Origin: Deltaproteobacteria bacterium
GTDB taxonomy: Bacteria > Myxococcota_A > Polyangia > Polyangiales > Houyiibacteriaceae
DNA length: 64,000 nucleotides
Assembly (NCBI GenBank): GCA_034670305.1
Contig: JAXMNT010000034.1
Location: forward strand, 1-64,000
Direction of reading: 5' to 3'
The notes under the pieces are model-generated. The model was not told the origin of the DNA and made no database searches. It saw nothing but the letters and a program-made list of their open reading frames with translations. The stretch's first letter is position 1. Every line of letters starts with the position of its first letter. Below are positions 1-64,000 of the stretch, piece after piece. Made by a program: the position numbers and the translations under genes.

Positions 1-45
1 CGCGATGCTCGTCGCGCTGATCAAGCGATCTGACCGCTGATCCGC

Positions 46-124
46 GGGCAAGGGCAAAGGCAAGGGCAGGGGCAAGGGGCAGGCTGCGAGAACGCCCTGC
101 GGGCGTTCTTCAGCAACCTGCTAG
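46..124. repeat. (GGGCAA)-type G-tract run followed by a hairpin resembling IS5-family ends, ending in CTAG
   Basis: G-tracts 46-79; arms gcaggctgcgagaacgccc (79-97) and gggcgttcttcagcaacctgc (101-121); same layout at 36920-36980. Confidence 0.65.
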
Positions 125-879
125 TGCGGCCAGCCGCACCCGATGGCGAAGAAGTCCGGGTCGGCGTCGATCAGTTCACGGCCCCAAGCGCGCAGCCAGT
201 TGTCGGCTCGGCCGGCGAAGTCGGCGACGTCTTCGTTGCGCGCCTCGGCCCGATGCATGGCGTCGCTCTCGAGATCGATCGTACCGGTCGCGTTGCCGAG
301 GCCGGGTACCTGGTTGGCCAGCCGGTAGAAGTCCGGCGCCTCCGCCCACATGTCCGTCGCGCGGTCCTGCGGAAGCAAGTCCGGCAGATCGGACCAAGCC
401 TCGATGAAGGTCATCTCGCCCGCGTCGTTGAACGTGAACTCTTCGTAGATCGGGCAGCGCCCGTCCTCGTACTCGAACACGACGAAGCAACGCGCGAAGG
501 GCTGGGTCTCGAAGAACCGACAGTCGCGTTCGGGCACCGTCGACGGATCGAGGCTGCGCAGCTGGAGGCTCGTCTGGATCATGTCCTCGTCGCCGTAGCC
601 GGTGAGCTTGAGCCAAGGCGGCCACTCCCAGCGCGCCACCTGCACGTGGTAGTCGGGGATGCTGTCCTCCGGTTCGTCGATGTCGAGCGTGTCGAAGTAC
701 CGCTCCGCTTGTTCGACGTAGTAGCCGGGCTCCATCGTCGGCGACAGACACGCTGCCGTCGCACCCTCGGTGCCCCGGTCGCGGCATTCGTTGAGACCAA
801 TGGTCTCACCACAGCCGGCCAGGGGGAGCACGAGAGAGAGGTTGAGCGCGAGAAAGAGAATCAGCGAAGCAAGACGCAC
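121..879 (-). CDS. Hypothetical lipoprotein
   Basis: GTG start inside ORF 121..1026; hydrophobic leader with lipobox LAGC; protein-like acidic body. Confidence 0.7.
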   Translation of the reverse strand: MRLASLILFLALNLSLVLPLAGCGETIGLNECRDRGTEGATAACLSPTMEPGYYVEQAERYFDTLDIDEPEDSIPDYHVQVARWEWPPWLKLTGYGDEDMIQTSLQLRSLDPSTVPERDCRFFETQPFARCFVVFEYEDGRCPIYEEFTFNDAGEMTFIEAWSDLPDLLPQDRATDMWAEAPDFYRLANQVPGLGNATGTIDLESDAMHRAEARNEDVADFAGRADNWLRAWGRELIDADPDFFAIGCGWPH

Positions 880-1185
880 CCCAAGAGCATAGCCGGCGGA
901 ACGACTCGACAGTAGCGGCGGTCGCGACTGGACGCTGCGACCGACTCGCGTGATCGATCGCGCCGGCGCAGTTGCGCGACTGACCTCCGCCGGAGGTCTG
1001 ATGTGCATCGCAGGGTCATGGTCCACGGTATCACTCGACGACGGTCCCGGCTTGCGGCTCTAAAACGTCCGCTCCAGCGTGCCAACGTCCGTCGGTCCGC
1101 CACGCGAGCGCAATCAGACCGATTCACATCATGGAGTGTGATCGCGGTGCTCCAGATTGCGGTAGGGTGGGTCCATGGATGCGTC

Positions 1186-1572
1186 TTGAATCTCGTCTGG
1201 AAACCACGCTCCTCCGCACTCGGACTCTTCGCAGTGTTCGTGCTGCTTGCGGGGTGTCAGTCGCGGTCTGCAGCGCTCGACCTGCTCTGCAATGCTCCGT
1301 CGGCCTGTGGTGCGCCGTGTGACTCGGGCGACGCGTCGGCGCGGGTGGCTGCGATGCGAGCCCACCTCGATGCGACCATTGAGAACGAGTCGGTGCGGCG
1401 CATCTACTCGGAGTACTGGGTCGGGTCGACGGCAGCCGAGCTCCGGACGGTGGGGCGGGAAGCGATGACAGAAGAGCGCGGCCGTGATGATTGCGAGTAC
1501 TTCGCCTGGTTCGCCGCGCTGCCTTGGCCGGACTCCGAACCCGAACCGGTCGACGACGCCCCGCTTCCCTGA
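1186..1572 (+). CDS. Small hypothetical lipoprotein
   Basis: LGLFAVFVLLAGC lipobox in ORF 1003..1572; start uncertain. Confidence 0.55.
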   Translation: MNLVWKPRSSALGLFAVFVLLAGCQSRSAALDLLCNAPSACGAPCDSGDASARVAAMRAHLDATIENESVRRIYSEYWVGSTAAELRTVGREAMTEERGRDDCEYFAWFAALPWPDSEPEPVDDAPLP

Positions 1573-1628
1573 AGCGTCGATCGATGGCGCGGTTCAACAA
1601 CGGCGACAAACGGTGAGCCGCGCGCGGT

Positions 1629-2492
1629 TCACCGCACCTTCAACGACCGCAAGAGCGGACACGACGCGAACTTCTCCCAGGGCACGGTGGAGGGTGATTC
1701 GATCTTGCGGCAGACGACCGCGGCGCGCGTTCCCGCGGGGACCACGGTGACCAGGGTGGCGCAGTGCCGGGGGCGCATGAACGGACGAACGAACGCGAGG
1801 GCCGGCCACTCCTGGGCACCGATTCGGATCGTGCCCTGTTCGAGGGCGAGCGCTCCATCCTGCAGCAGCGCGTGAGCCGCGGGGTCGGTGCGGGCCCAGA
1901 GTGAACGCACGCCCTCGTGACCGGGCAGGAACTGGGGCGCCTCCCAGACCTGCAGACCGTCCATCCCGCCCGGCGGACCCGAGACGGTGAGCAGAAGCGG
2001 GGGCGCGTGTTGCCGGGACTGCACGTAGCGCGGTCCCGCATCGACCTCGACCTCGAGCGGCGACGGGGCCGCTTCGATCACGCGCGGCGCGGACGTCGAT
2101 GCGGGTTGGCCCGCATCGACTTGCCCTTCGAGCGGCAACGGCGCCGGTTCCAAGGGTTCGATCACGCGCGGCGTCCGAGTCGACCCGCGCTGGCCCGCCA
2201 CGACTTCGATCATGCCTTGGAGGTCCGCGCGCTTTTGGTTCAGCACCCGCAGCGCCTGCTTCAGCTGGTCGACCGCCGTGCGCTGTTGCGCGAGCTCGGG
2301 CGAGCCCATCTTCTCGAGCCGCTTCTCATCGGCGATCGCGACCGCAACCGTCTTCTTCAACCAAACGAGCGCGGCGTCGTACTCGGCGACCATGGGGCGC
2401 AGCGTCGCCAAACGCGTCTCGATGTTCGGTGCGTCCACGAGCGCAGCGCGAAGATCCCGCCGGACCAAGTCCACCACCGTCCGCATATCCAT
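1629..2492 (-). CDS. Protein with shortened PspA/IM30-like N-terminal coiled coil and unknown C-terminal domain
   Basis: LKKTVAVAIADEKRLEK and QQRTAVDQLKQALRVLNQK resemble PspA helices; Pro-rich linker follows. Confidence 0.6.
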   Translation of the reverse strand: MDMRTVVDLVRRDLRAALVDAPNIETRLATLRPMVAEYDAALVWLKKTVAVAIADEKRLEKMGSPELAQQRTAVDQLKQALRVLNQKRADLQGMIEVVAGQRGSTRTPRVIEPLEPAPLPLEGQVDAGQPASTSAPRVIEAAPSPLEVEVDAGPRYVQSRQHAPPLLLTVSGPPGGMDGLQVWEAPQFLPGHEGVRSLWARTDPAAHALLQDGALALEQGTIRIGAQEWPALAFVRPFMRPRHCATLVTVVPAGTRAAVVCRKIESPSTVPWEKFASCPLLRSLKVR

Positions 2493-2561
2493 CGGTGCAT
2501 CGTACCAGCGCGCTCCCGACTCGAAGCCCGTCGCGCTCTCGCAGGTTGCTGCGCCGAGGGT

Positions 2562-3296
2562 TCAGATCGCCGAGCAGGCGCCGCCACGGCAGAAGGGCAT
2601 CGCTTCGGGGCACGGGTTGCCGCACCGTCCGCAATGATCCGCGCTGGTCAACAGCTCCGCGCACCCGACGTCCGCGCCGCAGTCGGTGAACCCCGGCAAG
2701 CAGACGCAGCTTCCACCCGAACACGTCTGTCCCCGCCGGCAGAAGTTGCCGCAGGACCCGCAGTGCTGCAGGTCCGAGTCCAAGTCGACGCAGCCGCGCG
2801 CACAGACCACGTCGCTTCCGCGGCACTCGGCATCGCAGCTCCCGCCCTCACAGGTGCGCCCTTCGGGGCACGGGCGATCGCAACCGCCGCAGTGCTCTCC
2901 GTCGTTCGCGAAGTTGTCGATGCAGGTCTCGCCGCAGACGGAACAACTGTCGACGCACCCGCCGCTGCTGCACCGCCGGCTCTCGCAGGTTCGGGCGCAG
3001 ACGCCGCAATGGTCCGGGTCGCGTTCCAGGTTCACGCATTCGCCGCCGCAGCGTGTGTAGCCGGATCCGCACGCGCCCCCGCCGCTGTCGACCGCCGGCA
3101 CATCGGCCGCGGGCGCGTCCACGCCACCGCCGGTGTCGACCGCCGGCGCGTCCGGTGCTTCGCCCCCATCCTCTCGGCCGGCATCTCGACCCGTTGCATC
3201 CCCGCCCGCGTCCCTCGGCGGCATCGCATCGTCGTCTGAGACCACGAGACACCCCACCAAGAACACGAGTGCGCACGTCCCCACGGCTGCTCGCAT
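2562..3296 (-). CDS. Cys-rich lipoprotein with Stig1/MXAN_6577-like repeats
   Basis: Lipobox LVGC; four CxxxxxxxxHCGxC repeats. Confidence 0.8.
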   Translation of the reverse strand: MRAAVGTCALVFLVGCLVVSDDDAMPPRDAGGDATGRDAGREDGGEAPDAPAVDTGGGVDAPAADVPAVDSGGGACGSGYTRCGGECVNLERDPDHCGVCARTCESRRCSSGGCVDSCSVCGETCIDNFANDGEHCGGCDRPCPEGRTCEGGSCDAECRGSDVVCARGCVDLDSDLQHCGSCGNFCRRGQTCSGGSCVCLPGFTDCGADVGCAELLTSADHCGRCGNPCPEAMPFCRGGACSAI

Positions 3297-3410
3297 CCAC
3301 CAAGGTTATCCAAAAGTTTCTGGCGTGTGAAGCGTCTCCCCGTCCGAGCGCGCGGTGCTGTCTTCCCGGAACGCAAGTGGTCTTCTCGCGTTGAAGTCGG
3401 CATTCATCGC

Positions 3411-4004
3411 TCAGCGAAGCGCGTCGATGCTCTGGTCGATCCCTTCCAGCACCGCGGCGCGGCCCGCGACGATTGGCGGGTGGTCGTCGATCTTCAGATC
3501 GTCCAGCGCGTCCGGGCGGTCGCGCAGCGCGTCGGGGTAGTGGGACGGAGAGAAGGCCCAGCCTTCGAAGGTCGCCCACCCGCTCGCCAGCTCGAGTTGG
3601 TCATCCGGCAGACCGCGGACCCGGATCCACCGCGTGTACTCATCCGAGAAGTCGTGCGGAAGGTGCGTGACCGAACCCGTCGCGCAAGCGTCGACCGCTC
3701 GCCGCCAGTGCCCAAGCATCGCGCGCATCGAAGCCGCCGGATCGGCGGGCACGCCTTCCGGGTGGTCGTCGATGAAGTAGTAGCTGTCGCTCCGAAACAC
3801 ACGCGGCCCAACCCGCACCACCACGTCTTCGTGGCCCGACCGAGTCGGCGGCTCGTACACGAAACTCAGCACCGTGTCCGGCGCAGGTCTTCGGAACCGA
3901 AGCACCGTCTTCAGGACCTTCGCCGTCCAAGGACGGCCGCATTTGGCGCACACCAAGTACGCGCCGGCAGGCTCCACGGTCCCATCGCAGTCCCCACACT
4001 TCAT
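3411..4004 (-). CDS. Hypothetical protein with N-terminal Zn-ribbon
   Basis: MKCGDCDG...CAKCG at ATG 4004 within ORF 3411..4172. Confidence 0.65.
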   Translation of the reverse strand: MKCGDCDGTVEPAGAYLVCAKCGRPWTAKVLKTVLRFRRPAPDTVLSFVYEPPTRSGHEDVVVRVGPRVFRSDSYYFIDDHPEGVPADPAASMRAMLGHWRRAVDACATGSVTHLPHDFSDEYTRWIRVRGLPDDQLELASGWATFEGWAFSPSHYPDALRDRPDALDDLKIDDHPPIVAGRAAVLEGIDQSIDALR

Positions 4005-4008
4005 GTCA

Positions 4009-4899
4009 TCACCGAGGCTCTGGGTAGGGCCGGCAGCCGGTCGCCTGTCGGCACCGATAGAACTGGGTTGGTCCGCAAGTTCGGACGGCGTAGAACGCAC
4101 GCGTCCCTTCGAGCAACGCGGCGGTTCCGGGCGGGCCGTGACCGACGAGGACGTAGGCGTTCTCCGAATCACGCGTCTCTTCGATCAAGCGGCTCAACAC
4201 GCCGCGCCAGGCTCGAAGACGCAAGGTGCCGACGAAGGGATGGTAGCCCTGGGTCGAGAGGTCCTGGACCGCGAGCACGTCGTGTCCTGGCAGGCGAACC
4301 ACCGGCTGGGTGACGTCTTCGGCGTTCGACACGGATTCGAAGTCGAACTCGATGCCGGCGAGGGTCTCTCGGCCCGGCATCTGTTCGTGCGCGGGGAAAC
4401 GGGCGAAGTCCGTGATCTCGTCGCCGATGCGCGCGACGTGGCCGCTGCGGTGGCCGCGCCAGCGTCGCCGCATGTGGGCGATGGATTCGGCGAGCGCGTA
4501 GGTCGGAAGGTCGTCGAAGTACTCGAGACCGAAGTAGTGGTCCGGGTGGCCGTGCGAGATGATCACGCGCTCGACGGGTTTGCCGATCGCGTCGACGTAC
4601 GCCCGCAGCGCCCGCGCGTCGCGGCGCAGCAAATGCGTGTCGAGCACCACCAGACCCGAGGGTCCTTCGAACACGTGGGTCGCGGTGCCCACCCGGTCGG
4701 CGCGCGACACCAGCGTGTGGATCCGAACCTCGCCAAAGGTTCGCGTCACCACTTCTTGGTCGATGTCCGGCACCGTCTCGAGGGGCGCGGCGGACGTGGC
4801 GGCGGGCCCCTCGGTCGGCACGGTGGACGCCGGACCGCACGCCATCGCGAGAAGCGTCGGCAACGCGAGGTAGGATCGGGTAAGAGTCGTCAGAGGCAT
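4009..4899 (-). CDS. MBL-fold metallo-hydrolase lipoprotein, copy with replaced/truncated C-terminus
   Basis: SHGHPDH motif; near-identical to 11958..12908 over 4095-4782, unrelated after TRA. Confidence 0.8.
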   Translation of the reverse strand: MPLTTLTRSYLALPTLLAMACGPASTVPTEGPAATSAAPLETVPDIDQEVVTRTFGEVRIHTLVSRADRVGTATHVFEGPSGLVVLDTHLLRRDARALRAYVDAIGKPVERVIISHGHPDHYFGLEYFDDLPTYALAESIAHMRRRWRGHRSGHVARIGDEITDFARFPAHEQMPGRETLAGIEFDFESVSNAEDVTQPVVRLPGHDVLAVQDLSTQGYHPFVGTLRLRAWRGVLSRLIEETRDSENAYVLVGHGPPGTAALLEGTRAFYAVRTCGPTQFYRCRQATGCRPYPEPR

Positions 4900-4948
4900 G
4901 GCGGAACGGTTCGGGTGGTGTAGAAGCTCCTGGGCGTTTGGCCCAGCT

Positions 4949-6241
4949 CTAGTAGTCGAACGAGGAGGTCACGAAGCGGTCTCCAATCGCGCGCACGGTC
5001 TCATGCTCGGGTCCCCGGCCGAGGACGTACTCAAGGTATCCATCGGCGTAGTTGAGCTGCCGGACGGTGTCGTAGCCGCCAGGCGCTGTGCCCAAGACGA
5101 AGAAGCGTGTGTGGTTGTCGTCCCCGTCAAGTGGGTTGTACCAGGCGTACTCTTCGGGCAACTGTGGCAGCGCGAGGCGGGAACGCCCTTGATGAGGCGC
5201 ACGCATGTAGCGATTGATGGTGTCGACATCGCGCATGGTGACGATGTGCGCGCGGACCCACTCCGCTTCGCCCGGGCCTTCACGCCAGGAGATGTCGCCA
5301 CGCGCATCCAGCGACGCGTCCTCGAGCACGAATGGAATGTCAATCGTCGCAACGTCCAAGCTGTACTCTGTTGTGAATGCGACCGACTCGATCACCCTTC
5401 GGGTCGTGACCGGCCCGCCGAGCTCGCCGAACAAGGTGGTATCCACCAGCAACTGATCCGTTTCGATGGGGGGGATTCGAGTGGTCTTCGTCGCGGTCGG
5501 ATGCAGAGCCCCTAAGTAGCTGGTCGACGAGCCGCGGTTCATGGTGCTGAGCCAACCAGAGCGATCGCGCACCGACATCCACGAAGTGGCAATCTCCATC
5601 GGCTCCAGCGTATTGAGAAGCGTCTGAGTCGTGAGCGACGCTGGCACAAAGGACTCTGCGCTGAGGTCGATGTCGCCTGTGAAGTCGACGTCTCGAACCA
5701 GAAATGACCCGTAGTCCTCAAAGGGAATCACGCTGCTGCCCGAAGTCACAAACAAATCTCCCGCGTCGCAACCGGCCAGGCGATTCATCTGAAACCGGGG
5801 CCCATTTGCGCTGCCTCCACCGCATCGCGCACGAACCCGATACACAGCGTTAGGTGGCGCGGTGGGCAGAAGCACGTCCACGCGCGGTGCGGACCTGCCT
5901 TCCCAAGGTCCCCCGATCTGAATGTCGTCTCCGGGCTTCACGCCCAGGTAGTAGTGGACCTCTGACGAGATGCGCTCACCCCCACGCCGGAGCCAAACCA
6001 CAACCAGGCTGCCACCTGGGTTCATGACAGCGGATGCCCTGCCTTGCGAGTCGGTGCGTTCAATCGCGACAACGGAATCGTCCCTGTCGAGAAAGATGGC
6101 GGAGGCGTTGATCACGTAACCCTCGTGGGTCGCGAACTGGACCGAGACCAAACCGGGTTCGCCAACGACGCCGGGCTCCTCCCCACTGCATGCGAAGCCA
6201 ACAAGAAGAATGGCTGCAAGGCGGATGTGCAAGGCGTCCAT
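4949..6241 (-). CDS. Hypothetical beta-rich lipoprotein, AT-richer than surroundings
   Basis: MDALHIRLAAILLVGFAC leader; long ORF with relaxed codon bias. Confidence 0.7.
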   Translation of the reverse strand: MDALHIRLAAILLVGFACSGEEPGVVGEPGLVSVQFATHEGYVINASAIFLDRDDSVVAIERTDSQGRASAVMNPGGSLVVVWLRRGGERISSEVHYYLGVKPGDDIQIGGPWEGRSAPRVDVLLPTAPPNAVYRVRARCGGGSANGPRFQMNRLAGCDAGDLFVTSGSSVIPFEDYGSFLVRDVDFTGDIDLSAESFVPASLTTQTLLNTLEPMEIATSWMSVRDRSGWLSTMNRGSSTSYLGALHPTATKTTRIPPIETDQLLVDTTLFGELGGPVTTRRVIESVAFTTEYSLDVATIDIPFVLEDASLDARGDISWREGPGEAEWVRAHIVTMRDVDTINRYMRAPHQGRSRLALPQLPEEYAWYNPLDGDDNHTRFFVLGTAPGGYDTVRQLNYADGYLEYVLGRGPEHETVRAIGDRFVTSSFDY

Positions 6242-6403
6242 GAGCGGATGGTCACCAGGATCCGGCGTTAAAACAAGCCGCCACAGACCTGAAGGCGCAG
6301 GCGTGAACCCGACGTATGAACCGCGAGTCAAACTCTGCAACAAGCCCGGAGTCTCGACTCGAAAATTGGACCAGGACCGGACGGCCCAGGCGCTGCGCGG
6401 CCA

Positions 6404-6817
6404 TCACTCGTGGAGGACCGCCTCGAGCCGGTGGCCGTCGAGGTCGCGGACGAACGCCGCGTAGTAGCCCGGGTCGTAGTGTTCGCGGATCCCCGGCGGG
6501 CCCTCGCAGGTGCCGCCGTGACGAAGCGCGGCCGCGTGAAACGCATCCACTGCGACGCGCGAAGTCGCGATCCACGCGAGGTGCATGGCCGCGCACGGCG
6601 CGCACGGCGCCGCGTCGTCGTGCTGCAGGATCGCAAACGGCGCCTCGCCCTCGAACCCGGCCGGCCCGTAGCCCACCGCGCGCGGCTGATGAAACAGCGC
6701 CACCAGTCCAAGCGGCGCCAGCGCGGCATCGTAGAAGACCGCCGACCGCTCGAGATCCGCGACCCCCAGCGACACGTGGTCGAACACCGGCGTCGTCAAC
6801 GTAGGCAACCGTCGCAT
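6404..6817 (-). CDS. VOC family (glyoxalase/bleomycin resistance) protein
   Basis: FDHVSLGVADLERSAVFYDAAL...GYYAAFVRDLDGHRLEAV. Confidence 0.9.
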   Translation of the reverse strand: MRRLPTLTTPVFDHVSLGVADLERSAVFYDAALAPLGLVALFHQPRAVGYGPAGFEGEAPFAILQHDDAAPCAPCAAMHLAWIATSRVAVDAFHAAALRHGGTCEGPPGIREHYDPGYYAAFVRDLDGHRLEAVLHE

Positions 6818-6858
6818 CGGCGGATCCTACACAACCAGCATCTCGACGCGCGCGTGGA

Positions 6859-8289
6859 TCAGAGCGCGAGTTCGAAGGTGCCGCGGCCGTGGAAGCAGCT
6901 GACGAAGTGGCGACCGTCGTAGGACCAGCCGCACTCGACGCCGAGCGGTAGCTCGGCGGCCTTGGTCCAGGTGTCGCCGGTGCGGCGGAGTACGTCGCTT
7001 TGGGGTGGCCCACTCCCGCCGCCCTGGCTGCACACGATCAACACGTCCTTCAGTGCCACCAATGCGTCCACCCGACCAGTGATGCCACAGTCCCGCACCT
7101 GGAGGTCCGACAGCTGGATCTCCGTGGTGCTCCTCCGGTGCACGACCACCGCATCGCCGGTGTGCGCGAGTCGACGGATCGTCCCGTCCGGCTGCCCGAC
7201 CTGACGGACCTGACCGGTCTCGACCGCCAGCACGTAGACGCGGTGATCCGAGGTGCCCCACGCGACGTGCTGTTCGTCCGGTGAGACCGCGTAGAGCGGG
7301 CCGGCAAACGCGGACGCTGGACCGGGTGCGTCCAGCGCGACGCCGTCCAAGTGCAGCTGGAGGCCCTCCTGTTGGGAGGCCCGGATGGCGAGTGCATGCC
7401 CTCCCGCGAGCGCGCGCTCCACCGCCGCGGCGGGCGCGGCCGTGAAGGGCGAACCTGGGATGGTCCGTGCGCTCCGGCGCGCGAACGCCGGCGTGCCCTC
7501 GAGCGCCGCCACGGGCGCCGGTGGAAGGTCGTTGGGGCTCCACCCGACCGCTTCGGCGACCCCGACGATCTGTTGCACCGAATCGATCACATCGAGATAG
7601 ACCTCGCCCTCCGCGTTCTCGTACACGTACCGGGGCAGGCCGAACTTGCCGTTGCGAAGCAACTCGAACGCGCCGTTGCGGACCGTCAGAAGGGCCGAAC
7701 GGCTTTTCACCTGGGTGATGAGCAAGCGGCCCTGAAGGCCACTCGTGAGCCGGTACGCCTCGTCGAGCTCCACGTGGGCTGCGGGCTCGGTGGGGTCCGG
7801 GCCGACAAGGATCAGCACATTGGACGCGAGCACCACGATGCCTTCGGGGGTGAACGCGATCCCGCCGGGTCGCCGCTGGAAGCGAAACCTCGATGGAGTG
7901 TCGAGGTCCAGCACCCGGCGCGTCTCGCCCGACGTGAAGTCGTGCGTGTCCACCACGAGCCGCTTGGACGCTTCATGCACGATCGCGAGGACGCTGCCGT
8001 GCGGCGAGAGGCACGCGTGGCCGTCCAACCGACACGGCACGTCGATCGCCTGCCACCTGCCTTCCCGCACGACGCCCACGTAGCCGGTGGGTTGCTCCTC
8101 TCCGGGCACGAAGAAATAGGGATCGCCCCGCTCGTTGGCATGGAGCCGCGCCTTGGCCGCGACCGCGTCGGGCGGGAGGAGGGCGCGTACCCGAGGATCG
8201 ATGCCGGCACCGGCGGCCGCGCTCTCTCGATGCACGTCTCGAAACTTGAGCTTCCGCGAGTGCGTGGCCTTCAGTTTGGTCTTGGTCAT
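6859..8289 (-). CDS. Hypothetical beta-propeller-like protein
   Basis: ATG 8289; repeated LSPHG/FTPEG/VSPDE blade-like motifs. Confidence 0.65.
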   Translation of the reverse strand: MTKTKLKATHSRKLKFRDVHRESAAAGAGIDPRVRALLPPDAVAAKARLHANERGDPYFFVPGEEQPTGYVGVVREGRWQAIDVPCRLDGHACLSPHGSVLAIVHEASKRLVVDTHDFTSGETRRVLDLDTPSRFRFQRRPGGIAFTPEGIVVLASNVLILVGPDPTEPAAHVELDEAYRLTSGLQGRLLITQVKSRSALLTVRNGAFELLRNGKFGLPRYVYENAEGEVYLDVIDSVQQIVGVAEAVGWSPNDLPPAPVAALEGTPAFARRSARTIPGSPFTAAPAAAVERALAGGHALAIRASQQEGLQLHLDGVALDAPGPASAFAGPLYAVSPDEQHVAWGTSDHRVYVLAVETGQVRQVGQPDGTIRRLAHTGDAVVVHRRSTTEIQLSDLQVRDCGITGRVDALVALKDVLIVCSQGGGSGPPQSDVLRRTGDTWTKAAELPLGVECGWSYDGRHFVSCFHGRGTFELAL

Positions 8290-8505
8290 GGCGCCGACTT
8301 CATACCACCAACCCTGGCCGAGTTGCCCCGGTCTCCCGACGAACGAGCCCACGCACGCGAGCGGCACAAGGTCGAGTCCGAGCGTGCGGGTCTCGGGACG
8401 TGCCGACCGCCGGAATGCACCGAGCATGCGGCCCCGCAGGAACAAGAGCGCGCGCGTCGCGGCGATGCACGATCGCTTGCCGCCGGTGACGCTCCGCGCA
8501 TGTGC

Positions 8506-11500
8506 TCAGGTGTCGGGCACCGGTTGGGGGGTCAGGCTGCTCGTGCCTTCGGTGCCCATGCGACCGAAGCGGTCGCGGCCCCAACACACGAGGCCGCCGC
8601 TGGTCCGCACCGCGCAGCTGTAGGACTCCGCGACCCCGATGGTGCGCACCCGCAGCGGAGCGCCGGTGCTCGGATCGAGGACGACCTGGGGCGTCGGTCG
8701 ATCCGTGCGGGTTCCGTCGCCGACCTGGCCCTCGTGGTTCTGGCCCCAACAGACGACGCGGTCGTCCATGAGGCGCGCGCAGGCGTGGCCGGACGCGGCG
8801 GCGACCTCGACCGCGGTGGCGATGCCGACCACGTCGACTGCGTACGCGCGGTTGGTCGGCAGCGCGAGGGTCCCGTCGCCGAGCTGCCCTTCGTCGTCGT
8901 TGCCCCAGCAGCGGATCCGTCCGTCGCCGAGGAGCGCGCACCCGTAGTTGATGCCCATCGACACGGCGACCGCGCCACTCACGTCGACGAGCGGCGTGGG
9001 CAGCGTGTTGTCGGCGCTCGGACCACGGTCGCCCAATCGGTCGTTGGTCACCTCTCCCCAGCACAGCACCTGGCCGGTCGCACGCACCGCACACATGGCC
9101 GTGCCGGCGCTCCCGAGATCGACCGCGTCGTCGATGCCAGTCGCGGGGGTGGGCGTCGTTTGATCGGTGGTCGAACCGTTGCCGAGGCGTCCCTGAGCAC
9201 CTTCGCCCCAGCAGTCGACCTCGCCGGTCGTGCGACGGCCGCACGAGAAGAGCGCGCCCGCGGTCAGCTCGGCGTAGGTGCTCCCTGCCGGCGTCATGGC
9301 CACCACGCTCATGCCAGCGTCTGGGGTGACGGTGGTGCCATCGCCGAGCTGACCGCGGATGTTGGTGCCCCAGCAGCGCACCGTCGCACCTCCGTCCTGC
9401 AGCACACATCGGTGTTCCTCGGGCACGGCGTCCTGCCGGTGCGCGCTCAGGAACTCCGCTTGCACATCGAGCGTTCGCAACACAGTCGAGTCGAAGCGCT
9501 CGCGGTCCAGGTAGACGTCGTTGTGATCTTGGCCGGAGCACGCGATGCCGCCGGACGCCCGCCGGATGCACAGGTTCCAATGCGACATCGCGATCTGCTC
9601 GATCGGATCGTCCGCGCAGACGGACGCCGCGCAGGTCTGCGCCGCCAAACAGACGCTGCCGCACGCGCCGCAGTGGGTGCGGTCGGTCGTGACGTCGGTC
9701 TCGCAGCCGTCAAGGGTCGTCCCGTTGCAATCGCCGAGGCCGGTGGTGCAGGTGCAGCCCCCGCCGGCCGCACACATGCCCGTGTGTCCCGCTTCGGAGC
9801 ACGCCATCACCGCATCGCCCTCGTCGACCCCGCCGTCGCAGTCCTCGTCGAGACCGTCGCAGCGTTCGACCCGCAGGGGGCTGCGCAACGGATCCGTGTC
9901 GTCGCAGTCGCCGGACGCCGCGACGTAGCCCGCCGGAGCGGGGCCGCAAGACAGCGCGGTGTCGGTGTCGGTGCCCACCCCATCGGAGTCCGCGTCGCGG
10001 TAGTACGTCGTCGCGGGTCCCTCGTCCGTGGTCCCGTCGCAGTCCTCGTCGGCCCCGTCGCAGGTCTCCGTGCCGGTGGGGTTCACGTCCATGCGCGCGT
10101 CGTCGCAGTCGTCTGCGTTGGGGGCACGCCCCGCGACGGGTGCACAGCTCGAAACGGGCGCGGGCCCGCCGGGGTCGCCGAACCCGTCGCCGTCCCCGTC
10201 CGCGTACCAGTCGAGCGGCGCCGCGCCCTCGTCGACCATCCCGTCGCAGTCCTGGTCCACCAGGTCGCAGAGCTCGGTGGCGCCGGGAAAACGGCCGGCC
10301 GCCGTGTCGTCGCAGTCTCCTGGAAGCTCCGCTTCGCCGGCGGCGAGCACACAGGTCGTGCGGGCGCTCATCGCGTCGCCGAAGCCGTCGCCGTCTGCGT
10401 CGGTGTACGCCACGCGCTGCGCGGAGTCCTCGTCGACGCGTCCGTCGCAGTCGTTGTCCAGCCCATCGCAACGCTCGGTCTGTGCTGGGCCCCGACCGGC
10501 GTCGGCGTCGTCGCAGTCGCCACCGCGCAGGACGAACGACCCAGGCGGCCGCTCGCAGCCGGTGAAGGCGCCGGCCGCCCCGCCGTATCCGTCCCCATCC
10601 GCATCGGCGAACCAGCGAAGGTCCTCGCGCACGTCCTCGTCGATGCGGCCGTCGCAGTCGTTGTCGACCTCATCGCAGAGTTCGGGCACGTCGGGTCCCG
10701 CCAGCGGATCGCGGTCGTCGCAGTCGAGCCCGCCGCACCGCATGTCCGCGACGCCGTCCCGGTCGTCGTCCTCGTGGTCGCCGGGCGTGATCTCGAACCC
10801 CGCGAACCCATCGCAGTCGTCGTCGCGGCCGTTGCAGAGCTCGACCGCCGCCGGGCTGCGGCTCGCGTCGGTGTCGTCGCAATCCGTCGGCAAGAGCGCG
10901 TGGTCGGCTGGTGGCTCGCACGCGAAGACCGGGGCCGCGGAGGGATCGCCGAAGCCATCGCCATCGGTGTCCGGGTACCAAGGCACCGTCACGGTCTCTT
11001 CGTCGACCAGCCCGTCGCAGTCGTTGTCCTGCCCATCGCAGACTTCGAGCAAGAGCCCGTGGGACCGCGCGTCTTCGTCGTCGCAGTCCGCGTCGCTCGT
11101 GGAGGTGTGGGCGCGGCCGGGACAGCTGAGCACCGTGCCGTCCGGGTCGCCGTGCAGATCCCCGTCGTCGTCGCGGAACGCGGTCTGGACGAGCCCCTCG
11201 TCGACCGCGCCATCGCAGTCCTGATCGGTGCCGTCGCAGGTCTCCGTCGCGTCCGGACGCACCGAGGCCTGGGTGTCCACGCAGTCGCGGCCACAGCTGT
11301 CCCCGTTGCAACAGCGCGCGTCTTCGAACGAGTCGCCGTCCACATCGCGGCCGCCAAACGTGGTCGGGTCGCAGTCCTCGTCGTGCCCCGCTTCGTCGCA
11401 GACCTCCACGTTGCCGGGGTAGCGGTCCGCGTCCGAGTCGTCGCAATCGTCCCCGCCGCACGCGGCGGCCAGGTGCCCGTCCCCGTCGTCGTCCGCGCAG

Positions 11501-11757
11501 TCGACCGTGCACGCGCTCTCGACTTCGTCGCACCCGCCCGCCACGCACGGAGGCGCGCCCGGTACGCATCCGAAGGCGCTCCGCAGAGGCGAGGTTGGAT
11601 CGCAACGTTCTGGGCCGTTGCAGAACAGACCGTCGTCGCAGTCGTCGTGGTTCTCGCAGCCAGCGGTGCCCCCGTCGAAGGGGGGCATCGCGTCGTCGCC
11701 ACCGCACGCGAGGAGCAGGACGAAACAAGCTGCGCCTACAGAGAGTCCGTTGCGCAT
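8506..11757 (-). CDS. Lipoprotein with MopE-like putative metal-binding repeats and C-terminal RCC1-like propeller
   Basis: Lipobox LLAC; many DCDD...ExCDGxDxDCDG repeats; CWGxNxxGQLGDG repeats. Confidence 0.88.
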   Translation of the reverse strand: MRNGLSVGAACFVLLLACGGDDAMPPFDGGTAGCENHDDCDDGLFCNGPERCDPTSPLRSAFGCVPGAPPCVAGGCDEVESACTVDCADDDGDGHLAAACGGDDCDDSDADRYPGNVEVCDEAGHDEDCDPTTFGGRDVDGDSFEDARCCNGDSCGRDCVDTQASVRPDATETCDGTDQDCDGAVDEGLVQTAFRDDDGDLHGDPDGTVLSCPGRAHTSTSDADCDDEDARSHGLLLEVCDGQDNDCDGLVDEETVTVPWYPDTDGDGFGDPSAAPVFACEPPADHALLPTDCDDTDASRSPAAVELCNGRDDDCDGFAGFEITPGDHEDDDRDGVADMRCGGLDCDDRDPLAGPDVPELCDEVDNDCDGRIDEDVREDLRWFADADGDGYGGAAGAFTGCERPPGSFVLRGGDCDDADAGRGPAQTERCDGLDNDCDGRVDEDSAQRVAYTDADGDGFGDAMSARTTCVLAAGEAELPGDCDDTAAGRFPGATELCDLVDQDCDGMVDEGAAPLDWYADGDGDGFGDPGGPAPVSSCAPVAGRAPNADDCDDARMDVNPTGTETCDGADEDCDGTTDEGPATTYYRDADSDGVGTDTDTALSCGPAPAGYVAASGDCDDTDPLRSPLRVERCDGLDEDCDGGVDEGDAVMACSEAGHTGMCAAGGGCTCTTGLGDCNGTTLDGCETDVTTDRTHCGACGSVCLAAQTCAASVCADDPIEQIAMSHWNLCIRRASGGIACSGQDHNDVYLDRERFDSTVLRTLDVQAEFLSAHRQDAVPEEHRCVLQDGGATVRCWGTNIRGQLGDGTTVTPDAGMSVVAMTPAGSTYAELTAGALFSCGRRTTGEVDCWGEGAQGRLGNGSTTDQTTPTPATGIDDAVDLGSAGTAMCAVRATGQVLCWGEVTNDRLGDRGPSADNTLPTPLVDVSGAVAVSMGINYGCALLGDGRIRCWGNDDEGQLGDGTLALPTNRAYAVDVVGIATAVEVAAASGHACARLMDDRVVCWGQNHEGQVGDGTRTDRPTPQVVLDPSTGAPLRVRTIGVAESYSCAVRTSGGLVCWGRDRFGRMGTEGTSSLTPQPVPDT

Positions 11758-11957
11758 CGGGCAAGTCTGCCAAAGACCCGCAGGTCCTGTCACTTGGCCC
11801 GCCTACCGGTGCGAGACGACCCGCCACTCGCCGGCGACGTACACCACCAGCAATGGATCGAAGCCGGTCGCGCATTCGATCGGGAGCAGGGGCTCTTGCC
11901 CAACGAGCGCGGCCCGCTCGACGTTCCATGCCGGGTGTTTGACCACGCCTGAGTGGT

Positions 11958-12908
11958 CTAGCGGTCCGGGACGACGAAGCGGGCGGAGATGGGCAGGACC
12001 AGGTCGCCTTCGAGATCTGGGAAGCGTGCTTTCATCGTGTCGACGAACTCCGCCTGGGTGGCGGGCTCCGCGGCGATCACTTCTTCCGCGACCGGCAGGT
12101 ACGCACGCGTCCCTTCGAGCAGCGCGGCGGTTCCGGGCGGGCCATGGCCGACCAGGACATACGCGTCTTCCGACGCGCGGGTCTCTTCGATCAAGCGGCT
12201 CAACACACCGCGCCATGCCCGCAAACGCAAGGTGCCGACGAAGGGGTGGTAGCCCTGGGTCGAAAGATCCTGGACTGCGAGCACGTCGTGCACGGGCAGG
12301 CGAACCACCAGCTGGGTGACGTCTTCGGCGTTCGACACCGATTCGAAGTCGAACTCGATGCCGGCAAGAGTCTCTCGGCCCGGCATCTGTTCGTGCTCGG
12401 GGAACCGCGCGAAGTCCGTGATCTCGTCGCCGATGCGTGCGACGTGGCCGCTGCGGTGGCCTCGCCAGCGTCGCCGCATGTGGGCGATGGATTCGGCCAG
12501 GGCGTAGGTCGGAAGGTCGTCGAAGTACTCGAGGCCGAAGTAGTGGTCCGGGTGTCCGTGCGAGATGATCACCCGCTCGACGGGTTTGCCGATCGCGTCG
12601 ACGTACGCCCGCAGCGCCTGCGCGTCGCGGCGCAGCAAGTGCGTGTCGAGCACCACCACGCCCGTCGGTCCTTCGAACACGTGGGTCGCGGTGCCCACCC
12701 GGTCGGCGCGCGACACCAGGGTATGAATTCTGACCTCGCCGAACGTGCGCGTCACGACTTCTTGATCGATGTCGGGGACGGTCTCGAGCGGACGGGGCTC
12801 GGCCGAGCGCGTCGCCGTTTGCTCCGCTGGCGCGTTGGCCGTCGAACCACACGCCAGCAGGTGGAGGGTGAGAAGGAGAGAAGAACGAGTGGAAGTCGCG
12901 GGAGGCAT
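11958..12908 (-). CDS. MBL-fold metallo-hydrolase lipoprotein, full-length copy
   Basis: SHGHPDH, VGHG, intact helical C-terminus; lipobox LLAC. Confidence 0.88.
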   Translation of the reverse strand: MPPATSTRSSLLLTLHLLACGSTANAPAEQTATRSAEPRPLETVPDIDQEVVTRTFGEVRIHTLVSRADRVGTATHVFEGPTGVVVLDTHLLRRDAQALRAYVDAIGKPVERVIISHGHPDHYFGLEYFDDLPTYALAESIAHMRRRWRGHRSGHVARIGDEITDFARFPEHEQMPGRETLAGIEFDFESVSNAEDVTQLVVRLPVHDVLAVQDLSTQGYHPFVGTLRLRAWRGVLSRLIEETRASEDAYVLVGHGPPGTAALLEGTRAYLPVAEEVIAAEPATQAEFVDTMKARFPDLEGDLVLPISARFVVPDR

Positions 12909-12953
12909 TGTTGGGGTTTTCGGGGGCGAAGAAGACGCCGACGTGAAGCGCCG

Positions 12954-13724
12954 TCAGGGGGTGTCTCGGCTGCTGCAATGGGCGAGGAACGTTTCGCCGT
13001 AGCGCTCAAGCTGCTCCTGCGCGCGCGGGGTGCCCGCTTCTTCGTAGAGGTCGACCGCGTCGCAGTGGATGCGCGCTGCCTGGATGTTGGTCATCTCCCG
13101 CAGCTGGCCCGTGAAGTACGCGAGGTGTCCGTCGCGCTCCTCGGCTGGGCGCTCGTCGACCCGCGCGAGGTAGTCCACCGGCACCCTCATCCGGTACCCG
13201 CGAACGAAGCGCGCAAGCGTGTCCCGCGCGTCGGCCCGGAGTGTCGTGCAGGCGGGAAGCAGCGCTGACGAACCCCTCACGAGCTCCGCGCATGCCGCGT
13301 CCAGGCGGTGGATCCTCCCTGCGATGAGGTCGAGCGAGCGACGCAGCCGCACGAGCGCATCTTCCATCGTGCGGTCCTGGACGTCGTCGAACTCGACCAC
13401 GGCCAGCGCATCGTAGTGACGGACGGCATCGGCCAATGCGCTTGGCCGCGTGCCCGAATGGGCCTCGCTCGTGTTCGGCAACGGGGGTGCCAGGTTGGCC
13501 GGCGGTCGCCCGGTTCCCCCCGTCATCTGCGAGAACACGGATCCACAGTCGGTCCCGTAGCACTGGACCGGGATGGGTTCTGCAGCAGCCACCGCAGTGG
13601 TCGGTGCCTCTACGGTTGCCTCCGCGCCAGCGGTTTCATCGGCTGGAGCTTCGGTCGTGTGGGCGGGTGCCGGGTCCGAAGCGCACGCACAAAAGAGGAT
13701 GAAGAACATGTGGGTTGAACGCAC
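12954..13724 (-). CDS. Hypothetical helical lipoprotein
   Basis: FFILFCAC leader, Ala/Pro linker, helical C-terminal domain. Confidence 0.65.
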   Translation of the reverse strand: MRSTHMFFILFCACASDPAPAHTTEAPADETAGAEATVEAPTTAVAAAEPIPVQCYGTDCGSVFSQMTGGTGRPPANLAPPLPNTSEAHSGTRPSALADAVRHYDALAVVEFDDVQDRTMEDALVRLRRSLDLIAGRIHRLDAACAELVRGSSALLPACTTLRADARDTLARFVRGYRMRVPVDYLARVDERPAEERDGHLAYFTGQLREMTNIQAARIHCDAVDLYEEAGTPRAQEQLERYGETFLAHCSSRDTP

Positions 13725-13757
13725 CGCGCAGTCCTACCACGCGGTTCGCAGCCTGGG

Positions 13758-15053
13758 TCACCAGCTCGAGCTCGCGCCGCCCCCGCCGAACCCACCGCCT
13801 CCGCCGGAGTAGCGCGACGAGCCGCCTCCGGAGTGGCCCCGGGAGCTGCCGAAACTCGAGGACCTGTGCGAGGCGCCCGACGAGAAACCGGACCTGCCGG
13901 ACGAGAAGCTGTCGAAGTCGTCAAGACCGTTGCCCTCGCCGAGGAGGAACTCGAGTACGCCAACCCGCAACCCGCGCGACCGACGCGGCGCGTAGAGTCG
14001 GGTGACGACGACCTGAATCGCGGCGGCCACCCACAAGCCAACGCCGGGGGAGCCGATCCACATGCCCACCCCCACGAAGGCGACCACACTCAGGATGGTG
14101 ACCAGCACGATGTAGTGAAACGACTTGAACGCGGACGACCAGAGAAAGCTGCGGCCCGCGATCAGGCCTGCGCCCGCGCCGACGAGCGGGAACCAACCGA
14201 GGTCGAGTTGGTGCGCCGCCACCGCGGATCCGCCGAGGAACAACACCACCCACGCCAGCGCCAGCAGGTCGAGCTCGAGCGTCCGAGATTCGGCCCGCGC
14301 CTCCGTCTCGCGACGCGCGCCGCGCCGGCGGCCGACGGCACCCAGGAGGCTGCCCAGCAGGAACAGGACTGCGTATGCACCGGCGGTCGGGGCGCCGGGC
14401 CAGGTGACCTGGCCCATCGATCGCGCGAGGTTGCGGTGGGTCGCCAGGTAGCGATCGATCTCGCCTTGTCTGCGCGGTGCGTGCGGTGCGCGGGTGGCCG
14501 GCCTGGCGCTCTGGCTGGTGCCCGGTCGGAGCGTCTCCGGTGCGTCGGTGGCTCGAGCACCCGAGGCGGTCGCCTCGATGAACGCGTGCACCATCCCCTC
14601 GACCGCACCGTCGTAGTCGCCGGTGCGAAGGAAGGGGATCGCAGTGCGCACGAGTCGCGACGCACGCGCATCGGGCACGCTCGCCTCCAGCCCGTACCCG
14701 ACCTCGAGCCGCATGCGCCGGTCCGAGACCGCGAGCACGAAGAGCGCCCCATCGTCGCGGTCTTCGTCCCCACCCCTCCACCGCGTGGCGACGCGCAGCG
14801 CGAAGTCTTCGATCGGCGCCCCGCTGGTCGTGTCGACGACGAGCACGGCCAGTTGCACCCCGGTCGATGTGTGGTGCGCCCGCAACAACCCAGAGATGCG
14901 ATCGACGCCGGGTTCCGAGAGCACGCCGGCGCGGTCGGTGACCGGAGCGTTGATCACCACCGCGTCGTCCTGGGCGCTCGCGCGCGGGACGCAGAAGAGA
15001 AGGAGCGTGCAAGCCACCAGACCCGCAAGACGAGTCTTGCCTGAGGTGGCCAT
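13758..15053 (-). CDS. TPM-domain (YgcG-like) membrane protein with Gly/Ser-rich tail
   Basis: VTDRAGVL...RLEVGYGLE...GDYDGAV; TM segments; ends SGGGGGFGGGGASSSW. Confidence 0.88.
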   Translation of the reverse strand: MATSGKTRLAGLVACTLLLFCVPRASAQDDAVVINAPVTDRAGVLSEPGVDRISGLLRAHHTSTGVQLAVLVVDTTSGAPIEDFALRVATRWRGGDEDRDDGALFVLAVSDRRMRLEVGYGLEASVPDARASRLVRTAIPFLRTGDYDGAVEGMVHAFIEATASGARATDAPETLRPGTSQSARPATRAPHAPRRQGEIDRYLATHRNLARSMGQVTWPGAPTAGAYAVLFLLGSLLGAVGRRRGARRETEARAESRTLELDLLALAWVVLFLGGSAVAAHQLDLGWFPLVGAGAGLIAGRSFLWSSAFKSFHYIVLVTILSVVAFVGVGMWIGSPGVGLWVAAAIQVVVTRLYAPRRSRGLRVGVLEFLLGEGNGLDDFDSFSSGRSGFSSGASHRSSSFGSSRGHSGGGSSRYSGGGGGFGGGGASSSW

Positions 15054-15124
15054 GAATGTCGTCCGCGACGCGTGCACATGCGCGGCCGAAGACCACGAGC
15101 GCTTCCCGTGGAAGGCCGGGCGCC

Positions 15125-15685
15125 TCACCAGTGCTCTTCGTCGGAGAGCCGGACCGCGTGCGGCAAGCCGTACACCGCCGCACACAGTCCGCCCCACGGC
15201 CCAGCCGAAGCTGCGTTGAAGGCGCTCGCAGCCTCGTCGTAGCGGGCCCGTTCGATGCGCACCCGGTTCTCGGCGCCGCTGATCTCCGCATCGCGGTCGG
15301 GGGAAGCGGGTGCCTCGAGCCATTGCTGCAAGGTGGCCGCTTGGCGTTCGCGCACGTTGAGCACCTGAGCGTGGGCGCGTCCGACCTCCGCATAGAGCTC
15401 GGAGAGTTCGGAGCCGTGGTTCGCGATCCCGATGCCGGTGAGTCCTGCGGCGACCACCACGACGCCGAGCAGCAGCAAGCCGATCTCGCGCGTCCGGGTG
15501 CGCCGTGTCCGGAGTGCGGCCCGCTCCGCGATCGCTTTGTCCCGCAAGATGGCCAACGCGCGTTCGTTGACCACCCCGCAGTAGCCACAGGCCGCGCGTT
15601 CGAGCAGGTCGCCGTCCTCTCCGCTGCGGAACCGGACCTGCGCGCCGCATTCGATGCAGTCGAAGACGTCCGCGAACTCGCTCAT
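15125..15685 (-). CDS. LemA-family protein with N-terminal CxxC/CxxC
   Basis: TM helix then AQVLNVRERQA and EISGAENRVRIERARYDEAASAFN; lies between two TPM genes. Confidence 0.78.
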   Translation of the reverse strand: MSEFADVFDCIECGAQVRFRSGEDGDLLERAACGYCGVVNERALAILRDKAIAERAALRTRRTRTREIGLLLLGVVVVAAGLTGIGIANHGSELSELYAEVGRAHAQVLNVRERQAATLQQWLEAPASPDRDAEISGAENRVRIERARYDEAASAFNAASAGPWGGLCAAVYGLPHAVRLSDEEHW

Positions 15686-16165
15686 TCTTCGGACTCCCCG
15701 GCATCTCTTGGCGGCACACCGTCGACAACGATCGGCGCGTTCGGCAGCTCATCGCCCGCGGTGTCGTCGCCCGGCACCCGCGCCCGCAGATGTTCGCCGA
15801 TGACACCCAGCGCCTCGCACAGTCCGTCCACCATCGCGCCCGCGGCGGCGCCCTTTGCGACCGCGTCGGTCACCCCGGTCCAGGGCGCGTCCTCGTCGTG
15901 CACGCCGCCGCCGCCGTACACCGCGGCCACCCGGCTGCGCGTCGCGACGTAGAGCAGCACACCCGTGTCCCCCTCGGTGCGGTCGAGTCCGTGGATCCGG
16001 TACAGGGCCTTCGCCCGCACCAACGGATCCTTCACCGGGCAACGCCGCTCGACACACAGCCGCACCTCGCCGCGGCTCTCGCGCTCGGCGTTCCCGACAG
16101 CCCGCACGATGCGCGCTTCTTCATCCAGCGTGAACACCACCGGACCCGTTCTCCTTGGGGAGGTC
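15682..16165 (-). CDS. TPM-domain protein
   Basis: RIVRAVGNAERESRGEVRLCVE...TGVLLYVA...DELPN; stop overlaps next start; start approximate. Confidence 0.82.
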
Positions 16166-16193
16166 ACCCCATCGCGAGAGACTGGATGGATGT

Positions 16194-16310
16194 GTCTCAC
16201 GCGGGGTTGCTCCGCGTCCAGACGCCTTCGGCTTTCTTGGGACCCTTGGAAACGGCTCCGGACCTGCTCGTCGCGCTCCTGCGCGGGCCCGAAGCCTCCC
16301 TCGCGAGAGA
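16194..16310 (-). repeat. Dispersed intergenic palindromic repeat, family B, copy 1
   Basis: Reverse complement aligns with 36606-36727 (gaggcttcgggcccgcgcaggagcg...gacgagcaggtccggagccgtt). Confidence 0.8.
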
Positions 16311-16335
16311 CACACCATCCGGCGAGCATACCCGG

Positions 16336-16842
16336 TCAGGGATCGGGTGGGCGGTATCTCGCGCGCTGCGCGGCGGTCGCCGGGGCGTAGGTCGAGTAGG
16401 GGTACCACCACCCGTCTTGCCAATCCCAGTCGGTGCCCGAGAACGGGCTCCCGCCGAACTCCGGAAAGATGCGCAGCGCGTCGAGCGGCGTGTCGGGGAA
16501 CGGGGCGATCCACTGTTTGTCTCCGTAGCGCTCCTCGTCCGTGTTCTCCCACGCGACCATGAGGTGGTAGAGGTCGCCCGCCCCGACGTGCCCGAGCTCC
16601 ACGTCGAAGTGTCCGATGCGGCGCAGCGCGTGGTCGGAGCGAAGGTCGGTCGAGGGCTTCCACTCGGTGTGCGCGCCGACGAGCAGCACCCCGCCGCTGA
16701 TCCCGCTCCAAACCGTGGTCTGAAAGCCAGGGGCTGCTTCGATGGCGGTGATCGAGAGCGCGAGCTGTCCGTCCTCGGCGACGAAGAGCGCGCCGAGCGC
16801 CGCAGAAGGCGGCACGTGTCCGCGCGTGGGTTCCTCGGACAT
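16336..16842 (-). CDS. Hypothetical protein
   Basis: ATG 16842 in ORF 16336..17304; Trp/Asp-rich globular-looking sequence. Confidence 0.6.
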   Translation of the reverse strand: MSEEPTRGHVPPSAALGALFVAEDGQLALSITAIEAAPGFQTTVWSGISGGVLLVGAHTEWKPSTDLRSDHALRRIGHFDVELGHVGAGDLYHLMVAWENTDEERYGDKQWIAPFPDTPLDALRIFPEFGGSPFSGTDWDWQDGWWYPYSTYAPATAAQRARYRPPDP

Positions 16843-16974
16843 GCGGTCGAAGGTAGGGCGCGCGTCGCGGCTTTGCACGTTCGCTTGCCGCCGTCGGCGC
16901 ACGCCGGGACTTCCGGTGGCGGTCACGGGACAAACGCCGGCGCATGCTTCTGGCAGGACCCTGGCTACGTTCGC

Positions 16975-17496
16975 ATGCTCTACACCGCCGCGGGCACGCG
17001 CCTCGAGACCCGGCCGACGCCACCACGCTCGCCCACGCAGCAGTCTGCGAAGGATGCGGAGGACGCGAGCCGGGCGGAGTTTCTCGAAGAGTTCGGGGAG
17101 CTCGAACCCGAGCGCGCGCCCGACCACGATCGCATCGAGCAAGGGGTCGCGCTCGCCTTCCACGCTTCGCTCGACCTCCCCCGCGCGCCCGAACAATGGA
17201 ACACCGCACCGGTGGACCGCGACGAGGCGTATGAGCTTCTCGAGATGGCCAATGAACTGCTGTTCGAGCTCTGCCCCGTCGACCGTCGGCGACGCAACGA
17301 CCACCTGCTGGGCTACCCAGCCGTCTCATCGCTGATGTACGACCCCACCCCGACCGGCTCCGTTCACTTGCTCAACCTCTTCTCCCACGCCGACCTCGGC
17401 TGGTGCTGGCACGACGGTGACTACCTGCACGTCTCCATCACCCCCGAAGCGTTGCGCAAGCGAGACTTCGGCACCGTCGCCAACGACGCCGGCTAG
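16975..17496 (+). pseudogene. DUF1963/YwqG-like C-terminal fragment
   Basis: HLLGYP...HLLNLFS...WCWHDGDYLHVSITPEALRKRDF; N-terminal part apparently missing. Confidence 0.6.
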
Positions 17497-17594
17497 AGCA
17501 CCGAAAGAAAGCGCGACCGGAACCGGCGCCACCCGCCACCCGCCCGCACCGCGTCCCTCGGACCCCACGCGCAGCGCTGCGGTAGCATCGCGCG

Positions 17595-18668
17595 ATGCAA
17601 CGATGCGCCCGGCTCCTCTCCGTCTTCTGGTTGTCTGCATGTGGCGCGGCGAACGCTGCCCCGGCTGCCGTTCCCGAGCCCGCGGAAGTGACGCCGACCC
17701 CTGCGCCCGACCCGTCTTCGCCAGGCACGCGCGTGATGGTCAGCACGGCGGGCGAGAACGCCGCCGGGACGTTTGTCATCGACGTGGATGCGCCCGCAAA
17801 CCGTGTGGTGTTCGGGGAAGGCAACCTCGTCTTGGCACGTGCACCGGACGGCGACGCGTTCGTCGCCCTCCCCGTTCGCGAAGGTCGACCGCGCTCGCAA
17901 GACGGATACCGTGTGCTGAACCAGACGGGGCAACCGCTGGGTGCGTATCCGTCGGACTGTGTGCCGCTGTTGCTCGATGCCGAACGCCTCGTGCTTTGCG
18001 AACAGACCCCCGAAGCGGATCCCCCACAGGTCGCGGTCGTCTTGGTCAACACGCGGTCCGGCGCACGCACGACGCTCGGCGAAGAAGAGGGGCGGGTCTG
18101 GGACGATGTTCCTCTGAGCCTCACCCCGGAGGGCGACTCGGTGTGCTTCCACCTGCGCCGCTCCGACACGCGCGGTCTCTACTGCGTGGCTCTGGCCGGC
18201 GGACCGGTCGCGGAGTTCGTGCGCGATGGCTTCTTCGCGGTCTTCCACGATGCGCAGACGGCCTTCGTGCTCACCAACACGGATCACCAACGACTGCTTC
18301 AACGCTTCGACTATGCGGCGAGCGGGGTCTCGAACCCGCGGCCGATCCCGGTGGTGGGGGCGCTCCTCGCGATGCCGGTCGACGCCGGACGGGCGCTCGT
18401 GTTCGCACGGGAAGAAGAGCACTCCTGGCCCCTGCACCTGCTCTCGCTCGAGTCCGGGGAGACCCAAGTGCTCGATCCGTCCGCGTCGGTGACCGACGGA
18501 ACCCCGTTCGGCCCATTCGTTCGCATCGCCGGCGATCGCATCGTGTACGTGGGTCGCGGAGACGAGGGATCGGAGCTGCGGGTGGTCTCTCTCGACGGCG
18601 CAGAACCGCCGCGGCGAACCGGCGACCAAACGTTCCGGCAAGGCTTCGTCGTCGGCCTCGCTCCCTGA
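17595..18668 (+). CDS. Lipoprotein, TolB-like beta-propeller
   Basis: Lipobox LSAC; APDG/TPEG/ESGE blade-like motifs. Confidence 0.7.
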   Translation: MQRCARLLSVFWLSACGAANAAPAAVPEPAEVTPTPAPDPSSPGTRVMVSTAGENAAGTFVIDVDAPANRVVFGEGNLVLARAPDGDAFVALPVREGRPRSQDGYRVLNQTGQPLGAYPSDCVPLLLDAERLVLCEQTPEADPPQVAVVLVNTRSGARTTLGEEEGRVWDDVPLSLTPEGDSVCFHLRRSDTRGLYCVALAGGPVAEFVRDGFFAVFHDAQTAFVLTNTDHQRLLQRFDYAASGVSNPRPIPVVGALLAMPVDAGRALVFAREEEHSWPLHLLSLESGETQVLDPSASVTDGTPFGPFVRIAGDRIVYVGRGDEGSELRVVSLDGAEPPRRTGDQTFRQGFVVGLAP

Positions 18669-18758
18669 CGCCCACGCTGCTGAGTTCGTCTAAACCGCCC
18701 AAACAGCGCCCAGAGACATTCTGCCGGTACTGCGATACAGTAGTCCCGGGGGTGGGAC

Positions 18759-19901
18759 ATGAAGTTTGTTGATTTGGCGGTGCGTCTGGCGCTGATCGCA
18801 TTGGTTGTCGGGTCGCAAGGGTGTCGTGAATGCCGGTATGACTCCGACTGTCCTGGCGACACGGTTTGTGATTTCGATCGTTGCGTCGCATGCGATTCGG
18901 ACGGGGACTGCGGGGCCGGTCGCGTCTGCACGACGGACAACCACTGTGTCGAATGCGAATACTCATTCGACTGCGCCGCTGGAGAACGGTGCACGGCGAA
19001 CGTGTGCACCGGGGGCTGTCTCGACGGTTGCGCTCCGGGCCTGACCTGTGTGGCCGACCGTTGCATCGGCGGGTGTGGCGATGGGGTCTGCAGTGAAGAG
19101 AACTGCTCGACCTGCCCAGCCGACTGCGGGCCCTGCGGCGGATGCGGCGACGGCATCTGCAGTGGCGAGGACTGCACCTCCTGCCCGGCCGACTGTGGGG
19201 CGTGTGGTGGATGCGGCGACGGCACGTGCACCCCGCCAGAGACGTGTGGCAGTTGTGCCCCGGACTGTGGCGCATGCTCCTCCTGCATGTCCTTCCCACC
19301 GATGCGGTTCTCGGGTTCGGTTCCGTGTGAAGGGCTGACCCCGACCGCACTGGGAGTCGTCAACGACTTGGCCACGGTTTGGGGCACTCAGCCGCGAATC
19401 ATCTGCCGATTCTCCCCCGCGACATACGGGCTTCGCGACCCATGTGGGGGCTTCTTGGATGGCAATACAAGGGCCCGATACTGCGGGTTCGACGACTCCA
19501 TCGCCTACGATGCGTCGTTCTTGGATCAGGAGGTCAGTCGCCACGGGCAGTTCGCGGCGGTCGCGATCTTGGCCCACGAGTGGGGCCACGCCCACCAGGC
19601 GCGGGCGGGTCTCTTCAACCCTGGTCGGACGACGTTCCAGAACGAGCAGCACGCCGACTGTCAGGCCGGCGTGTTCGCCGCGGTGGCGCGCATGGCGGGC
19701 GTGCTCGACGAGTCCGATCCCATGGCGGCCTTCGGGTCCCTCTGCGCAGCCTCCGACCCCGCCTACCATCCGGCCGGTCACGGCACGTGCGAACAACGCA
19801 TCAACGCCTTCCGCCACGGGTTCGAGATGGGCCTCGCGCGCATGGACCGGCTCTGCTCGGAGGGCACCTTGTCCCAAGCCCTCGACATCTGCGTGAACTG
19901 A
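18759..19901 (+). CDS. Cys-rich lipoprotein with C-terminal neutral zinc metallopeptidase (YpfJ-like)
   Basis: CGDGxC...CPADCG repeats; ILAHEWGHAHQ, EQHADCQAG, HGTCEQRINAF. Confidence 0.85.
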   Translation: MKFVDLAVRLALIALVVGSQGCRECRYDSDCPGDTVCDFDRCVACDSDGDCGAGRVCTTDNHCVECEYSFDCAAGERCTANVCTGGCLDGCAPGLTCVADRCIGGCGDGVCSEENCSTCPADCGPCGGCGDGICSGEDCTSCPADCGACGGCGDGTCTPPETCGSCAPDCGACSSCMSFPPMRFSGSVPCEGLTPTALGVVNDLATVWGTQPRIICRFSPATYGLRDPCGGFLDGNTRARYCGFDDSIAYDASFLDQEVSRHGQFAAVAILAHEWGHAHQARAGLFNPGRTTFQNEQHADCQAGVFAAVARMAGVLDESDPMAAFGSLCAASDPAYHPAGHGTCEQRINAFRHGFEMGLARMDRLCSEGTLSQALDICVN

Positions 19902-19998
19902 CGCCGACACCGAGCGACCCTGCGATCTGATTCGCGGTTTCGAAGCGGGCATGGCGCCTCGAAACCCCGGGTCGGACAGCAGGCGAACGGCCAGCGGG

Positions 19999-20160
19999 TC
20001 AGTCGGTTTCGATCACACCGCTGCCGCCGCAGCAGCGGCAAGGTTTGAACTTGTCCTCGGGTGCTCCGCAGTCTTCGCACCCGAGCTTGTCGGTGTAGTA
20101 GCTCTCACAGACCGTGCACTGCGCGCCACGGCCTTGGCACTCCTCGCATGTCTCTTCCAT
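19999..20160 (-). CDS. 53-aa Cys-rich zinc-finger protein with DnaJ-type CxxCxGxG motifs
   Basis: MEETCEECQGRG...CTVC...CEDC...CRCCGGSG. Confidence 0.6.
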   Translation of the reverse strand: MEETCEECQGRGAQCTVCESYYTDKLGCEDCGAPEDKFKPCRCCGGSGVIETD

Positions 20161-20269
20161 CGAACGAGTATCTTCGAATCGCGACCGAACAACCACAGCA
20201 ACGCGTGCCCTGTTTGGGCGAGGGGTGGTCGACCTACGGCACACCCGTTCGGCGCGTGAGACGGTCGGC

Positions 20270-20328
20270 CCGAGACGGTTCGGCCCGAGCCGGATCAGCC
20301 CAAGACGGATCAGCCCAAGACGGATCGG
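20270..20328. repeat. Degenerate 15-bp tandem repeat overlapping map stop
   Basis: gacggttcggcccga / gccggatcagcccaa / gacggatcagcccaa units. Confidence 0.7.
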
Positions 20329-21071
20329 GTCATGACGTCGGCGCCGGTGCGGGTGACCACGAGGGTGTGCTCGAACTGGGCAGAGGGGGCGCCGCTGGCT
20401 GTCCGCATGGTCCAGCCGTCGTCGTCGGTCACGATGGCGGACGTGCCGAGCACGACGATGGGTTCGATCGTGAGGGCCATGCCGGCACGGAGTCTGCGGC
20501 CGGTTCCAGGGCGACCGAAGAAGGGGACATGCGGTTCGAGATGCATGGCGCGACCGATGCCGTGACCACCGACTTCGCGGACCACGGAGCAGCCTTCGGA
20601 GCGGGCCAGGGCTTCGACCGCCGCACCGATGTCGCCAAGTCGGACCTGGTCGCGCACCTGCGCGATGCCGATCTCGCAGCATCGCTCTGCGACCGACAAC
20701 ACGTGCGCGCGCTCGGGGCTCAACGGGCCGAGCGCGAACGTCCGGCACGTGTCGCCATGCCAACCGTCGAGGTTGGAGGTCACGTCGACGGACACGATGT
20801 CGCCTGGTTCGAGCACGTCCCGCTCGCTCGGAACGCCGTGGCAGACGATGTCGTTTCGGCTGGTGCAGACGGCCCCCGGAAAGCCGTGGTAGCCGAGTTG
20901 GCTCGGCGCCGCACCGCGGGCTCGGGTGTCCTCTCGGACCAGTCGGTCGATCGCCGCGGTGCTCATGCCGGGGGCGAGCGCGGCGCCGATGTGCGCGAGG
21001 GTCTGTGCCGCGACCTCGCCAGCGCGGCGCAACTTCGCGATGTGTTTCGGGAGCAGACGTTCGATGCCCAT
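20310..21071 (-). CDS. map: Type I methionine aminopeptidase
   Basis: CTSRNDIVCHGVP, DVT...HGDT, GHGIG...H, TIEP, SAQFEHT. Confidence 0.95.
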   Translation of the reverse strand: MGIERLLPKHIAKLRRAGEVAAQTLAHIGAALAPGMSTAAIDRLVREDTRARGAAPSQLGYHGFPGAVCTSRNDIVCHGVPSERDVLEPGDIVSVDVTSNLDGWHGDTCRTFALGPLSPERAHVLSVAERCCEIGIAQVRDQVRLGDIGAAVEALARSEGCSVVREVGGHGIGRAMHLEPHVPFFGRPGTGRRLRAGMALTIEPIVVLGTSAIVTDDDGWTMRTASGAPSAQFEHTLVVTRTGADVMTRSVLG

Positions 21072-21106
21072 GTCTGCTCTATGTCGGCGTCCGCAGCGCC
21101 CGACCA

Positions 21107-21121
21107 ATACCGATTGGGTAT
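21107..21121. promoter_or_regulatory. LysR-type binding box ATAC-N7-GTAT
   Basis: ATAC cgattgg GTAT between divergent map and LysR genes. Confidence 0.7.
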
Positions 21122-21157
21122 GCCTGCGCCGGCACCCTTCTGCGCTATGCTCGCTGG

Positions 21158-21430
21158 GTGAGTTTGTCGCAGCTCGAGGGCTTCGTCGCCATCGTCGAAG
21201 AAGGCAGCGTGGGACGCGCCGCCAAGCGGTTGCATGTCTCGCAGCCGCCGCTCAGCCGGCGACTCCGCAGCCTGGAAGAAGAGCTCGGCGTCTTGCTCCT
21301 CGAACGCCACGCACGGGGCGTGCGCCTGCTTCCAGCGGGCGAGCGGCTGTTGCCCTACGCCCGACAGGTGCTCGCGACCATCGATGCGGCGCGCCACGTC
21401 GTGGGCGACGACGTGGGCGACGACGGCTAG
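21158..21430 (+). CDS. LysR-family regulator, HTH and linker helix only (90 aa)
   Basis: LSQLEGFVAIVEEGSVGRAAKRLHVSQPPLSRRLRSLEEELG; stop before any effector domain. Confidence 0.85.
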   Translation: MSLSQLEGFVAIVEEGSVGRAAKRLHVSQPPLSRRLRSLEEELGVLLLERHARGVRLLPAGERLLPYARQVLATIDAARHVVGDDVGDDG

Positions 21431-21712
21431 CTTCCAATCCGGCGAGAGGCGTGGTGCGGTGGTGGTGCGGTGTGGGCCGGCGCCGCCACACGACGCCGCC
21501 ACACGAGGCGCCAAGTTCGGGGATCCGGTTGCCGACGACGTGGACCGCCTGGCTCGCCGCCCCTGGCGCAGTTCGTCGCCGGCTGTCCGCCCGGCCACGC
21601 GTGTCGCGGGATGGGGCTTTTGCGCTGGTGTGCGTGCGCACCGCCGATTCGCGCCAACGGGGTAAGAGCCCTGGGAGGCGCCGGTGGGCCAGTGTGTTGT
21701 CAGGAGGACGAC

Positions 21713-23209
21713 ATGCACATCAACCAGAACCAAGCGCCCACGACCATCACCCACCCGACCCAGAAGGGGCTCGTGCTCTTGGTCACCATCGTCTGCATGA
21801 CGGGCCTGGGCTGCGCGGCGACGCCGTACGAGGGCGACGACCCGGATCTGCTCACCGACTACGCGGGCGAGGACGTCGACCGGCTGCCCGATGCGGTCAG
21901 CGACGACGAAGGCGAGGCCATGGAGCCAACGCTGGAGGATCGCATCGCGGCCGCCGACATGGACGACGACGACCTCGCGGCCGAGTACAACGACCGCGAG
22001 ACGCTGGCCGACGTTCTGGCGATCGCCAACGTCGACACCTTTCACATCGACCCCGAAGAGGAAGCGCTGATCGCCACGTGGGACCGGGAACACGAGGCGA
22101 CGGACCACGCGACGGAGGAGCCGCTCGACCGCGGCGAAGGTCCGTTGGCGAAAGCCGACTACGCCCGCGGGCACATCCTGCGAGTCGACAACGATGGGAC
22201 CGTGGTCGGCTGGGCCTGCGACCGGCGCAACCCTGGGCGTCCGGTCGTGGCGTTGGTCACCGTGCTCAACGACCACGGCGTGCGCATGCGCGCGGCAGTG
22301 CTCGCCGACGAGATGCCGGTCATGACGTGGCAGCGTCGCTGGATCCGCGAACGCTGCGGTGACGAACCGGCGCACCTCTTCCGCATCCAGTTCGATCGCG
22401 AGATCGGGTGCGAGAACCGCGTCGCGCTGACGGTCGTCGGTCACCGGGACCGGCAGCGCTACATGGTTCGGCGCCGGCGGCTTCGCTGCGGCCCGATCGG
22501 AGACGTCCTGGGCTTCAACGTGAACCAGCGGAGGCTCCGAGCGATCCGAGGTTGGGCGTGTGACCAGGAGCGCCCCAGCGGACAGGTCCGGATCACGGTG
22601 GAGAGCTCCCGCTCCGGCGAACTCCGAGACCGCCGCACCAACACCGCACACGGCCGCGAAGTGCACGTCCGGTGTCTCGGGGGTCAGCGCCACCGCTTCG
22701 AGCTCGACTTCGACCGGAGCCCGCCCCCATGCGGCACGACGGAGACCATCCGGGTGTATGCCCACAACCTCGGTGAACGCGGTCCGAACCGAGTGCTGAT
22801 TGGCAAACGCCGGATCGAAGGCAACTCGTGTGGCCCAGTCGGCTACGGCAACGACTACTCCGCGGGCGCGCCGACGTGGGGTGGCTGCCGCTACGTGACC
22901 GACGAGGTCGTGCGCATCGTCGCCTCCAACGGCGGCTACCCGGTCACGTCGCGCAAGCGCACCGAGACGTTCGGCAACCCGTCGTCCGACCACCACGTCT
23001 CCAACAGCCGCGCGGACGCCGTCGACTTTGGCACTGCCAACAACTACGGCCTCGCGCAGACCATCCGCTCCCGCCTGTCCGGCGGCACCCACCGCGAGTA
23101 CGAGACGTTCACCATCCGGCGCGACGGACACACCTTCCGAGGACAGCTGATCGCCGGAACCCACGGCACCGGGCCGCACCTGCACTTCGGCTGTCAGCGG
23201 GTCGACTGA
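21713..23209 (+). CDS. Lipoprotein with two GWACD repeats and C-terminal LAS-type (M15/M23-like) metallopeptidase
   Basis: AGGAGG RBS; LGC lipobox; TSRKR...SDH...AVDF...HLHFG. Confidence 0.75.
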   Translation: MHINQNQAPTTITHPTQKGLVLLVTIVCMTGLGCAATPYEGDDPDLLTDYAGEDVDRLPDAVSDDEGEAMEPTLEDRIAAADMDDDDLAAEYNDRETLADVLAIANVDTFHIDPEEEALIATWDREHEATDHATEEPLDRGEGPLAKADYARGHILRVDNDGTVVGWACDRRNPGRPVVALVTVLNDHGVRMRAAVLADEMPVMTWQRRWIRERCGDEPAHLFRIQFDREIGCENRVALTVVGHRDRQRYMVRRRRLRCGPIGDVLGFNVNQRRLRAIRGWACDQERPSGQVRITVESSRSGELRDRRTNTAHGREVHVRCLGGQRHRFELDFDRSPPPCGTTETIRVYAHNLGERGPNRVLIGKRRIEGNSCGPVGYGNDYSAGAPTWGGCRYVTDEVVRIVASNGGYPVTSRKRTETFGNPSSDHHVSNSRADAVDFGTANNYGLAQTIRSRLSGGTHREYETFTIRRDGHTFRGQLIAGTHGTGPHLHFGCQRVD

Positions 23210-23374
23210 CCGACTCGGCGGGCCGCAGCGCAGGTCGCGCATTCCTCGATGCCGTTGCACGGCGTCGAGGGGTGCGCGGCGCGCGTCGTGGGCCGGACGG
23301 GAGCCCTGCGAAACTTCTACTTCTTCGCCATGGGGACCTTGCCGACGGGGATCAACCGCCTGACACTGCGGGCT

Positions 23375-23740
23375 GTGAAACCGGTCCTGACATGGCTCCT
23401 CTGGGGACTCCTCAGCGCCGGCGCGCTGTTCGGGCTCGCCGGCGAGGGTCCGGCGCCGGTCGACGAGGCACAGACGTGGCTGACCCAGAGTCGGCCCGAT
23501 GTCTCGGTCGCGTCGCCGGCCGAGGTCACCGGCCTGCTGGTGCGGGCACCGGAACCGGCGCGACAACCGCACGACCTCCGCAAGGTCTCGGTTCGCGCGT
23601 CCCGCTTGCTGCCGAACCCGCGCCGCTCCGTGGTCTGTCGCGCCGGTGCGAAGGCGCGACGCGGGCGGCCTTGGGCGCGCCACGGCACACACATCCCACG
23701 CATGAACGACGAACCTCCCCCAGGCCGCGCGCCGCGTTAG
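23375..23740 (+). CDS. Small hypothetical secreted protein
   Basis: GTG start, hydrophobic leader; weak support. Confidence 0.4.
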   Translation: MKPVLTWLLWGLLSAGALFGLAGEGPAPVDEAQTWLTQSRPDVSVASPAEVTGLLVRAPEPARQPHDLRKVSVRASRLLPNPRRSVVCRAGAKARRGRPWARHGTHIPRMNDEPPPGRAPR

Positions 23741-23816
23741 ACACCTCTCTCGCGGCGCCCCCTTGGTTCGAACCATTCATGCAACCGCCGCCTCGGCGGC
23801 ATGGGAGTGATCCATC

Positions 23817-24086
23817 ATGCGACCCGCAAAAACACGTGCCACCTCGGGCACGAAAGAAACGATCCATCTGTTCGCGGACCCCACGTTCGTTCCCCAGGAC
23901 GACGAAGGGTTGGCGGCCGACGCACGGCGCGAACGACGCGCCGCGCGGCGGCGAGAGCGCGAGACCGAAGTCGAGAACCCGTTCCCGTCCATCGAGAACG
24001 AGGTGAGCGCGATCTACCCGATCCTCTGGCTCGGCGTACCGCTCGTCCTGGTCATCGTCTGGGCCCTGGTCGGAGGCGGGACCTAG
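23817..24086 (+). CDS. Small protein with C-terminal TM helix
   Basis: ILWLGVPLVLVIVWALV. Confidence 0.55.
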   Translation: MRPAKTRATSGTKETIHLFADPTFVPQDDEGLAADARRERRAARRRERETEVENPFPSIENEVSAIYPILWLGVPLVLVIVWALVGGGT

Positions 24087-24262
24087 CCCACCTCGCTGTC
24101 CGAGGCCGGCTGTCGGCGGGTACTTCCGAGTGCCCGTCGGCAGCCGACCTGCGGCCCGTCGGGCCGTCTTGACGCGGTTCTTCGCGAACGCCCGTCCAAC
24201 GGTCGCTTGCGGCCTCGAGGCGCGGGACCTCGGCGGCGATGAGGTCGAGTACACTTCCGCCC

Positions 24263-25366
24263 ATGACGTCCCGCTCGTGGGTACTGGTCGCGTGCGCGGT
24301 CTGTGCCGCCGCTTGCAGCGACGGGACCGAGACCTCGAGCTCGACCGCCGAACCCGCTTCGGTTCCCCAAGACGAGCCGGCCGAACGCTCGACGGTGGCG
24401 ACGGGCCCGGCCGCGGAGGAGAACCCGGAGGGTTCCGAAGGCGACCGCCACGCAGAGTTGTGTCCATCGATCGTGCTCGACGAGTCGCCCCCGCTGCGGG
24501 TGCGGGCAGCCCCAAACGGCACGGCCGAAGTCGTCGGCGAGCTGGTCAACGGTTCGCTGGTCGAAGTGACACGCACCGTGCGCGGCTGGGCACGCATCGA
24601 AGCGCCGCACGCGGGCTGGGTGTATCGGCGGCCGCTCTACGATACGTGCGACAACACAGCCGCCGCGCCCGCGCTCGTGCTCGGCTCGAGAACCTACGTC
24701 CTGCTCGAGTCTTGGCGTGAGGTCAGCGATGTTCGCGGACCAGTTCTGGAAGGTGGGGTCGGGGTGTTCGGCGCGATGGAGTTCCGCATGCGCAGGAGCC
24801 AACCTCTGCCACCGACCCCGGTGACGCTCTTGTCCGCACTGGGCGCTTGCGCGGGCTTCGGGGACGAGCGGGTGGAGATCGGTGCGCACTGCCCGGAGTT
24901 CGGCCACGCGGCGTTTGCCCTCGTGGTGCATAGGTGCCCGTTGTTGCAGGCTGAACACTTTGGGGAGGAGGAGCGCGCCCCGTTTGCGGTCGCGGTCTTC
25001 GGTCGACACCCGGACGCCCGACTCGAGGACTGGCCAAGCACCGAGGCCTCGGTGAGCGATGGACAACGACAGGTGCTCGCGTCGCGCGACGACGCGCGAG
25101 ACACCACACCCGAGGCGCGTCAACTCGGCTCGGATCTCTTCTGGGTCCAATCCGAACTGCAGGCTTGGCTCTTCCACCGCGACACCCTGCTCGCGCCGCT
25201 CGCGGTGGCCGACCCACCGCGCCATGTCGTATCGAACGGTCGGCACCTGGTCGCCGTCGGGCGCTCCGGCTTTCACAGCTATGGGCTGTTCATGATCCCC
25301 CGCCGTCCCCTACCGGGCAACGTCCGAACCGTCCACTACCCAAACGCAACCTGCGGCGCGTTCTGA
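24263..25366 (+). CDS. Lipoprotein with bacterial SH3-like domain
   Basis: PLRVRAAPNGTAEVVGELVNG...GWARI...GWV. Confidence 0.75.
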   Translation: MTSRSWVLVACAVCAAACSDGTETSSSTAEPASVPQDEPAERSTVATGPAAEENPEGSEGDRHAELCPSIVLDESPPLRVRAAPNGTAEVVGELVNGSLVEVTRTVRGWARIEAPHAGWVYRRPLYDTCDNTAAAPALVLGSRTYVLLESWREVSDVRGPVLEGGVGVFGAMEFRMRRSQPLPPTPVTLLSALGACAGFGDERVEIGAHCPEFGHAAFALVVHRCPLLQAEHFGEEERAPFAVAVFGRHPDARLEDWPSTEASVSDGQRQVLASRDDARDTTPEARQLGSDLFWVQSELQAWLFHRDTLLAPLAVADPPRHVVSNGRHLVAVGRSGFHSYGLFMIPRRPLPGNVRTVHYPNATCGAF

Positions 25367-25756
25367 TTCGCCGAGCGATCGGTGTCAGGCGTTCAAACGT
25401 CCACCGGTTCGAGTCATGTGCGTCAACCCGGGCGGCGCACCACGCTCAGCCGGATCAGCCGACCGGTCTCGATCCCGTAGATCCACGTGGTGCGACCCGA
25501 GCCACAGATGCGCAGTCCCTCCCGGGCGTCGTCGTGGCAGGTCGTCCCGTCCGCGGGTGCGGGAGGATGGGCCGGATCGATGCGGACCCCATCGCGCCAG
25601 AGGGCGCCCATGAAGTACTGGCGAGGGCGCCCGGCATCTCCGAGCATGCGGAGCACGGGATCCTGCGCGAAGTAGATCGTGAGCCCAGAGCCATGTTCGC
25701 AAGTACGCGGACCGCCCTCCAGACCTTCCGAACGATCGCTGTGGGGGTGCGCACGG

Positions 25757-26872
25757 TCAGCGCGACAGTCGGTCGAGCACGGCCGCGACGGCGTCGAGCT
25801 GGGCGCGCCCAAGTCGTTTGCAGCGGCGCGGGGACCAGCCTTCGGGCATCGGCGCGTCGGCGTTGTCCTTGAAGGGTTGCTCGAGCGTCATCGCCACCGC
25901 GCCGAATGCGTGGGCGATCTGGTTCGTGCACATCGTCAGGTTCGCTTTGCCGACCGGCGATCGGGGGTATCCATGCTTCGTCTGAAAGTCTGGGCACGCG
26001 CGCACGAGCGCCTCGCAGTACACATCCCGTAGCTGCAGCACGTGGTCGGGCAGACCCGCGACTCCGTCCGGGCCTGCGATGAAGTTGTAGGGGAGCGCCT
26101 CGTCCCCGTGCACGTCCAGACAGAGCGCGACCCCGGCTTCTTCCATGCGCGCCTTCACCAGCGCGACCTCGGGCTCGGTGTCCATCTGAGGTTCGTGCCA
26201 GACCCGGTTCAGGTTCTTGCCGGCCGCGTTCGTCCGGAGATGACCGCGGCGGCTTCCGTCGGGGTTCATGTTCGGGACCACGTAGAAGGTCGCGTCGCTC
26301 AGCAGCCGCCGTGAGAGCGACTCGGCCGGATCGGTCAGGCGGTCGAGCAGCCCTTCGATGAGCCACTCTGCCATGCTCTCGCCCGGATGCTGGCGGCCGA
26401 TGATCCAGATCGGCGCGGGCCCGTCCCCGACCACGAGCAGGTCCATCGAGTGACCGTCCAGCGTCTCCCCGAGCACTTCGAGCCGTCCGTGCTGCTGCAT
26501 CTGCCCGACGACGCGCTGATGCCGTTCCCAGGCGTAGGGCGCGAAGTAGGCGAACCAGATCGTGTCGTGCGCGACCTCGTGTTCGACGATCAGTTCACCC
26601 TCGTCGTAGCGTGTGTCGACTCGAAACCACGTCCTGCGATCGTACGACGCGCAGGCTCGGTAACCCGGCCAGCCCTTCTCGTAGCTCGCGCCCGCCGCGT
26701 TGAGAATCCGCCAGCAGAGCCGTTGCCCCTTGGCGCCACTGACCCGGAAATGAAACCACTGGTAGTGCTCGTCGCCGACGTCGGGACGGATCTGGAGCCG
26801 AACGTCGTCGGCCTTCGAAGCGTCGACGACGATGATGTTGCCGGAGTCGAAGCGATCACTGACGCGAAGCAT
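25757..26872 (-). CDS. M14-type cytosolic zinc carboxypeptidase
   Basis: FDSGN, WFHF, FAYFAPY, RQHPGE, NPDG, NLNR, LDVHGDE. Confidence 0.93.
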   Translation of the reverse strand: MLRVSDRFDSGNIIVVDASKADDVRLQIRPDVGDEHYQWFHFRVSGAKGQRLCWRILNAAGASYEKGWPGYRACASYDRRTWFRVDTRYDEGELIVEHEVAHDTIWFAYFAPYAWERHQRVVGQMQQHGRLEVLGETLDGHSMDLLVVGDGPAPIWIIGRQHPGESMAEWLIEGLLDRLTDPAESLSRRLLSDATFYVVPNMNPDGSRRGHLRTNAAGKNLNRVWHEPQMDTEPEVALVKARMEEAGVALCLDVHGDEALPYNFIAGPDGVAGLPDHVLQLRDVYCEALVRACPDFQTKHGYPRSPVGKANLTMCTNQIAHAFGAVAMTLEQPFKDNADAPMPEGWSPRRCKRLGRAQLDAVAAVLDRLSR

Positions 26873-26955
26873 GCGCCACCGCTACCAGGTTGAACCTGCG
26901 CTGCCCAGCCAAACCGATCCTTCTGCCATACCCGTGGTCCCCAGTGCTGCCCACG

Positions 26956-28746
26956 CTACAGCGGGGTCGCTTCGATGGCGTGGACGGCGGTGCCGGAGGC
27001 GGCGACTTCGAGGAGCACGTTCACGCCGGGGACCGCGGCTTGGTAGTCGTGGCGGATCGCGGGATCGAGTTCGAAGGTGGTGCGCATCCAGCGCACGACT
27101 CCGTCTTCGTCGGCGGTGCGGGGGAGCGTGGCGCGCAGGTGGTACGCGGCCCCGTCCCACTCCCGGATCGTGGTCGCCGCACTGCTCCGATACGTCAGGC
27201 TCACGACGACGCGTCCGGTGTGCGTGCTCGGTAGGTCGACGAGCAGGTTCGCGTTGAGCGCCGAGGAGGTGCGGGCCGGGAGCGTGAGTCCCGCGGCGAG
27301 GTTCGCGGGCGGGTTCCAGTCCACCGTGTAGAAGCGGGTGCCGCCGGTCTCGTCGGTCGGCAACGCGTCGTCGTCCGGCCCTGCCATCTGCCGCCACCGG
27401 GTGCCTTCGGCGAACGCTGCGGGCCGGCGCGCAAGCAGCATGGCGAGCGCGAGGGTGCGCGCGGAGTCGAGCGTAGCGCCGCTGAGTGCCCGTTCGAAGC
27501 GGCTGAGGTAGCTGGAGAAGAGGATCGAACACGCGGTGTCGAAGACCTCCGGGTCGGCACCAGGGATGTCCCCGTGGGCGCCGAATCCGATGACCGAGGC
27601 ACGCGTCCAAGTCCACTCGCTCTCGCCGCCGCTCGTGCCGTCGACCCGCCCGTTGAGGCGCGCTGGGTTGCCGGCGAAGAGGTTGCCGAGGAGGGTTCGG
27701 GAGACCCCTTGGATCCGGTTCTCCGGCCACCAGCCGCGTCGGCCCGCGAGCGCCATGGCTTGGAGCGTGACCAGTGCGTGGGACGCGTCTTCCGCGCGCC
27801 GTGATCCGGCTGGGTAGCCGTCGTCCGCGTAGTTCCATGCGTAGCCCGTCGTCGGGTTGCCGCGGAGCCGCGCCCACAAGAAGTCTGTGCTGCGCTCTGC
27901 TTGTTCTGCGTGCGCGCTCTCGCCGGTCGCCTCGGCGAGCGCGTCGTGCGCCATCGCGAGCAGCGCGCTCGTGTTGTGCACGGCGATCGCGTCGGCCGGC
28001 GCGGACGAGTACCACCAGTAGTCTCCGTCCGGCGTGCTCGTGAGGTGCGCGTCCCAGCGTCCGATGAGCGCGCGCGCGAAGGCGATCGTGTCGGCGGCGC
28101 GGGGGTCGCCGAGCGCTTGCAGTTCCCGCGCGACGGCTGCGACGCCGTACGCGACCATGCCCGACTGCCACACGTACGCAGTGAACGCGGGGTTGGTGCT
28201 GCCGTCGCCGAACGCGTCCCAGGCGGTGTCGAGACCGAAGGCCGGCGCCGCGCCCGTGGTGCGATCGGCCGCGCCTTCGAGCTCTGCGATCTCACCGAGC
28301 GCCAGATCCAGCAGCTCCGCGCGTTCGGGCAGCGTGTACGCCCGAGCGGCCCGAAGCAGCTCCGCGATGGCTTGCAACAGGTAGCCCTGCGCCGCGCTGT
28401 GACCGTACGTCGCGCCGGTGTCGAGCGCGACGGCGTTGCTGCGCATGCTCGCGATCAACATCGGCAACGTGGACTCGTAAGGGCCGATCGCGAGGTCGGG
28501 AAACGGTGGCACTGGCGGCCCGGCGTCGCTTCCTGCATCGACCTCGGCGTCCTCGACAGCGGCGTCGGTCACGCCGGCGTCGGGGGCGGCATCGTCGTTT
28601 GCGTCGATGACCGCAGCGTCGGCGAATGGTGCGTCGGCGAATGGTGCGTCGGGTGAGGCGTCGCGTGTGCTGGCGTCGCGCACGCCGATCGGATCGGAGC
28701 CGCACGCGACGAGAAGGACGAGGAGCAGACGCCGGAAGAACCGCAC
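26956..28746 (-). CDS. Lipoprotein with probable (alpha/alpha) toroid, glycosidase-like domain
   Basis: LVAC lipobox, DA-rich linker, amphipathic helices with WWYS/WNY/EDxSH motifs. Confidence 0.7.
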   Translation of the reverse strand: MRFFRRLLLVLLVACGSDPIGVRDASTRDASPDAPFADAPFADAAVIDANDDAAPDAGVTDAAVEDAEVDAGSDAGPPVPPFPDLAIGPYESTLPMLIASMRSNAVALDTGATYGHSAAQGYLLQAIAELLRAARAYTLPERAELLDLALGEIAELEGAADRTTGAAPAFGLDTAWDAFGDGSTNPAFTAYVWQSGMVAYGVAAVARELQALGDPRAADTIAFARALIGRWDAHLTSTPDGDYWWYSSAPADAIAVHNTSALLAMAHDALAEATGESAHAEQAERSTDFLWARLRGNPTTGYAWNYADDGYPAGSRRAEDASHALVTLQAMALAGRRGWWPENRIQGVSRTLLGNLFAGNPARLNGRVDGTSGGESEWTWTRASVIGFGAHGDIPGADPEVFDTACSILFSSYLSRFERALSGATLDSARTLALAMLLARRPAAFAEGTRWRQMAGPDDDALPTDETGGTRFYTVDWNPPANLAAGLTLPARTSSALNANLLVDLPSTHTGRVVVSLTYRSSAATTIREWDGAAYHLRATLPRTADEDGVVRWMRTTFELDPAIRHDYQAAVPGVNVLLEVAASGTAVHAIEATPL

Positions 28747-28801
28747 CGGCGAAGTGTACTGCGTTGAAGACGGCGCCGCCGCCGCCAGCGCGGGGAACCC
28801 G

Positions 28802-29488
28802 TCAACGCGGGACCGTCAACACGTAGGTCGTCAGCACCGTGGTCTCGGCGTCCGGCCCCGGGTTGAAGCGGAACCGACGCAGCTGGTTCCGCACACACTC
28901 GGCGAGGCCGGCGTTGCCCGATGTGTTCTCCACAACGTTCGACGACGCGACCCTACCGGTGGGCTCGAGGATCCATCGGACCACGAGCCGCCCCTCCACC
29001 CGTGGGTCCTGCCGCAGCTCTCGCTCGTGGCAGCGGCGCACCATGGCGATGCGCCGCCGGACCATTCGCTCCACGACGACGCGGTCGAAGGAGCTGCCGG
29101 AGAGGACCGAGTGCGCCTGCACCCGGGAGCGAAGCGCCACGACATGTTGGTCGGCCGAGTTGCCGGGGTCAAAGGTCTGCCTGGCCGAGATGTCGACCGC
29201 GACGCCCGTCGCGTCGACGTCCAATACGCTGAGGGCGCCTTCCCGTTCGGTTCGTCGCTCGGGCCCCGCCGCGAGGACGTCGTCCTCGACCGGGTCCTCG
29301 GCTGGCGCCGCGGCGACTTCGGTCTCGTCCTCGGGCTCCGCCTGGACGTCGCGCGGCTCGACGTTCGGCTCGTCGCTGGGCGGCGGCTCGGGTTCGACCT
29401 CGGCGACGGGCGGCGCTTGCTGTGGGAGCGAAGCGGTCTCTCCGCAGGCGAGAAGCAGAAGGATGAAGAAGGGTACGCGCGACGCCAT
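28802..29488 (-). CDS. AgmX/PglI C-terminal (TonB-like) domain lipoprotein
   Basis: VRRCHERELRQDPRVEGRLVVRWILEPTGRV...CVRNQLRRFRF. Confidence 0.82.
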   Translation of the reverse strand: MASRVPFFILLLLACGETASLPQQAPPVAEVEPEPPPSDEPNVEPRDVQAEPEDETEVAAAPAEDPVEDDVLAAGPERRTEREGALSVLDVDATGVAVDISARQTFDPGNSADQHVVALRSRVQAHSVLSGSSFDRVVVERMVRRRIAMVRRCHERELRQDPRVEGRLVVRWILEPTGRVASSNVVENTSGNAGLAECVRNQLRRFRFNPGPDAETTVLTTYVLTVPR

Positions 29489-29568
29489 GACGAAGCGTCG
29501 CACGAACGGAGCGGGGTACGAACACACCTTCCGCGAGGGTCGACATCAGATCGCAGGCGACCTACCGG

Positions 29569-29737
29569 GTGCTGGCTTCGGGCATCGCAGTGCTGGCTTC
29601 GGGCATCGCAGTGCTGGCTTCGGGCATCGCAGTGCTGGCTTCGGGCATCGCAGTGCTGGCTTCGGGCATCGCAGTGCTGGCTGTGGGAATCGCAGTGCTG
29701 GCCTCCAGAACCGCAGGCGCTGGCCTCGGGAAACGCA
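29569..29737. repeat. 21-bp tandem repeat, 5 perfect plus 3 degenerate units
   Basis: gtgctggcttcgggcatcgca x5 from 29569, then decaying units. Confidence 0.92.
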
Positions 29738-29826
29738 GCGCTGCTTCTTGCTCAGCTCATCCAACGTCGTGGGTCGGGGTTCGATGGTCTGAGGCGCGGC
29801 CCAACGCAGCGCCGGCCGACAACAGC

Positions 29827-30060
29827 TCACCCGTGATCCGTTGGGTCCGCCCGGCGCGCTTGTTGATACGAGCGGCCGGAGAACCAAGCCGCGCTCAGCC
29901 AAGCTGCGGCACCCAGAATGCTTGTTGCGTACAAGGGACCAGCCCACATCCTCGGGCTGAAGAACAAGCCGCGAATGAGGACGAGCACGCACGCCACTGC
30001 GACGAACGCTGACCTCATTGTGCAACGCTTCAGCCAGGCTTGCTCCTCCACCTCGTTCAT
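29827..30060 (-). CDS. Small two-TM membrane protein
   Basis: Two hydrophobic segments in 77 aa. Confidence 0.45.
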   Translation of the reverse strand: MNEVEEQAWLKRCTMRSAFVAVACVLVLIRGLFFSPRMWAGPLYATSILGAAAWLSAAWFSGRSYQQARRADPTDHG

Positions 30061-30143
30061 CCACGAAGGCTACAAGAGCGCATCCTGTTCTCAAACCGTG
30101 TGAGACGGGCCGTGCGAGACAGGCGGACGCGACGCCGCGGTCC

Positions 30144-31112
30144 TCACCGCCAGTCCAGGCTCGACAGCGGCACTGCCTCCTCACCGAAGTGTTGGTTGAT
30201 CGCTTCGGCGGGCGGGAGGTCGGGGTCGAGCCGCAGGGTGGCCAGGTTGTGGATGGCGCACGGAGGGGACTGGGTTCGGTCCTCGTGCCGAAGCGAGATC
30301 ACCAGCACCGCGGACGACGCGCTCGAGTCCAGCGTCTGAATGCGCGCGTTCACACACGAGAGCCCGTCGCTGGTGACCCGGCACGGATGGGGCTCGGGCG
30401 GGTCCCCCGCCGTGCCGTGCGGATCGCGCACGAGCTGCTGCAGGGCGGCGCGGGCGGCGTTCTCGGCCGCGCTTGACGAGCCGTCCGAATCGGCCTCGGC
30501 CGGTGTCGTGGACGGGGGATGGCACTCGGGAGATGGACGAAACAACTCACTCGGTCGTCCAGGTTCTCGGGGGTTGACCAAGCCGGTCGTTAAGCCCGCG
30601 ACAATGTCCAAAAGGATGCCACGGAGTGAGATGCCCTGGCGGCAGTAGTCCGGGGGCGGAGGGGCTGGGCGCGGGCGCGACGGCGCGGGTGCAGGCTCGA
30701 TCTCCAGCAGGTCGAACCACTCCTGGTCGTCGCAGCAAGAGCTCGACGCGTGCGTGGTCGGGCCGTGTTGGATGCGGCTCTCGATGTCGATCCGGTCGTA
30801 GGGCACTCGATCAACACGCATCGTTGTCACGACGACCAGCGCGTTCTCGTGGTCGAGGGCGGGCGGCAGGTAGGGCAGCGCTTGCTGGAGCTCGGCCCGC
30901 GTGAACGCGTGCATCCGGAACACGCCACCGGTCTCTTCGAGCAACGCCTCGCCGAGCAGCCCACGCTCTGCCTGTGACACCACGCGGCAGGCCGCCCGCG
31001 TGTCTCCCGCAGCCAGCAGACCCGCGATCGACGGAGAGGGTTCGGTCGCCGGCACCTGCGCGGCGGCACAGCCGCAGCACATGATCAAGACGAGGGAGCG
31101 CATCCGCGGCAT
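30144..31112 (-). CDS. Hypothetical lipoprotein
   Basis: LVLIMCCGC leader; abuts upstream gene. Confidence 0.6.
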   Translation of the reverse strand: MPRMRSLVLIMCCGCAAAQVPATEPSPSIAGLLAAGDTRAACRVVSQAERGLLGEALLEETGGVFRMHAFTRAELQQALPYLPPALDHENALVVVTTMRVDRVPYDRIDIESRIQHGPTTHASSSCCDDQEWFDLLEIEPAPAPSRPRPAPPPPDYCRQGISLRGILLDIVAGLTTGLVNPREPGRPSELFRPSPECHPPSTTPAEADSDGSSSAAENAARAALQQLVRDPHGTAGDPPEPHPCRVTSDGLSCVNARIQTLDSSASSAVLVISLRHEDRTQSPPCAIHNLATLRLDPDLPPAEAINQHFGEEAVPLSSLDWR

Positions 31113-31113
31113 C

Positions 31114-31605
31114 CTAGTGCGCGAGTTCCACGGCGTAGCAATGCGTCAACTGCGCTTCGCGCACCGGGCCGTCGTCGGCGATCGCGTAGCCATCCCAGAT
31201 CGACTCCCGCCGCGCGCGTAGGAGGGCCTCTCGGTCGATGCTCGGAACATGGTCTGCGAAATGCTCTAGATCCTGCAGCCACATCTTCTTGATCAGCGCG
31301 AGGAGCCAGAGGCCCCCAGCCCACTCGTCGCCAGCGATGTCTTCGGTGGCATGAACGCGGCCATGCATCTGGGCGAGTGCTTCTCGGATCGCTGGGTCGA
31401 ATGCGGTGTCGGGAACGGCGTAGAAGGCCGGCTCGAGCCATTGGTCATGGTCGTGGTAGACGACCACCGACACCGGTACGCCGGCGTTGCGTACCTCGTC
31501 GCTGTGCGGCAGCCCCAGCTCGCCGAGCCAGTCGAGGATCACCGCGTGCGATGTGGGATTCTGCGGCGGGTTCTGCAGCAATTCTCGTAGCGTCTCACTG
31601 TCCAC
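31114..31605 (-). CDS. Hypothetical protein
   Basis: GGAGG RBS before GTG; protein-like composition. Confidence 0.65.
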   Translation of the reverse strand: MDSETLRELLQNPPQNPTSHAVILDWLGELGLPHSDEVRNAGVPVSVVVYHDHDQWLEPAFYAVPDTAFDPAIREALAQMHGRVHATEDIAGDEWAGGLWLLALIKKMWLQDLEHFADHVPSIDREALLRARRESIWDGYAIADDGPVREAQLTHCYAVELAH

Positions 31606-31656
31606 CTGTCCTCCAATTCGTCACCTCTCGTCGCACGTTCAGCCTGCCGCACCAGA

Positions 31657-32313
31657 TCAGGGCCCGAAGATCGCGCACTCGATCTGCGCGTCCGGAGCGG
31701 CGGCTGCGATCGCGCAGAGCTCCGCGCGGACCTCGTCGTCGAAGTCGCCGTCCGTGACCCCGCAAAGGTAGTCGCAAGAATCCGCGCGACGACACTCGAT
31801 GCGGCGCGCGAAGGACGCGATCGCGGCCGCGTCCCGGTCGCTGCCGGCCCCCTGGAGACAGATGCGTACGTCGTCGCAGTACATGGTCTCCGGCGGGCTC
31901 TCGCCCAGGCATCCAGGCAGCCCGGTGCACACGACCCGGCTCAGGTCGCATGCAGCCGCTTCACAGAGACATCCGCGCAACTCTTCCGGCTCGAAGGGCT
32001 CGATGCCCATCGGGGGCGGGGGCGCATCCGGAAAGATCGAGAACCCATCGCGCGGGTGCCGATGACAGACCGCACAGTCCGCACTCGCGAGGCCCAGGCA
32101 CTCGGCTTCCGCCTCGCTGATTCGGAACGGCATGGGGCGCTCGAGCGAACACACACCGGTGTCGAGGAAGCCCCCGCCGTCCGGCGGGCCGCTGTCTTCT
32201 CGCGAGCCGGTGTCGCGACCGGACGCGTCCAACGCTTCCGCGTCGAACGTGCGCCCCACCACGTGATGCTCGGCACACGCGAGCGGGAGCAAGAGCAACA
32301 CCAACCAGCGCAT
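31657..32313 (-). CDS. Cys-rich lipoprotein with one CxxCH motif
   Basis: MRWLVLLLLPLAC; CAVCH. Confidence 0.7.
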   Translation of the reverse strand: MRWLVLLLLPLACAEHHVVGRTFDAEALDASGRDTGSREDSGPPDGGGFLDTGVCSLERPMPFRISEAEAECLGLASADCAVCHRHPRDGFSIFPDAPPPPMGIEPFEPEELRGCLCEAAACDLSRVVCTGLPGCLGESPPETMYCDDVRICLQGAGSDRDAAAIASFARRIECRRADSCDYLCGVTDGDFDDEVRAELCAIAAAAPDAQIECAIFGP

Positions 32314-32525
32314 CGACCGAAGCTAGCAGACCGACGTACAGGCGGTGCGCTCTATCGGTGTGCGTTCCCCGCCGATGGTTGTGCGGCTTTGGCGACGACT
32401 GCGACGTGAAGGATGCGCAGATGGACGACGATTCGGGGTGAGGGCTCGGCGCCTCGTTCTGGACGGAGACCCAGCCGCGCTGAATACCGATCCATCGCGA
32501 CGGCGAGTTCGCTACCCTGGGAAGC

Positions 32526-33416
32526 ATGGACGGTGGTGGCGAAGTAGATCCTGCGGAGTCGAAACGGTCGAAGTCGACCGAGTCGATGGAGCCAACCGAA
32601 CCGGACTTGGGTGACGCGGAGACCGAGTCCATGCAGGACCGACTCGAGGATCTCGGCGAGACGATCGACGAACTCGGCGACCGGGCGGGGGACGCGCTCG
32701 AGGTTGCAGGGACGAAGTCGCTCGCGGCCATGAAGGTGGCCCGCGCCAAGGCCAGCGACGCGCTCCAAGCCGGCGGGACCAAAGTCGCCGCAGCGGCCCA
32801 GAAGAGCGGCGACGCGATCGGAGAGGCCGCCAAGCGCGGCGCCGACGCTGCCAAGCGTGGGGCTCGGGCCGCCCAGGCGACGGCCGCCCGGACCAAAGCG
32901 CAGATCGAAGACGCGCTCGACGACGAAGAACTCTCCGCGCTCGAGCGCTCGCTCCGCGAAGGCGCCGACCTCCCGGAGCTCGGTGGCTCGAAGAGTCTGC
33001 TGACGCTCGCCGTCCGCCTCGACCGCGAAGGCGACTTCTGGCGCACGTGGGCGCTCGACCAGCGCCGCCGCGCCACCAACACCGACCGCGCGGTGATGAC
33101 CTTCTTCTTCGGCGCCGGCCTGGCCGTGCTCGCGCTCGTCGGAGCCGGCTTCGTGGGCGTGCTCTTCGGCGGCACCACGCTCGTCCCGCGCACGTGGCTC
33201 GTGCTCGGATGCGGCGGCGCCCTCGCGCTGATCTCCGCCTTCGCAGCCCACGCCGGACGCCACATCCGTGCGGGTTACGAAGCAGGGGTCGACCGTGGCC
33301 TCGCCCGCGCAGCGCGGGCCGAAGCAGCGCTGCACCGCATCGGCCTGCTGCTCGCACTCGCCGAGACCGACGAAGCCGCCTTCGCAGATCAGCTCCGCCG
33401 CGAACTCGATCGATAG
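32526..33416 (+). CDS. Helical Ala/Lys-rich protein with two TM helices
   Basis: Amphipathic N-terminal repeats, two hydrophobic segments. Confidence 0.7.
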   Translation: MDGGGEVDPAESKRSKSTESMEPTEPDLGDAETESMQDRLEDLGETIDELGDRAGDALEVAGTKSLAAMKVARAKASDALQAGGTKVAAAAQKSGDAIGEAAKRGADAAKRGARAAQATAARTKAQIEDALDDEELSALERSLREGADLPELGGSKSLLTLAVRLDREGDFWRTWALDQRRRATNTDRAVMTFFFGAGLAVLALVGAGFVGVLFGGTTLVPRTWLVLGCGGALALISAFAAHAGRHIRAGYEAGVDRGLARAARAEAALHRIGLLLALAETDEAAFADQLRRELDR

Positions 33417-33670
33417 ACCGAGACCGAGAAGCCTCGTAGCCCGGGCAACTGTGGGGCACCGCGCGATCAACCTTCCGACGCTTGCGCGGTTGCACCCGTG
33501 CGCGCTTCGCCTGCGGTGGACACGGAACCTTCGAACTCCCAGCGGTGGATGGGCACGCACCCGCATGTGCTGTTCATGGATGGACGCGAGGCGCCGAAGA
33601 TCTTTTGCAAGGGTCCGGCGAGCGCTGCGTTGTTGCATCTGGCGCTGAGCGTTTGCTGGCATGATGGGTC

Positions 33671-34237
33671 GTGGTTTTCAGGATTCTGTTTCCCTCGGTT
33701 CTGGTCGCCGTCTGGCTCGCACTCACGGTGCTGGTCCGACATGAGGCGCTGGACGTGGGGGTCGCCTGTTTCGGGCTCCTCTACCTGCCGCTCCTGGTGC
33801 CTGCCCTCGTGGTCGTTCAGATGCGCGCCGACCGTCCCGACGCCAACGGCTTGGCCATGTGTGCACAGGCGCCGATGGCCCTCGTCCCGCTCTGGGCCGA
33901 TCTCTCCACTGGCAACGTGGCGCTGCGCGGCTTGCTGGACGCGCTGGCCGAGACGTTTGAACCGAAGCTGTTCGTGGGTGGCTTGTGCTTGATCGCGTGC
34001 GCGGTCGTTCCCGTCCTGCTGGCGCTCGCCACCGTGCGGCGTGCAAGCCGCGGCCATCGACTCGCGTGGCTCGGCCTCTACGTCGTGGTGTGGGTACCGG
34101 CGGTGGTGATCTTCGACGCGCGCATGTTCTTGGGCGGGGCGCTGACGTGCTGCGGCCTGTGGTGGTTCTCCACCGGCGCCCTTCTCCGCCTCATGGTCCT
34201 CGTCGCCATGATCCCGCTTGCGGTGAAGAAGGCGTAA
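33671..34237 (+). CDS. Multi-pass membrane protein
   Basis: About five hydrophobic segments in 188 aa. Confidence 0.65.
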   Translation: MVFRILFPSVLVAVWLALTVLVRHEALDVGVACFGLLYLPLLVPALVVVQMRADRPDANGLAMCAQAPMALVPLWADLSTGNVALRGLLDALAETFEPKLFVGGLCLIACAVVPVLLALATVRRASRGHRLAWLGLYVVVWVPAVVIFDARMFLGGALTCCGLWWFSTGALLRLMVLVAMIPLAVKKA

Positions 34238-34467
34238 CCGACCCAGGCCTCGGCCAACGCCGATGGCCTTCTCGAACGGCAGCCGCACCCCCTGCTCCGC
34301 AACGACCTCGGCAACTGAAGTGGCGATCCGATCCCGTTCGAGGAATCGCCCAACGAGCCCAATGCTGAGTTGCAACGGAGCGTCGAAGGGGTCGACGGAG
34401 CGCGCCGGTGCTGTGGGAGTCGCAGTGCTGGCCGTGCGATGCTCCCATCGTGACGACCGGGAACACC

Positions 34468-34980
34468 ATGGTGCGCAACGCGCTGATCTTGAGCATGTTC
34501 GCGGTCTCGACCGCGTCGGCAGACGCGATGTCGCTTCCGTCGCGCTGCGAAGAGCCTGGGTGGATCGTCGCGCACCACCAGCACGACGCGTGGTGTGAAC
34601 CGGTGTCGTGCCGCACCGATGGCGACTGTCCGCACGGCGGGACCTGCGCACAAGTCGCTCGGTGCTGGCAACAAGCCGTCCCCGCGACGGGCGGGGACGG
34701 AGCGCGGCCAGGTGAACCGACCACGGTGTGGAGGGCTGTGCCGGGGCGCTGCTCGACGTCGTGTCCGGGCTCGCAGCGATGCCTTCGACAGAACGAGTGC
34801 GTCTACGAGGCACCAGGGCCTCATCCTGAGTTCCGCCACGACGGCCCCCGGTTTCCAGTGGACCTGAGCAGCGAGGTGGAGAGCAGCGACGGTGGGAGTT
34901 GTTCTGCGGGTGGCCAAGGTGCCGGTGGAGTGGCTCTGTTCCTTCTGCACTGGCTGAACCGAAGACGCCGACGCCCCTGA
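34468..34980 (+). CDS. Cys-rich secreted protein with MYXO-CTERM-like tail
   Basis: Signal ASA-DA; ends GGSCSAGG...VALFLLHWLNRRRRRP. Confidence 0.75.
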   Translation: MVRNALILSMFAVSTASADAMSLPSRCEEPGWIVAHHQHDAWCEPVSCRTDGDCPHGGTCAQVARCWQQAVPATGGDGARPGEPTTVWRAVPGRCSTSCPGSQRCLRQNECVYEAPGPHPEFRHDGPRFPVDLSSEVESSDGGSCSAGGQGAGGVALFLLHWLNRRRRRP

Positions 34981-35054
34981 ACGACCGCGCGCCTCAAAGC
35001 GAGCAACCGGCCCCGCACTCGACCGAAGAGGGCGCTCTCACTGGAGGCTCTCTC

Positions 35055-35789
35055 ATGTCTGTTCGCTTCTCGCTGGTTGTTGTCCTGTTCGTTTCCGCCT
35101 GCGCCGCGGACATCCCGCCTGGGGTCGAAGGGTTCCTCGACACCCAACGCGCCGCAGCGGACCAAGTTTGCCAATGCGCTTCCACGCTCGGCATGAGCGT
35201 ATCCAGTTGCCTCGACCGGTTCGACTCCGCGACCTTCGAAGAAGCGTCCATGCACGACGCGGGCGCCCTCGATTGTTTGACCGAAGCGCTGGCAGTGGAT
35301 CCCGACGCCGAGGCCGTGCTCGAATGCTACGCCGAAGCGTCTGCCCGACTCGCCGACTGCGCGGCTGGTAGCGGATGCGACGCGGTGGGACTGCAACGGT
35401 GCCTCGACCGCCAGGACCTCGACCGCGCCCGCTGTCCAGTCGTCAGCGCCGCGTTTCACGACACGCACCGGCGGTGCAGCCTTGGGCTCGAAGTCATGGC
35501 CGATCCCCTCTCCCCCTACCTCACGTCGGTGACCCACTACTTGCGCGTGGTAAGCGACAATCTGACGATCGGCCTCGACTGGCAAGGGTGCGTGCGCCCG
35601 TATCTGGAAACGAACGTGCACGGCTTCGATCAACATGCGGCGTGCGCGGTGCCACTCTACCGGGACCTGAGCGACTGCATTCGAGAGGACCATCCGACGT
35701 GCTCGGTCTCGATTGAAGACATCGATGCGTGCCCTCCGATGCACCCGGACTTGGAGGCGGCGATCGCACACTGCTGGCCGGCGCTCTGA
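35055..35789 (+). CDS. Cys-containing helical lipoprotein
   Basis: GGAGG RBS; LFVSAC lipobox. Confidence 0.7.
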   Translation: MSVRFSLVVVLFVSACAADIPPGVEGFLDTQRAAADQVCQCASTLGMSVSSCLDRFDSATFEEASMHDAGALDCLTEALAVDPDAEAVLECYAEASARLADCAAGSGCDAVGLQRCLDRQDLDRARCPVVSAAFHDTHRRCSLGLEVMADPLSPYLTSVTHYLRVVSDNLTIGLDWQGCVRPYLETNVHGFDQHAACAVPLYRDLSDCIREDHPTCSVSIEDIDACPPMHPDLEAAIAHCWPAL

Positions 35790-35892
35790 CCCTCAGCAAG
35801 GTCGAGGTCCCGACGACGAGTTCGTGCGCATCAGGCACCTGTGACGAAGAGCTGGGTTGGCGGTGTACTATGAATCTAGTAATGTGGGCTTG

Positions 35893-36138
35893 ATGGCCAA
35901 GACGACGAGCTTCGTGCTGGGTGACGACCTCAGTGAGTTCATCCAGGAACGGATCGAACAGGGCGAGTTCGCCTCCGTCAGCGAGGTCGTGCGGACTGCG
36001 CTCGAGGCGTTCGCCGAGCAGAGCCGCAGGGAAGCGGAACTCTACGCGGCGCTGGACCAAGGACTCGCAAGCAAACGCGCCAAACCCGGCGTCTTCGCGC
36101 GGGTGCGTCGCCGGCACGGCATCCCCAAGACGAAGTGA
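35893..36138 (+). CDS. parD: ParD-family antitoxin (RHH)
   Basis: MAKTTSFVLGDDLSEFI...GEFASVSEVVRTAL. Confidence 0.88.
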   Translation: MAKTTSFVLGDDLSEFIQERIEQGEFASVSEVVRTALEAFAEQSRREAELYAALDQGLASKRAKPGVFARVRRRHGIPKTK

Positions 36139-36422
36139 AGGTTCACTACACGGTCCTGGCCGAGCGCGATCTCGACGAGGTGGCCGAGTACACCCGCGTG
36201 ATGTGGGGCGAAGCGCAGCGCGACGCGTACATCGACATGCTGCAGCACACGTGCGAATCGATCATCCCAGCGCATCGTCGGATCGCCAAACCCGTGCCCA
36301 AAAGACCAGGGCTCTGGCGGTGGCGCGCGGAACACCACTACGTCTACTTCCGAGAAGTGGAAGACGGCATTGAAGTCGTCCGTGTGCTGCACGAACGACA
36401 AGACCCGCCACGACACCTGTAG
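36135..36422 (+). CDS. parE: RelE/ParE-family toxin
   Basis: AERDLDEVAEYT...WGEAQRDAY...IEVVRVLHERQD; GTGA overlap with antitoxin. Confidence 0.9.
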   Translation: MKVHYTVLAERDLDEVAEYTRVMWGEAQRDAYIDMLQHTCESIIPAHRRIAKPVPKRPGLWRWRAEHHYVYFREVEDGIEVVRVLHERQDPPRHL

Positions 36423-36558
36423 AGGACGACGTGAGCACGGCCGGAAGATGCTCACCCATCACGACGGCAACCACGAGTACCCGGACGGAGCGCGCCAGAG
36501 ATGCTGCGGCCTCTGGTGGTTCTCCACCAACGACCGTCACCAGCCCCAGAAGATGTCG

Positions 36559-36737
36559 AAACCCCGTCCCGGTGACACCGCTGGCTCGCTTCGCGAGGCT
36601 GCACGCTCTCTCGCGCGCGAGGCTTCGGGCCCGCGCAGGAGCGAAGCGACGAGCAGGTCCGGAGCCGTTCCCGGCGGGTTCCAGGACGGCCGAAGGCGTC
36701 CGCACCCGTCGGGACGCCGCGAGAGACCAGACAATAT
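36559..36737 (+). repeat. Dispersed intergenic palindromic repeat, family B, longest copy
   Basis: 36559-36607 identical to 51157-51205; 36606-36727 matches the reverse complement of 16194-16310. Confidence 0.85.
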
Positions 36738-36980
36738 CGAGGCAGACGCAAGACACAGTTCGCCGCCTACCTGGCCGGCGCCGCATACAACCTCCTACGC
36801 GTCGCGCGGCTGCGGAGCTGCGCCGCGTAGCACCGACCGATGCCCGGCGGCTTCGTCCGCTGGGCATCGGGCTCCGATTCACGGCCTCGCCGTCGCGAAA
36901 CACACGGCGTCCACGACGCGGGCAAGGGCACGGGCAAGGGCAACGGCAAGGGAGCAGGTCGCTTTTCAGCGACCTGCTAG
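36735..36980 (+). mobile_element. Right-end remnant of an IS5-family-like element
   Basis: 36735-36830 reads YRGRRKTQFAAYLAGAAYNLLRVARL...*; ends TTTTCAGCGACCTGCTAG. Confidence 0.7.
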
Positions 36981-39028
36981 GCGCCGATCTCTTTGAACTC
37001 TTCGTCGGCCGGTCCCTCTTCGGCATCGAGGAGCGCGAGGTGGTGCCCGCGGAAGACCTTCTTGAGGTACATGCGGATGGGGACCAGCATCGCTACGAAG
37101 AAGGGAAAGAGGATGCCGATGAAGCTGGTCTTGACGACCCAGAGCACCGCGAGGCAGACGAACTGGATGCCAGTGTAGGCGTGGATGAAGCGCAGTGGGA
37201 CCGCGCGAATGTAGTGGGTCGGCGGGTACAGGTTCGGGTCGGTGATCCAGAGCTTGAACCGGTCCACGAACTGGTTTCCGCCGAGCGTGCCGATGCCCAT
37301 GAAGAGGAAGAGCCCGAAGAGGACCGCCATCGGGATGAGCGCGAGGTACGGAAGAAAGAAGAGCACGGCCGCGCCGATGAGCACATGGATCATCAGGTTG
37401 GAGATGCGGTTCTCGACCACGCCCACGGTGCGTCCACGCCCGTCGACGACGACCAGGCTCTTCACGTGGTTGAGCGAACGGACGACGGCGCCGACGACCC
37501 AGGGCAGGCCGAACATGCTCATCGTGCCTACGAGCATGCCCATCACCGCCATGTCCCAGTGAAACGAGGGGCCGTTCTTCAGCTTGTAGTCCGGGCTGTT
37601 GGTCAGCCGCGCGGTGATGTTCTGGTTCACCCAGATGAGGATGGTGAGGAGCAGCGCCGGGATGGCAGCCGCGCCCCACACCCACGTCGGGACCTCCATC
37701 GGATTCACCAGCCAGTCGCGGTCGATCGACGGCGCGAGGTGGTCCGGGGCGTCGAGCTTGGGCAGCTCGATCTCCGGCCACGCATGCGCGAGCAGCGTCA
37801 TGGCGAAGATGGCGATGGCCGGTCCGAAGTCGCTGAGAAACTCGCGGAACTTCGCGCGTAGGTAGGGCTGTCGGCGGAAGCGGGCGAGCGCCATCGCGAC
37901 CACCGTGGTGCCCAGGGCGAGCAGGAGCTCGAACAGGGCGGTGGCTTCGGAGACCTCCGGATCTTGAAACGAGCCGGCCAGATCGTTGGCCGCTTCGCTG
38001 ATGAAGATCAGGCCGATCAGCGCTGCGAAGACCTCGTCGGTGAATCGGGTGAAGTAGCGGATGAGCGCGCTGGCGTCTGTCGCGGCGAGCACGACGAGGA
38101 AGAAGCCAGCCCACAGCCCCACGACCGCTGCGGTGGGGAGGAAGGGAATCTCGAACTGCTGGCAGAGGCCATAGAGGATGCCGGTGAAGATCACGTTGGG
38201 ACCGGTCGCGCCCACGATGGGGAGCGGCTGCCCAGCGCAGAGCGACCACGCCACACCACAGAATGCCGACGCGAGAAGCGCCTCGACGGCGCCGATCTGC
38301 CCGCCGGTCAACGTGGAGAGCAAGCCGCCGAACGCCACCGCCGCCGCGAGGCAGGCGACGAACATGAAGAGCACACTCCCCACGACCTTGAGCTTGAAGC
38401 CCTCCCGGAAGTCGGCGAAATAGTGCGGGAGGTGGCGCTTGATGTCGCGGGCCACGCCGCCGAAGAGTTTCCCGGTGCGCTCGAGCTCCGGCGGGATCCG
38501 CTTGAGGTCGATCTCCTGTTTGAGCGCTTGCTCGAACGCGGCGGCGAGCTCTTCCGGCGTCTCGGCTGCAGCGGCGGTGTCCGAGAGATCCTGATGGTGC
38601 ATCAGGTGGGCGAACTCGGCGGCGGCGCCCACGTGCGGATGCGTCTTCTCGCTCGTGATCAACACCCACACGAAGCGGACCGCCTCGCCCTCCTCGTCGC
38701 GGAGCGCGAGCGGTTTGGTCAGTCGCACGAGCACGTCCACGTTCACGGGGAGACCGTCGGTCGCGGGGACCGAGTCGTGAATGATCGCCACGCCGCCATC
38801 GAGCACTTCCGGACCCGAGTCGCCGTGCCGGCGCAAACTCTCCCGAACCGACTCGCGGTCGCTCGTGGGATCCTTCGTGAGCGCGTCACCGACCGCGTCG
38901 AGGACGTCGTCGAGGTGTTCGGCCTCGACGTCCATGAGGATCAGCGTGTGTCCGTGGACCAATGCGCGACGCGCCATCTTCGTGGAGCGCTCGATCTCGA
39001 GACCCTCGGGCTTGGACGGTTCAGTCAT
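36977..39028 (-). CDS. SLC4/Band 3-like bicarbonate/anion transporter with N-terminal PTS EIIA-like domain
   Basis: RTGKLFGGVARDIKR, AGQPLPIVGATGP, YFTRFTDEVFAALI, ENRIS, IPMAVLFGLFLFMG. Confidence 0.9.
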   Translation of the reverse strand: MTEPSKPEGLEIERSTKMARRALVHGHTLILMDVEAEHLDDVLDAVGDALTKDPTSDRESVRESLRRHGDSGPEVLDGGVAIIHDSVPATDGLPVNVDVLVRLTKPLALRDEEGEAVRFVWVLITSEKTHPHVGAAAEFAHLMHHQDLSDTAAAAETPEELAAAFEQALKQEIDLKRIPPELERTGKLFGGVARDIKRHLPHYFADFREGFKLKVVGSVLFMFVACLAAAVAFGGLLSTLTGGQIGAVEALLASAFCGVAWSLCAGQPLPIVGATGPNVIFTGILYGLCQQFEIPFLPTAAVVGLWAGFFLVVLAATDASALIRYFTRFTDEVFAALIGLIFISEAANDLAGSFQDPEVSEATALFELLLALGTTVVAMALARFRRQPYLRAKFREFLSDFGPAIAIFAMTLLAHAWPEIELPKLDAPDHLAPSIDRDWLVNPMEVPTWVWGAAAIPALLLTILIWVNQNITARLTNSPDYKLKNGPSFHWDMAVMGMLVGTMSMFGLPWVVGAVVRSLNHVKSLVVVDGRGRTVGVVENRISNLMIHVLIGAAVLFFLPYLALIPMAVLFGLFLFMGIGTLGGNQFVDRFKLWITDPNLYPPTHYIRAVPLRFIHAYTGIQFVCLAVLWVVKTSFIGILFPFFVAMLVPIRMYLKKVFRGHHLALLDAEEGPADEEFKEIGA

Positions 39029-39304
39029 CCGGTGGGCCTACTCGATTGCAGGGTCGATGTCCGCACGGCGATGGAGAGATGCGTGGGTCGCATCCTGTGT
39101 GTGATCCTGTGCGCGATCCTGTGCGCGAACCTGGGCCTGTTCTGGGGGGTGACTGCGGCGCCGACAGGCTTCCGCGCTTGGTCGGGCTCGTGGCTCGCGG
39201 CATCGAGTGGGATGGTGGGCGGATCGAGGTGCGTCATCCGCAACCCACGGAGCGCGGGCAGGCGGTGGGCATGGTGAAGGGGCCGTCGAGCATGGCCGTC
39301 GCTT

Positions 39305-39320
39305 CGCAAGTTGCAGGCCA
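39305..39320 (-). promoter_or_regulatory. Putative sigma54 -24/-12 promoter
   Basis: Minus strand TGGCCTGCAACTTGCG has GG-N10-GC spacing, upstream of the transporter. Confidence 0.4.
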
Positions 39321-39523
39321 ACGGGCACGTCGCGCTTTTGAGCCTGGGCGGGTGCGAGTCGAAAGATTCTTTCGACCGCACCCTCAAGTTTGTTGAGGGC
39401 GTCCTCTTCGCCAAGCTCGACCATGTCGGACGGTGGGAGGGCCGCCGAGCGAGTGTTTCTGACCCGACCAGCCGAAGCTCCGTCAGACGCTTCATGCCCC
39501 ACAACCGCGCCCGTCAGGGACGG

Positions 39524-41038
<1,515 letters not shown>

Positions 41039-41292
41039 AGCAGGCCTGTCGTCAGGGCAGGCAACACCTGCCGAAGTGGCTCCCCAAGCCGAGGTGTCTG
41101 CGGGTGAGCGGTTCGGTCAGCTCCGCGCCCGAAGACATCAGGCGATAGTCTGCCACACAAGACCCGCGTGCTGCCGGCGTGCGATCATCGAGAGGACGCA
41201 CGCTTTGGATGAAGCGCCGGGCTGGACTCGGGCGGCATCGCACGTGAACATCCCAACGTTGGCCAGCGTCCGGGTCTCGGAAGGGGAAGCGC

Positions 41293-41904
41293 ATGAGGGT
41301 GATTCGTAGGAAGATGTTTGGTTTCGGAGCAGTCACGACGTTGGCGCTTGCCGCAAGCGTCATGGCGTTCGCGCAGGACGATCCAGACCAAGTGACGGAC
41401 GGGGAGCAGCGGGTGAACATCTCCGGACGCTTGACGGCCGAGCAGCTCACGGTCGCGCGACGGGCGCTCAGCCGCGTGGACGGGGTGCAGGAAGTCTCGG
41501 GCCAGCGCGAAGTGATCTTCCGCCCCGCGGCGGGTTCCGCGCTCGCGTGGTCCGCGGTTCAGCGGGCCGTCGACGCCGGCCACGACTCGCCGATCGTCGG
41601 GGCGCCGACCCTCGGCTTTGCCTTGACGGTGGACGTCGTCTTCAAACCTGAGCAGGTGCCCGCGGATCGGGTCCAGGCTGTCATCGACGCCATGCCGACC
41701 TTCGACACGCTCGCCGAAGTCACGTACGTCTCGGGAACCACGATCCGCCTCAGGTCGGCTCCTTGGAGCCCGCGCAACCAGCGCGGCTTCAACGTGACGA
41801 GCCTGCTCAGCCCGGCGGCGCGCGCGACCGGGTACCGCGGCCCCGGCGCCCCAAGCTACGACCGGTTCATCCAGGATGTGACCTTCGAGCCGGGCGGGAC
41901 CTGA
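41293..41904 (+). CDS. Secreted hypothetical protein
   Basis: Signal peptide ending AFA-Q. Confidence 0.65.
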   Translation: MRVIRRKMFGFGAVTTLALAASVMAFAQDDPDQVTDGEQRVNISGRLTAEQLTVARRALSRVDGVQEVSGQREVIFRPAAGSALAWSAVQRAVDAGHDSPIVGAPTLGFALTVDVVFKPEQVPADRVQAVIDAMPTFDTLAEVTYVSGTTIRLRSAPWSPRNQRGFNVTSLLSPAARATGYRGPGAPSYDRFIQDVTFEPGGT

Positions 41905-41933
41905 CAGAGCCGGTCCACGGGTAGACTCCGACG

Positions 41934-43532
41934 ATGGACTTGCGAACGACCGTAGCCTTCGTGGCGATGTGGGTGGCCGTACTCGGGCTCGGGTGCGACG
42001 ACGGAGGCGGAGAGCACGTCGATGCCGGTGGCGGTGTCGACGCGCGCGTCGACGCCGCGGGAGACAGCGGTGGCGACGAAGTCGATGGGGGCGGGGTGGA
42101 CTCCGGTGCGACCGATGGGGGCGTGGATGCCGGTGCGCCGGCGGCCACGTCCGTCACGATCCAGGTGCAGCCGGGCAGCGCGGCCGCTGGAACCGAGCGT
42201 GTGAACTTCGGTCTCCCGCTCGCACTCGGCGCGTTGACGGACGCGTCGCTCATCATCGTGCGGCATGAGGGCAGTGAAGTCGCGGCCTCGCGGCGAGGGC
42301 TCGCGTCGTGGCCCGATGGCAGCCTGCGCAGCGTGCAGCTCCAGATCGATCTGCCGGCCGAGGCGACTGAGGTCGTCGTCGACATCGGCACCGCCCCGAC
42401 CGCGGCGCCGCTCTCGGAAGTCCCCGTCGCCGACACGCTCGCGGACGGCGAGCCACGGATGTGGGCGCTCATCCCAGCGAGCTGGCTCGCGGGGAGCGGC
42501 TTCGCCGGACCGCTCGTCGACGACGCGGCCATCGCCGGGACCCCGCTGGACGCGTGGGGCTCCGTCTGTGACTACGACCGCCACGACACCGACGCGTTCC
42601 TCGAGGGCAGCGCGTCGCGGGGCGTGTGGCTCTTCGACCGGGTCACCGCGATGGTGCGCGGCTACGCGCGCAGCGGAGAACGCTCGCCGCTGCGCTCGGC
42701 CTACCGGGAGGCGACGCTCTACCGAGAGGGACTCACGGGCAGCCCCACCGACATCCGCATCGGCGTGCCCGGCGCCAGCGACGATCTCAAGTACCACTAC
42801 ACCCAGGGCCTCGCGCTGCACTACCTGCTCACCGGCGACGATCGTTTCCGCGAGGCGGCCGAGGCGGTCGGCGCCCGGGCGGCGAGCCTCTGGACGAGCC
42901 CAGGTTGGGCTGGCGGCGCGGACTTCTGGACCGAACGCCACGCCGGCTTTGGCCTCCTCGCGTACGTGTGGGCCGCGGCGGTCTCCGACGACCGGGCGGG
43001 TGAGTTCGAGACGCTGGCCGATGACGCGGTGACGGCCTACCTCGACATTCAGGCGACCTATCCGATTGGCTACGAAGACGCCGACGCGCGCTGTTTTGCG
43101 CACCACGCAGACGCACACGGCGAGGACTACGGCTACGTCGGATGCAGCCCGTGGATGAGCGCCATCCTCGCGGACGGCTTGTTGGCCTACGCCGAGCTGC
43201 GTGGGGGCGCGAACGCCGACCGCGCGCACGCCTCGTTGATCCAGCTCGGCCGAATCCTCGCCCGAGATGGTCGCGACGGATCCGGCAAGCCGTTCTACTT
43301 CATGGGCGTCGGCACCGCCGACGACGAGCCCGACGCGTACGACGAGCACTGGGGCGAGAGCGCCTACATCGTCGCCATGGCGTGGCACCTCGACGGACGC
43401 CGCGACGCCGCGCTTCGGACCGCAGCGGAGGCGCTGCTCGCTGGACTCTCCACCAACGGCTCCGCGCCGCACGTGCGCAGCTTCAACTGGCAATGCCGCA
43501 GCGCTGTGATGACACCCGCGTTCCTGCGGTGA
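41934..43532 (+). CDS. Lipoprotein with beta-sandwich plus (alpha/alpha) barrel, polysaccharide lyase/glycosidase-like
   Basis: LGC lipobox; FGLPLALG...WPDGSLRSV; YLLTGDDR, WTER, SPWM. Confidence 0.72.
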   Translation: MDLRTTVAFVAMWVAVLGLGCDDGGGEHVDAGGGVDARVDAAGDSGGDEVDGGGVDSGATDGGVDAGAPAATSVTIQVQPGSAAAGTERVNFGLPLALGALTDASLIIVRHEGSEVAASRRGLASWPDGSLRSVQLQIDLPAEATEVVVDIGTAPTAAPLSEVPVADTLADGEPRMWALIPASWLAGSGFAGPLVDDAAIAGTPLDAWGSVCDYDRHDTDAFLEGSASRGVWLFDRVTAMVRGYARSGERSPLRSAYREATLYREGLTGSPTDIRIGVPGASDDLKYHYTQGLALHYLLTGDDRFREAAEAVGARAASLWTSPGWAGGADFWTERHAGFGLLAYVWAAAVSDDRAGEFETLADDAVTAYLDIQATYPIGYEDADARCFAHHADAHGEDYGYVGCSPWMSAILADGLLAYAELRGGANADRAHASLIQLGRILARDGRDGSGKPFYFMGVGTADDEPDAYDEHWGESAYIVAMAWHLDGRRDAALRTAAEALLAGLSTNGSAPHVRSFNWQCRSAVMTPAFLR

Positions 43533-43627
43533 ACTCGACATCGTAGACGTTCGTGCCGGCCAACCACGAAGACGCGACGTTCGAGACCACCAGAAACCGC
43601 CCGTTGGAGACCGAGCGCCTGGCTTAT

Positions 43628-43660
43628 GACTTCACCAACCCCAGAGGTGTCGGTGAAGTC
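43628..43660. terminator. Hairpin between convergent genes
   Basis: gacttcacc ... ggtgaagtc inverted repeat; no U-tract. Confidence 0.35.
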
Positions 43661-43672
43661 GAGGCCGAGAAA

Positions 43673-46597
43673 TCAGCGGCACGCCGCCCCATCCAGCATG
43701 ACGTATTCGAAGTTGGCCCCGCCGAACCAATCATAGAAGGTCAGTTCGAGCCGATAGGTCGCTCCGGTGTCGCTGCGAAGGATGACGGTGTCCTCGTGCG
43801 CCGTGAAGTCGATGTTGCGATCGGTCAGCGTGAGCGCCCGGGCGTGGCAGGAGCTGACGAACTCAAATTCGGGCGACGAGACGACACCCCCCACGGCCGA
43901 GGCCTCCGGTAGGACCCGGAACCTCCGCGCCCCAAAATCCACAACCTCAAGCATGAAATCGGAGACGCCTTCCTCCGGGGTTCCCTCTTCCAGATCGACG
44001 TGTCGCCTATACGGCGTCCCACTCTCTCGCACCGTGCCCCCCCGCGAGCAATCGACGCGGAGTTGGGCCACGTCCATCCGAAGGTAGGTCTCGGTGCGGA
44101 GATTGCCCAGCTTGAAGACCTCTCCGGTCGCGAGCTTCACGAGCACGACCCGGGTGTCGTCCAGCGGCACTCGATGCAAACGATCGTCGAAGGTCGCAGA
44201 GGCCACGTCGCAGCCCGTCACGTCGTCGAAGGTCGCACCAGAGAGGTGGGCGACCTCGACGCCGAGCGCGCGGTTCTGAAAGATGAAGTACCCGGTGCGG
44301 GCGTCGTTCTGGACGACCTCGAAATCCCACTCTTGCCATGGGTCTCGCGGGAGATCGTACTGGAACGAGTTCCAACGCTCGTACAACAGGTTGTAGCCAC
44401 GAGACGACGACACGCGCACGTCTGTCACGGGATCGGCGCTGCAGTGCTCGAAGCACCCGCATGGGCCTGCGCCCATGGGGTCGATGTCGCAGTCGCCTCC
44501 ACATCCCGGGGTGTCCGCGACGCCGCAGCCGCAGGTGCCTGGTTCGCTCTTGTCACCGTCGAGCGGACATCCATCGACGCAATCGGCCAGGGTGTCCTCG
44601 TCGCGGTCTGCGTCGGGCGTTCCGCAGCCGCAGACGCCGGGTTCCTCCTTCTCGATGTCCGCGGGGCACCCGTCGTCGCAATCGAGCACCCCGTCCATGT
44701 CCGCATCGGTGTCGGGCGAGCCACATCCACAGCCACCGGGCGATCGTTTCGCCGGGTCGTCCGGGCACTCGTCCACGCAGTCCGGCGCGCCGTCTCCATC
44801 TCGGTCCGTCTCCGGCGTTCCGCAGCCGCAGATCCCCGGCGCGTCCTTCTCATGCTCCGGGCAAGCGTCCACATCTTCGGCGGGGAGGCAGCCGAGCATC
44901 GCCGCGCCGTAACCAGCCGCTCCGACCGCTCCGGGTGGGCACGCGCGACCGCCGCAGACATCGTTTCCCGCGCCGCCCACCCCGAACGAGAGGTTCACGC
45001 GCGAGACATCCAAGGGGTCAGGGGTCGTACACGCGAGCGCGACGGAGTTCCCCCCGCCACCCGCGGCGCCAACGCCGCCGACGCCGCCGACGCCGCCGAC
45101 GCCGCCACGGCTCGCATCTGGGTACCTGAAGACTACGCCCAGACTCTCCAGTCCGTCGGGCCCGCCTGCGCCTCCCAAGCCGCCGGAGCCGCCCGCGCCG
45201 CTTACGCCGCCCGCGCCTGAGACGACGTTGACTCCATGCAGGACAAGACCGGATGAGTCCGAGACCAGGATGCCGACCGCGCTGCCGCCCGCCTGTCCGC
45301 CGCCGCCGCCGAGCCCGCCGCGGCCCGGGGCGCCGCCTGCGGCGCCCGCTTGGGGCGGGGCGCCGAACCGGTTGTAGGTGCACGCGCCGCCGCCGGCACC
45401 GAACGTCCCAGGCGCGCCCGGCTCGCCTGCTCCGCCGGGCGCCGCGAGCCAGGCGTCGCTCGGTAGGGCTGCGGCCCCTGCTGCCCCTGCTGTCCCCGGC
45501 TCACCAACACGGCCGTCCCGGGCGGCGGATTCGAAGTCGCAGTGCTCGAACGCCCCGCCCTGGACCCGCAGATCGTCCCGTGTACCCGGAATGCCGATCC
45601 ACGGGTATCGATTCGGGACGCCCTCCCCACTGGAGCCGCCGCCCGCGCCGCATGAGTGCCTCTGCGGTCGGGGGTCCTCGTGTTCACAGCTGAGGTCCGA
45701 GCAGTTCAGCTCGCAGCCGGCCAGATGCGCTGCGCGGTAGGCACTGTAGCTGGCGAAGTCGCGCGGACCGGGGCTGCCGGTCTCTCCGTCTTCGCCCGCC
45801 GCACCGTCGCGCGCGTCGGCGGCTTGGACTTCCACGTCGATGACCTGAAGCGCCGGTGAGCCGGCGACGCGCAGGGCCACCGAGCCGAGCCCGTCCGGCT
45901 CGCCCGCGCCCGCCACGGTGGCGATCGTCAAGTGGGACAAGTAGGCCGCCGTCGTCGCGCCTTCGACCGACACGGCGACCGCTGCGTTCACGTCCGGGTG
46001 CCGGTTCTCTTGGCGCACCGCGACCTCCCACCGGGGGCGCTCTGCGGGGTCGGGGGTGAACTCGGGGTACGTCCCGAAGCCGCCGTAGACACCCACGCCG
46101 TCGCCGATTCGAAGCGGTGTCGCGAACACCGGAGAGCCACCCACGAGGATGGCTTCCCGGCGGCTCCCATCCGCGTTCACCACCGCGAGCGCGGGCTCCA
46201 TCGCGTCGAAGGGGCGCTCCCGGCTCCCGTCGCCGTCGCCCTCACTGTAGCTGGGGTCGACGAAGACGAACGGGAAGCTCCGCGAGGTGGGGTCGCACTC
46301 GACGGTCATCAGCCGAAGGGGAGGCTCCACACAGCGTGTGCCGTCGTCCTCGGGCACGCAGGCCCCGAGGTCGCACGTGCCACACGGACGACCGAGCTCG
46401 CAGGTGCCACAGCCCGTGCACGCGTCGGTGGTCGCGTCGGAACCGGGCTCCGCATCTCCGCCGGCAGGCCCCGCGTCCTCGACGGGGGCGCCGTCGCGTG
46501 CCCCGGCGTCGCGCGTGCCGCCGTCTTCGTCTCCACCGTCGTCGCCGCCGCCGCACGCGCACGCCACGGCCACCATCACAATCAAGCAAGAACGCAT
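43673..46597 (-). CDS. Large lipoprotein: DUF1565/beta-helix-like region, Gly-rich segments, TSP3-like Ca-binding repeats, duplicated C-terminal domain
   Basis: ACAC lipobox; FVD...GDGSRERPF; CPxDxxKxxPGxCGCGxxDxDxDxD repeats. Confidence 0.8.
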   Translation of the reverse strand: MRSCLIVMVAVACACGGGDDGGDEDGGTRDAGARDGAPVEDAGPAGGDAEPGSDATTDACTGCGTCELGRPCGTCDLGACVPEDDGTRCVEPPLRLMTVECDPTSRSFPFVFVDPSYSEGDGDGSRERPFDAMEPALAVVNADGSRREAILVGGSPVFATPLRIGDGVGVYGGFGTYPEFTPDPAERPRWEVAVRQENRHPDVNAAVAVSVEGATTAAYLSHLTIATVAGAGEPDGLGSVALRVAGSPALQVIDVEVQAADARDGAAGEDGETGSPGPRDFASYSAYRAAHLAGCELNCSDLSCEHEDPRPQRHSCGAGGGSSGEGVPNRYPWIGIPGTRDDLRVQGGAFEHCDFESAARDGRVGEPGTAGAAGAAALPSDAWLAAPGGAGEPGAPGTFGAGGGACTYNRFGAPPQAGAAGGAPGRGGLGGGGGQAGGSAVGILVSDSSGLVLHGVNVVSGAGGVSGAGGSGGLGGAGGPDGLESLGVVFRYPDASRGGVGGVGGVGGVGAAGGGGNSVALACTTPDPLDVSRVNLSFGVGGAGNDVCGGRACPPGAVGAAGYGAAMLGCLPAEDVDACPEHEKDAPGICGCGTPETDRDGDGAPDCVDECPDDPAKRSPGGCGCGSPDTDADMDGVLDCDDGCPADIEKEEPGVCGCGTPDADRDEDTLADCVDGCPLDGDKSEPGTCGCGVADTPGCGGDCDIDPMGAGPCGCFEHCSADPVTDVRVSSSRGYNLLYERWNSFQYDLPRDPWQEWDFEVVQNDARTGYFIFQNRALGVEVAHLSGATFDDVTGCDVASATFDDRLHRVPLDDTRVVLVKLATGEVFKLGNLRTETYLRMDVAQLRVDCSRGGTVRESGTPYRRHVDLEEGTPEEGVSDFMLEVVDFGARRFRVLPEASAVGGVVSSPEFEFVSSCHARALTLTDRNIDFTAHEDTVILRSDTGATYRLELTFYDWFGGANFEYVMLDGAACR

Positions 46598-46690
46598 TTC
46601 TGTTGATACCACGCGCGAGCGAAACTTATGCGATTGATTCATGCGCGAAGCGTCTGAATACGTGTTAGTACCGACGGTTCGGAGGTGCAG

Positions 46691-49600
46691 GTGGGTCGCG
46701 AACAGTTGATGGTTGTGGCATTGATGTCCCTATTTGGTGGGTGTGGAGATCCCACTCCGGAACCGACAGAACCACTGTGTGTCGTGGTGCCTGATGTACT
46801 CGCCGGTGGGCTCGGTGAGCAGTGCGCGCACGACGACGACTGCCCCTGCGGCGCATGGTGCGAGCGGAGCGTCTGTGCGAGCGAATGCAGCGAAGACACC
46901 CCCTGTCCTGGCACAGCAGAATGCGACCTCGGGAGCGGGCGCTGCCAGGAGACGGGGGCCGCTCTGGTTCGCGGTCCCCGAAACCAGGTCCTGCGAACGA
47001 GCAGCTCCGAGGTCATCGTCCGGCCTTCCGGCCGTCTCACGGTGAGCGCGGAAGGGGACGAACCCGTCGCGTTCCGAGTTCGGGCGACGCCGGGCTTCGA
47101 GGTGAACTGTGGTGGCGACTTCGACGAGCAGTGTGACGCGAACGCGTCCGCCTCGGCTCCCGCGATCCTCGAGCTGCGGGCCTCCGAGGCCGCACCGGAT
47201 GGCTGCGCGCCTCTGACCGCGACGCCCTGTCCGAGCGGGACGTTGACCTTGACTTCGGACTTCGACCGGCTCGATGTCGCGCTCGTGGTGTCGCCGGGGG
47301 CGGCGGCGCCCGCTCCCCTGACGGGTACCTATGAAGCCACGCTCACGGCGGTCGGCGCGGGGCTGTCAACGAGGCCGAGTACGGACGACCTCCTCGAGGG
47401 CGCCCGCGGCATTCGCGTCCAGGCCACGATCGAGGTGTTCGCAGACGACACGATCCGCCTTCGCGACGAGCTGGGGGTGTTCGGCGACGGCGCCGTTGGC
47501 ACACTCACCGCGGGCGGGGCGGGCGAAGTCGTCCTCTCGATCCCTCGGTTCGCCTGGCTGACGGGTACCCGCGGGGACTCCCTCGACCCACAGATCGTGA
47601 CGAGCTTCGACGACGCGCTCCTTGCGCACGCGGACGGTGCCATCACCGGAGAGCTGTTCCAGCGCTTCCATGGGATGACCGATGCCGCCGAGACCGCGAC
47701 GCTCCGCTGGGCACTGGCGGCGGGCCGCCTCGAGCAGCAGCCGGAGCTGGGCACGCCGCCTGCGGTCCCAGCGCCCGCGGAGCTTCCCCCGGCCGACCGA
47801 CCGGTGGCGGAGGACGAGAGCGCGCCTGCGGGCAGCGCCCTTGAGCTCGCGTGTGCTTCCGGCGCGCTCAGCGACAGCGAGCTCGACGCCGAGGGCGACC
47901 TGCGTTGTTCGGATGGGGCGACGCAGGCGGTCCTGCCTCGTTTCGGCGACACGGTCGACCCCGTCGATGGGTCCGCGCTGCTCGCGTCCTGCTACGGAGA
48001 TCTTGAGGGCGCGGGGAGTGAGTGTGTCGATCGAGAGCTCGCGGTCGCTGCGCTCGTGCGCGCGCTGGATGGGCCCGCGGCCAGTGCGGAGCGGGCGCTC
48101 GGCCTTCGACTGCTCCAGCGCTGGATCACCCTGCACGGGTTCATCGCGCGGGAAGGCTTGGCCATCGAGCGTCTGCACGCCTGGTTCGCCGACGGAGACC
48201 CGCCCCCGATCGCGGATCCCGATGGACCGGGACCCCGAGAGTGGGTCGAGCCGGCGCTGGCCCGCTCGCTCGACGGCTGGGATCTGTTGTTCCATCCCCG
48301 CGTCGGCTCCGCACTGGTGGCGAGCGAGGAGGGGAGCCTGGCGTCGCCCGACTACCGGACCCGCTTCGGGTACGAGCCACCGGTGGCGACCGAGCTCGCG
48401 GACGCCGATCTCGGGATCTCCGTGACGCTCCTCGACGTCCTGCGTGATCAGCTGCGCGCGGCCGAGGTGGTGGTCCGGCGCCGCATGGGCGCCGACGGCC
48501 TCACCGAGGCGATGGCGCTCGGCCGCGCCGCGCTGCGCCGCGCCGTGGTCGCCCTCGCGTGGGCCCACGGGCTTCTCCACGACGCCACGGCAGGGTCCGA
48601 TCCTGTCTGGGCCGAACAAGCCGACGCGGCAGCGCAAGGCGTAGGCTCCGCGATGCGCTCGCTGTTGGCGGCCATCCGCGCTGCGGAGAGCGGGGCGAAC
48701 GCGCTGGGGATCGAGGACATCGACCTGCCCCTCTATCGCATCGGAGACGAGGTCGGCAGCGCCGAGCGGTTCGCAGCGGCGAGCGACTACCTGCTGGGGG
48801 CAGGCGGGGTGCCCGGCGTTGCGCCGAGCCTGGTGGAGGCGGCCCGCACCGCGTGGGACGACGTCCGGAGCAGCTGGCGCGACAAGCTCACCCGGGACTT
48901 TCGAACGTTCTCGGTGGAGAACCGAGTCGAGGATCTGCAGCGAGAGTATGGGGCGCAGATCGCCGAGCTCTGCGGCAACCCAGCCTGGGCGGAGCTTGGC
49001 GTGCTCGAGTTGTCGGCCGACGAACTCAACCCGAACCACTGCTACATCGTCGACCGCGACGGGTGTCCCACGCCCGACCGTCTCGAGGCGCTGATCACAC
49101 CGACCGACGTCGCTCAAGACGTGTGTGTGATGTTGGCGTTGAACCGCTCGTTTCGACCACTCGATGTGGACGACATGGAGATTGGAGAGGCGCTCGACCG
49201 TCTGAACACCACACTCGAAAACGATCGGCGCTCGCGTTCGCCCGATCGCGCGCTCCTCACGTTTCTTCACCGGACGCGCCGGGAGCTCCCCCAGTTGCTC
49301 GAGGACTACCGCGACCAGTTCCCCGTGCCGGGTCCGCTGGCGTACGAGAACGCACGCACGCGATGCGGGGCGTTGGTGCACGAGCTCGGCGGAGAGATGA
49401 GCGCGGACGAGGAAGGGCGGGCGTGCACGTCGGCGCGCGAGTGCCACCCAGCGATGCTGTGTCGCATGGGGAGCTGCACGGCCGTCGAGCCGCCCGCGCC
49501 AGATGCCACTTGCTATCAAGGGACGCTCGGAGAGCTGAGGCTCGCGCTCCAGGCGAGCGCCCGAGAGGTGGACATCGCGCGCTCGGAGTTTGCGGATCGG

Positions 49601-51067
49601 TCGGACGCCTACGACATCGCCGTGCGCAGCTGTCTCATCCAGCAGACGGGCGGCGAAGACTTGCTCTCGGCGCTGAGCGAACACACCGACACGATGGTCG
49701 GAATGCGTCAGGCCAAGGGAGCCGCGGACGGTATCGCCGCGATCGCGGCCGCCACCGCAGACGCCTCGGACAGCACCGATGCGTTCTTCTCCGGCGGGGT
49801 GGCGCCGGCGGCGCGGCTCGTCCAGGGCGCAGCGGAGCTCGCGTCGACCATCATCGACAGCGAGATGGACGTGGCGCAGCTGCGGTTCGAAGAGATGTCG
49901 GCGCGGCTCGAGGCGAGCATCGAGAACGCGACCTGCTTCAACGACGCGCGCGCGGAGATGGTCGGTATGCGGACGGCCCAGTTGCGCATCGAGCAGGCGG
50001 GCATCGAGAACGCGCGCCAGGCGCTGGAGTTCGCGAACGCTCAAGCGACCGTCCTCGCGCTCGTCGGCGATGGTCAAGCGGTGGTTCAGAGCACGCGCGA
50101 TCGCGCCCCCTCGGGGTTGCGTGTCGACTTCGCGTTCGACACCGAAGTGGCCGAGCTGGAAGCCCGGATGCATCTGGCCCGGCGCGCCGCCTACCTGGCC
50201 GTGCGCGCGGTCGAGTACGAGTTCCAGACCACGTCGGCGGAGCGCGGACGAGTCCTCGCGGCGCGAACCCCGGCCGCGCTCGAGTCGGCCCTCGGGCGCC
50301 TCACGGCGTTCACCGCCACCGGGGCCCCGACCGGAGGCGGACAGCCGCAGACCCTGCACGCTGTCGTGAGCCTGCGCGATCACCTCCTTCAACTCGGAGA
50401 CCGCACCGGGGGCGCACCGGGCTGGCGCAACCTCTCGCCGGCGCAGCGCTTTGCCATGGTGCTCGGCTCGGACCGCTACGCGGTCTACGAAGCTGGGGAC
50501 TACATCGGCCAGGAGATCCCCTTCACGATCTCTCCGGACGGAGCCGCCAACCCAGAAGGGATCACGATCCTCACCGGTACCGATTGCGCGGAACGCGTCT
50601 GGTCGGTCAACGCGTCGGTGCTCGGCGAGGACCTGGTGCCCGGGAGCGAGACGACCTTCACCCGTGTCGTCATTCGCAAGCGCAACACCTTCCACAGCCA
50701 GTGGTGCGCCGACCCCGGATCGGAGGGTCCGGCCTATCAGTTCGGGAGCGTCCGACCGGAACGCAACCTGTTCCTCGACCCACTCGTTCATTCGATGGTC
50801 GAGACGGATGTGATCTCGGTTGGGCCGAACACCGCCGCGATGGACCCGGCCCGGAGCTTCACGAACGCCCGCATCTCAGCGTTCTTCAACATCTCGCGGG
50901 CTGAGCTCGAGGACGAGAGCTACTTCAACGGGGACTCGACCGAGCTCGCAGGTCGCGGACTGTACGGGGACTACGCACTCTTCATCCCCGCGGAGTCGCC
51001 CTTGGCGCTCGGGAACGTTGACGACCTGCTCCTCCGCATCGACTACGTGTCCGCCGCGACGATGTAG
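46691..51067 (+). CDS. Giant lipoprotein with TcA toxin-like C-terminal region
   Basis: GGAGG RBS, FGGC lipobox; long coiled coil with Ala/Gly tip; AYLAVRAVEYEF, VSLRDHLL, GRGLYGDYAL...DDLLLRIDY. Confidence 0.7.
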   Translation: MGREQLMVVALMSLFGGCGDPTPEPTEPLCVVVPDVLAGGLGEQCAHDDDCPCGAWCERSVCASECSEDTPCPGTAECDLGSGRCQETGAALVRGPRNQVLRTSSSEVIVRPSGRLTVSAEGDEPVAFRVRATPGFEVNCGGDFDEQCDANASASAPAILELRASEAAPDGCAPLTATPCPSGTLTLTSDFDRLDVALVVSPGAAAPAPLTGTYEATLTAVGAGLSTRPSTDDLLEGARGIRVQATIEVFADDTIRLRDELGVFGDGAVGTLTAGGAGEVVLSIPRFAWLTGTRGDSLDPQIVTSFDDALLAHADGAITGELFQRFHGMTDAAETATLRWALAAGRLEQQPELGTPPAVPAPAELPPADRPVAEDESAPAGSALELACASGALSDSELDAEGDLRCSDGATQAVLPRFGDTVDPVDGSALLASCYGDLEGAGSECVDRELAVAALVRALDGPAASAERALGLRLLQRWITLHGFIAREGLAIERLHAWFADGDPPPIADPDGPGPREWVEPALARSLDGWDLLFHPRVGSALVASEEGSLASPDYRTRFGYEPPVATELADADLGISVTLLDVLRDQLRAAEVVVRRRMGADGLTEAMALGRAALRRAVVALAWAHGLLHDATAGSDPVWAEQADAAAQGVGSAMRSLLAAIRAAESGANALGIEDIDLPLYRIGDEVGSAERFAAASDYLLGAGGVPGVAPSLVEAARTAWDDVRSSWRDKLTRDFRTFSVENRVEDLQREYGAQIAELCGNPAWAELGVLELSADELNPNHCYIVDRDGCPTPDRLEALITPTDVAQDVCVMLALNRSFRPLDVDDMEIGEALDRLNTTLENDRRSRSPDRALLTFLHRTRRELPQLLEDYRDQFPVPGPLAYENARTRCGALVHELGGEMSADEEGRACTSARECHPAMLCRMGSCTAVEPPAPDATCYQGTLGELRLALQASAREVDIARSEFADRSDAYDIAVRSCLIQQTGGEDLLSALSEHTDTMVGMRQAKGAADGIAAIAAATADASDSTDAFFSGGVAPAARLVQGAAELASTIIDSEMDVAQLRFEEMSARLEASIENATCFNDARAEMVGMRTAQLRIEQAGIENARQALEFANAQATVLALVGDGQAVVQSTRDRAPSGLRVDFAFDTEVAELEARMHLARRAAYLAVRAVEYEFQTTSAERGRVLAARTPAALESALGRLTAFTATGAPTGGGQPQTLHAVVSLRDHLLQLGDRTGGAPGWRNLSPAQRFAMVLGSDRYAVYEAGDYIGQEIPFTISPDGAANPEGITILTGTDCAERVWSVNASVLGEDLVPGSETTFTRVVIRKRNTFHSQWCADPGSEGPAYQFGSVRPERNLFLDPLVHSMVETDVISVGPNTAAMDPARSFTNARISAFFNISRAELEDESYFNGDSTELAGRGLYGDYALFIPAESPLALGNVDDLLLRIDYVSAATM

Positions 51068-51118
51068 AAGAACGGCGCGGCATCTTGGCCGCTTGATCGA
51101 CGACCAGTGCATTCCGGA

Positions 51119-51205
51119 CGCGAGAGACCAGCAATATTCTTGGGGGCACGGCCCCCAAACCCCGTCCCGGTGACACCGCTGGCTCGCTTCGCGAGGCTGC
51201 ACGCT
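51119..51205 (+). repeat. Dispersed intergenic palindromic repeat, family B, permuted copy
   Basis: Unit end (cgcgagagaccagcaatat), then gggggcacggccccc, then unit start. Confidence 0.8.
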
Positions 51206-51334
51206 GTCGAATATTCGTCTCTTCTGCAACGCGTCGAACGTGGTGCGACGAGGTCTATCTGATCCAATGGACCACGCGAAGCGCTGCGGCATGCGCTGAG
51301 TTCGTGGAGCGCACACCCGGCCATAGGGATAGGC

Positions 51335-53656
51335 TCAGCGGCAGCGGAGCCGGCTGCTTCGGGTGGTGCTCGTACAACCCATCCCGGTGGGCGTCCCGAT
51401 GCCTCCACACGCGCAGTCTTGGTGCGTGGTCGATTCGCCGCATTCGGCGGTGTGCGAGAGCGGACCAGCGCCGGCGCAGCGGCTCGTACACATGCTGCCC
51501 GACGTGGAGAAGCAGGTGACCGCGAGTGGCTGCTTCGTCTCGCCCGTCGAGCAGTCGTAGTCGAAACTCGCCGCCGTGCCCCCCATCCCACCACAGATGG
51601 TGGGGCAGTCCAACCCGTGGCTGGTGTAGCACCAGAAGCCTTCCCGAGCCGTGCGGGTGCAGTCACAGATGAGCGCGCCTGGGCTGTCGCAGTAGGGGGT
51701 GTCGAAGAAGCTGGTCTGATTGGGTCGCACGTCTTCGAGAAAGTCCCGGCAGTCCGTCTTGGGCAACGGCCCGCCCGCGCACGCGGCCCCCATGGGCGCG
51801 AACCCGTCGTTGTCGAAGTCTTCACTCACCAGGACCCCGCCACCGCTGCTGCAGTCGTTGTCGATGCGGTCGCAGATCTCGGTGGCCCCTGGGTTGACCG
51901 CGGACGCCCCGTCGTCGCAATCGGTGGTGTCGGTGTCGACCGGTGCAGTCAGCGTGAAGTTGTCGCCGCACGCGCCGCAGATGCTCATGCCCATCGCGCC
52001 GCTCGGTGCGTAGCCATCGTCGTCCGCGTCCGCGTAGCAGGTCGTCGTGACCGTCTCGTCTACGGCGCCGTCGCAGTCGTCGTCGGCGCTGTTGCAGCTC
52101 TCGGCGACCGGCGAGATGGAGCACGCACCCCATGTCGCGCCTGGCCCACACGTTTCGGTGCCCGCCGCACAAGCGCCGGGCAACAGACAACCGCGTGACA
52201 TGCCCGGCGTGCAGTCGCAGTCCTCGTTGACGGCGCCGTTGCAGTTCTCGTCCACACTCCCCGCGTCGCAGATCTCGGGCGCGCCGGGGTTGATCGCGAA
52301 CACGCCGTCTTCGCAATCGGTCGCACCGGCTCCGGGTGGCCGGTTGGTCGTCGTCACGGGGCAGTTGCCCACCTCGGGTCGGCTCGCGTCGATGCAGCGC
52401 GACGCCCCGGTGGCTCCGCTGCCCGCGTAGGAGTCGCCGTCTCCATCTGGGTAGCAGGTGGCGCGAAGCATCTCGTCGACCGCGCCGTCGCAGTCGTCGT
52501 CGATGGAGACGCCTTCCAGGCAGACCTCCGAGGCACCCGGGCGCGACGCCGAACGATCGTCGTCGCAGTCGATGTCGGCCCCGGTCGGCGCACGGTTGGT
52601 CGAGTCGGTCGGGCAGCCCCCCACCGACTCGCGCCCCACCTGCGGACACTCTGCGCGCGCGGTGGCTGCGGCGGGCGCGAAGCCGTCGTTGTCGAGGTCG
52701 TCGTAGCAAGTCACCGTCATGCCTTCGTCGGTCGCGCCATCGCAGTCGTCGTCGACCTCGTTGCAGGTCTCGAGCTCCGGTTCGATCGTGCACGTCGCGC
52801 TCCAGGTCCCGCTGTCGCAGACCTCCACGCCCGCCGCGCAGGCGCCGCCGAGCGTACAGCCACGGGTCTCGCCCTCTTCACAGTCGCAGTAGCCTTCGGG
52901 GTTGGCCTCGCCATCGCAGTTCTCGTCCACCGGTGGCTCGGCGCTGTCGCAACGCTCCATCGCGCCGGGGTTGATCATGCTCTCGAGATCGTCGCAGTCG
53001 CCGTCGTTCTCCGCGAACCCTTCGGGTGCGCTGCATGCATCGGTGGTCGTGCCGTCGATGTCTCCAAAGCCGTCGCCGTCGCCATCCGGCCAGTACGTGA
53101 CCAGCACCTCTTCATCGACCAAACCATCGCAGTCGTCGTCGCGGCCATTGCAGCTCTCCGTGGCGTCGGGGTTGGTCCCCCGACGGGCGTCGTCGCAGTC
53201 GGAGCCGCAGACCAGCCCGCTGCCGTCTTCGTTGCAACAGAGCGCGTCTGGGCTGTCGTCGCCGTCCACGTCGCGGAAACCAAACGTGCGCGGGTCGCAA
53301 TCTTCGTCGACGTTCTCCAGATCGCAGACCTCAGCGTTGCCAGGGAAGCGACCGGGGTCCATGTCGTCGCAGTCGGCGCCGCCGCAGTCGGTACCGTCCA
53401 CGCCATCGCCGTCGAGGTCGCACTCCGTTTCGTCGCACGCATCGGCGACCTCATCGCAGACTCCATCGCAAGGCGCGCTCCCGGCTACACACGCGCCGTC
53501 GTTGCAGGTCTCGGTGCCATTGCAGAACCGGCCGTCGTCGCAGTCTGCCGCGGAGGTGCACAAACCACCGTCTCCCCCGGCGTCCGAAGTCATGGTGTCG
53601 TCGTCTCCGCAGGCAAGTGCCGCGCAGAGCAATACATACAATGAAAGCCGTCCCAT
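51335..53656 (-). CDS. Lipoprotein with MopE-like putative metal-binding repeats
   Basis: ALAC lipobox; repeated ExCxxxDxDCDG and YxDxDxDG. Confidence 0.87.
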   Translation of the reverse strand: MGRLSLYVLLCAALACGDDDTMTSDAGGDGGLCTSAADCDDGRFCNGTETCNDGACVAGSAPCDGVCDEVADACDETECDLDGDGVDGTDCGGADCDDMDPGRFPGNAEVCDLENVDEDCDPRTFGFRDVDGDDSPDALCCNEDGSGLVCGSDCDDARRGTNPDATESCNGRDDDCDGLVDEEVLVTYWPDGDGDGFGDIDGTTTDACSAPEGFAENDGDCDDLESMINPGAMERCDSAEPPVDENCDGEANPEGYCDCEEGETRGCTLGGACAAGVEVCDSGTWSATCTIEPELETCNEVDDDCDGATDEGMTVTCYDDLDNDGFAPAAATARAECPQVGRESVGGCPTDSTNRAPTGADIDCDDDRSASRPGASEVCLEGVSIDDDCDGAVDEMLRATCYPDGDGDSYAGSGATGASRCIDASRPEVGNCPVTTTNRPPGAGATDCEDGVFAINPGAPEICDAGSVDENCNGAVNEDCDCTPGMSRGCLLPGACAAGTETCGPGATWGACSISPVAESCNSADDDCDGAVDETVTTTCYADADDDGYAPSGAMGMSICGACGDNFTLTAPVDTDTTDCDDGASAVNPGATEICDRIDNDCSSGGGVLVSEDFDNDGFAPMGAACAGGPLPKTDCRDFLEDVRPNQTSFFDTPYCDSPGALICDCTRTAREGFWCYTSHGLDCPTICGGMGGTAASFDYDCSTGETKQPLAVTCFSTSGSMCTSRCAGAGPLSHTAECGESTTHQDCACGGIGTPTGMGCTSTTRSSRLRCR

Positions 53657-53762
53657 CCCGCCATGGTGCCGGGTTCTTGGCCGACAGACAAACCAGGTGG
53701 TGCTCGGTTCGGCAGCTCCGCATCAGCGGCTGGGCGGTGTGCTGCGAGCAACTGGATCCGCG

Positions 53763-55112
53763 TCAGGTCGAGGGGCAGCCGAACGTGAAGTCGAGGCCGT
53801 CGTCCACCTCGGCCCCCTGTACGGCTTCGCAGGTGGCCGGACAGAGCGCGATCCCATCGTCGTCGTCGTACGCCCAGCCCCCGGCGGCGTCGCAGTCGTC
53901 GAGCGCCGCGACCGGCACCAGCAGTCCGCTGCCTTCCTCGTCCCGCACCGCGACGCTCAAGTGTTCGGGCTCGAACGTGCCGCCATCGGGAACCGGCGGG
54001 ATCGGCGCGCTGCACTGGACGCGGCGGTTGCTCACGGTGGACTCCGTGAATGCCGTGGCGAACGGTGCCCACAGAGAGTCGCCGTCGCAGATCGAAACGC
54101 GAACGCCACCGGTGCGCGCGACCAGCTCGGTGTAGGTCAAGCCGCTGGCGCGCACATTGCTCCCGTCCCCGAAGCGGCACCGCACCGTCGCATCGTCCTC
54201 GTCTCCAAAGCCGTAGATGCCACTGACCACGTAGCCGTCCATGAGTCCGCCCCAGCGGGCATGGAGGATCCCCTCGGGTAGGGTCCGTGTGTTGAACGGG
54301 TTGGTGCCGCCCGGGCTCGACTCGAACCAATCGGCGGTGGCTGAGGGATCGCTCCCAGGAACGAAGCCCGCGTCGGTGGCGTCGACCATGCGCGCGTTGT
54401 TGTGGGTGACAAAGACCAGCGCCTTCGCGGCGTCGGGACGCAAATGGTCCACCCACGCCGGGCCTCCTTGCGAGTCGCCTTCTCGGTAGCCATCGGTCTG
54501 CCCGAGCGTGCCGAGGAACTGCTCGAGCGGGCTCGCGCCTCCCATGTCGATGGAGACGTGGAAGAAGCGCGTGCCGTTTGAACAACTGCTGTCCGCACTC
54601 AGCGGCGGAGGCACACAGATCGCTTCGGTCCGCATGGGTCCCACCGAGGACTGTCGCAGGCTCAGGACGACCAAGCGGTGGTCGAGCCCACGTGCCGACA
54701 ACGCAATGGCGATCATGTTCAGCTGGCGCTCGAACGCGCGCAGCGTGGGTGCCAGTGAGGACGAGTTCTCGACCACGAAGATCACGTCGACCGCATCGTG
54801 GTGCTCGAAGGTCGCGGCGACCGTCTCGGCGACGCATTCGTCGGGCGCGTCTCGCCCCACATCGGCGCTCCCATCCGGGCCCACGTCGGCGCTCCCATCC
54901 GGCCCGACATCGACGTGCCCCACATCGACGCGTGCATCCAGCCCGACATCCGCACCGGTCGCATCGACCGGCCCGACATCGACGGCCGTCGCATCCGGGG
55001 ACGCGTCGGCAAGGCCCGCATCATCGAGGGGCGCGGGGTCCTCACCACACGCAAGAAGCAGAAGCACCAGGGACGCGAATACCCATTGAACACGAAGCAT
55101 GGGGTCGAGCAT
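53763..55112 (-). CDS. vWA-domain (CglB-like) lipoprotein
   Basis: LLLAC lipobox; DVIFVVENSSS degenerate MIDAS; GWAYD...LCPATC...FGCP. Confidence 0.78.
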   Translation of the reverse strand: MLDPMLRVQWVFASLVLLLLACGEDPAPLDDAGLADASPDATAVDVGPVDATGADVGLDARVDVGHVDVGPDGSADVGPDGSADVGRDAPDECVAETVAATFEHHDAVDVIFVVENSSSLAPTLRAFERQLNMIAIALSARGLDHRLVVLSLRQSSVGPMRTEAICVPPPLSADSSCSNGTRFFHVSIDMGGASPLEQFLGTLGQTDGYREGDSQGGPAWVDHLRPDAAKALVFVTHNNARMVDATDAGFVPGSDPSATADWFESSPGGTNPFNTRTLPEGILHARWGGLMDGYVVSGIYGFGDEDDATVRCRFGDGSNVRASGLTYTELVARTGGVRVSICDGDSLWAPFATAFTESTVSNRRVQCSAPIPPVPDGGTFEPEHLSVAVRDEEGSGLLVPVAALDDCDAAGGWAYDDDDGIALCPATCEAVQGAEVDDGLDFTFGCPST

Positions 55113-55395
55113 ATCAGCAGCTCTTTGGTCGCCGACCGCTCGAGGTCGAACGGGATGGCGACCGACCCAGCGATCTCGTCGTGCGCCTCGGCCCACCCCA
55201 CTTCCCCTTCTACGGGAGCCTCGGAACGCGGAGGAGCGTGGCTTCCGGTGAACGTCGGCGAAATGACCACCCACGGCGCAGCGGGCGAGTTCGCCGCCGT
55301 CGAGATGGTGCCCGGCGTGGACCCCGAATCGCTCGGACCTGCTCTACCGGCTCTTCATTGAAGACCACGCTTCGCGTTGTCGGAGCGATTGCTTG

Positions 55396-55437
55396 GCATG
55401 CCAACGACTCATCCCCGGACCGAAGCGCGAAGCGCCC
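55396..55437 (+). repeat. REP-like repeat, family A, upstream of the Y1 transposase
   Basis: gcatgccaacgactcatccccggaccgaagcgcgaagcgccc vs gcgtgccaacgtctctccccccggacggagcgcgcgaagcgccc downstream. Confidence 0.75.
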
Positions 55438-55522
55438 CGCAAGACCCAATGGCGGCAGCGCGCGAATCGCCCCGCGTCTGGGCTCCCGCAACTGTCGACC
55501 GGCTGTGTCGATGAGGGGCTTC

Positions 55523-57157
55523 GTGACCGCGCCGCGAGCGAGAGTGCATGGAGAGACGCTGGCGATGACGCGGCGGACGAACCTGCGGAAGTTCGTGCTC
55601 GGCAACTGGGACCCGCAGGTCTCGCAGATCTACCTGTACTCACTTGGGGCGGCAGCGCTTGGTGCCGACGATGGGATGGGGGAGCGGCTGTCGGAGGCGG
55701 TGTTTCATCAGATCTGTTTGATGGGTACGCACCCGCATGTGTTGTTGACCGATGTGCGCGGGCGGGCGCCGAGGATCTTTTGTCGGGCGCACTCGTGGAG
55801 CGCGAAGGCGATCAACGTGCTGCTTGCGAAGCGCGGCTATCAGCGGCTTGGGCAGGTATACGACGGGCGGCAGATCTCGTTCGTCCGAACCATGGACTGG
55901 TCGGCGGAGTTGAAGCAGGTGCTGTATCAGTTCTTGAACCCGGTGGCGGCGGGGTTGTGCGAGAAGGCGGCGGACTACGACGGGGTGTGCACGCCTTTGG
56001 AATGGATCGGTGGGTACCGGTTGCGGGTGAAGCGTCCGGATGTGTTCTTCGACCCGTCGTTTCCGGCCGAGGTCATTCTCGTGTTCGGTCCGCCGCCGGC
56101 GGCGTACATCGCGTATGGCGGGGATACGAAGCGGATGGTGGCGGACCTGCGAAGTGACGCGCGCAAGCAGGAGAAGGCGATCGCTGCGATGCGACCGTTT
56201 CCGGTGCTCGGCGAGCGGAAGATGCATCCGTGGGATGAACCGAACACCTTGGTGGAACGGTGGAGTCCCAACCGGCCGCTTGTGACGATCGGTGTCGGTG
56301 GGGCCTGGGAACGCAAGCGGCTGCGGGAGCTCGTGCGGGCCGAAGTGGAGCAGTTCTGCGTTGGGCACGAGAAGGTGCGGCAGGAAGAGAAGGCGCAGAT
56401 CGCGCGGCGGGTGAAGAAGGCAAAGGAGCGGAGACGCGCGGAGGCGCTGGAACGAGAACGTCCTGCACAGGAGTTGGAGTGCGGCTCCGAGGGCTCTCAG
56501 GAGCCTGCGCGCGAACAGGAGCCGGACACCGCCGCTCGTGAACAGGAACCGCAACCGGACACCGCTCGTGAACAGGAAGAGCCTGGAGGCGACGCGGTGC
56601 CTGGAGAAGAAGGCGACGAGGCACCCAAAGAGGAACGCGACATCGTGTACCCGTACGGCACCTACAAAGCGGCGCGCGAGCGACGCCACGAAGTGAAGCC
56701 GCCGAGTGGCGAGGCGTACTTCCTCGCGCCGGGTGTGTTCGACGAAGGCTGGGCCAGCCGGTACGTCGAGTGCGAGTTGCCGAAAGAGGTCGTGTTGGTG
56801 ACCGGACGTGCGGTCGCGGACGAAGAGCGACGCAGCGAACGAGAAGAGTCCGCCCAAGACGTCTCCGACTTCTACGGCACCATGTACGACAAGCTCGTCG
56901 AGCGTGAGAAGGAAGCCTCCTCGAGAGCCTCGAGTGCGGAGGTCGAAGACCAGGCGGATGAACCCACCGCCGCCACCGACCGCAACCAGCAGAAGAGCGC
57001 CACCAAGCGACCGAGCATCCAACCACCGATGGCACCGCACCCAGTTCGCGAGCGCTACGAAAAGCGCCCCGACTTGTCCGACACCAACCGAGTCACCGTC
57101 CGCCGAGACCTCCTCCGACCAGGCGGAGCTCCTCGGTCCGACGAAGACCCCGACTGA
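55523..57157 (+). CDS. RAYT-like Y1 HUH transposase with long charged insertion and C-terminal extension
   Basis: TAPR...TRR; HUH THPHVLLTD; YQFLNPVAAGL; late YPYGTY; GAGGGG RBS before GTG. Confidence 0.85.
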   Translation: MTAPRARVHGETLAMTRRTNLRKFVLGNWDPQVSQIYLYSLGAAALGADDGMGERLSEAVFHQICLMGTHPHVLLTDVRGRAPRIFCRAHSWSAKAINVLLAKRGYQRLGQVYDGRQISFVRTMDWSAELKQVLYQFLNPVAAGLCEKAADYDGVCTPLEWIGGYRLRVKRPDVFFDPSFPAEVILVFGPPPAAYIAYGGDTKRMVADLRSDARKQEKAIAAMRPFPVLGERKMHPWDEPNTLVERWSPNRPLVTIGVGGAWERKRLRELVRAEVEQFCVGHEKVRQEEKAQIARRVKKAKERRRAEALERERPAQELECGSEGSQEPAREQEPDTAAREQEPQPDTAREQEEPGGDAVPGEEGDEAPKEERDIVYPYGTYKAARERRHEVKPPSGEAYFLAPGVFDEGWASRYVECELPKEVVLVTGRAVADEERRSEREESAQDVSDFYGTMYDKLVEREKEASSRASSAEVEDQADEPTAATDRNQQKSATKRPSIQPPMAPHPVRERYEKRPDLSDTNRVTVRRDLLRPGGAPRSDEDPD

Positions 57158-57883
57158 ACACCCTCAGCCGGCTGAAAGAGCCCAAGCGCGGCCCGGCAAC
57201 AGCCCGAGCCGCGCACACCTGCGTCCGAAGCAAGACGCCAAGACCCAGAACCGCTCCAACAACCCCTCACAGCACCCATCCGGCTCCCAAGTGAACTGAG
57301 TTGCAGCGCATCCAGCGCAACAGCCCACCTCACGGAGCCGTCAAACGAAGTTCAAAAGCGTGCCAACGTCTCTCCCCCCGGACGGAGCGCGCGAAGCGCC
57401 CGTCCTCGAGAGCCTCGAGTGCGGAGGTCGAAGACGCGGATGAACCCACCGCCGCCACCGACCGCAACCAGCAGAAGAGCGCCACCAAACGACCAAGCAT
57501 CCAACCACCGATGGCACCGCACCCAGTTCGCGAGCGCTACGAAAAGCGCCCCGACTTGTCCGACACCAACCGAGTCACCGTCCGCCGAGACCTCCTCCGA
57601 CCAGGCGGAGCTCCTCGGTCCGACGAAGACCCCGACTGAACACCCTCAGCCGGCTGAAAGAGCCCAAGCGCGGCCCGGCCACAGCCCGAGCCGCGCACAC
57701 CTGCGTCCGAAGCAAGACGCCAAGACCCAGAACCGCTCCAACAGACCCTCACAGCACCCATTCGGCTCCCGAGTGAACCGAGCTGCAGCGCATCCAGCGC
57801 AACAGCCCACCTCACGGAGCCGTCAAACGAAGTTCAAAAGCGTGCCAACGTCTCTCCCCCCGGACGGAGCGCGCGAAGCGCCC
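56918..57883 (+). repeat. Tandem duplication of about 480 bp (transposase 3' end plus REP-like repeat)
   Basis: 56918-57401 vs 57403-57883, near identical with a 3-bp indel. Confidence 0.95.
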
Positions 57884-57887
57884 GACC

Positions 57888-58156
57888 CAACAGCCCACCT
57901 CCCGGAGCCGTCAAACGAAGTTCAAAAGCGTGCCAACGTCTCTCCCCCCGGACGGAGCGCGCGAAGCGTCCCACCTCACGGAGCCGTCAAACGAAGTTCA
58001 AAAGCGTGCCAACGTCTCTCCCCCCGGACGGAGCGCGCGAAGCGCCCATCCTCTCCCCCCGGACGGAGCGCGCGAAGCGCCCTCGGAGCGCGCAAAGCGC
58101 CGCTCCGGGACGGAGTGCGCGAAGCGCCCCCCACGCGAACGGAGCGCGTCCGCGCG
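57888..58156 (+). repeat. Nested, progressively shorter family A repeats
   Basis: 57888-57968, 57970-58047, 58051-58082 and decayed cores, ending in GCGCGAAGCG or a variant. Confidence 0.9.
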
Positions 58157-58217
58157 GCTAGAGCGAATTGACTGTTGGGAAGGATTTGGCGGAAGCTGCC
58201 TCAGAAAGGTCTAAGGG

Positions 58218-58976
58218 ATGGAAAGAAGATACTGGAGCCAGTTCGTTGACGCCAAGACTGTGCTCGGATGGAGGTGTCCACGCTGCAACGTGGGGCACCT
58301 TGAAGCGGAAGCTGAAGGGTGGAGGGAGGAAGATGTGAAGGAGAGCGGGGGAGCGGACTGCGACTGGGAACCGGACTGGGTGCGAAACCTATGGACCGGC
58401 AGTTTGAGATGTAGGTCCTCGTCATGCGGCGATGTGGTGGTTGGTATGGGATACACGAGTCTGGATCAGGAGGTGGATGAGGAAGTCGGCCTCATTTGGG
58501 TATCCAGGTATCATCCGCTGCTGTTCGAGCCCCCACTGCACATCGTCGCTCTGCCCAAGTCGATTCCGGCTCTTTTGGAGACCGACCTGATCGAGGTTTT
58601 TCGACTGTACTGGGCATCGCCGTCAGCGGCAGCAAACCGACTCCGAGTAGCGATAGAGCACTACTTATCCTTGCAGAAGGTGCCGCGGTCACGGAGGACA
58701 AAGAAGGGGAAGCTTGTGACGCTGCCACTCCACACTCGCATTGAACGTTTCAAGCAGGCTCGCCGGACCAATGCGGACGTTGCCGACCATCTCCTGGCAC
58801 TAAAGTGGCTCGGTAATGAGGGTACTCATGATGGAACGCTGACCCACGACGACGTCCTGGATGGGCTGGTGATTCTGGAGGAGGCCCTTCGGCACATTTC
58901 TGGAAACGCTTCGGCATCGAAGGCACTGACAATGTCGGTCAACAAGAACCGAGGGACCGGGAGGAAGAAGCGGTAG
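58218..58976 (+). CDS. DUF4145 (HEPN-like) protein with N-terminal Zn-ribbon
   Basis: CPRC...CRSSSC; SPSAAANRLRVAIE...LHTRI...KWLGNEGTH. Confidence 0.82.
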   Translation: MERRYWSQFVDAKTVLGWRCPRCNVGHLEAEAEGWREEDVKESGGADCDWEPDWVRNLWTGSLRCRSSSCGDVVVGMGYTSLDQEVDEEVGLIWVSRYHPLLFEPPLHIVALPKSIPALLETDLIEVFRLYWASPSAAANRLRVAIEHYLSLQKVPRSRRTKKGKLVTLPLHTRIERFKQARRTNADVADHLLALKWLGNEGTHDGTLTHDDVLDGLVILEEALRHISGNASASKALTMSVNKNRGTGRKKR

Positions 58977-59009
58977 AGACGGCGGGGCAACGCGAGGCTA
59001 AGGCCAGTA

Positions 59010-59130
59010 CCCCGGACGGAGCCGCCGAAGGCGTCGTCTCCCCGGACGAAGCGCGCGAAGCGCTTTAGACCGAGCGCGCGAGCGCTGCAAACGTCTCTCC
59101 CCTCGGACGGAGCGCGCGAAGGCGCGCGCG
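59010..59130 (+). repeat. Cluster of four family A repeats
   Basis: ccccggacggagccgccgaaggcg; ccccggacgaagcgcgcgaagcgc; gaccgagcgcgcgagcgc; aaacgtctctcccctcggacggagcgcgcgaaggcgc. Confidence 0.85.
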
Positions 59131-59137
59131 TCGGCAT

Positions 59138-62100
59138 TTAGGTGAAGTCGATACCCACGACCGATATCGCTGCAACCGCTGGGTTGGTCGCTACAATCTT
59201 GGAGGCATAGTTTTGTAGGAGGATGAGGAGTCGATCGTACTGAACCACGGAGCCCGTCGTGGGCTCCACCCACCCTTGCGAACGCCGCTCGGTCTGCGCA
59301 AGAACGAAGATGCCGTGCTTGGCCTGCCCATCTCGCATATAGCGACCAACGAGTTGATCTTCTATTGCGTGTTCTAAAGCAGGGATAGTGTATTGGTTCT
59401 TGGCGAGCCGCTTTAGCTCGATAGTTACGCGAGGAATCCCAGGAATATGAACGGAAATATCGGTCCTCTTGCTATCAAGAACCTCTGCTTCGCGAACCAC
59501 AGAGTAGACGGTCCCCCAGCGAAAGTCGAGTTGGTCCGCCATCCACTCTGCAACTGCAGACTCCTCGGCGTGTGGGTGAACTAGACTACGATAAGAGTGA
59601 TCGCCGGATTGCACCCGGTCAACTATTAGTGCGATGTGCCGCGTCAATAGGGTAAAGAGTTCGCGATCATCACTTGGTAGGCGCACATCGCAGCGTTCGA
59701 TTGACAGGATATCGTCCGGGGTTAGGGTCAAAGACTCAAGGGACGCGCGCGAACGCAACTGGGCCGCTCGATAGAATGACAACTCTTCATGCCACGAAGA
59801 GAGAGAGGAAGATTGCATGAGGTGGTCGAAGAGCTGAGTTGCCGTCTCCGTACCGTTCTTGGATATGGAGTTCAAGATGTGAGTTCGATAGTACTCAGCT
59901 TCATCAGCATCTGTGGATGAGTATACAGTGTTGGCAGGACGGTTCGGTGCTGTAATGCGAGAGAGTAGCAGTCGTACAAAGGGCAACAGTCGTGAGATAT
60001 GGGAGAAGCTCCTGGCCTCCCTAGAGTCGAGAGTGCCACGCAATAGATCGTTGGACATTCGAGCGGCGACTCCGGTGGCAAGCTCTGAGGGACAGCTACC
60101 GGGGCGCGAATCTATCCACGATGATGTGGCTTCAGGATCCGTAATGAGACATCCCGTCAGAACAGGTATGAGTGCGCCAATATCGTCGGGGAGATCGTAT
60201 CGGTCGCAGACTGTGGCCAGTGCGTCAGCGATGCATTCATTCGAGCGCTCGGAGGCGAGTAGTATCGATGCCGCGTGGGCGCTCACCTCGGGTGAGCTTG
60301 GATTGGCGGTGCGGATCAACTCTATGATCTCGTCCGACGCCATCTCTATGAGCCTAGGCCCAGCACCGGATAGCAGTCGTATGGACTGAGGAGTAGTGGT
60401 CCAATCGCGGCTAATCTCTCGTCTAATCCACTTGCGCGCGACCGAAGGGTGAATGGTGGCCAAGTGTGACACCCAGGACGGATAGCGATTGAGAGAGTGG
60501 GCGGCATGCCTGAACAGCAGCGCGGCTTCGCTGGGACTGACGTCCTCGGGTCGACCTCCTTCTGCGAACCACACTTGAGCGCTGAGAAGCCCTACTACGC
60601 CGAGGGGATTGACTTTTGTTGGGGTGGGTCCCAGCGGGGCGAAGGTGGACCATACATCCCGGATTCCACGGAGGAGTAGCTCGGCGACCGTGTTCCCGAG
60701 GTACGCTACAACACGCTCACGCGAATACTCAAATCGGTCTGATGAGAACCCCAGCTGGGCAAACCAAGGCTGGTTCGCCAGTTGACACAGCAGCCCGAGG
60801 TGGCCGTTCTCCAGAGCGTGGGCATTGCATGCTAGGCAGCGAATACGTCGGATCTTCGCCAACCTGTCTTTTGCAGCCTGTCGTCGGGCAGACCGGCCAG
60901 CCGAAGTCGGTGGATTCATGGTTGCTAGTGCTGCGGGAAACGATGCAAGGATGGCGGCACGGTGTGACGAATCGCTGCCCCCTTCTAGATACAGTCGACA
61001 CAGCAGATGGACGGCGACGAACTCCTCCGCATTCGGAATGTGTTTTTTGAGAAATGGGCTTAGCCACGGAGTATCCGCAGGCTTGAAGCGCCAGGATCGG
61101 CTACTTTGGACCCACGCGAAGAGGCGTTTTTTATTGCGGACTATGGCGTCCGTGAGCAGGATTTCACGCAAGTTTATGGTGGCTTGGCTCAGAGCTGTCG
61201 CGAGTGAATCTAGCGGTAGATCGTATCGGTGCTCCGCGCTCCGCTCCAGGAAACTAAGTGCATCCAGTAGGATTGGCATCAATCTCGGCGGAATTGGCTG
61301 TCGTCGGATGACCAATCTCGATACGACTTCTTCTAGGAGTCTTGCAACCCACAGATGCTTCTTGTTGCAGATTCGACCTCCACGTGATCGTGTGCGGGAG
61401 TAGAAGTGGGCAATAGTGTGGAGTCCACGCGCAAGTCTCCAAAGCGAACGCTCCGGCGCGCGGTTGCTGACGGCGCTGACTAGAGAAGCATCTGCTGCGA
61501 GGTCGGCACCAACCATCTGCGCAACTAGTGCCAGAACTTGGTTGGTAGACAGTTGGTCTGGGAACGCAACTCGGACTAGCGAAGAAATGAGTTCGGGGGG
61601 CGGAGTGGGGAGTATGCGTTCCGCAATCTTGCGCACGATGTGCGGAGGGGCAGAGGCAGTTGCCTCGATGGCGGAGGCTCGGGTTTCTAGTGACCGCGTG
61701 GGGTCGATCGCAATGGCAACGAGCTCGCTACTTGCCTGGGTGAGCAAGCCACTCTCAGCAAGACCAAGTAGGAGCTGGAATACTAGTTCGCTTGTTCCTG
61801 GAGTAGAGCAAGCGGTGCGAAGGACAATCGCTATTTCTTGTTCGATTGGCGCATGTGCGAGACTGGCGATGGCAGTAGGTGTGAGCCAGTTGTCTGGTCG
61901 AAGCTGAGAGTCGTGCTGGTGGATCCAGTTGGTGAGGCACTTGGAGAGGGTCGACCTGGGAAGCAGGTAGGGTGCACCGTGAAACAGCAGGGCACCTGGG
62001 TCATGCTCGGTCAGACGCTGACGAACCGCGGTATTCTCAATGGCAACCCAAGCCGCAATAGCCCGTCGACCAGGAGGCACCTGGACGCAATCCGGGAGGG

Positions 62101-63148
62101 GAACGAACAGTAGATCAGCTGGATCAAGCGAAGCACTTCGGGTTCTTCGATCGAGCCATTTTGCCGCAAGATAGTCGACGGATTCGAGTCTCTGAAAGCG
62201 AACCGCGTCTACGGAAGCCGAACCGAACAACGCAGATCCCAGGAGCCATGGGATTAGCTCCGGGCGCCACGTCGGCAATACGACGTGCGGGTCAATCATC
62301 TGCGGGTGACTAGCACTGGAGGTTGCGATGGAGGGGCTCACCCCGAAGGCGATGCAGGCAGCCAGAGTCTGTAGGGCAGAGTACGCGTCCTCGCGGCTGG
62401 GCATGGCTGGAGCGGGATGGTGGTCGCCGCATCCATCCAGGATTGATCTGTGGAGTCGCTCGTGTGGTAGCCCCAGTTTTCCTGTGTCGCGCCATTCACG
62501 GGCAGCTTGCACCGCCTGAAGTGGCCAGAGAACTACACTTGCGCCACCGACCGACCGAAGCCGGTGGAGGAACTGGTCGACGTCGGCTATTCCATTGTCC
62601 TCCGCGATACGTCGGACATCCGAGTTGCTCAGTGGGTTGAGCCTGTAGTACAGGATCTGCTGGTTCGGTTGGAGATCCAAAGCGGCTCGAAGCCGTTCTG
62701 GATCTGTCAGGACATCCCAGTCGCGATTGCGCGATGTGATGATATATCGTGCGGGTCCGTGCACGGACTGAAAGGCTCGAAGTCGGGCCAATGCAATCGT
62801 CAGGCCCTTCGGGTTATGGCGAACTGATTGGTCCGCACCGTCCAGTAGGTAGAGTGGGTTGGAGTCTAGACCTATCGTAGTCTTGAGAAGTACGCCGGGG
62901 TCAAGGTGCACCATTTCCTCGATATCAAGAAAATGGTGATTCTCAAGTTTGGAGAGCTGCTGAAGCTCCGTGGTCTTACCGCTCCCAGCTGGACCTAGGA
63001 TAACCACGCAGAACGCGTTGGAGGTGAGTCTGGTCTGGATATCAACCCAGCTAGCCCTCGCGCCGTCCACATGAGAGGTAGCACGAGGATCTTGAAGCTG
63101 ATGGAAGCGTCGCTCTAGTGAGCTCAGCTTCCCTGGAGTTGGCATCAC
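59138..63148 (-). CDS. STAND/NACHT-like NTPase with helical repeats and C-terminal PD-(D/E)XK-like domain, putative antiphage protein
   Basis: GPAGSGKT, YLLDGAD, IITSR; REAE...RTDI...IELK...DQLVGRYM; AT-richer DNA. Confidence 0.8.
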   Translation of the reverse strand: MMPTPGKLSSLERRFHQLQDPRATSHVDGARASWVDIQTRLTSNAFCVVILGPAGSGKTTELQQLSKLENHHFLDIEEMVHLDPGVLLKTTIGLDSNPLYLLDGADQSVRHNPKGLTIALARLRAFQSVHGPARYIITSRNRDWDVLTDPERLRAALDLQPNQQILYYRLNPLSNSDVRRIAEDNGIADVDQFLHRLRSVGGASVVLWPLQAVQAAREWRDTGKLGLPHERLHRSILDGCGDHHPAPAMPSREDAYSALQTLAACIAFGVSPSIATSSASHPQMIDPHVVLPTWRPELIPWLLGSALFGSASVDAVRFQRLESVDYLAAKWLDRRTRSASLDPADLLFVPLPDCVQVPPGRRAIAAWVAIENTAVRQRLTEHDPGALLFHGAPYLLPRSTLSKCLTNWIHQHDSQLRPDNWLTPTAIASLAHAPIEQEIAIVLRTACSTPGTSELVFQLLLGLAESGLLTQASSELVAIAIDPTRSLETRASAIEATASAPPHIVRKIAERILPTPPPELISSLVRVAFPDQLSTNQVLALVAQMVGADLAADASLVSAVSNRAPERSLWRLARGLHTIAHFYSRTRSRGGRICNKKHLWVARLLEEVVSRLVIRRQPIPPRLMPILLDALSFLERSAEHRYDLPLDSLATALSQATINLREILLTDAIVRNKKRLFAWVQSSRSWRFKPADTPWLSPFLKKHIPNAEEFVAVHLLCRLYLEGGSDSSHRAAILASFPAALATMNPPTSAGRSARRQAAKDRLAKIRRIRCLACNAHALENGHLGLLCQLANQPWFAQLGFSSDRFEYSRERVVAYLGNTVAELLLRGIRDVWSTFAPLGPTPTKVNPLGVVGLLSAQVWFAEGGRPEDVSPSEAALLFRHAAHSLNRYPSWVSHLATIHPSVARKWIRREISRDWTTTPQSIRLLSGAGPRLIEMASDEIIELIRTANPSSPEVSAHAASILLASERSNECIADALATVCDRYDLPDDIGALIPVLTGCLITDPEATSSWIDSRPGSCPSELATGVAARMSNDLLRGTLDSREARSFSHISRLLPFVRLLLSRITAPNRPANTVYSSTDADEAEYYRTHILNSISKNGTETATQLFDHLMQSSSLSSWHEELSFYRAAQLRSRASLESLTLTPDDILSIERCDVRLPSDDRELFTLLTRHIALIVDRVQSGDHSYRSLVHPHAEESAVAEWMADQLDFRWGTVYSVVREAEVLDSKRTDISVHIPGIPRVTIELKRLAKNQYTIPALEHAIEDQLVGRYMRDGQAKHGIFVLAQTERRSQGWVEPTTGSVVQYDRLLILLQNYASKIVATNPAVAAISVVGIDFT

Positions 63149-63153
63149 CTACC

Positions 63154-64000
63154 TCACGAACACCCCATCGAGTTCCCGCAGTTCAGGCACTTATAACAAG
63201 CCCCATTCCGAACCGTAATGTTCCCACACTTCTCGCACATGGGCGCATCCCCCATCATCTCCCCAAGCTGCTGACTCAGCGCATTCTTCGGCCCACCAGC
63301 CACAGCCGGCTTCGCCCCCTCAGTCGCCGCGTCCGCCGAAGCAGAGTCATCAAACCCAAACGTCGCCTGCTCGGCCTTCTTGAACTCAGCCGGCGGAGGC
63401 GTGGAATGCCCGGCCGTCCCCTCGGCCCGCTGCGCCGCCGACACATCGGTCGCGCTCAGAAGCTCTTCCTGCTCCTCCTTCGGAGGCACCTGGGCAAAGT
63501 CGTACCGCTTCAAGTACTCGACGCCCAACACCCTAAAGACGTAGTCGATGATGCTCGTGGAGAACTTGATGTTCGGGTGGCCTTCGACGATGCCGCCGGG
63601 CTCGAACCGCGTGAACGTGAACTGGTTGATGTAGTTCTCGAGCGGGACGCCGTGCTGCAGGCCCATGGAGATCGAGATGGCGAAGCAGTTCATCAGGCTG
63701 CGGAAGCTGGCGCCTTCTTTGTGCATGTCGATGAAGAGCTCGCCGAGGGAGCCGTCGTCGTACTCGCCGGTGCGGAGGAACACTTTGTGTCCGCCGATGC
63801 GGGCTTCTTGGGTGAAGCCGCTGCGCTTCTTCGGCAGGCGGTGCCGCACGCTGTCGGGCGGGCGCAGGCCTTCTTGGGAGGCGTTGGCGACGCGCGGGCG
63901 CGCGGGCGCGGTGATGTCTCCGTTCGAGGTGATCTTCGTGACCTTGGCGGCGAGCGTCTCGGTCTCTTCTTCGTCCTCGTTGTCCTCGTCGGACTGGGCG
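63154..64000 (-). CDS. nrdJ: Class II (B12-dependent) ribonucleotide reductase, C-terminal part, runs off window
   Basis: [27 protein letters not shown]...FTFTRFEP; terminal CEKCG...[12 protein letters not shown]. Confidence 0.92.

Follow-up and report, generated by a model that had tools for sequence, protein, structure and literature searches.

A predicted lipoprotein of a Polyangiales bacterium with a TcA-like helical hairpin and TcB-binding-type C-terminal domain

The gene at positions 46685-51067 (+) of the window (i.e. the whole 64,000-nucleotide stretch that was analysed, from contig JAXMNT010000034.1) is interpreted here as encoding a new, lipoprotein-type, shortened variant of the TcA toxin subunit. 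Structural comparison of the predicted model supported, for the last ~520 residues, a helical hairpin of TcA type and, after it, a domain of TcB-binding type; common descent with the pore-forming and TcB-binding module of TcA is very likely. As a member of a large family in myxobacteria-like predators, the protein may reveal how Tc injection machines can be reduced to a minimal version bound to the cell. Overall, the data are best explained by a lipid-anchored, shortened TcA homologue that would probably act mainly as a stand-alone pore former.

The reading frame that had been predicted from the sequence is real: a single open frame of 1460 aa plus stop starts at GTG 46685 and ends with the stop codon 51065-51067. 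Alternative starts are GTG 46691 (third codon of the frame, the start chosen originally) and ATG 46709; the latter corresponds to residue 9, at which P0002, a database protein of 1452 aa with 100% identity, begins. All the motifs quoted in the original prediction were found in the translation: AADGIAAIAAATA...FFSGGVAPAA (residues 1012-1043), AYLAVRAVEYEF (1169-1180), VSLRDHLL (1228-1235) and GRGLYGDYAL...DDLLLRIDY (1423-1454). The last three map to alignment columns that are some of the family's most conserved, and thus are not chance likenesses. Searched against Pfam, the whole 1460-aa protein matched no family, and no VRP1, neuraminidase-like or RBD match was obtained.

Whichever start is used, Cys20 follows a hydrophobic stretch (..LMVVALMSLFGGC). 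The N-terminus reads ..ALMSLFGG-C20, a putative lipoprotein signal peptide (46685-46744, +) with the lipobox LFGG-C20 and Gly at position +2; this arrangement is kept across the family, where the Cys is nearly invariant. With a strict pattern, a lipobox was detected in 94 of the 131 full-length family representatives (+2 residue Gly in 45 and Lys in two of the 94), and several of the 37 misses also visibly carry one (..LLFAC, ..LSAAC). The originally claimed lipobox is therefore present and recurrent, and the protein is, as judged from its sequence, a lipoprotein.

The Cys-rich and beta-rich character claimed for the N-terminus was also observed. Ten Cys residues (C32, C47, C53, C55, C59, C64, C68, C74, C80 and C87) are invariant in the family alignment and define a Cys-rich knot at residues 32-87 (46778-46945, +), and the N-terminal model (mc43b410e2ebc, pLDDT 84.4) is beta-rich. 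In this model, a PapD/MSP-like Ig-fold beta sandwich (residues 97-206; 46973-47302, +) aligned with 5ghu_A in VIA (Z 11.0, rmsd 2.0 A, 94 residues aligned), and a small closed up-and-down beta barrel (residues 207-350; 47303-47734, +) aligned with designed beta barrels (Z 10.7-11.3) and with the NHBA C-domain (Z 8.1); both are generic folds. TcA receptor-binding domains were absent among the listed structure matches of the N-terminal model. A Pro/Ala-rich low-complexity linker (residues about 351-394; 47735-47866, +), where the pLDDT of the N-terminal model drops below 70 towards its end, leads to the remainder of the protein.

Residues 395-1460 were covered by the AlphaFold2 model m65052c191481 (pLDDT 82.5, pTM 0.81). 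An alpha-helical region (residues 395-935; 47867-49489, +), delimited by the model and the family alignment, carries the conserved motif N(P/A)LGIEDxDLPLY..RF(S/A)A(S/A)SDYLLG at residues 672-705 and a small Cys-rich insert that precedes the hairpin; only generic, solenoid-type structure matches were obtained for it (Z about 10). The long helical hairpin with an Ala/Gly-rich tip that had been predicted appears in the model as four long helices at residues 946-1139 (49520-50101, +; helices 552-592, 597-633, 645-681 and 685-745 in model numbering), aligned by Foldseek and VIA to the TcA pore-forming domain. Its Ala/Gly/Ser-rich tip (residues 1012-1050; 49718-49834, +) includes a turn of low model confidence (1028-1039) and is only mildly hydrophobic, with a mean Kyte-Doolittle value of 0.41 and 8 charged residues out of 51; family-wide, the tip contains 57% A/G/S/T/C and about 9 charged residues per about 55. 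The monomer model packs the hairpin as a compact four-helix bundle, unlike the extended TcA needle. Connecting helices (residues 1149-1210; 50129-50314, +), containing ARRAAYLAVRAVEYEFQ, follow the hairpin, and conserved motifs are located at the hairpin base.

The C-terminus (residues 1220-1458; 50342-51058, +) was modelled as a beta domain resembling the TcB-binding domain in VIA, the ESM Atlas and the oligomer prediction. When the model of residues 395-1460 was compared with the PDB by Foldseek, 22 matches had E <= 0.001 and all 21 of those listed were TcA subunits (TcdA1, TcdA4, XptA1, XptA2, YenTcA and TcaA-TcaB; E 3e-7 to 4e-5, global rmsd about 55 A); the next match, at E 1.8e-2, was weaker by three to four orders of magnitude. 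Comparison with TcdA1 structures in VIA agreed with the predicted likeness: model residues 277..1063 were aligned on TcdA1 2002..2516 (Z 16.9, rmsd 4.1 A, 271 residues), and model residues 826..1063 on 6l7i_A, i.e. TcdA1 2327-2516 (Z 10.7, rmsd 3.2 A, 146 of 179 residues), the beta domain being compared as part of the model 395-1460. In an unbiased VIA search of 48,161 chains, 6l7i_A was the sole match to the beta domain. For the whole model, TcA (Z 14.9) was tied in that search with an unrelated designed four-helix bundle (Z 15.1), and ClyA-type toxins reached Z 10.2-10.8; the helices by themselves are therefore not diagnostic. In the ESM Atlas, the nearest named cluster to the C-terminal domain was TcA_TcB_BD ('TcA C-terminal TcB-binding domain'; score 0.95, 207 of 256 features in common, 19 of the 30 hits in that set), at a recognition value of 1542, below the 2300 reached by 91 in 100 known families.

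At the level of sequence profiles, the predicted TcA-like C-terminus did not hold. None of the 67 family C-terminal domains matched PF18276 (TcA_TcB_BD), even at E <= 10; this Pfam model works in the phylum, with matches in 22 of 401 genomes. The hhalign probability between the family and 12 canonical Myxococcota TcA C-termini taken from those matches was 2.3%, and no TcA was found in profile searches of PDB sequences. The canonical Myxococcota TcA tails (..DLLLVLQYTVD) resemble the family tail (..VDDLLLRIDYVS).

In place of the pentamer prediction proposed originally, an oligomer prediction covered four copies of the C-terminal domain (residues 1216-1460), for which it gave head-to-tail self-association (scores 0.58, 0.55 and 0.58; best control 0.00). 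The runs agreed in at least 60% of contacts, with pLDDT 64-66. In the calibration, 20 of 30 solved pairs and one of 23 single chains attained the score mark. The present prediction departed from that setting, as it was run with four copies and an alignment made by the author, and its outcome may echo the solved TcA pentamers. The predicted contacts are of the heterologous type that a ring would have, between one surface formed by residues 1322-1325, 1394-1400 and 1414-1420 and another formed by residues 1220-1225, 1405-1412 and 1458, and include the conserved R1396, E1409, G1416 and E1420. A ring-forming membrane channel is somewhat favoured.

The proposed mechanism is as follows: the disulfide-rich knot and the two small beta domains after the lipidated Cys20 would serve as a binding module, and would be followed by the ~540-residue helical region, the ~190-residue hairpin with its Ala/Gly-rich tip and the ~240-residue beta domain of TcB-binding fold. 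The C-terminal domains would pack head-to-tail into a ring; by analogy with TcA, this would bring the hairpins together as the bundle of an alpha-helical channel, with their tips inserted into a membrane. The lipid tail may hold the assembly on the outer membrane of the producer or on shed vesicles. This copy would work mainly as a pore former alone, with the use of an unlinked BC (TcB/TcC-type) protein as a further possibility.

The protein belongs to a large family that lacks annotation and comprises 537 clusters at 50% identity. Relatives are encoded at 116 loci; of the 80 that were kept, nearly all carry the label Myxococcota, Bradymonadales or Deltaproteobacteria. Neither a BC-like gene nor a conserved neighbour gene was found at these 80 loci (1.24 Mb). 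AraC-type regulators were present nearby at 11 of the 80.

Among the 33 family-positive genomes, 14 carried a BC gene and 19 lacked a TcdB_midN match (12 of 15 genomes for family f20), the BC-negative genomes including G006, G019, G031, G055 and G256, which contain N stretches, and many incomplete MAGs. Since 114 of the 368 family-negative genomes also have BC genes, enrichment is slight. Because no BC gene is linked to the locus here or in most close relatives, and none was detected in many host genomes, a mainly stand-alone pore former is preferred; independence from BC proteins is itself evenly balanced.

The claim that the protein occurs without TcB/TcC was true of the locus and not of the lineage. 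As predicted, no SpvB/RHS partner lies in the window, and no SpvB or TcdB match was found anywhere on its contig; the genome search nevertheless recovered three TcB/TcC-type BC fusions (SpvB-TcdB-RHS) away from it, on contigs C3, C5 and C27, and divergent relatives partner such fusions. In genome G394, a 2138-aa lipobox-bearing relative (matching residues 936-1456, 31% identity, E 5e-64) is followed on the same strand by a 457-aa ORF and then by a SpvB + FG-GAP + TcdB_midN + RHS fusion. In genome G404, a relative matching residues 943-1459 (28% identity, E 2e-36) is encoded directly upstream of a SpvB/TcdB/RHS-type fusion that ends in a GH-E nuclease domain. Since this divergent sister clade is encoded upstream of TcB/TcC-type cocoon toxins, the family module is taken to be a true A-type module.

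A regular A subunit that uses a BC cocoon encoded elsewhere, with the C-terminal ring docking the beta-propeller and the channel translocating the C-terminal toxin, would fit these fusions and the TcB-binding fold suggested by the models. The most plausible partner would be the C3 fusion, which has no A-like gene beside it, whereas the C27 and C5 fusions each have a large A-like gene directly upstream. Against this reading, the BC gene was missing from all 80 family loci and from most family-positive genomes with little enrichment over the others, and the two BC-linked relatives both come from family f58, a distant clade whose proteins are longer (2138 aa and an open frame of 2581 aa); it is accordingly considered unlikely.

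A non-toxic envelope or surface lipoprotein that keeps a TcA-like fold, e.g. an adhesin or structural oligomer whose bundle never opens and whose C-terminal domain only oligomerises, is slightly less probable still. Such a role would suit a gene that stands alone, with no immunity-like or toxin neighbour and AraC-type regulators near some relatives, a hairpin modelled as a closed bundle with a mildly hydrophobic tip, and N-terminal domains resembling generic binding or chaperone-type beta folds. It is countered by the preserved order of hairpin and TcB-binding-type domain, by the conserved motifs at the hairpin base and by the sequence-level homology to BC-linked relatives.

A convergent or artefactual likeness, in which long helices and a beta sandwich attract TcA without common descent, would agree with the negative sequence and profile tests and the equal-Z helical matches to unrelated proteins, yet is very improbable given the exclusively TcA Foldseek matches listed at E <= 0.001 with the wide E gap after them, the match of the beta domain alone to the isolated TcB-binding fragment, the independent language-model search pointing to the same family and the relatives in the A position of A-BC loci.

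For the preferred stand-alone pore former, the surface exposure and contact dependence suggested originally are conjectural, and a role in killing prey or competitors is possible and rather doubtful. As a speculation with a low chance of being right, predatory Myxococcota/Bradymonadia may carry a cell-bound Tc-type weapon: a lipid-tethered mini-TcA ring on the outer membrane or vesicles would drive its needle into a neighbour on contact and kill by the pore, and some lineages would also inject nuclease-tipped BC cargo. If true, this would be a contact-dependent killing device of an undescribed kind and the smallest natural Tc translocase.

Among known systems, the ClyA-family alpha-PFTs (ClyA, Hbl-B, HblL1 and MakA) resemble this protein in having a bundle of helices from which a hairpin could swing out. 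Their VIA scores against the helical part (Z 8.1-10.8) are within the range of unrelated helical bundles, and neither the C-terminal beta domain nor the N-terminal lipoprotein module has an equivalent in them.

Within the same genome, the 2245-aa (C27) and 2129-aa (C5) proteins, whose genes lie upstream of BC fusions, are placed as the A component of A-BC pairs, and likewise have no Pfam match. They are much longer than 1460 aa, were missed by the genome search with P0001 and have no BLAST-level similarity to the BC-linked G394 family member. Their C-terminal tail (..DVQLMLKYRYWT) matches the family tail in type, hhalign of the family against the 2245-aa protein gave a probability of 27.6% (E 6.5e-4) at the hairpin base (connecting helices 1149-1210), and their nearest ESM Atlas cluster is also TcA_TcB_BD, with a score of 0.82 that serves as a lead only.

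The TcA domain list (PMC11435725) includes a pore-forming domain of long antiparallel helices whose tip loop is hydrophobic, placed immediately ahead of the TcB-binding domain, and an injection-driving linker with a trefoil knot at its base. Several features set the present protein apart from canonical TcA subunits: it has 1460 aa, compared with open frames of ~2400-3700 aa at canonical TcA hits in the same phylum; its hairpin spans ~190 residues, compared with TcdA1 2002-2327 (the part covered by the VIA alignments); and the gene stands alone, unlike TcA genes encoded beside TcB/TcC. The ~540-residue helical region and the two N-terminal beta domains, as candidates for the alpha-helical TcA shell with its neuraminidase-like domain and inserted Ig-like RBDs, gave generic matches only. 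It is also a predicted lipoprotein with a Cys-rich N-terminus, whereas canonical TcA is a soluble exotoxin that is not known to carry a signal peptide. As in TcdA1, TcdA4, XptA1, XptA2, YenTcA and TcaA-TcaB, long antiparallel helices are followed in the model by a TcB-binding-type beta domain; the likeness extends to the predicted head-to-tail, ring-like packing of this C-terminal domain and to the divergent relatives encoded upstream of TcB/TcC-type genes.

The protein under study (P0001, 1460 aa) is encoded by a single long ORF on the forward strand of the window (46685-51067; window G+C ~69%). The public-collection protein P0002 (1452 aa) is 100% identical to P0001 and begins at the ATG at 46709; the start chosen in the original prediction (46691) is the third codon of the ORF, and the lipobox cysteine is the same for every start choice. 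Among sequencing runs, four DNA runs from a single study contain the stretch and may be where it came from; no RNA run with it was listed. The features that had been read directly from the sequence were located: a hydrophobic N-terminus ending in LFGG-C20 and followed by a Cys-rich stretch, the Ala/Gly-rich tip AADGIAAIAAATADASDSTDAFFSGGVAPAA (residues 1012-1043), and the C-terminal motifs AYLAVRAVEYEF (1169-1180), VSLRDHLL (1228-1235) and GRGLYGDYAL...DDLLLRIDY (1423-1454). The beta-rich character proposed for the N-terminus was borne out by a confident model of residues 18-400 (pLDDT 84.4), in which a small knot is followed by a PapD/MSP-type Ig sandwich (residues 97-206; structural match Z 11.0, rmsd 2.0 A) and a small closed beta barrel (residues 207-350; Z 10.7-11.3). 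As modelled, these pieces have generic folds, of the type seen in surface and binding proteins, and the TcA receptor-binding domain was absent among the matches listed for this model in the structure search.

Relatives of P0001 were collected by a word-indexed search (35 relatives) and by an exhaustive search of cluster representatives, in which 537 clusters (50% identity) matched at E <= 0.001 and 367 at E <= 1e-30. The relatives are typically 1500-1800 aa long, the alignment always extends to their C-terminus, and the source databases label them 'hypothetical protein'. One is annotated in Lujinxingia vulgaris (FRC98_17435), a species available in culture. A strict pattern detected a lipobox-type N-terminus in 94 of 131 full-length representatives (several of the misses visibly have one too), with Gly after the lipobox cysteine in 45/94 and Lys in 2/94. 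The N-terminal knot carries ten invariant cysteines, and the most conserved columns of the family include those of the three C-terminal motifs. Judged from its sequences, this is a real, conserved, unnamed lipoprotein family.

In contigs from one genome per species, 116 stretches encoding relatives were found and 80 were kept, nearly all from MAGs labelled Myxococcales, Myxococcota, Bradymonadales, Polyangia, Deltaproteobacteria or similar. A second family copy, of 1730 aa, lies on contig C22 of the genome that carries the window (7.9 Mb in 105 contigs, completeness 96%). When the phylum was sampled evenly, 33 of 401 genomes matched the profile of the C-terminal domain (1-5 copies each), and the spread was patchy: 1/22 other genomes of the window's own taxonomic family and 15/34 in the family f20.

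Residues 395-1460 were folded from a 66-sequence alignment (model numbering plus 394 gives protein numbering). The resulting model (pLDDT 82.5, pTM 0.81) consists of a helical part, up to model residue 816, and a beta domain (model residues 828-1064). The helical part contains a hairpin of four long helices (model 552-592, 597-633, 645-681 and 685-745), with the tip between the second and the third, where the turn (634-645) is of low confidence; in the monomer the hairpin is folded back as a compact bundle and is not an extended needle. In the alignment of the hairpin tip (A2, model residues 612-662), a variable-length loop is enclosed in many family members by two cysteines (..KDC.., ..C.A..), which could form a disulfide clasp; the window's own copy has neither cysteine.

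The original prediction had proposed a TcA-like C-terminus, and comparison with TcdA1 and related structures revealed the likeness at the level of fold. Foldseek against the PDB returned 22 matches at E <= 0.001, and the 21 listed were without exception TcA (TcdA1, TcdA4, XptA1, XptA2, YenTcA chain B and TcaA-TcaB; E 3e-7 to 4e-5, probability 1.00), the next match after the TcA group being at E 1.8e-2. Global TM-scores for these matches were low and the rmsd was ~55 A, so parts of the model resemble TcA while their mutual arrangement in the monomer differs. Superposition on TcA with VIA-align paired 265-271 residues at 3.6-4.3 A (Z 16.4-16.9) and placed model residues 277..1063 onto TcdA1 2002..2516, the pore-forming and TcB-binding part. 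The isolated TcB-binding fragment 6l7i_A (TcdA1 2327-2516) was superposed on model 826..1063 with Z 10.7 and rmsd 3.2 A over 146/179 residues. In an unbiased search of 48,161 chains, TcA (Z 14.9) ranked level with a designed four-helix bundle (Z 15.1, matched over helices 553..730 only); the remaining entries were other helical proteins, ClyA-type toxins among them (Z 10.2-10.8), so the helical part alone is not diagnostic. The sole match of the beta domain in this search was 6l7i_A. A ClyA-type pore former was rejected as the main reading, the helical likeness (Z 8.1-10.8) lying within helical noise and the beta domain having no counterpart in these toxins. For residues 1205-1460, the nearest named ESM Atlas cluster was 'TcA C-terminal TcB-binding domain-containing protein' (score 0.95; 207/256 features shared, 19/30 hits in the TcB-binding set), at a recognition value of 1542, above which most known families lie. 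This comparison does not use structure and points to the same family as the fold searches.

The profile similarity to TcA_TcB_BD that was also expected of the C-terminus failed to appear. PF18276 (TcA_TcB_BD) matched 0/67 family C-terminal domains, even at E <= 10, and comparison of the family by hhalign with the C-terminal ~940 residues of 12 canonical TcA (alignment A4) gave a probability of 2.3% (E 0.021, not significant), the aligned region covering the topologically expected stretch from the end of the channel helices into the beta domain. For the whole of P0001, Pfam returned 0 families and NCBIfam noise only, and no TcA was found among all PDB sequences with phmmer and profile searches. 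Matches of 16/67 C-terminal domains to PF19703 (DUF6201; best E 0.011) were regarded as noise. The tails of canonical TcA (..DLLLVLQYTVD, ..DVLLVIDYGL) and of the family (..VDDLLLRIDYVS) are alike, which is a resemblance and not a test. PF18276 does detect canonical TcA in the phylum (22/401 genomes, ORFs of ~2400-3700 aa), none of them in the window's own taxonomic family (0/22).

The main positive link came from two genomes of the family f58, in which divergent relatives lie upstream of BC fusions (TcB/TcC-type genes encoding SpvB, FG-GAP, TcdB_midN and RHS). In G394, a 2138-aa relative with a lipobox shares 31% identity with P0001 over residues 936-1456 (E 5e-64) and 28% over residues 445-764; its gene is followed on the same strand by a 457-aa ORF and a 1961-aa BC fusion. 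In G404, a relative with 28% identity to P0001 residues 943-1459 (E 2e-36) is encoded immediately before a 2137-aa BC fusion (locus L107, C746, 9155-15565, reverse strand), whose C-terminal end is a GH-E HNH/EndoVII nuclease domain (PF14410). The hairpin and beta-domain module of the family is therefore homologous, at sequence level, to modules in the A position of A-BC loci. The GH-E nuclease is a DNA-targeting cargo, which, from what is known of polymorphic toxins, suggests an anti-bacterial rather than an insecticidal use. Taken with the fold and the language-model features, the operon position of the relatives makes it highly probable that P0001 shares descent with the pore-forming and TcB-binding module of TcA; the evidence for this common descent is good, although profile methods fail.

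The P0001 gene itself stands alone, between a divergent upstream ORF (43673-46642) and a convergent downstream gene encoding MopE-type repeats (51335-53656). Across the 80 family loci (1.24 Mb in total; when 79 of them are counted together with the window's own locus, 29/80 have at least 5 kb on both sides), no relative of the BC fusions or A-like proteins of the window's genome was found, and no neighbour was conserved. The neighbours were generic and patchy, such as Ser/Thr kinases (12/80 loci) and histidine kinases (one cluster of seven loci and one of four). AraC-family regulators were seen beside or near the family gene in 11/80 loci, in mixed orientation (e.g. L037:8528-9745, L055:4790-6094). 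In the window, putative metal-binding repeats of the MopE type (PF11617) are encoded on either side of the region, at 51335-53656 and 39524-41038 (both reverse strand), and an SLC4-type bicarbonate transporter membrane domain (PF00955, E 2e-159) fused to PTS EIIA-2 is encoded at 36977-39028 (reverse strand). Large ORFs without Pfam match, candidate genes in high-GC DNA, are located at 7351-11952 (forward, 1533 aa), 43673-46642 (reverse, 989 aa) and 54578-57157 (forward, 859 aa). The G+C content drops from ~0.66-0.71 to 0.58-0.60 at 58001-64000.

The statement that P0001 occurs without TcB/TcC holds for its locus and does not hold for its genome, which encodes three SpvB + FG-GAP + TcdB_midN + RHS fusions (2478-2785 aa) on contigs C27, C5 and C3. 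Two of them form A-BC-like pairs (loci L103 and L104): on C27, a 2245-aa protein (66280-73014, forward) directly precedes the fusion (73990-82344, forward), and on C5 a 2129-aa protein (13811-20198, reverse) lies directly upstream of the fusion (6329-13763, reverse). These two A-like proteins are mutually homologous and have no Pfam match. They showed a weak hhalign link to the P0001 family at the hairpin base (probability 27.6%), and their nearest ESM Atlas cluster was TcA_TcB_BD (0.82, a lead only); canonical TcA against the 2245-aa protein gave an hhalign probability of 0.06%. From the weak hhalign link and the ESM leads, both are probably non-canonical A subunits. The C3 fusion (200648-208843) has no A-like neighbour. 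A ~1.69-kb element stands on both sides of it as direct repeats (C3:197925-199609 and C3:210847-212531, 97.7% identity); more copies occur on C6 and at other places on C3, and the ORFs of the element are without Pfam match.

In the phylum sample, TcdB_midN was detected in 128/401 genomes. Among the family-positive genomes, it was present in 14/33 and absent in 19/33; in f20, 12 of the 15 family-positive genomes lacked it. Some of the genomes lacking it are incomplete or contain N stretches. Locus structure and genome co-occurrence suggest that the P0001 copy may work without a BC partner, to which we give an even chance.

For the oligomer, four copies of residues 1216-1460 were predicted as a complex from a custom alignment, both being unlike the calibration of the predictor. 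The scores were 0.58, 0.55 and 0.58, and the best of three controls scored 0.00; the score mark is reached by 20/30 solved pairs and 1/23 single chains. Contact agreement between the runs was at least 60% and pLDDT 64-66. The contacts are heterologous, with the face 1322-1325, 1394-1400 and 1414-1420 set against 1220-1225, 1405-1412 and 1458 of the next copy, and take in the conserved R1396, E1409, G1416 and E1420. In the predicted complex this pattern is a ring geometry, which may be an echo of solved TcA pentamers. The C-terminal domains are predicted to pack head-to-tail. By analogy with TcA, and with the interface prediction in support, P0001 would somewhat more probably than otherwise form a ring and a membrane-inserting channel. 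Against a needle stand the compact hairpin of the model, the mildly hydrophobic tip and the lack of a neuraminidase-like domain. The surface exposure, contact dependence and prey killing originally envisaged for P0001 are tentative and rather doubtful.

Tc toxins are known from pathogens of insects and humans as very large, soluble machines for injection, and are found in genomes via the Pfam domains of TcA, TcB and TcC. TcA by itself can form channels and act as a toxin. The P0001 family is wholly missed by the Pfam Tc models, yet it is common in one phylum (33/401 genomes; 537 clusters). Should P0001 prove to be a working channel, the A-type needle would have a far shorter form that is anchored by a lipid, its module would be separable from the BC cocoon, and machinery of the Tc type may have a use in predation or competition among bacteria; a GH-E nuclease is carried by one linked BC fusion. 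A minimal A subunit would also be a handy object for studies of needle assembly and insertion.

No paper describing a TcA of Myxococcota that is shortened or a lipoprotein came up in a full-text literature search. In a genome-wide Tc survey (PMC7861908), 'myxococc' and 'lipoprotein' are absent from the main text, and the supplementary tables may list Tc loci of the phylum. The available part of another paper (PMC13018210) deals with teneurin-like YD-shell lipoproteins of Myxococcota, which are not A subunits, and describes their delivery machinery as unknown. The conserved domains of TcA, as listed in the accessible text of PMC11435725, include a helical shell, a neuraminidase-like domain, a linker and a knot. 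Compared with that list, P0001 has two conserved parts by fold and an uncertain counterpart of the helical shell, and the neuraminidase-like domain, linker and knot are not demonstrated in it. P0001 is therefore not filed as a TcA by Pfam criteria, but is placed with the A subunits as a new variant that is shortened and a lipoprotein.
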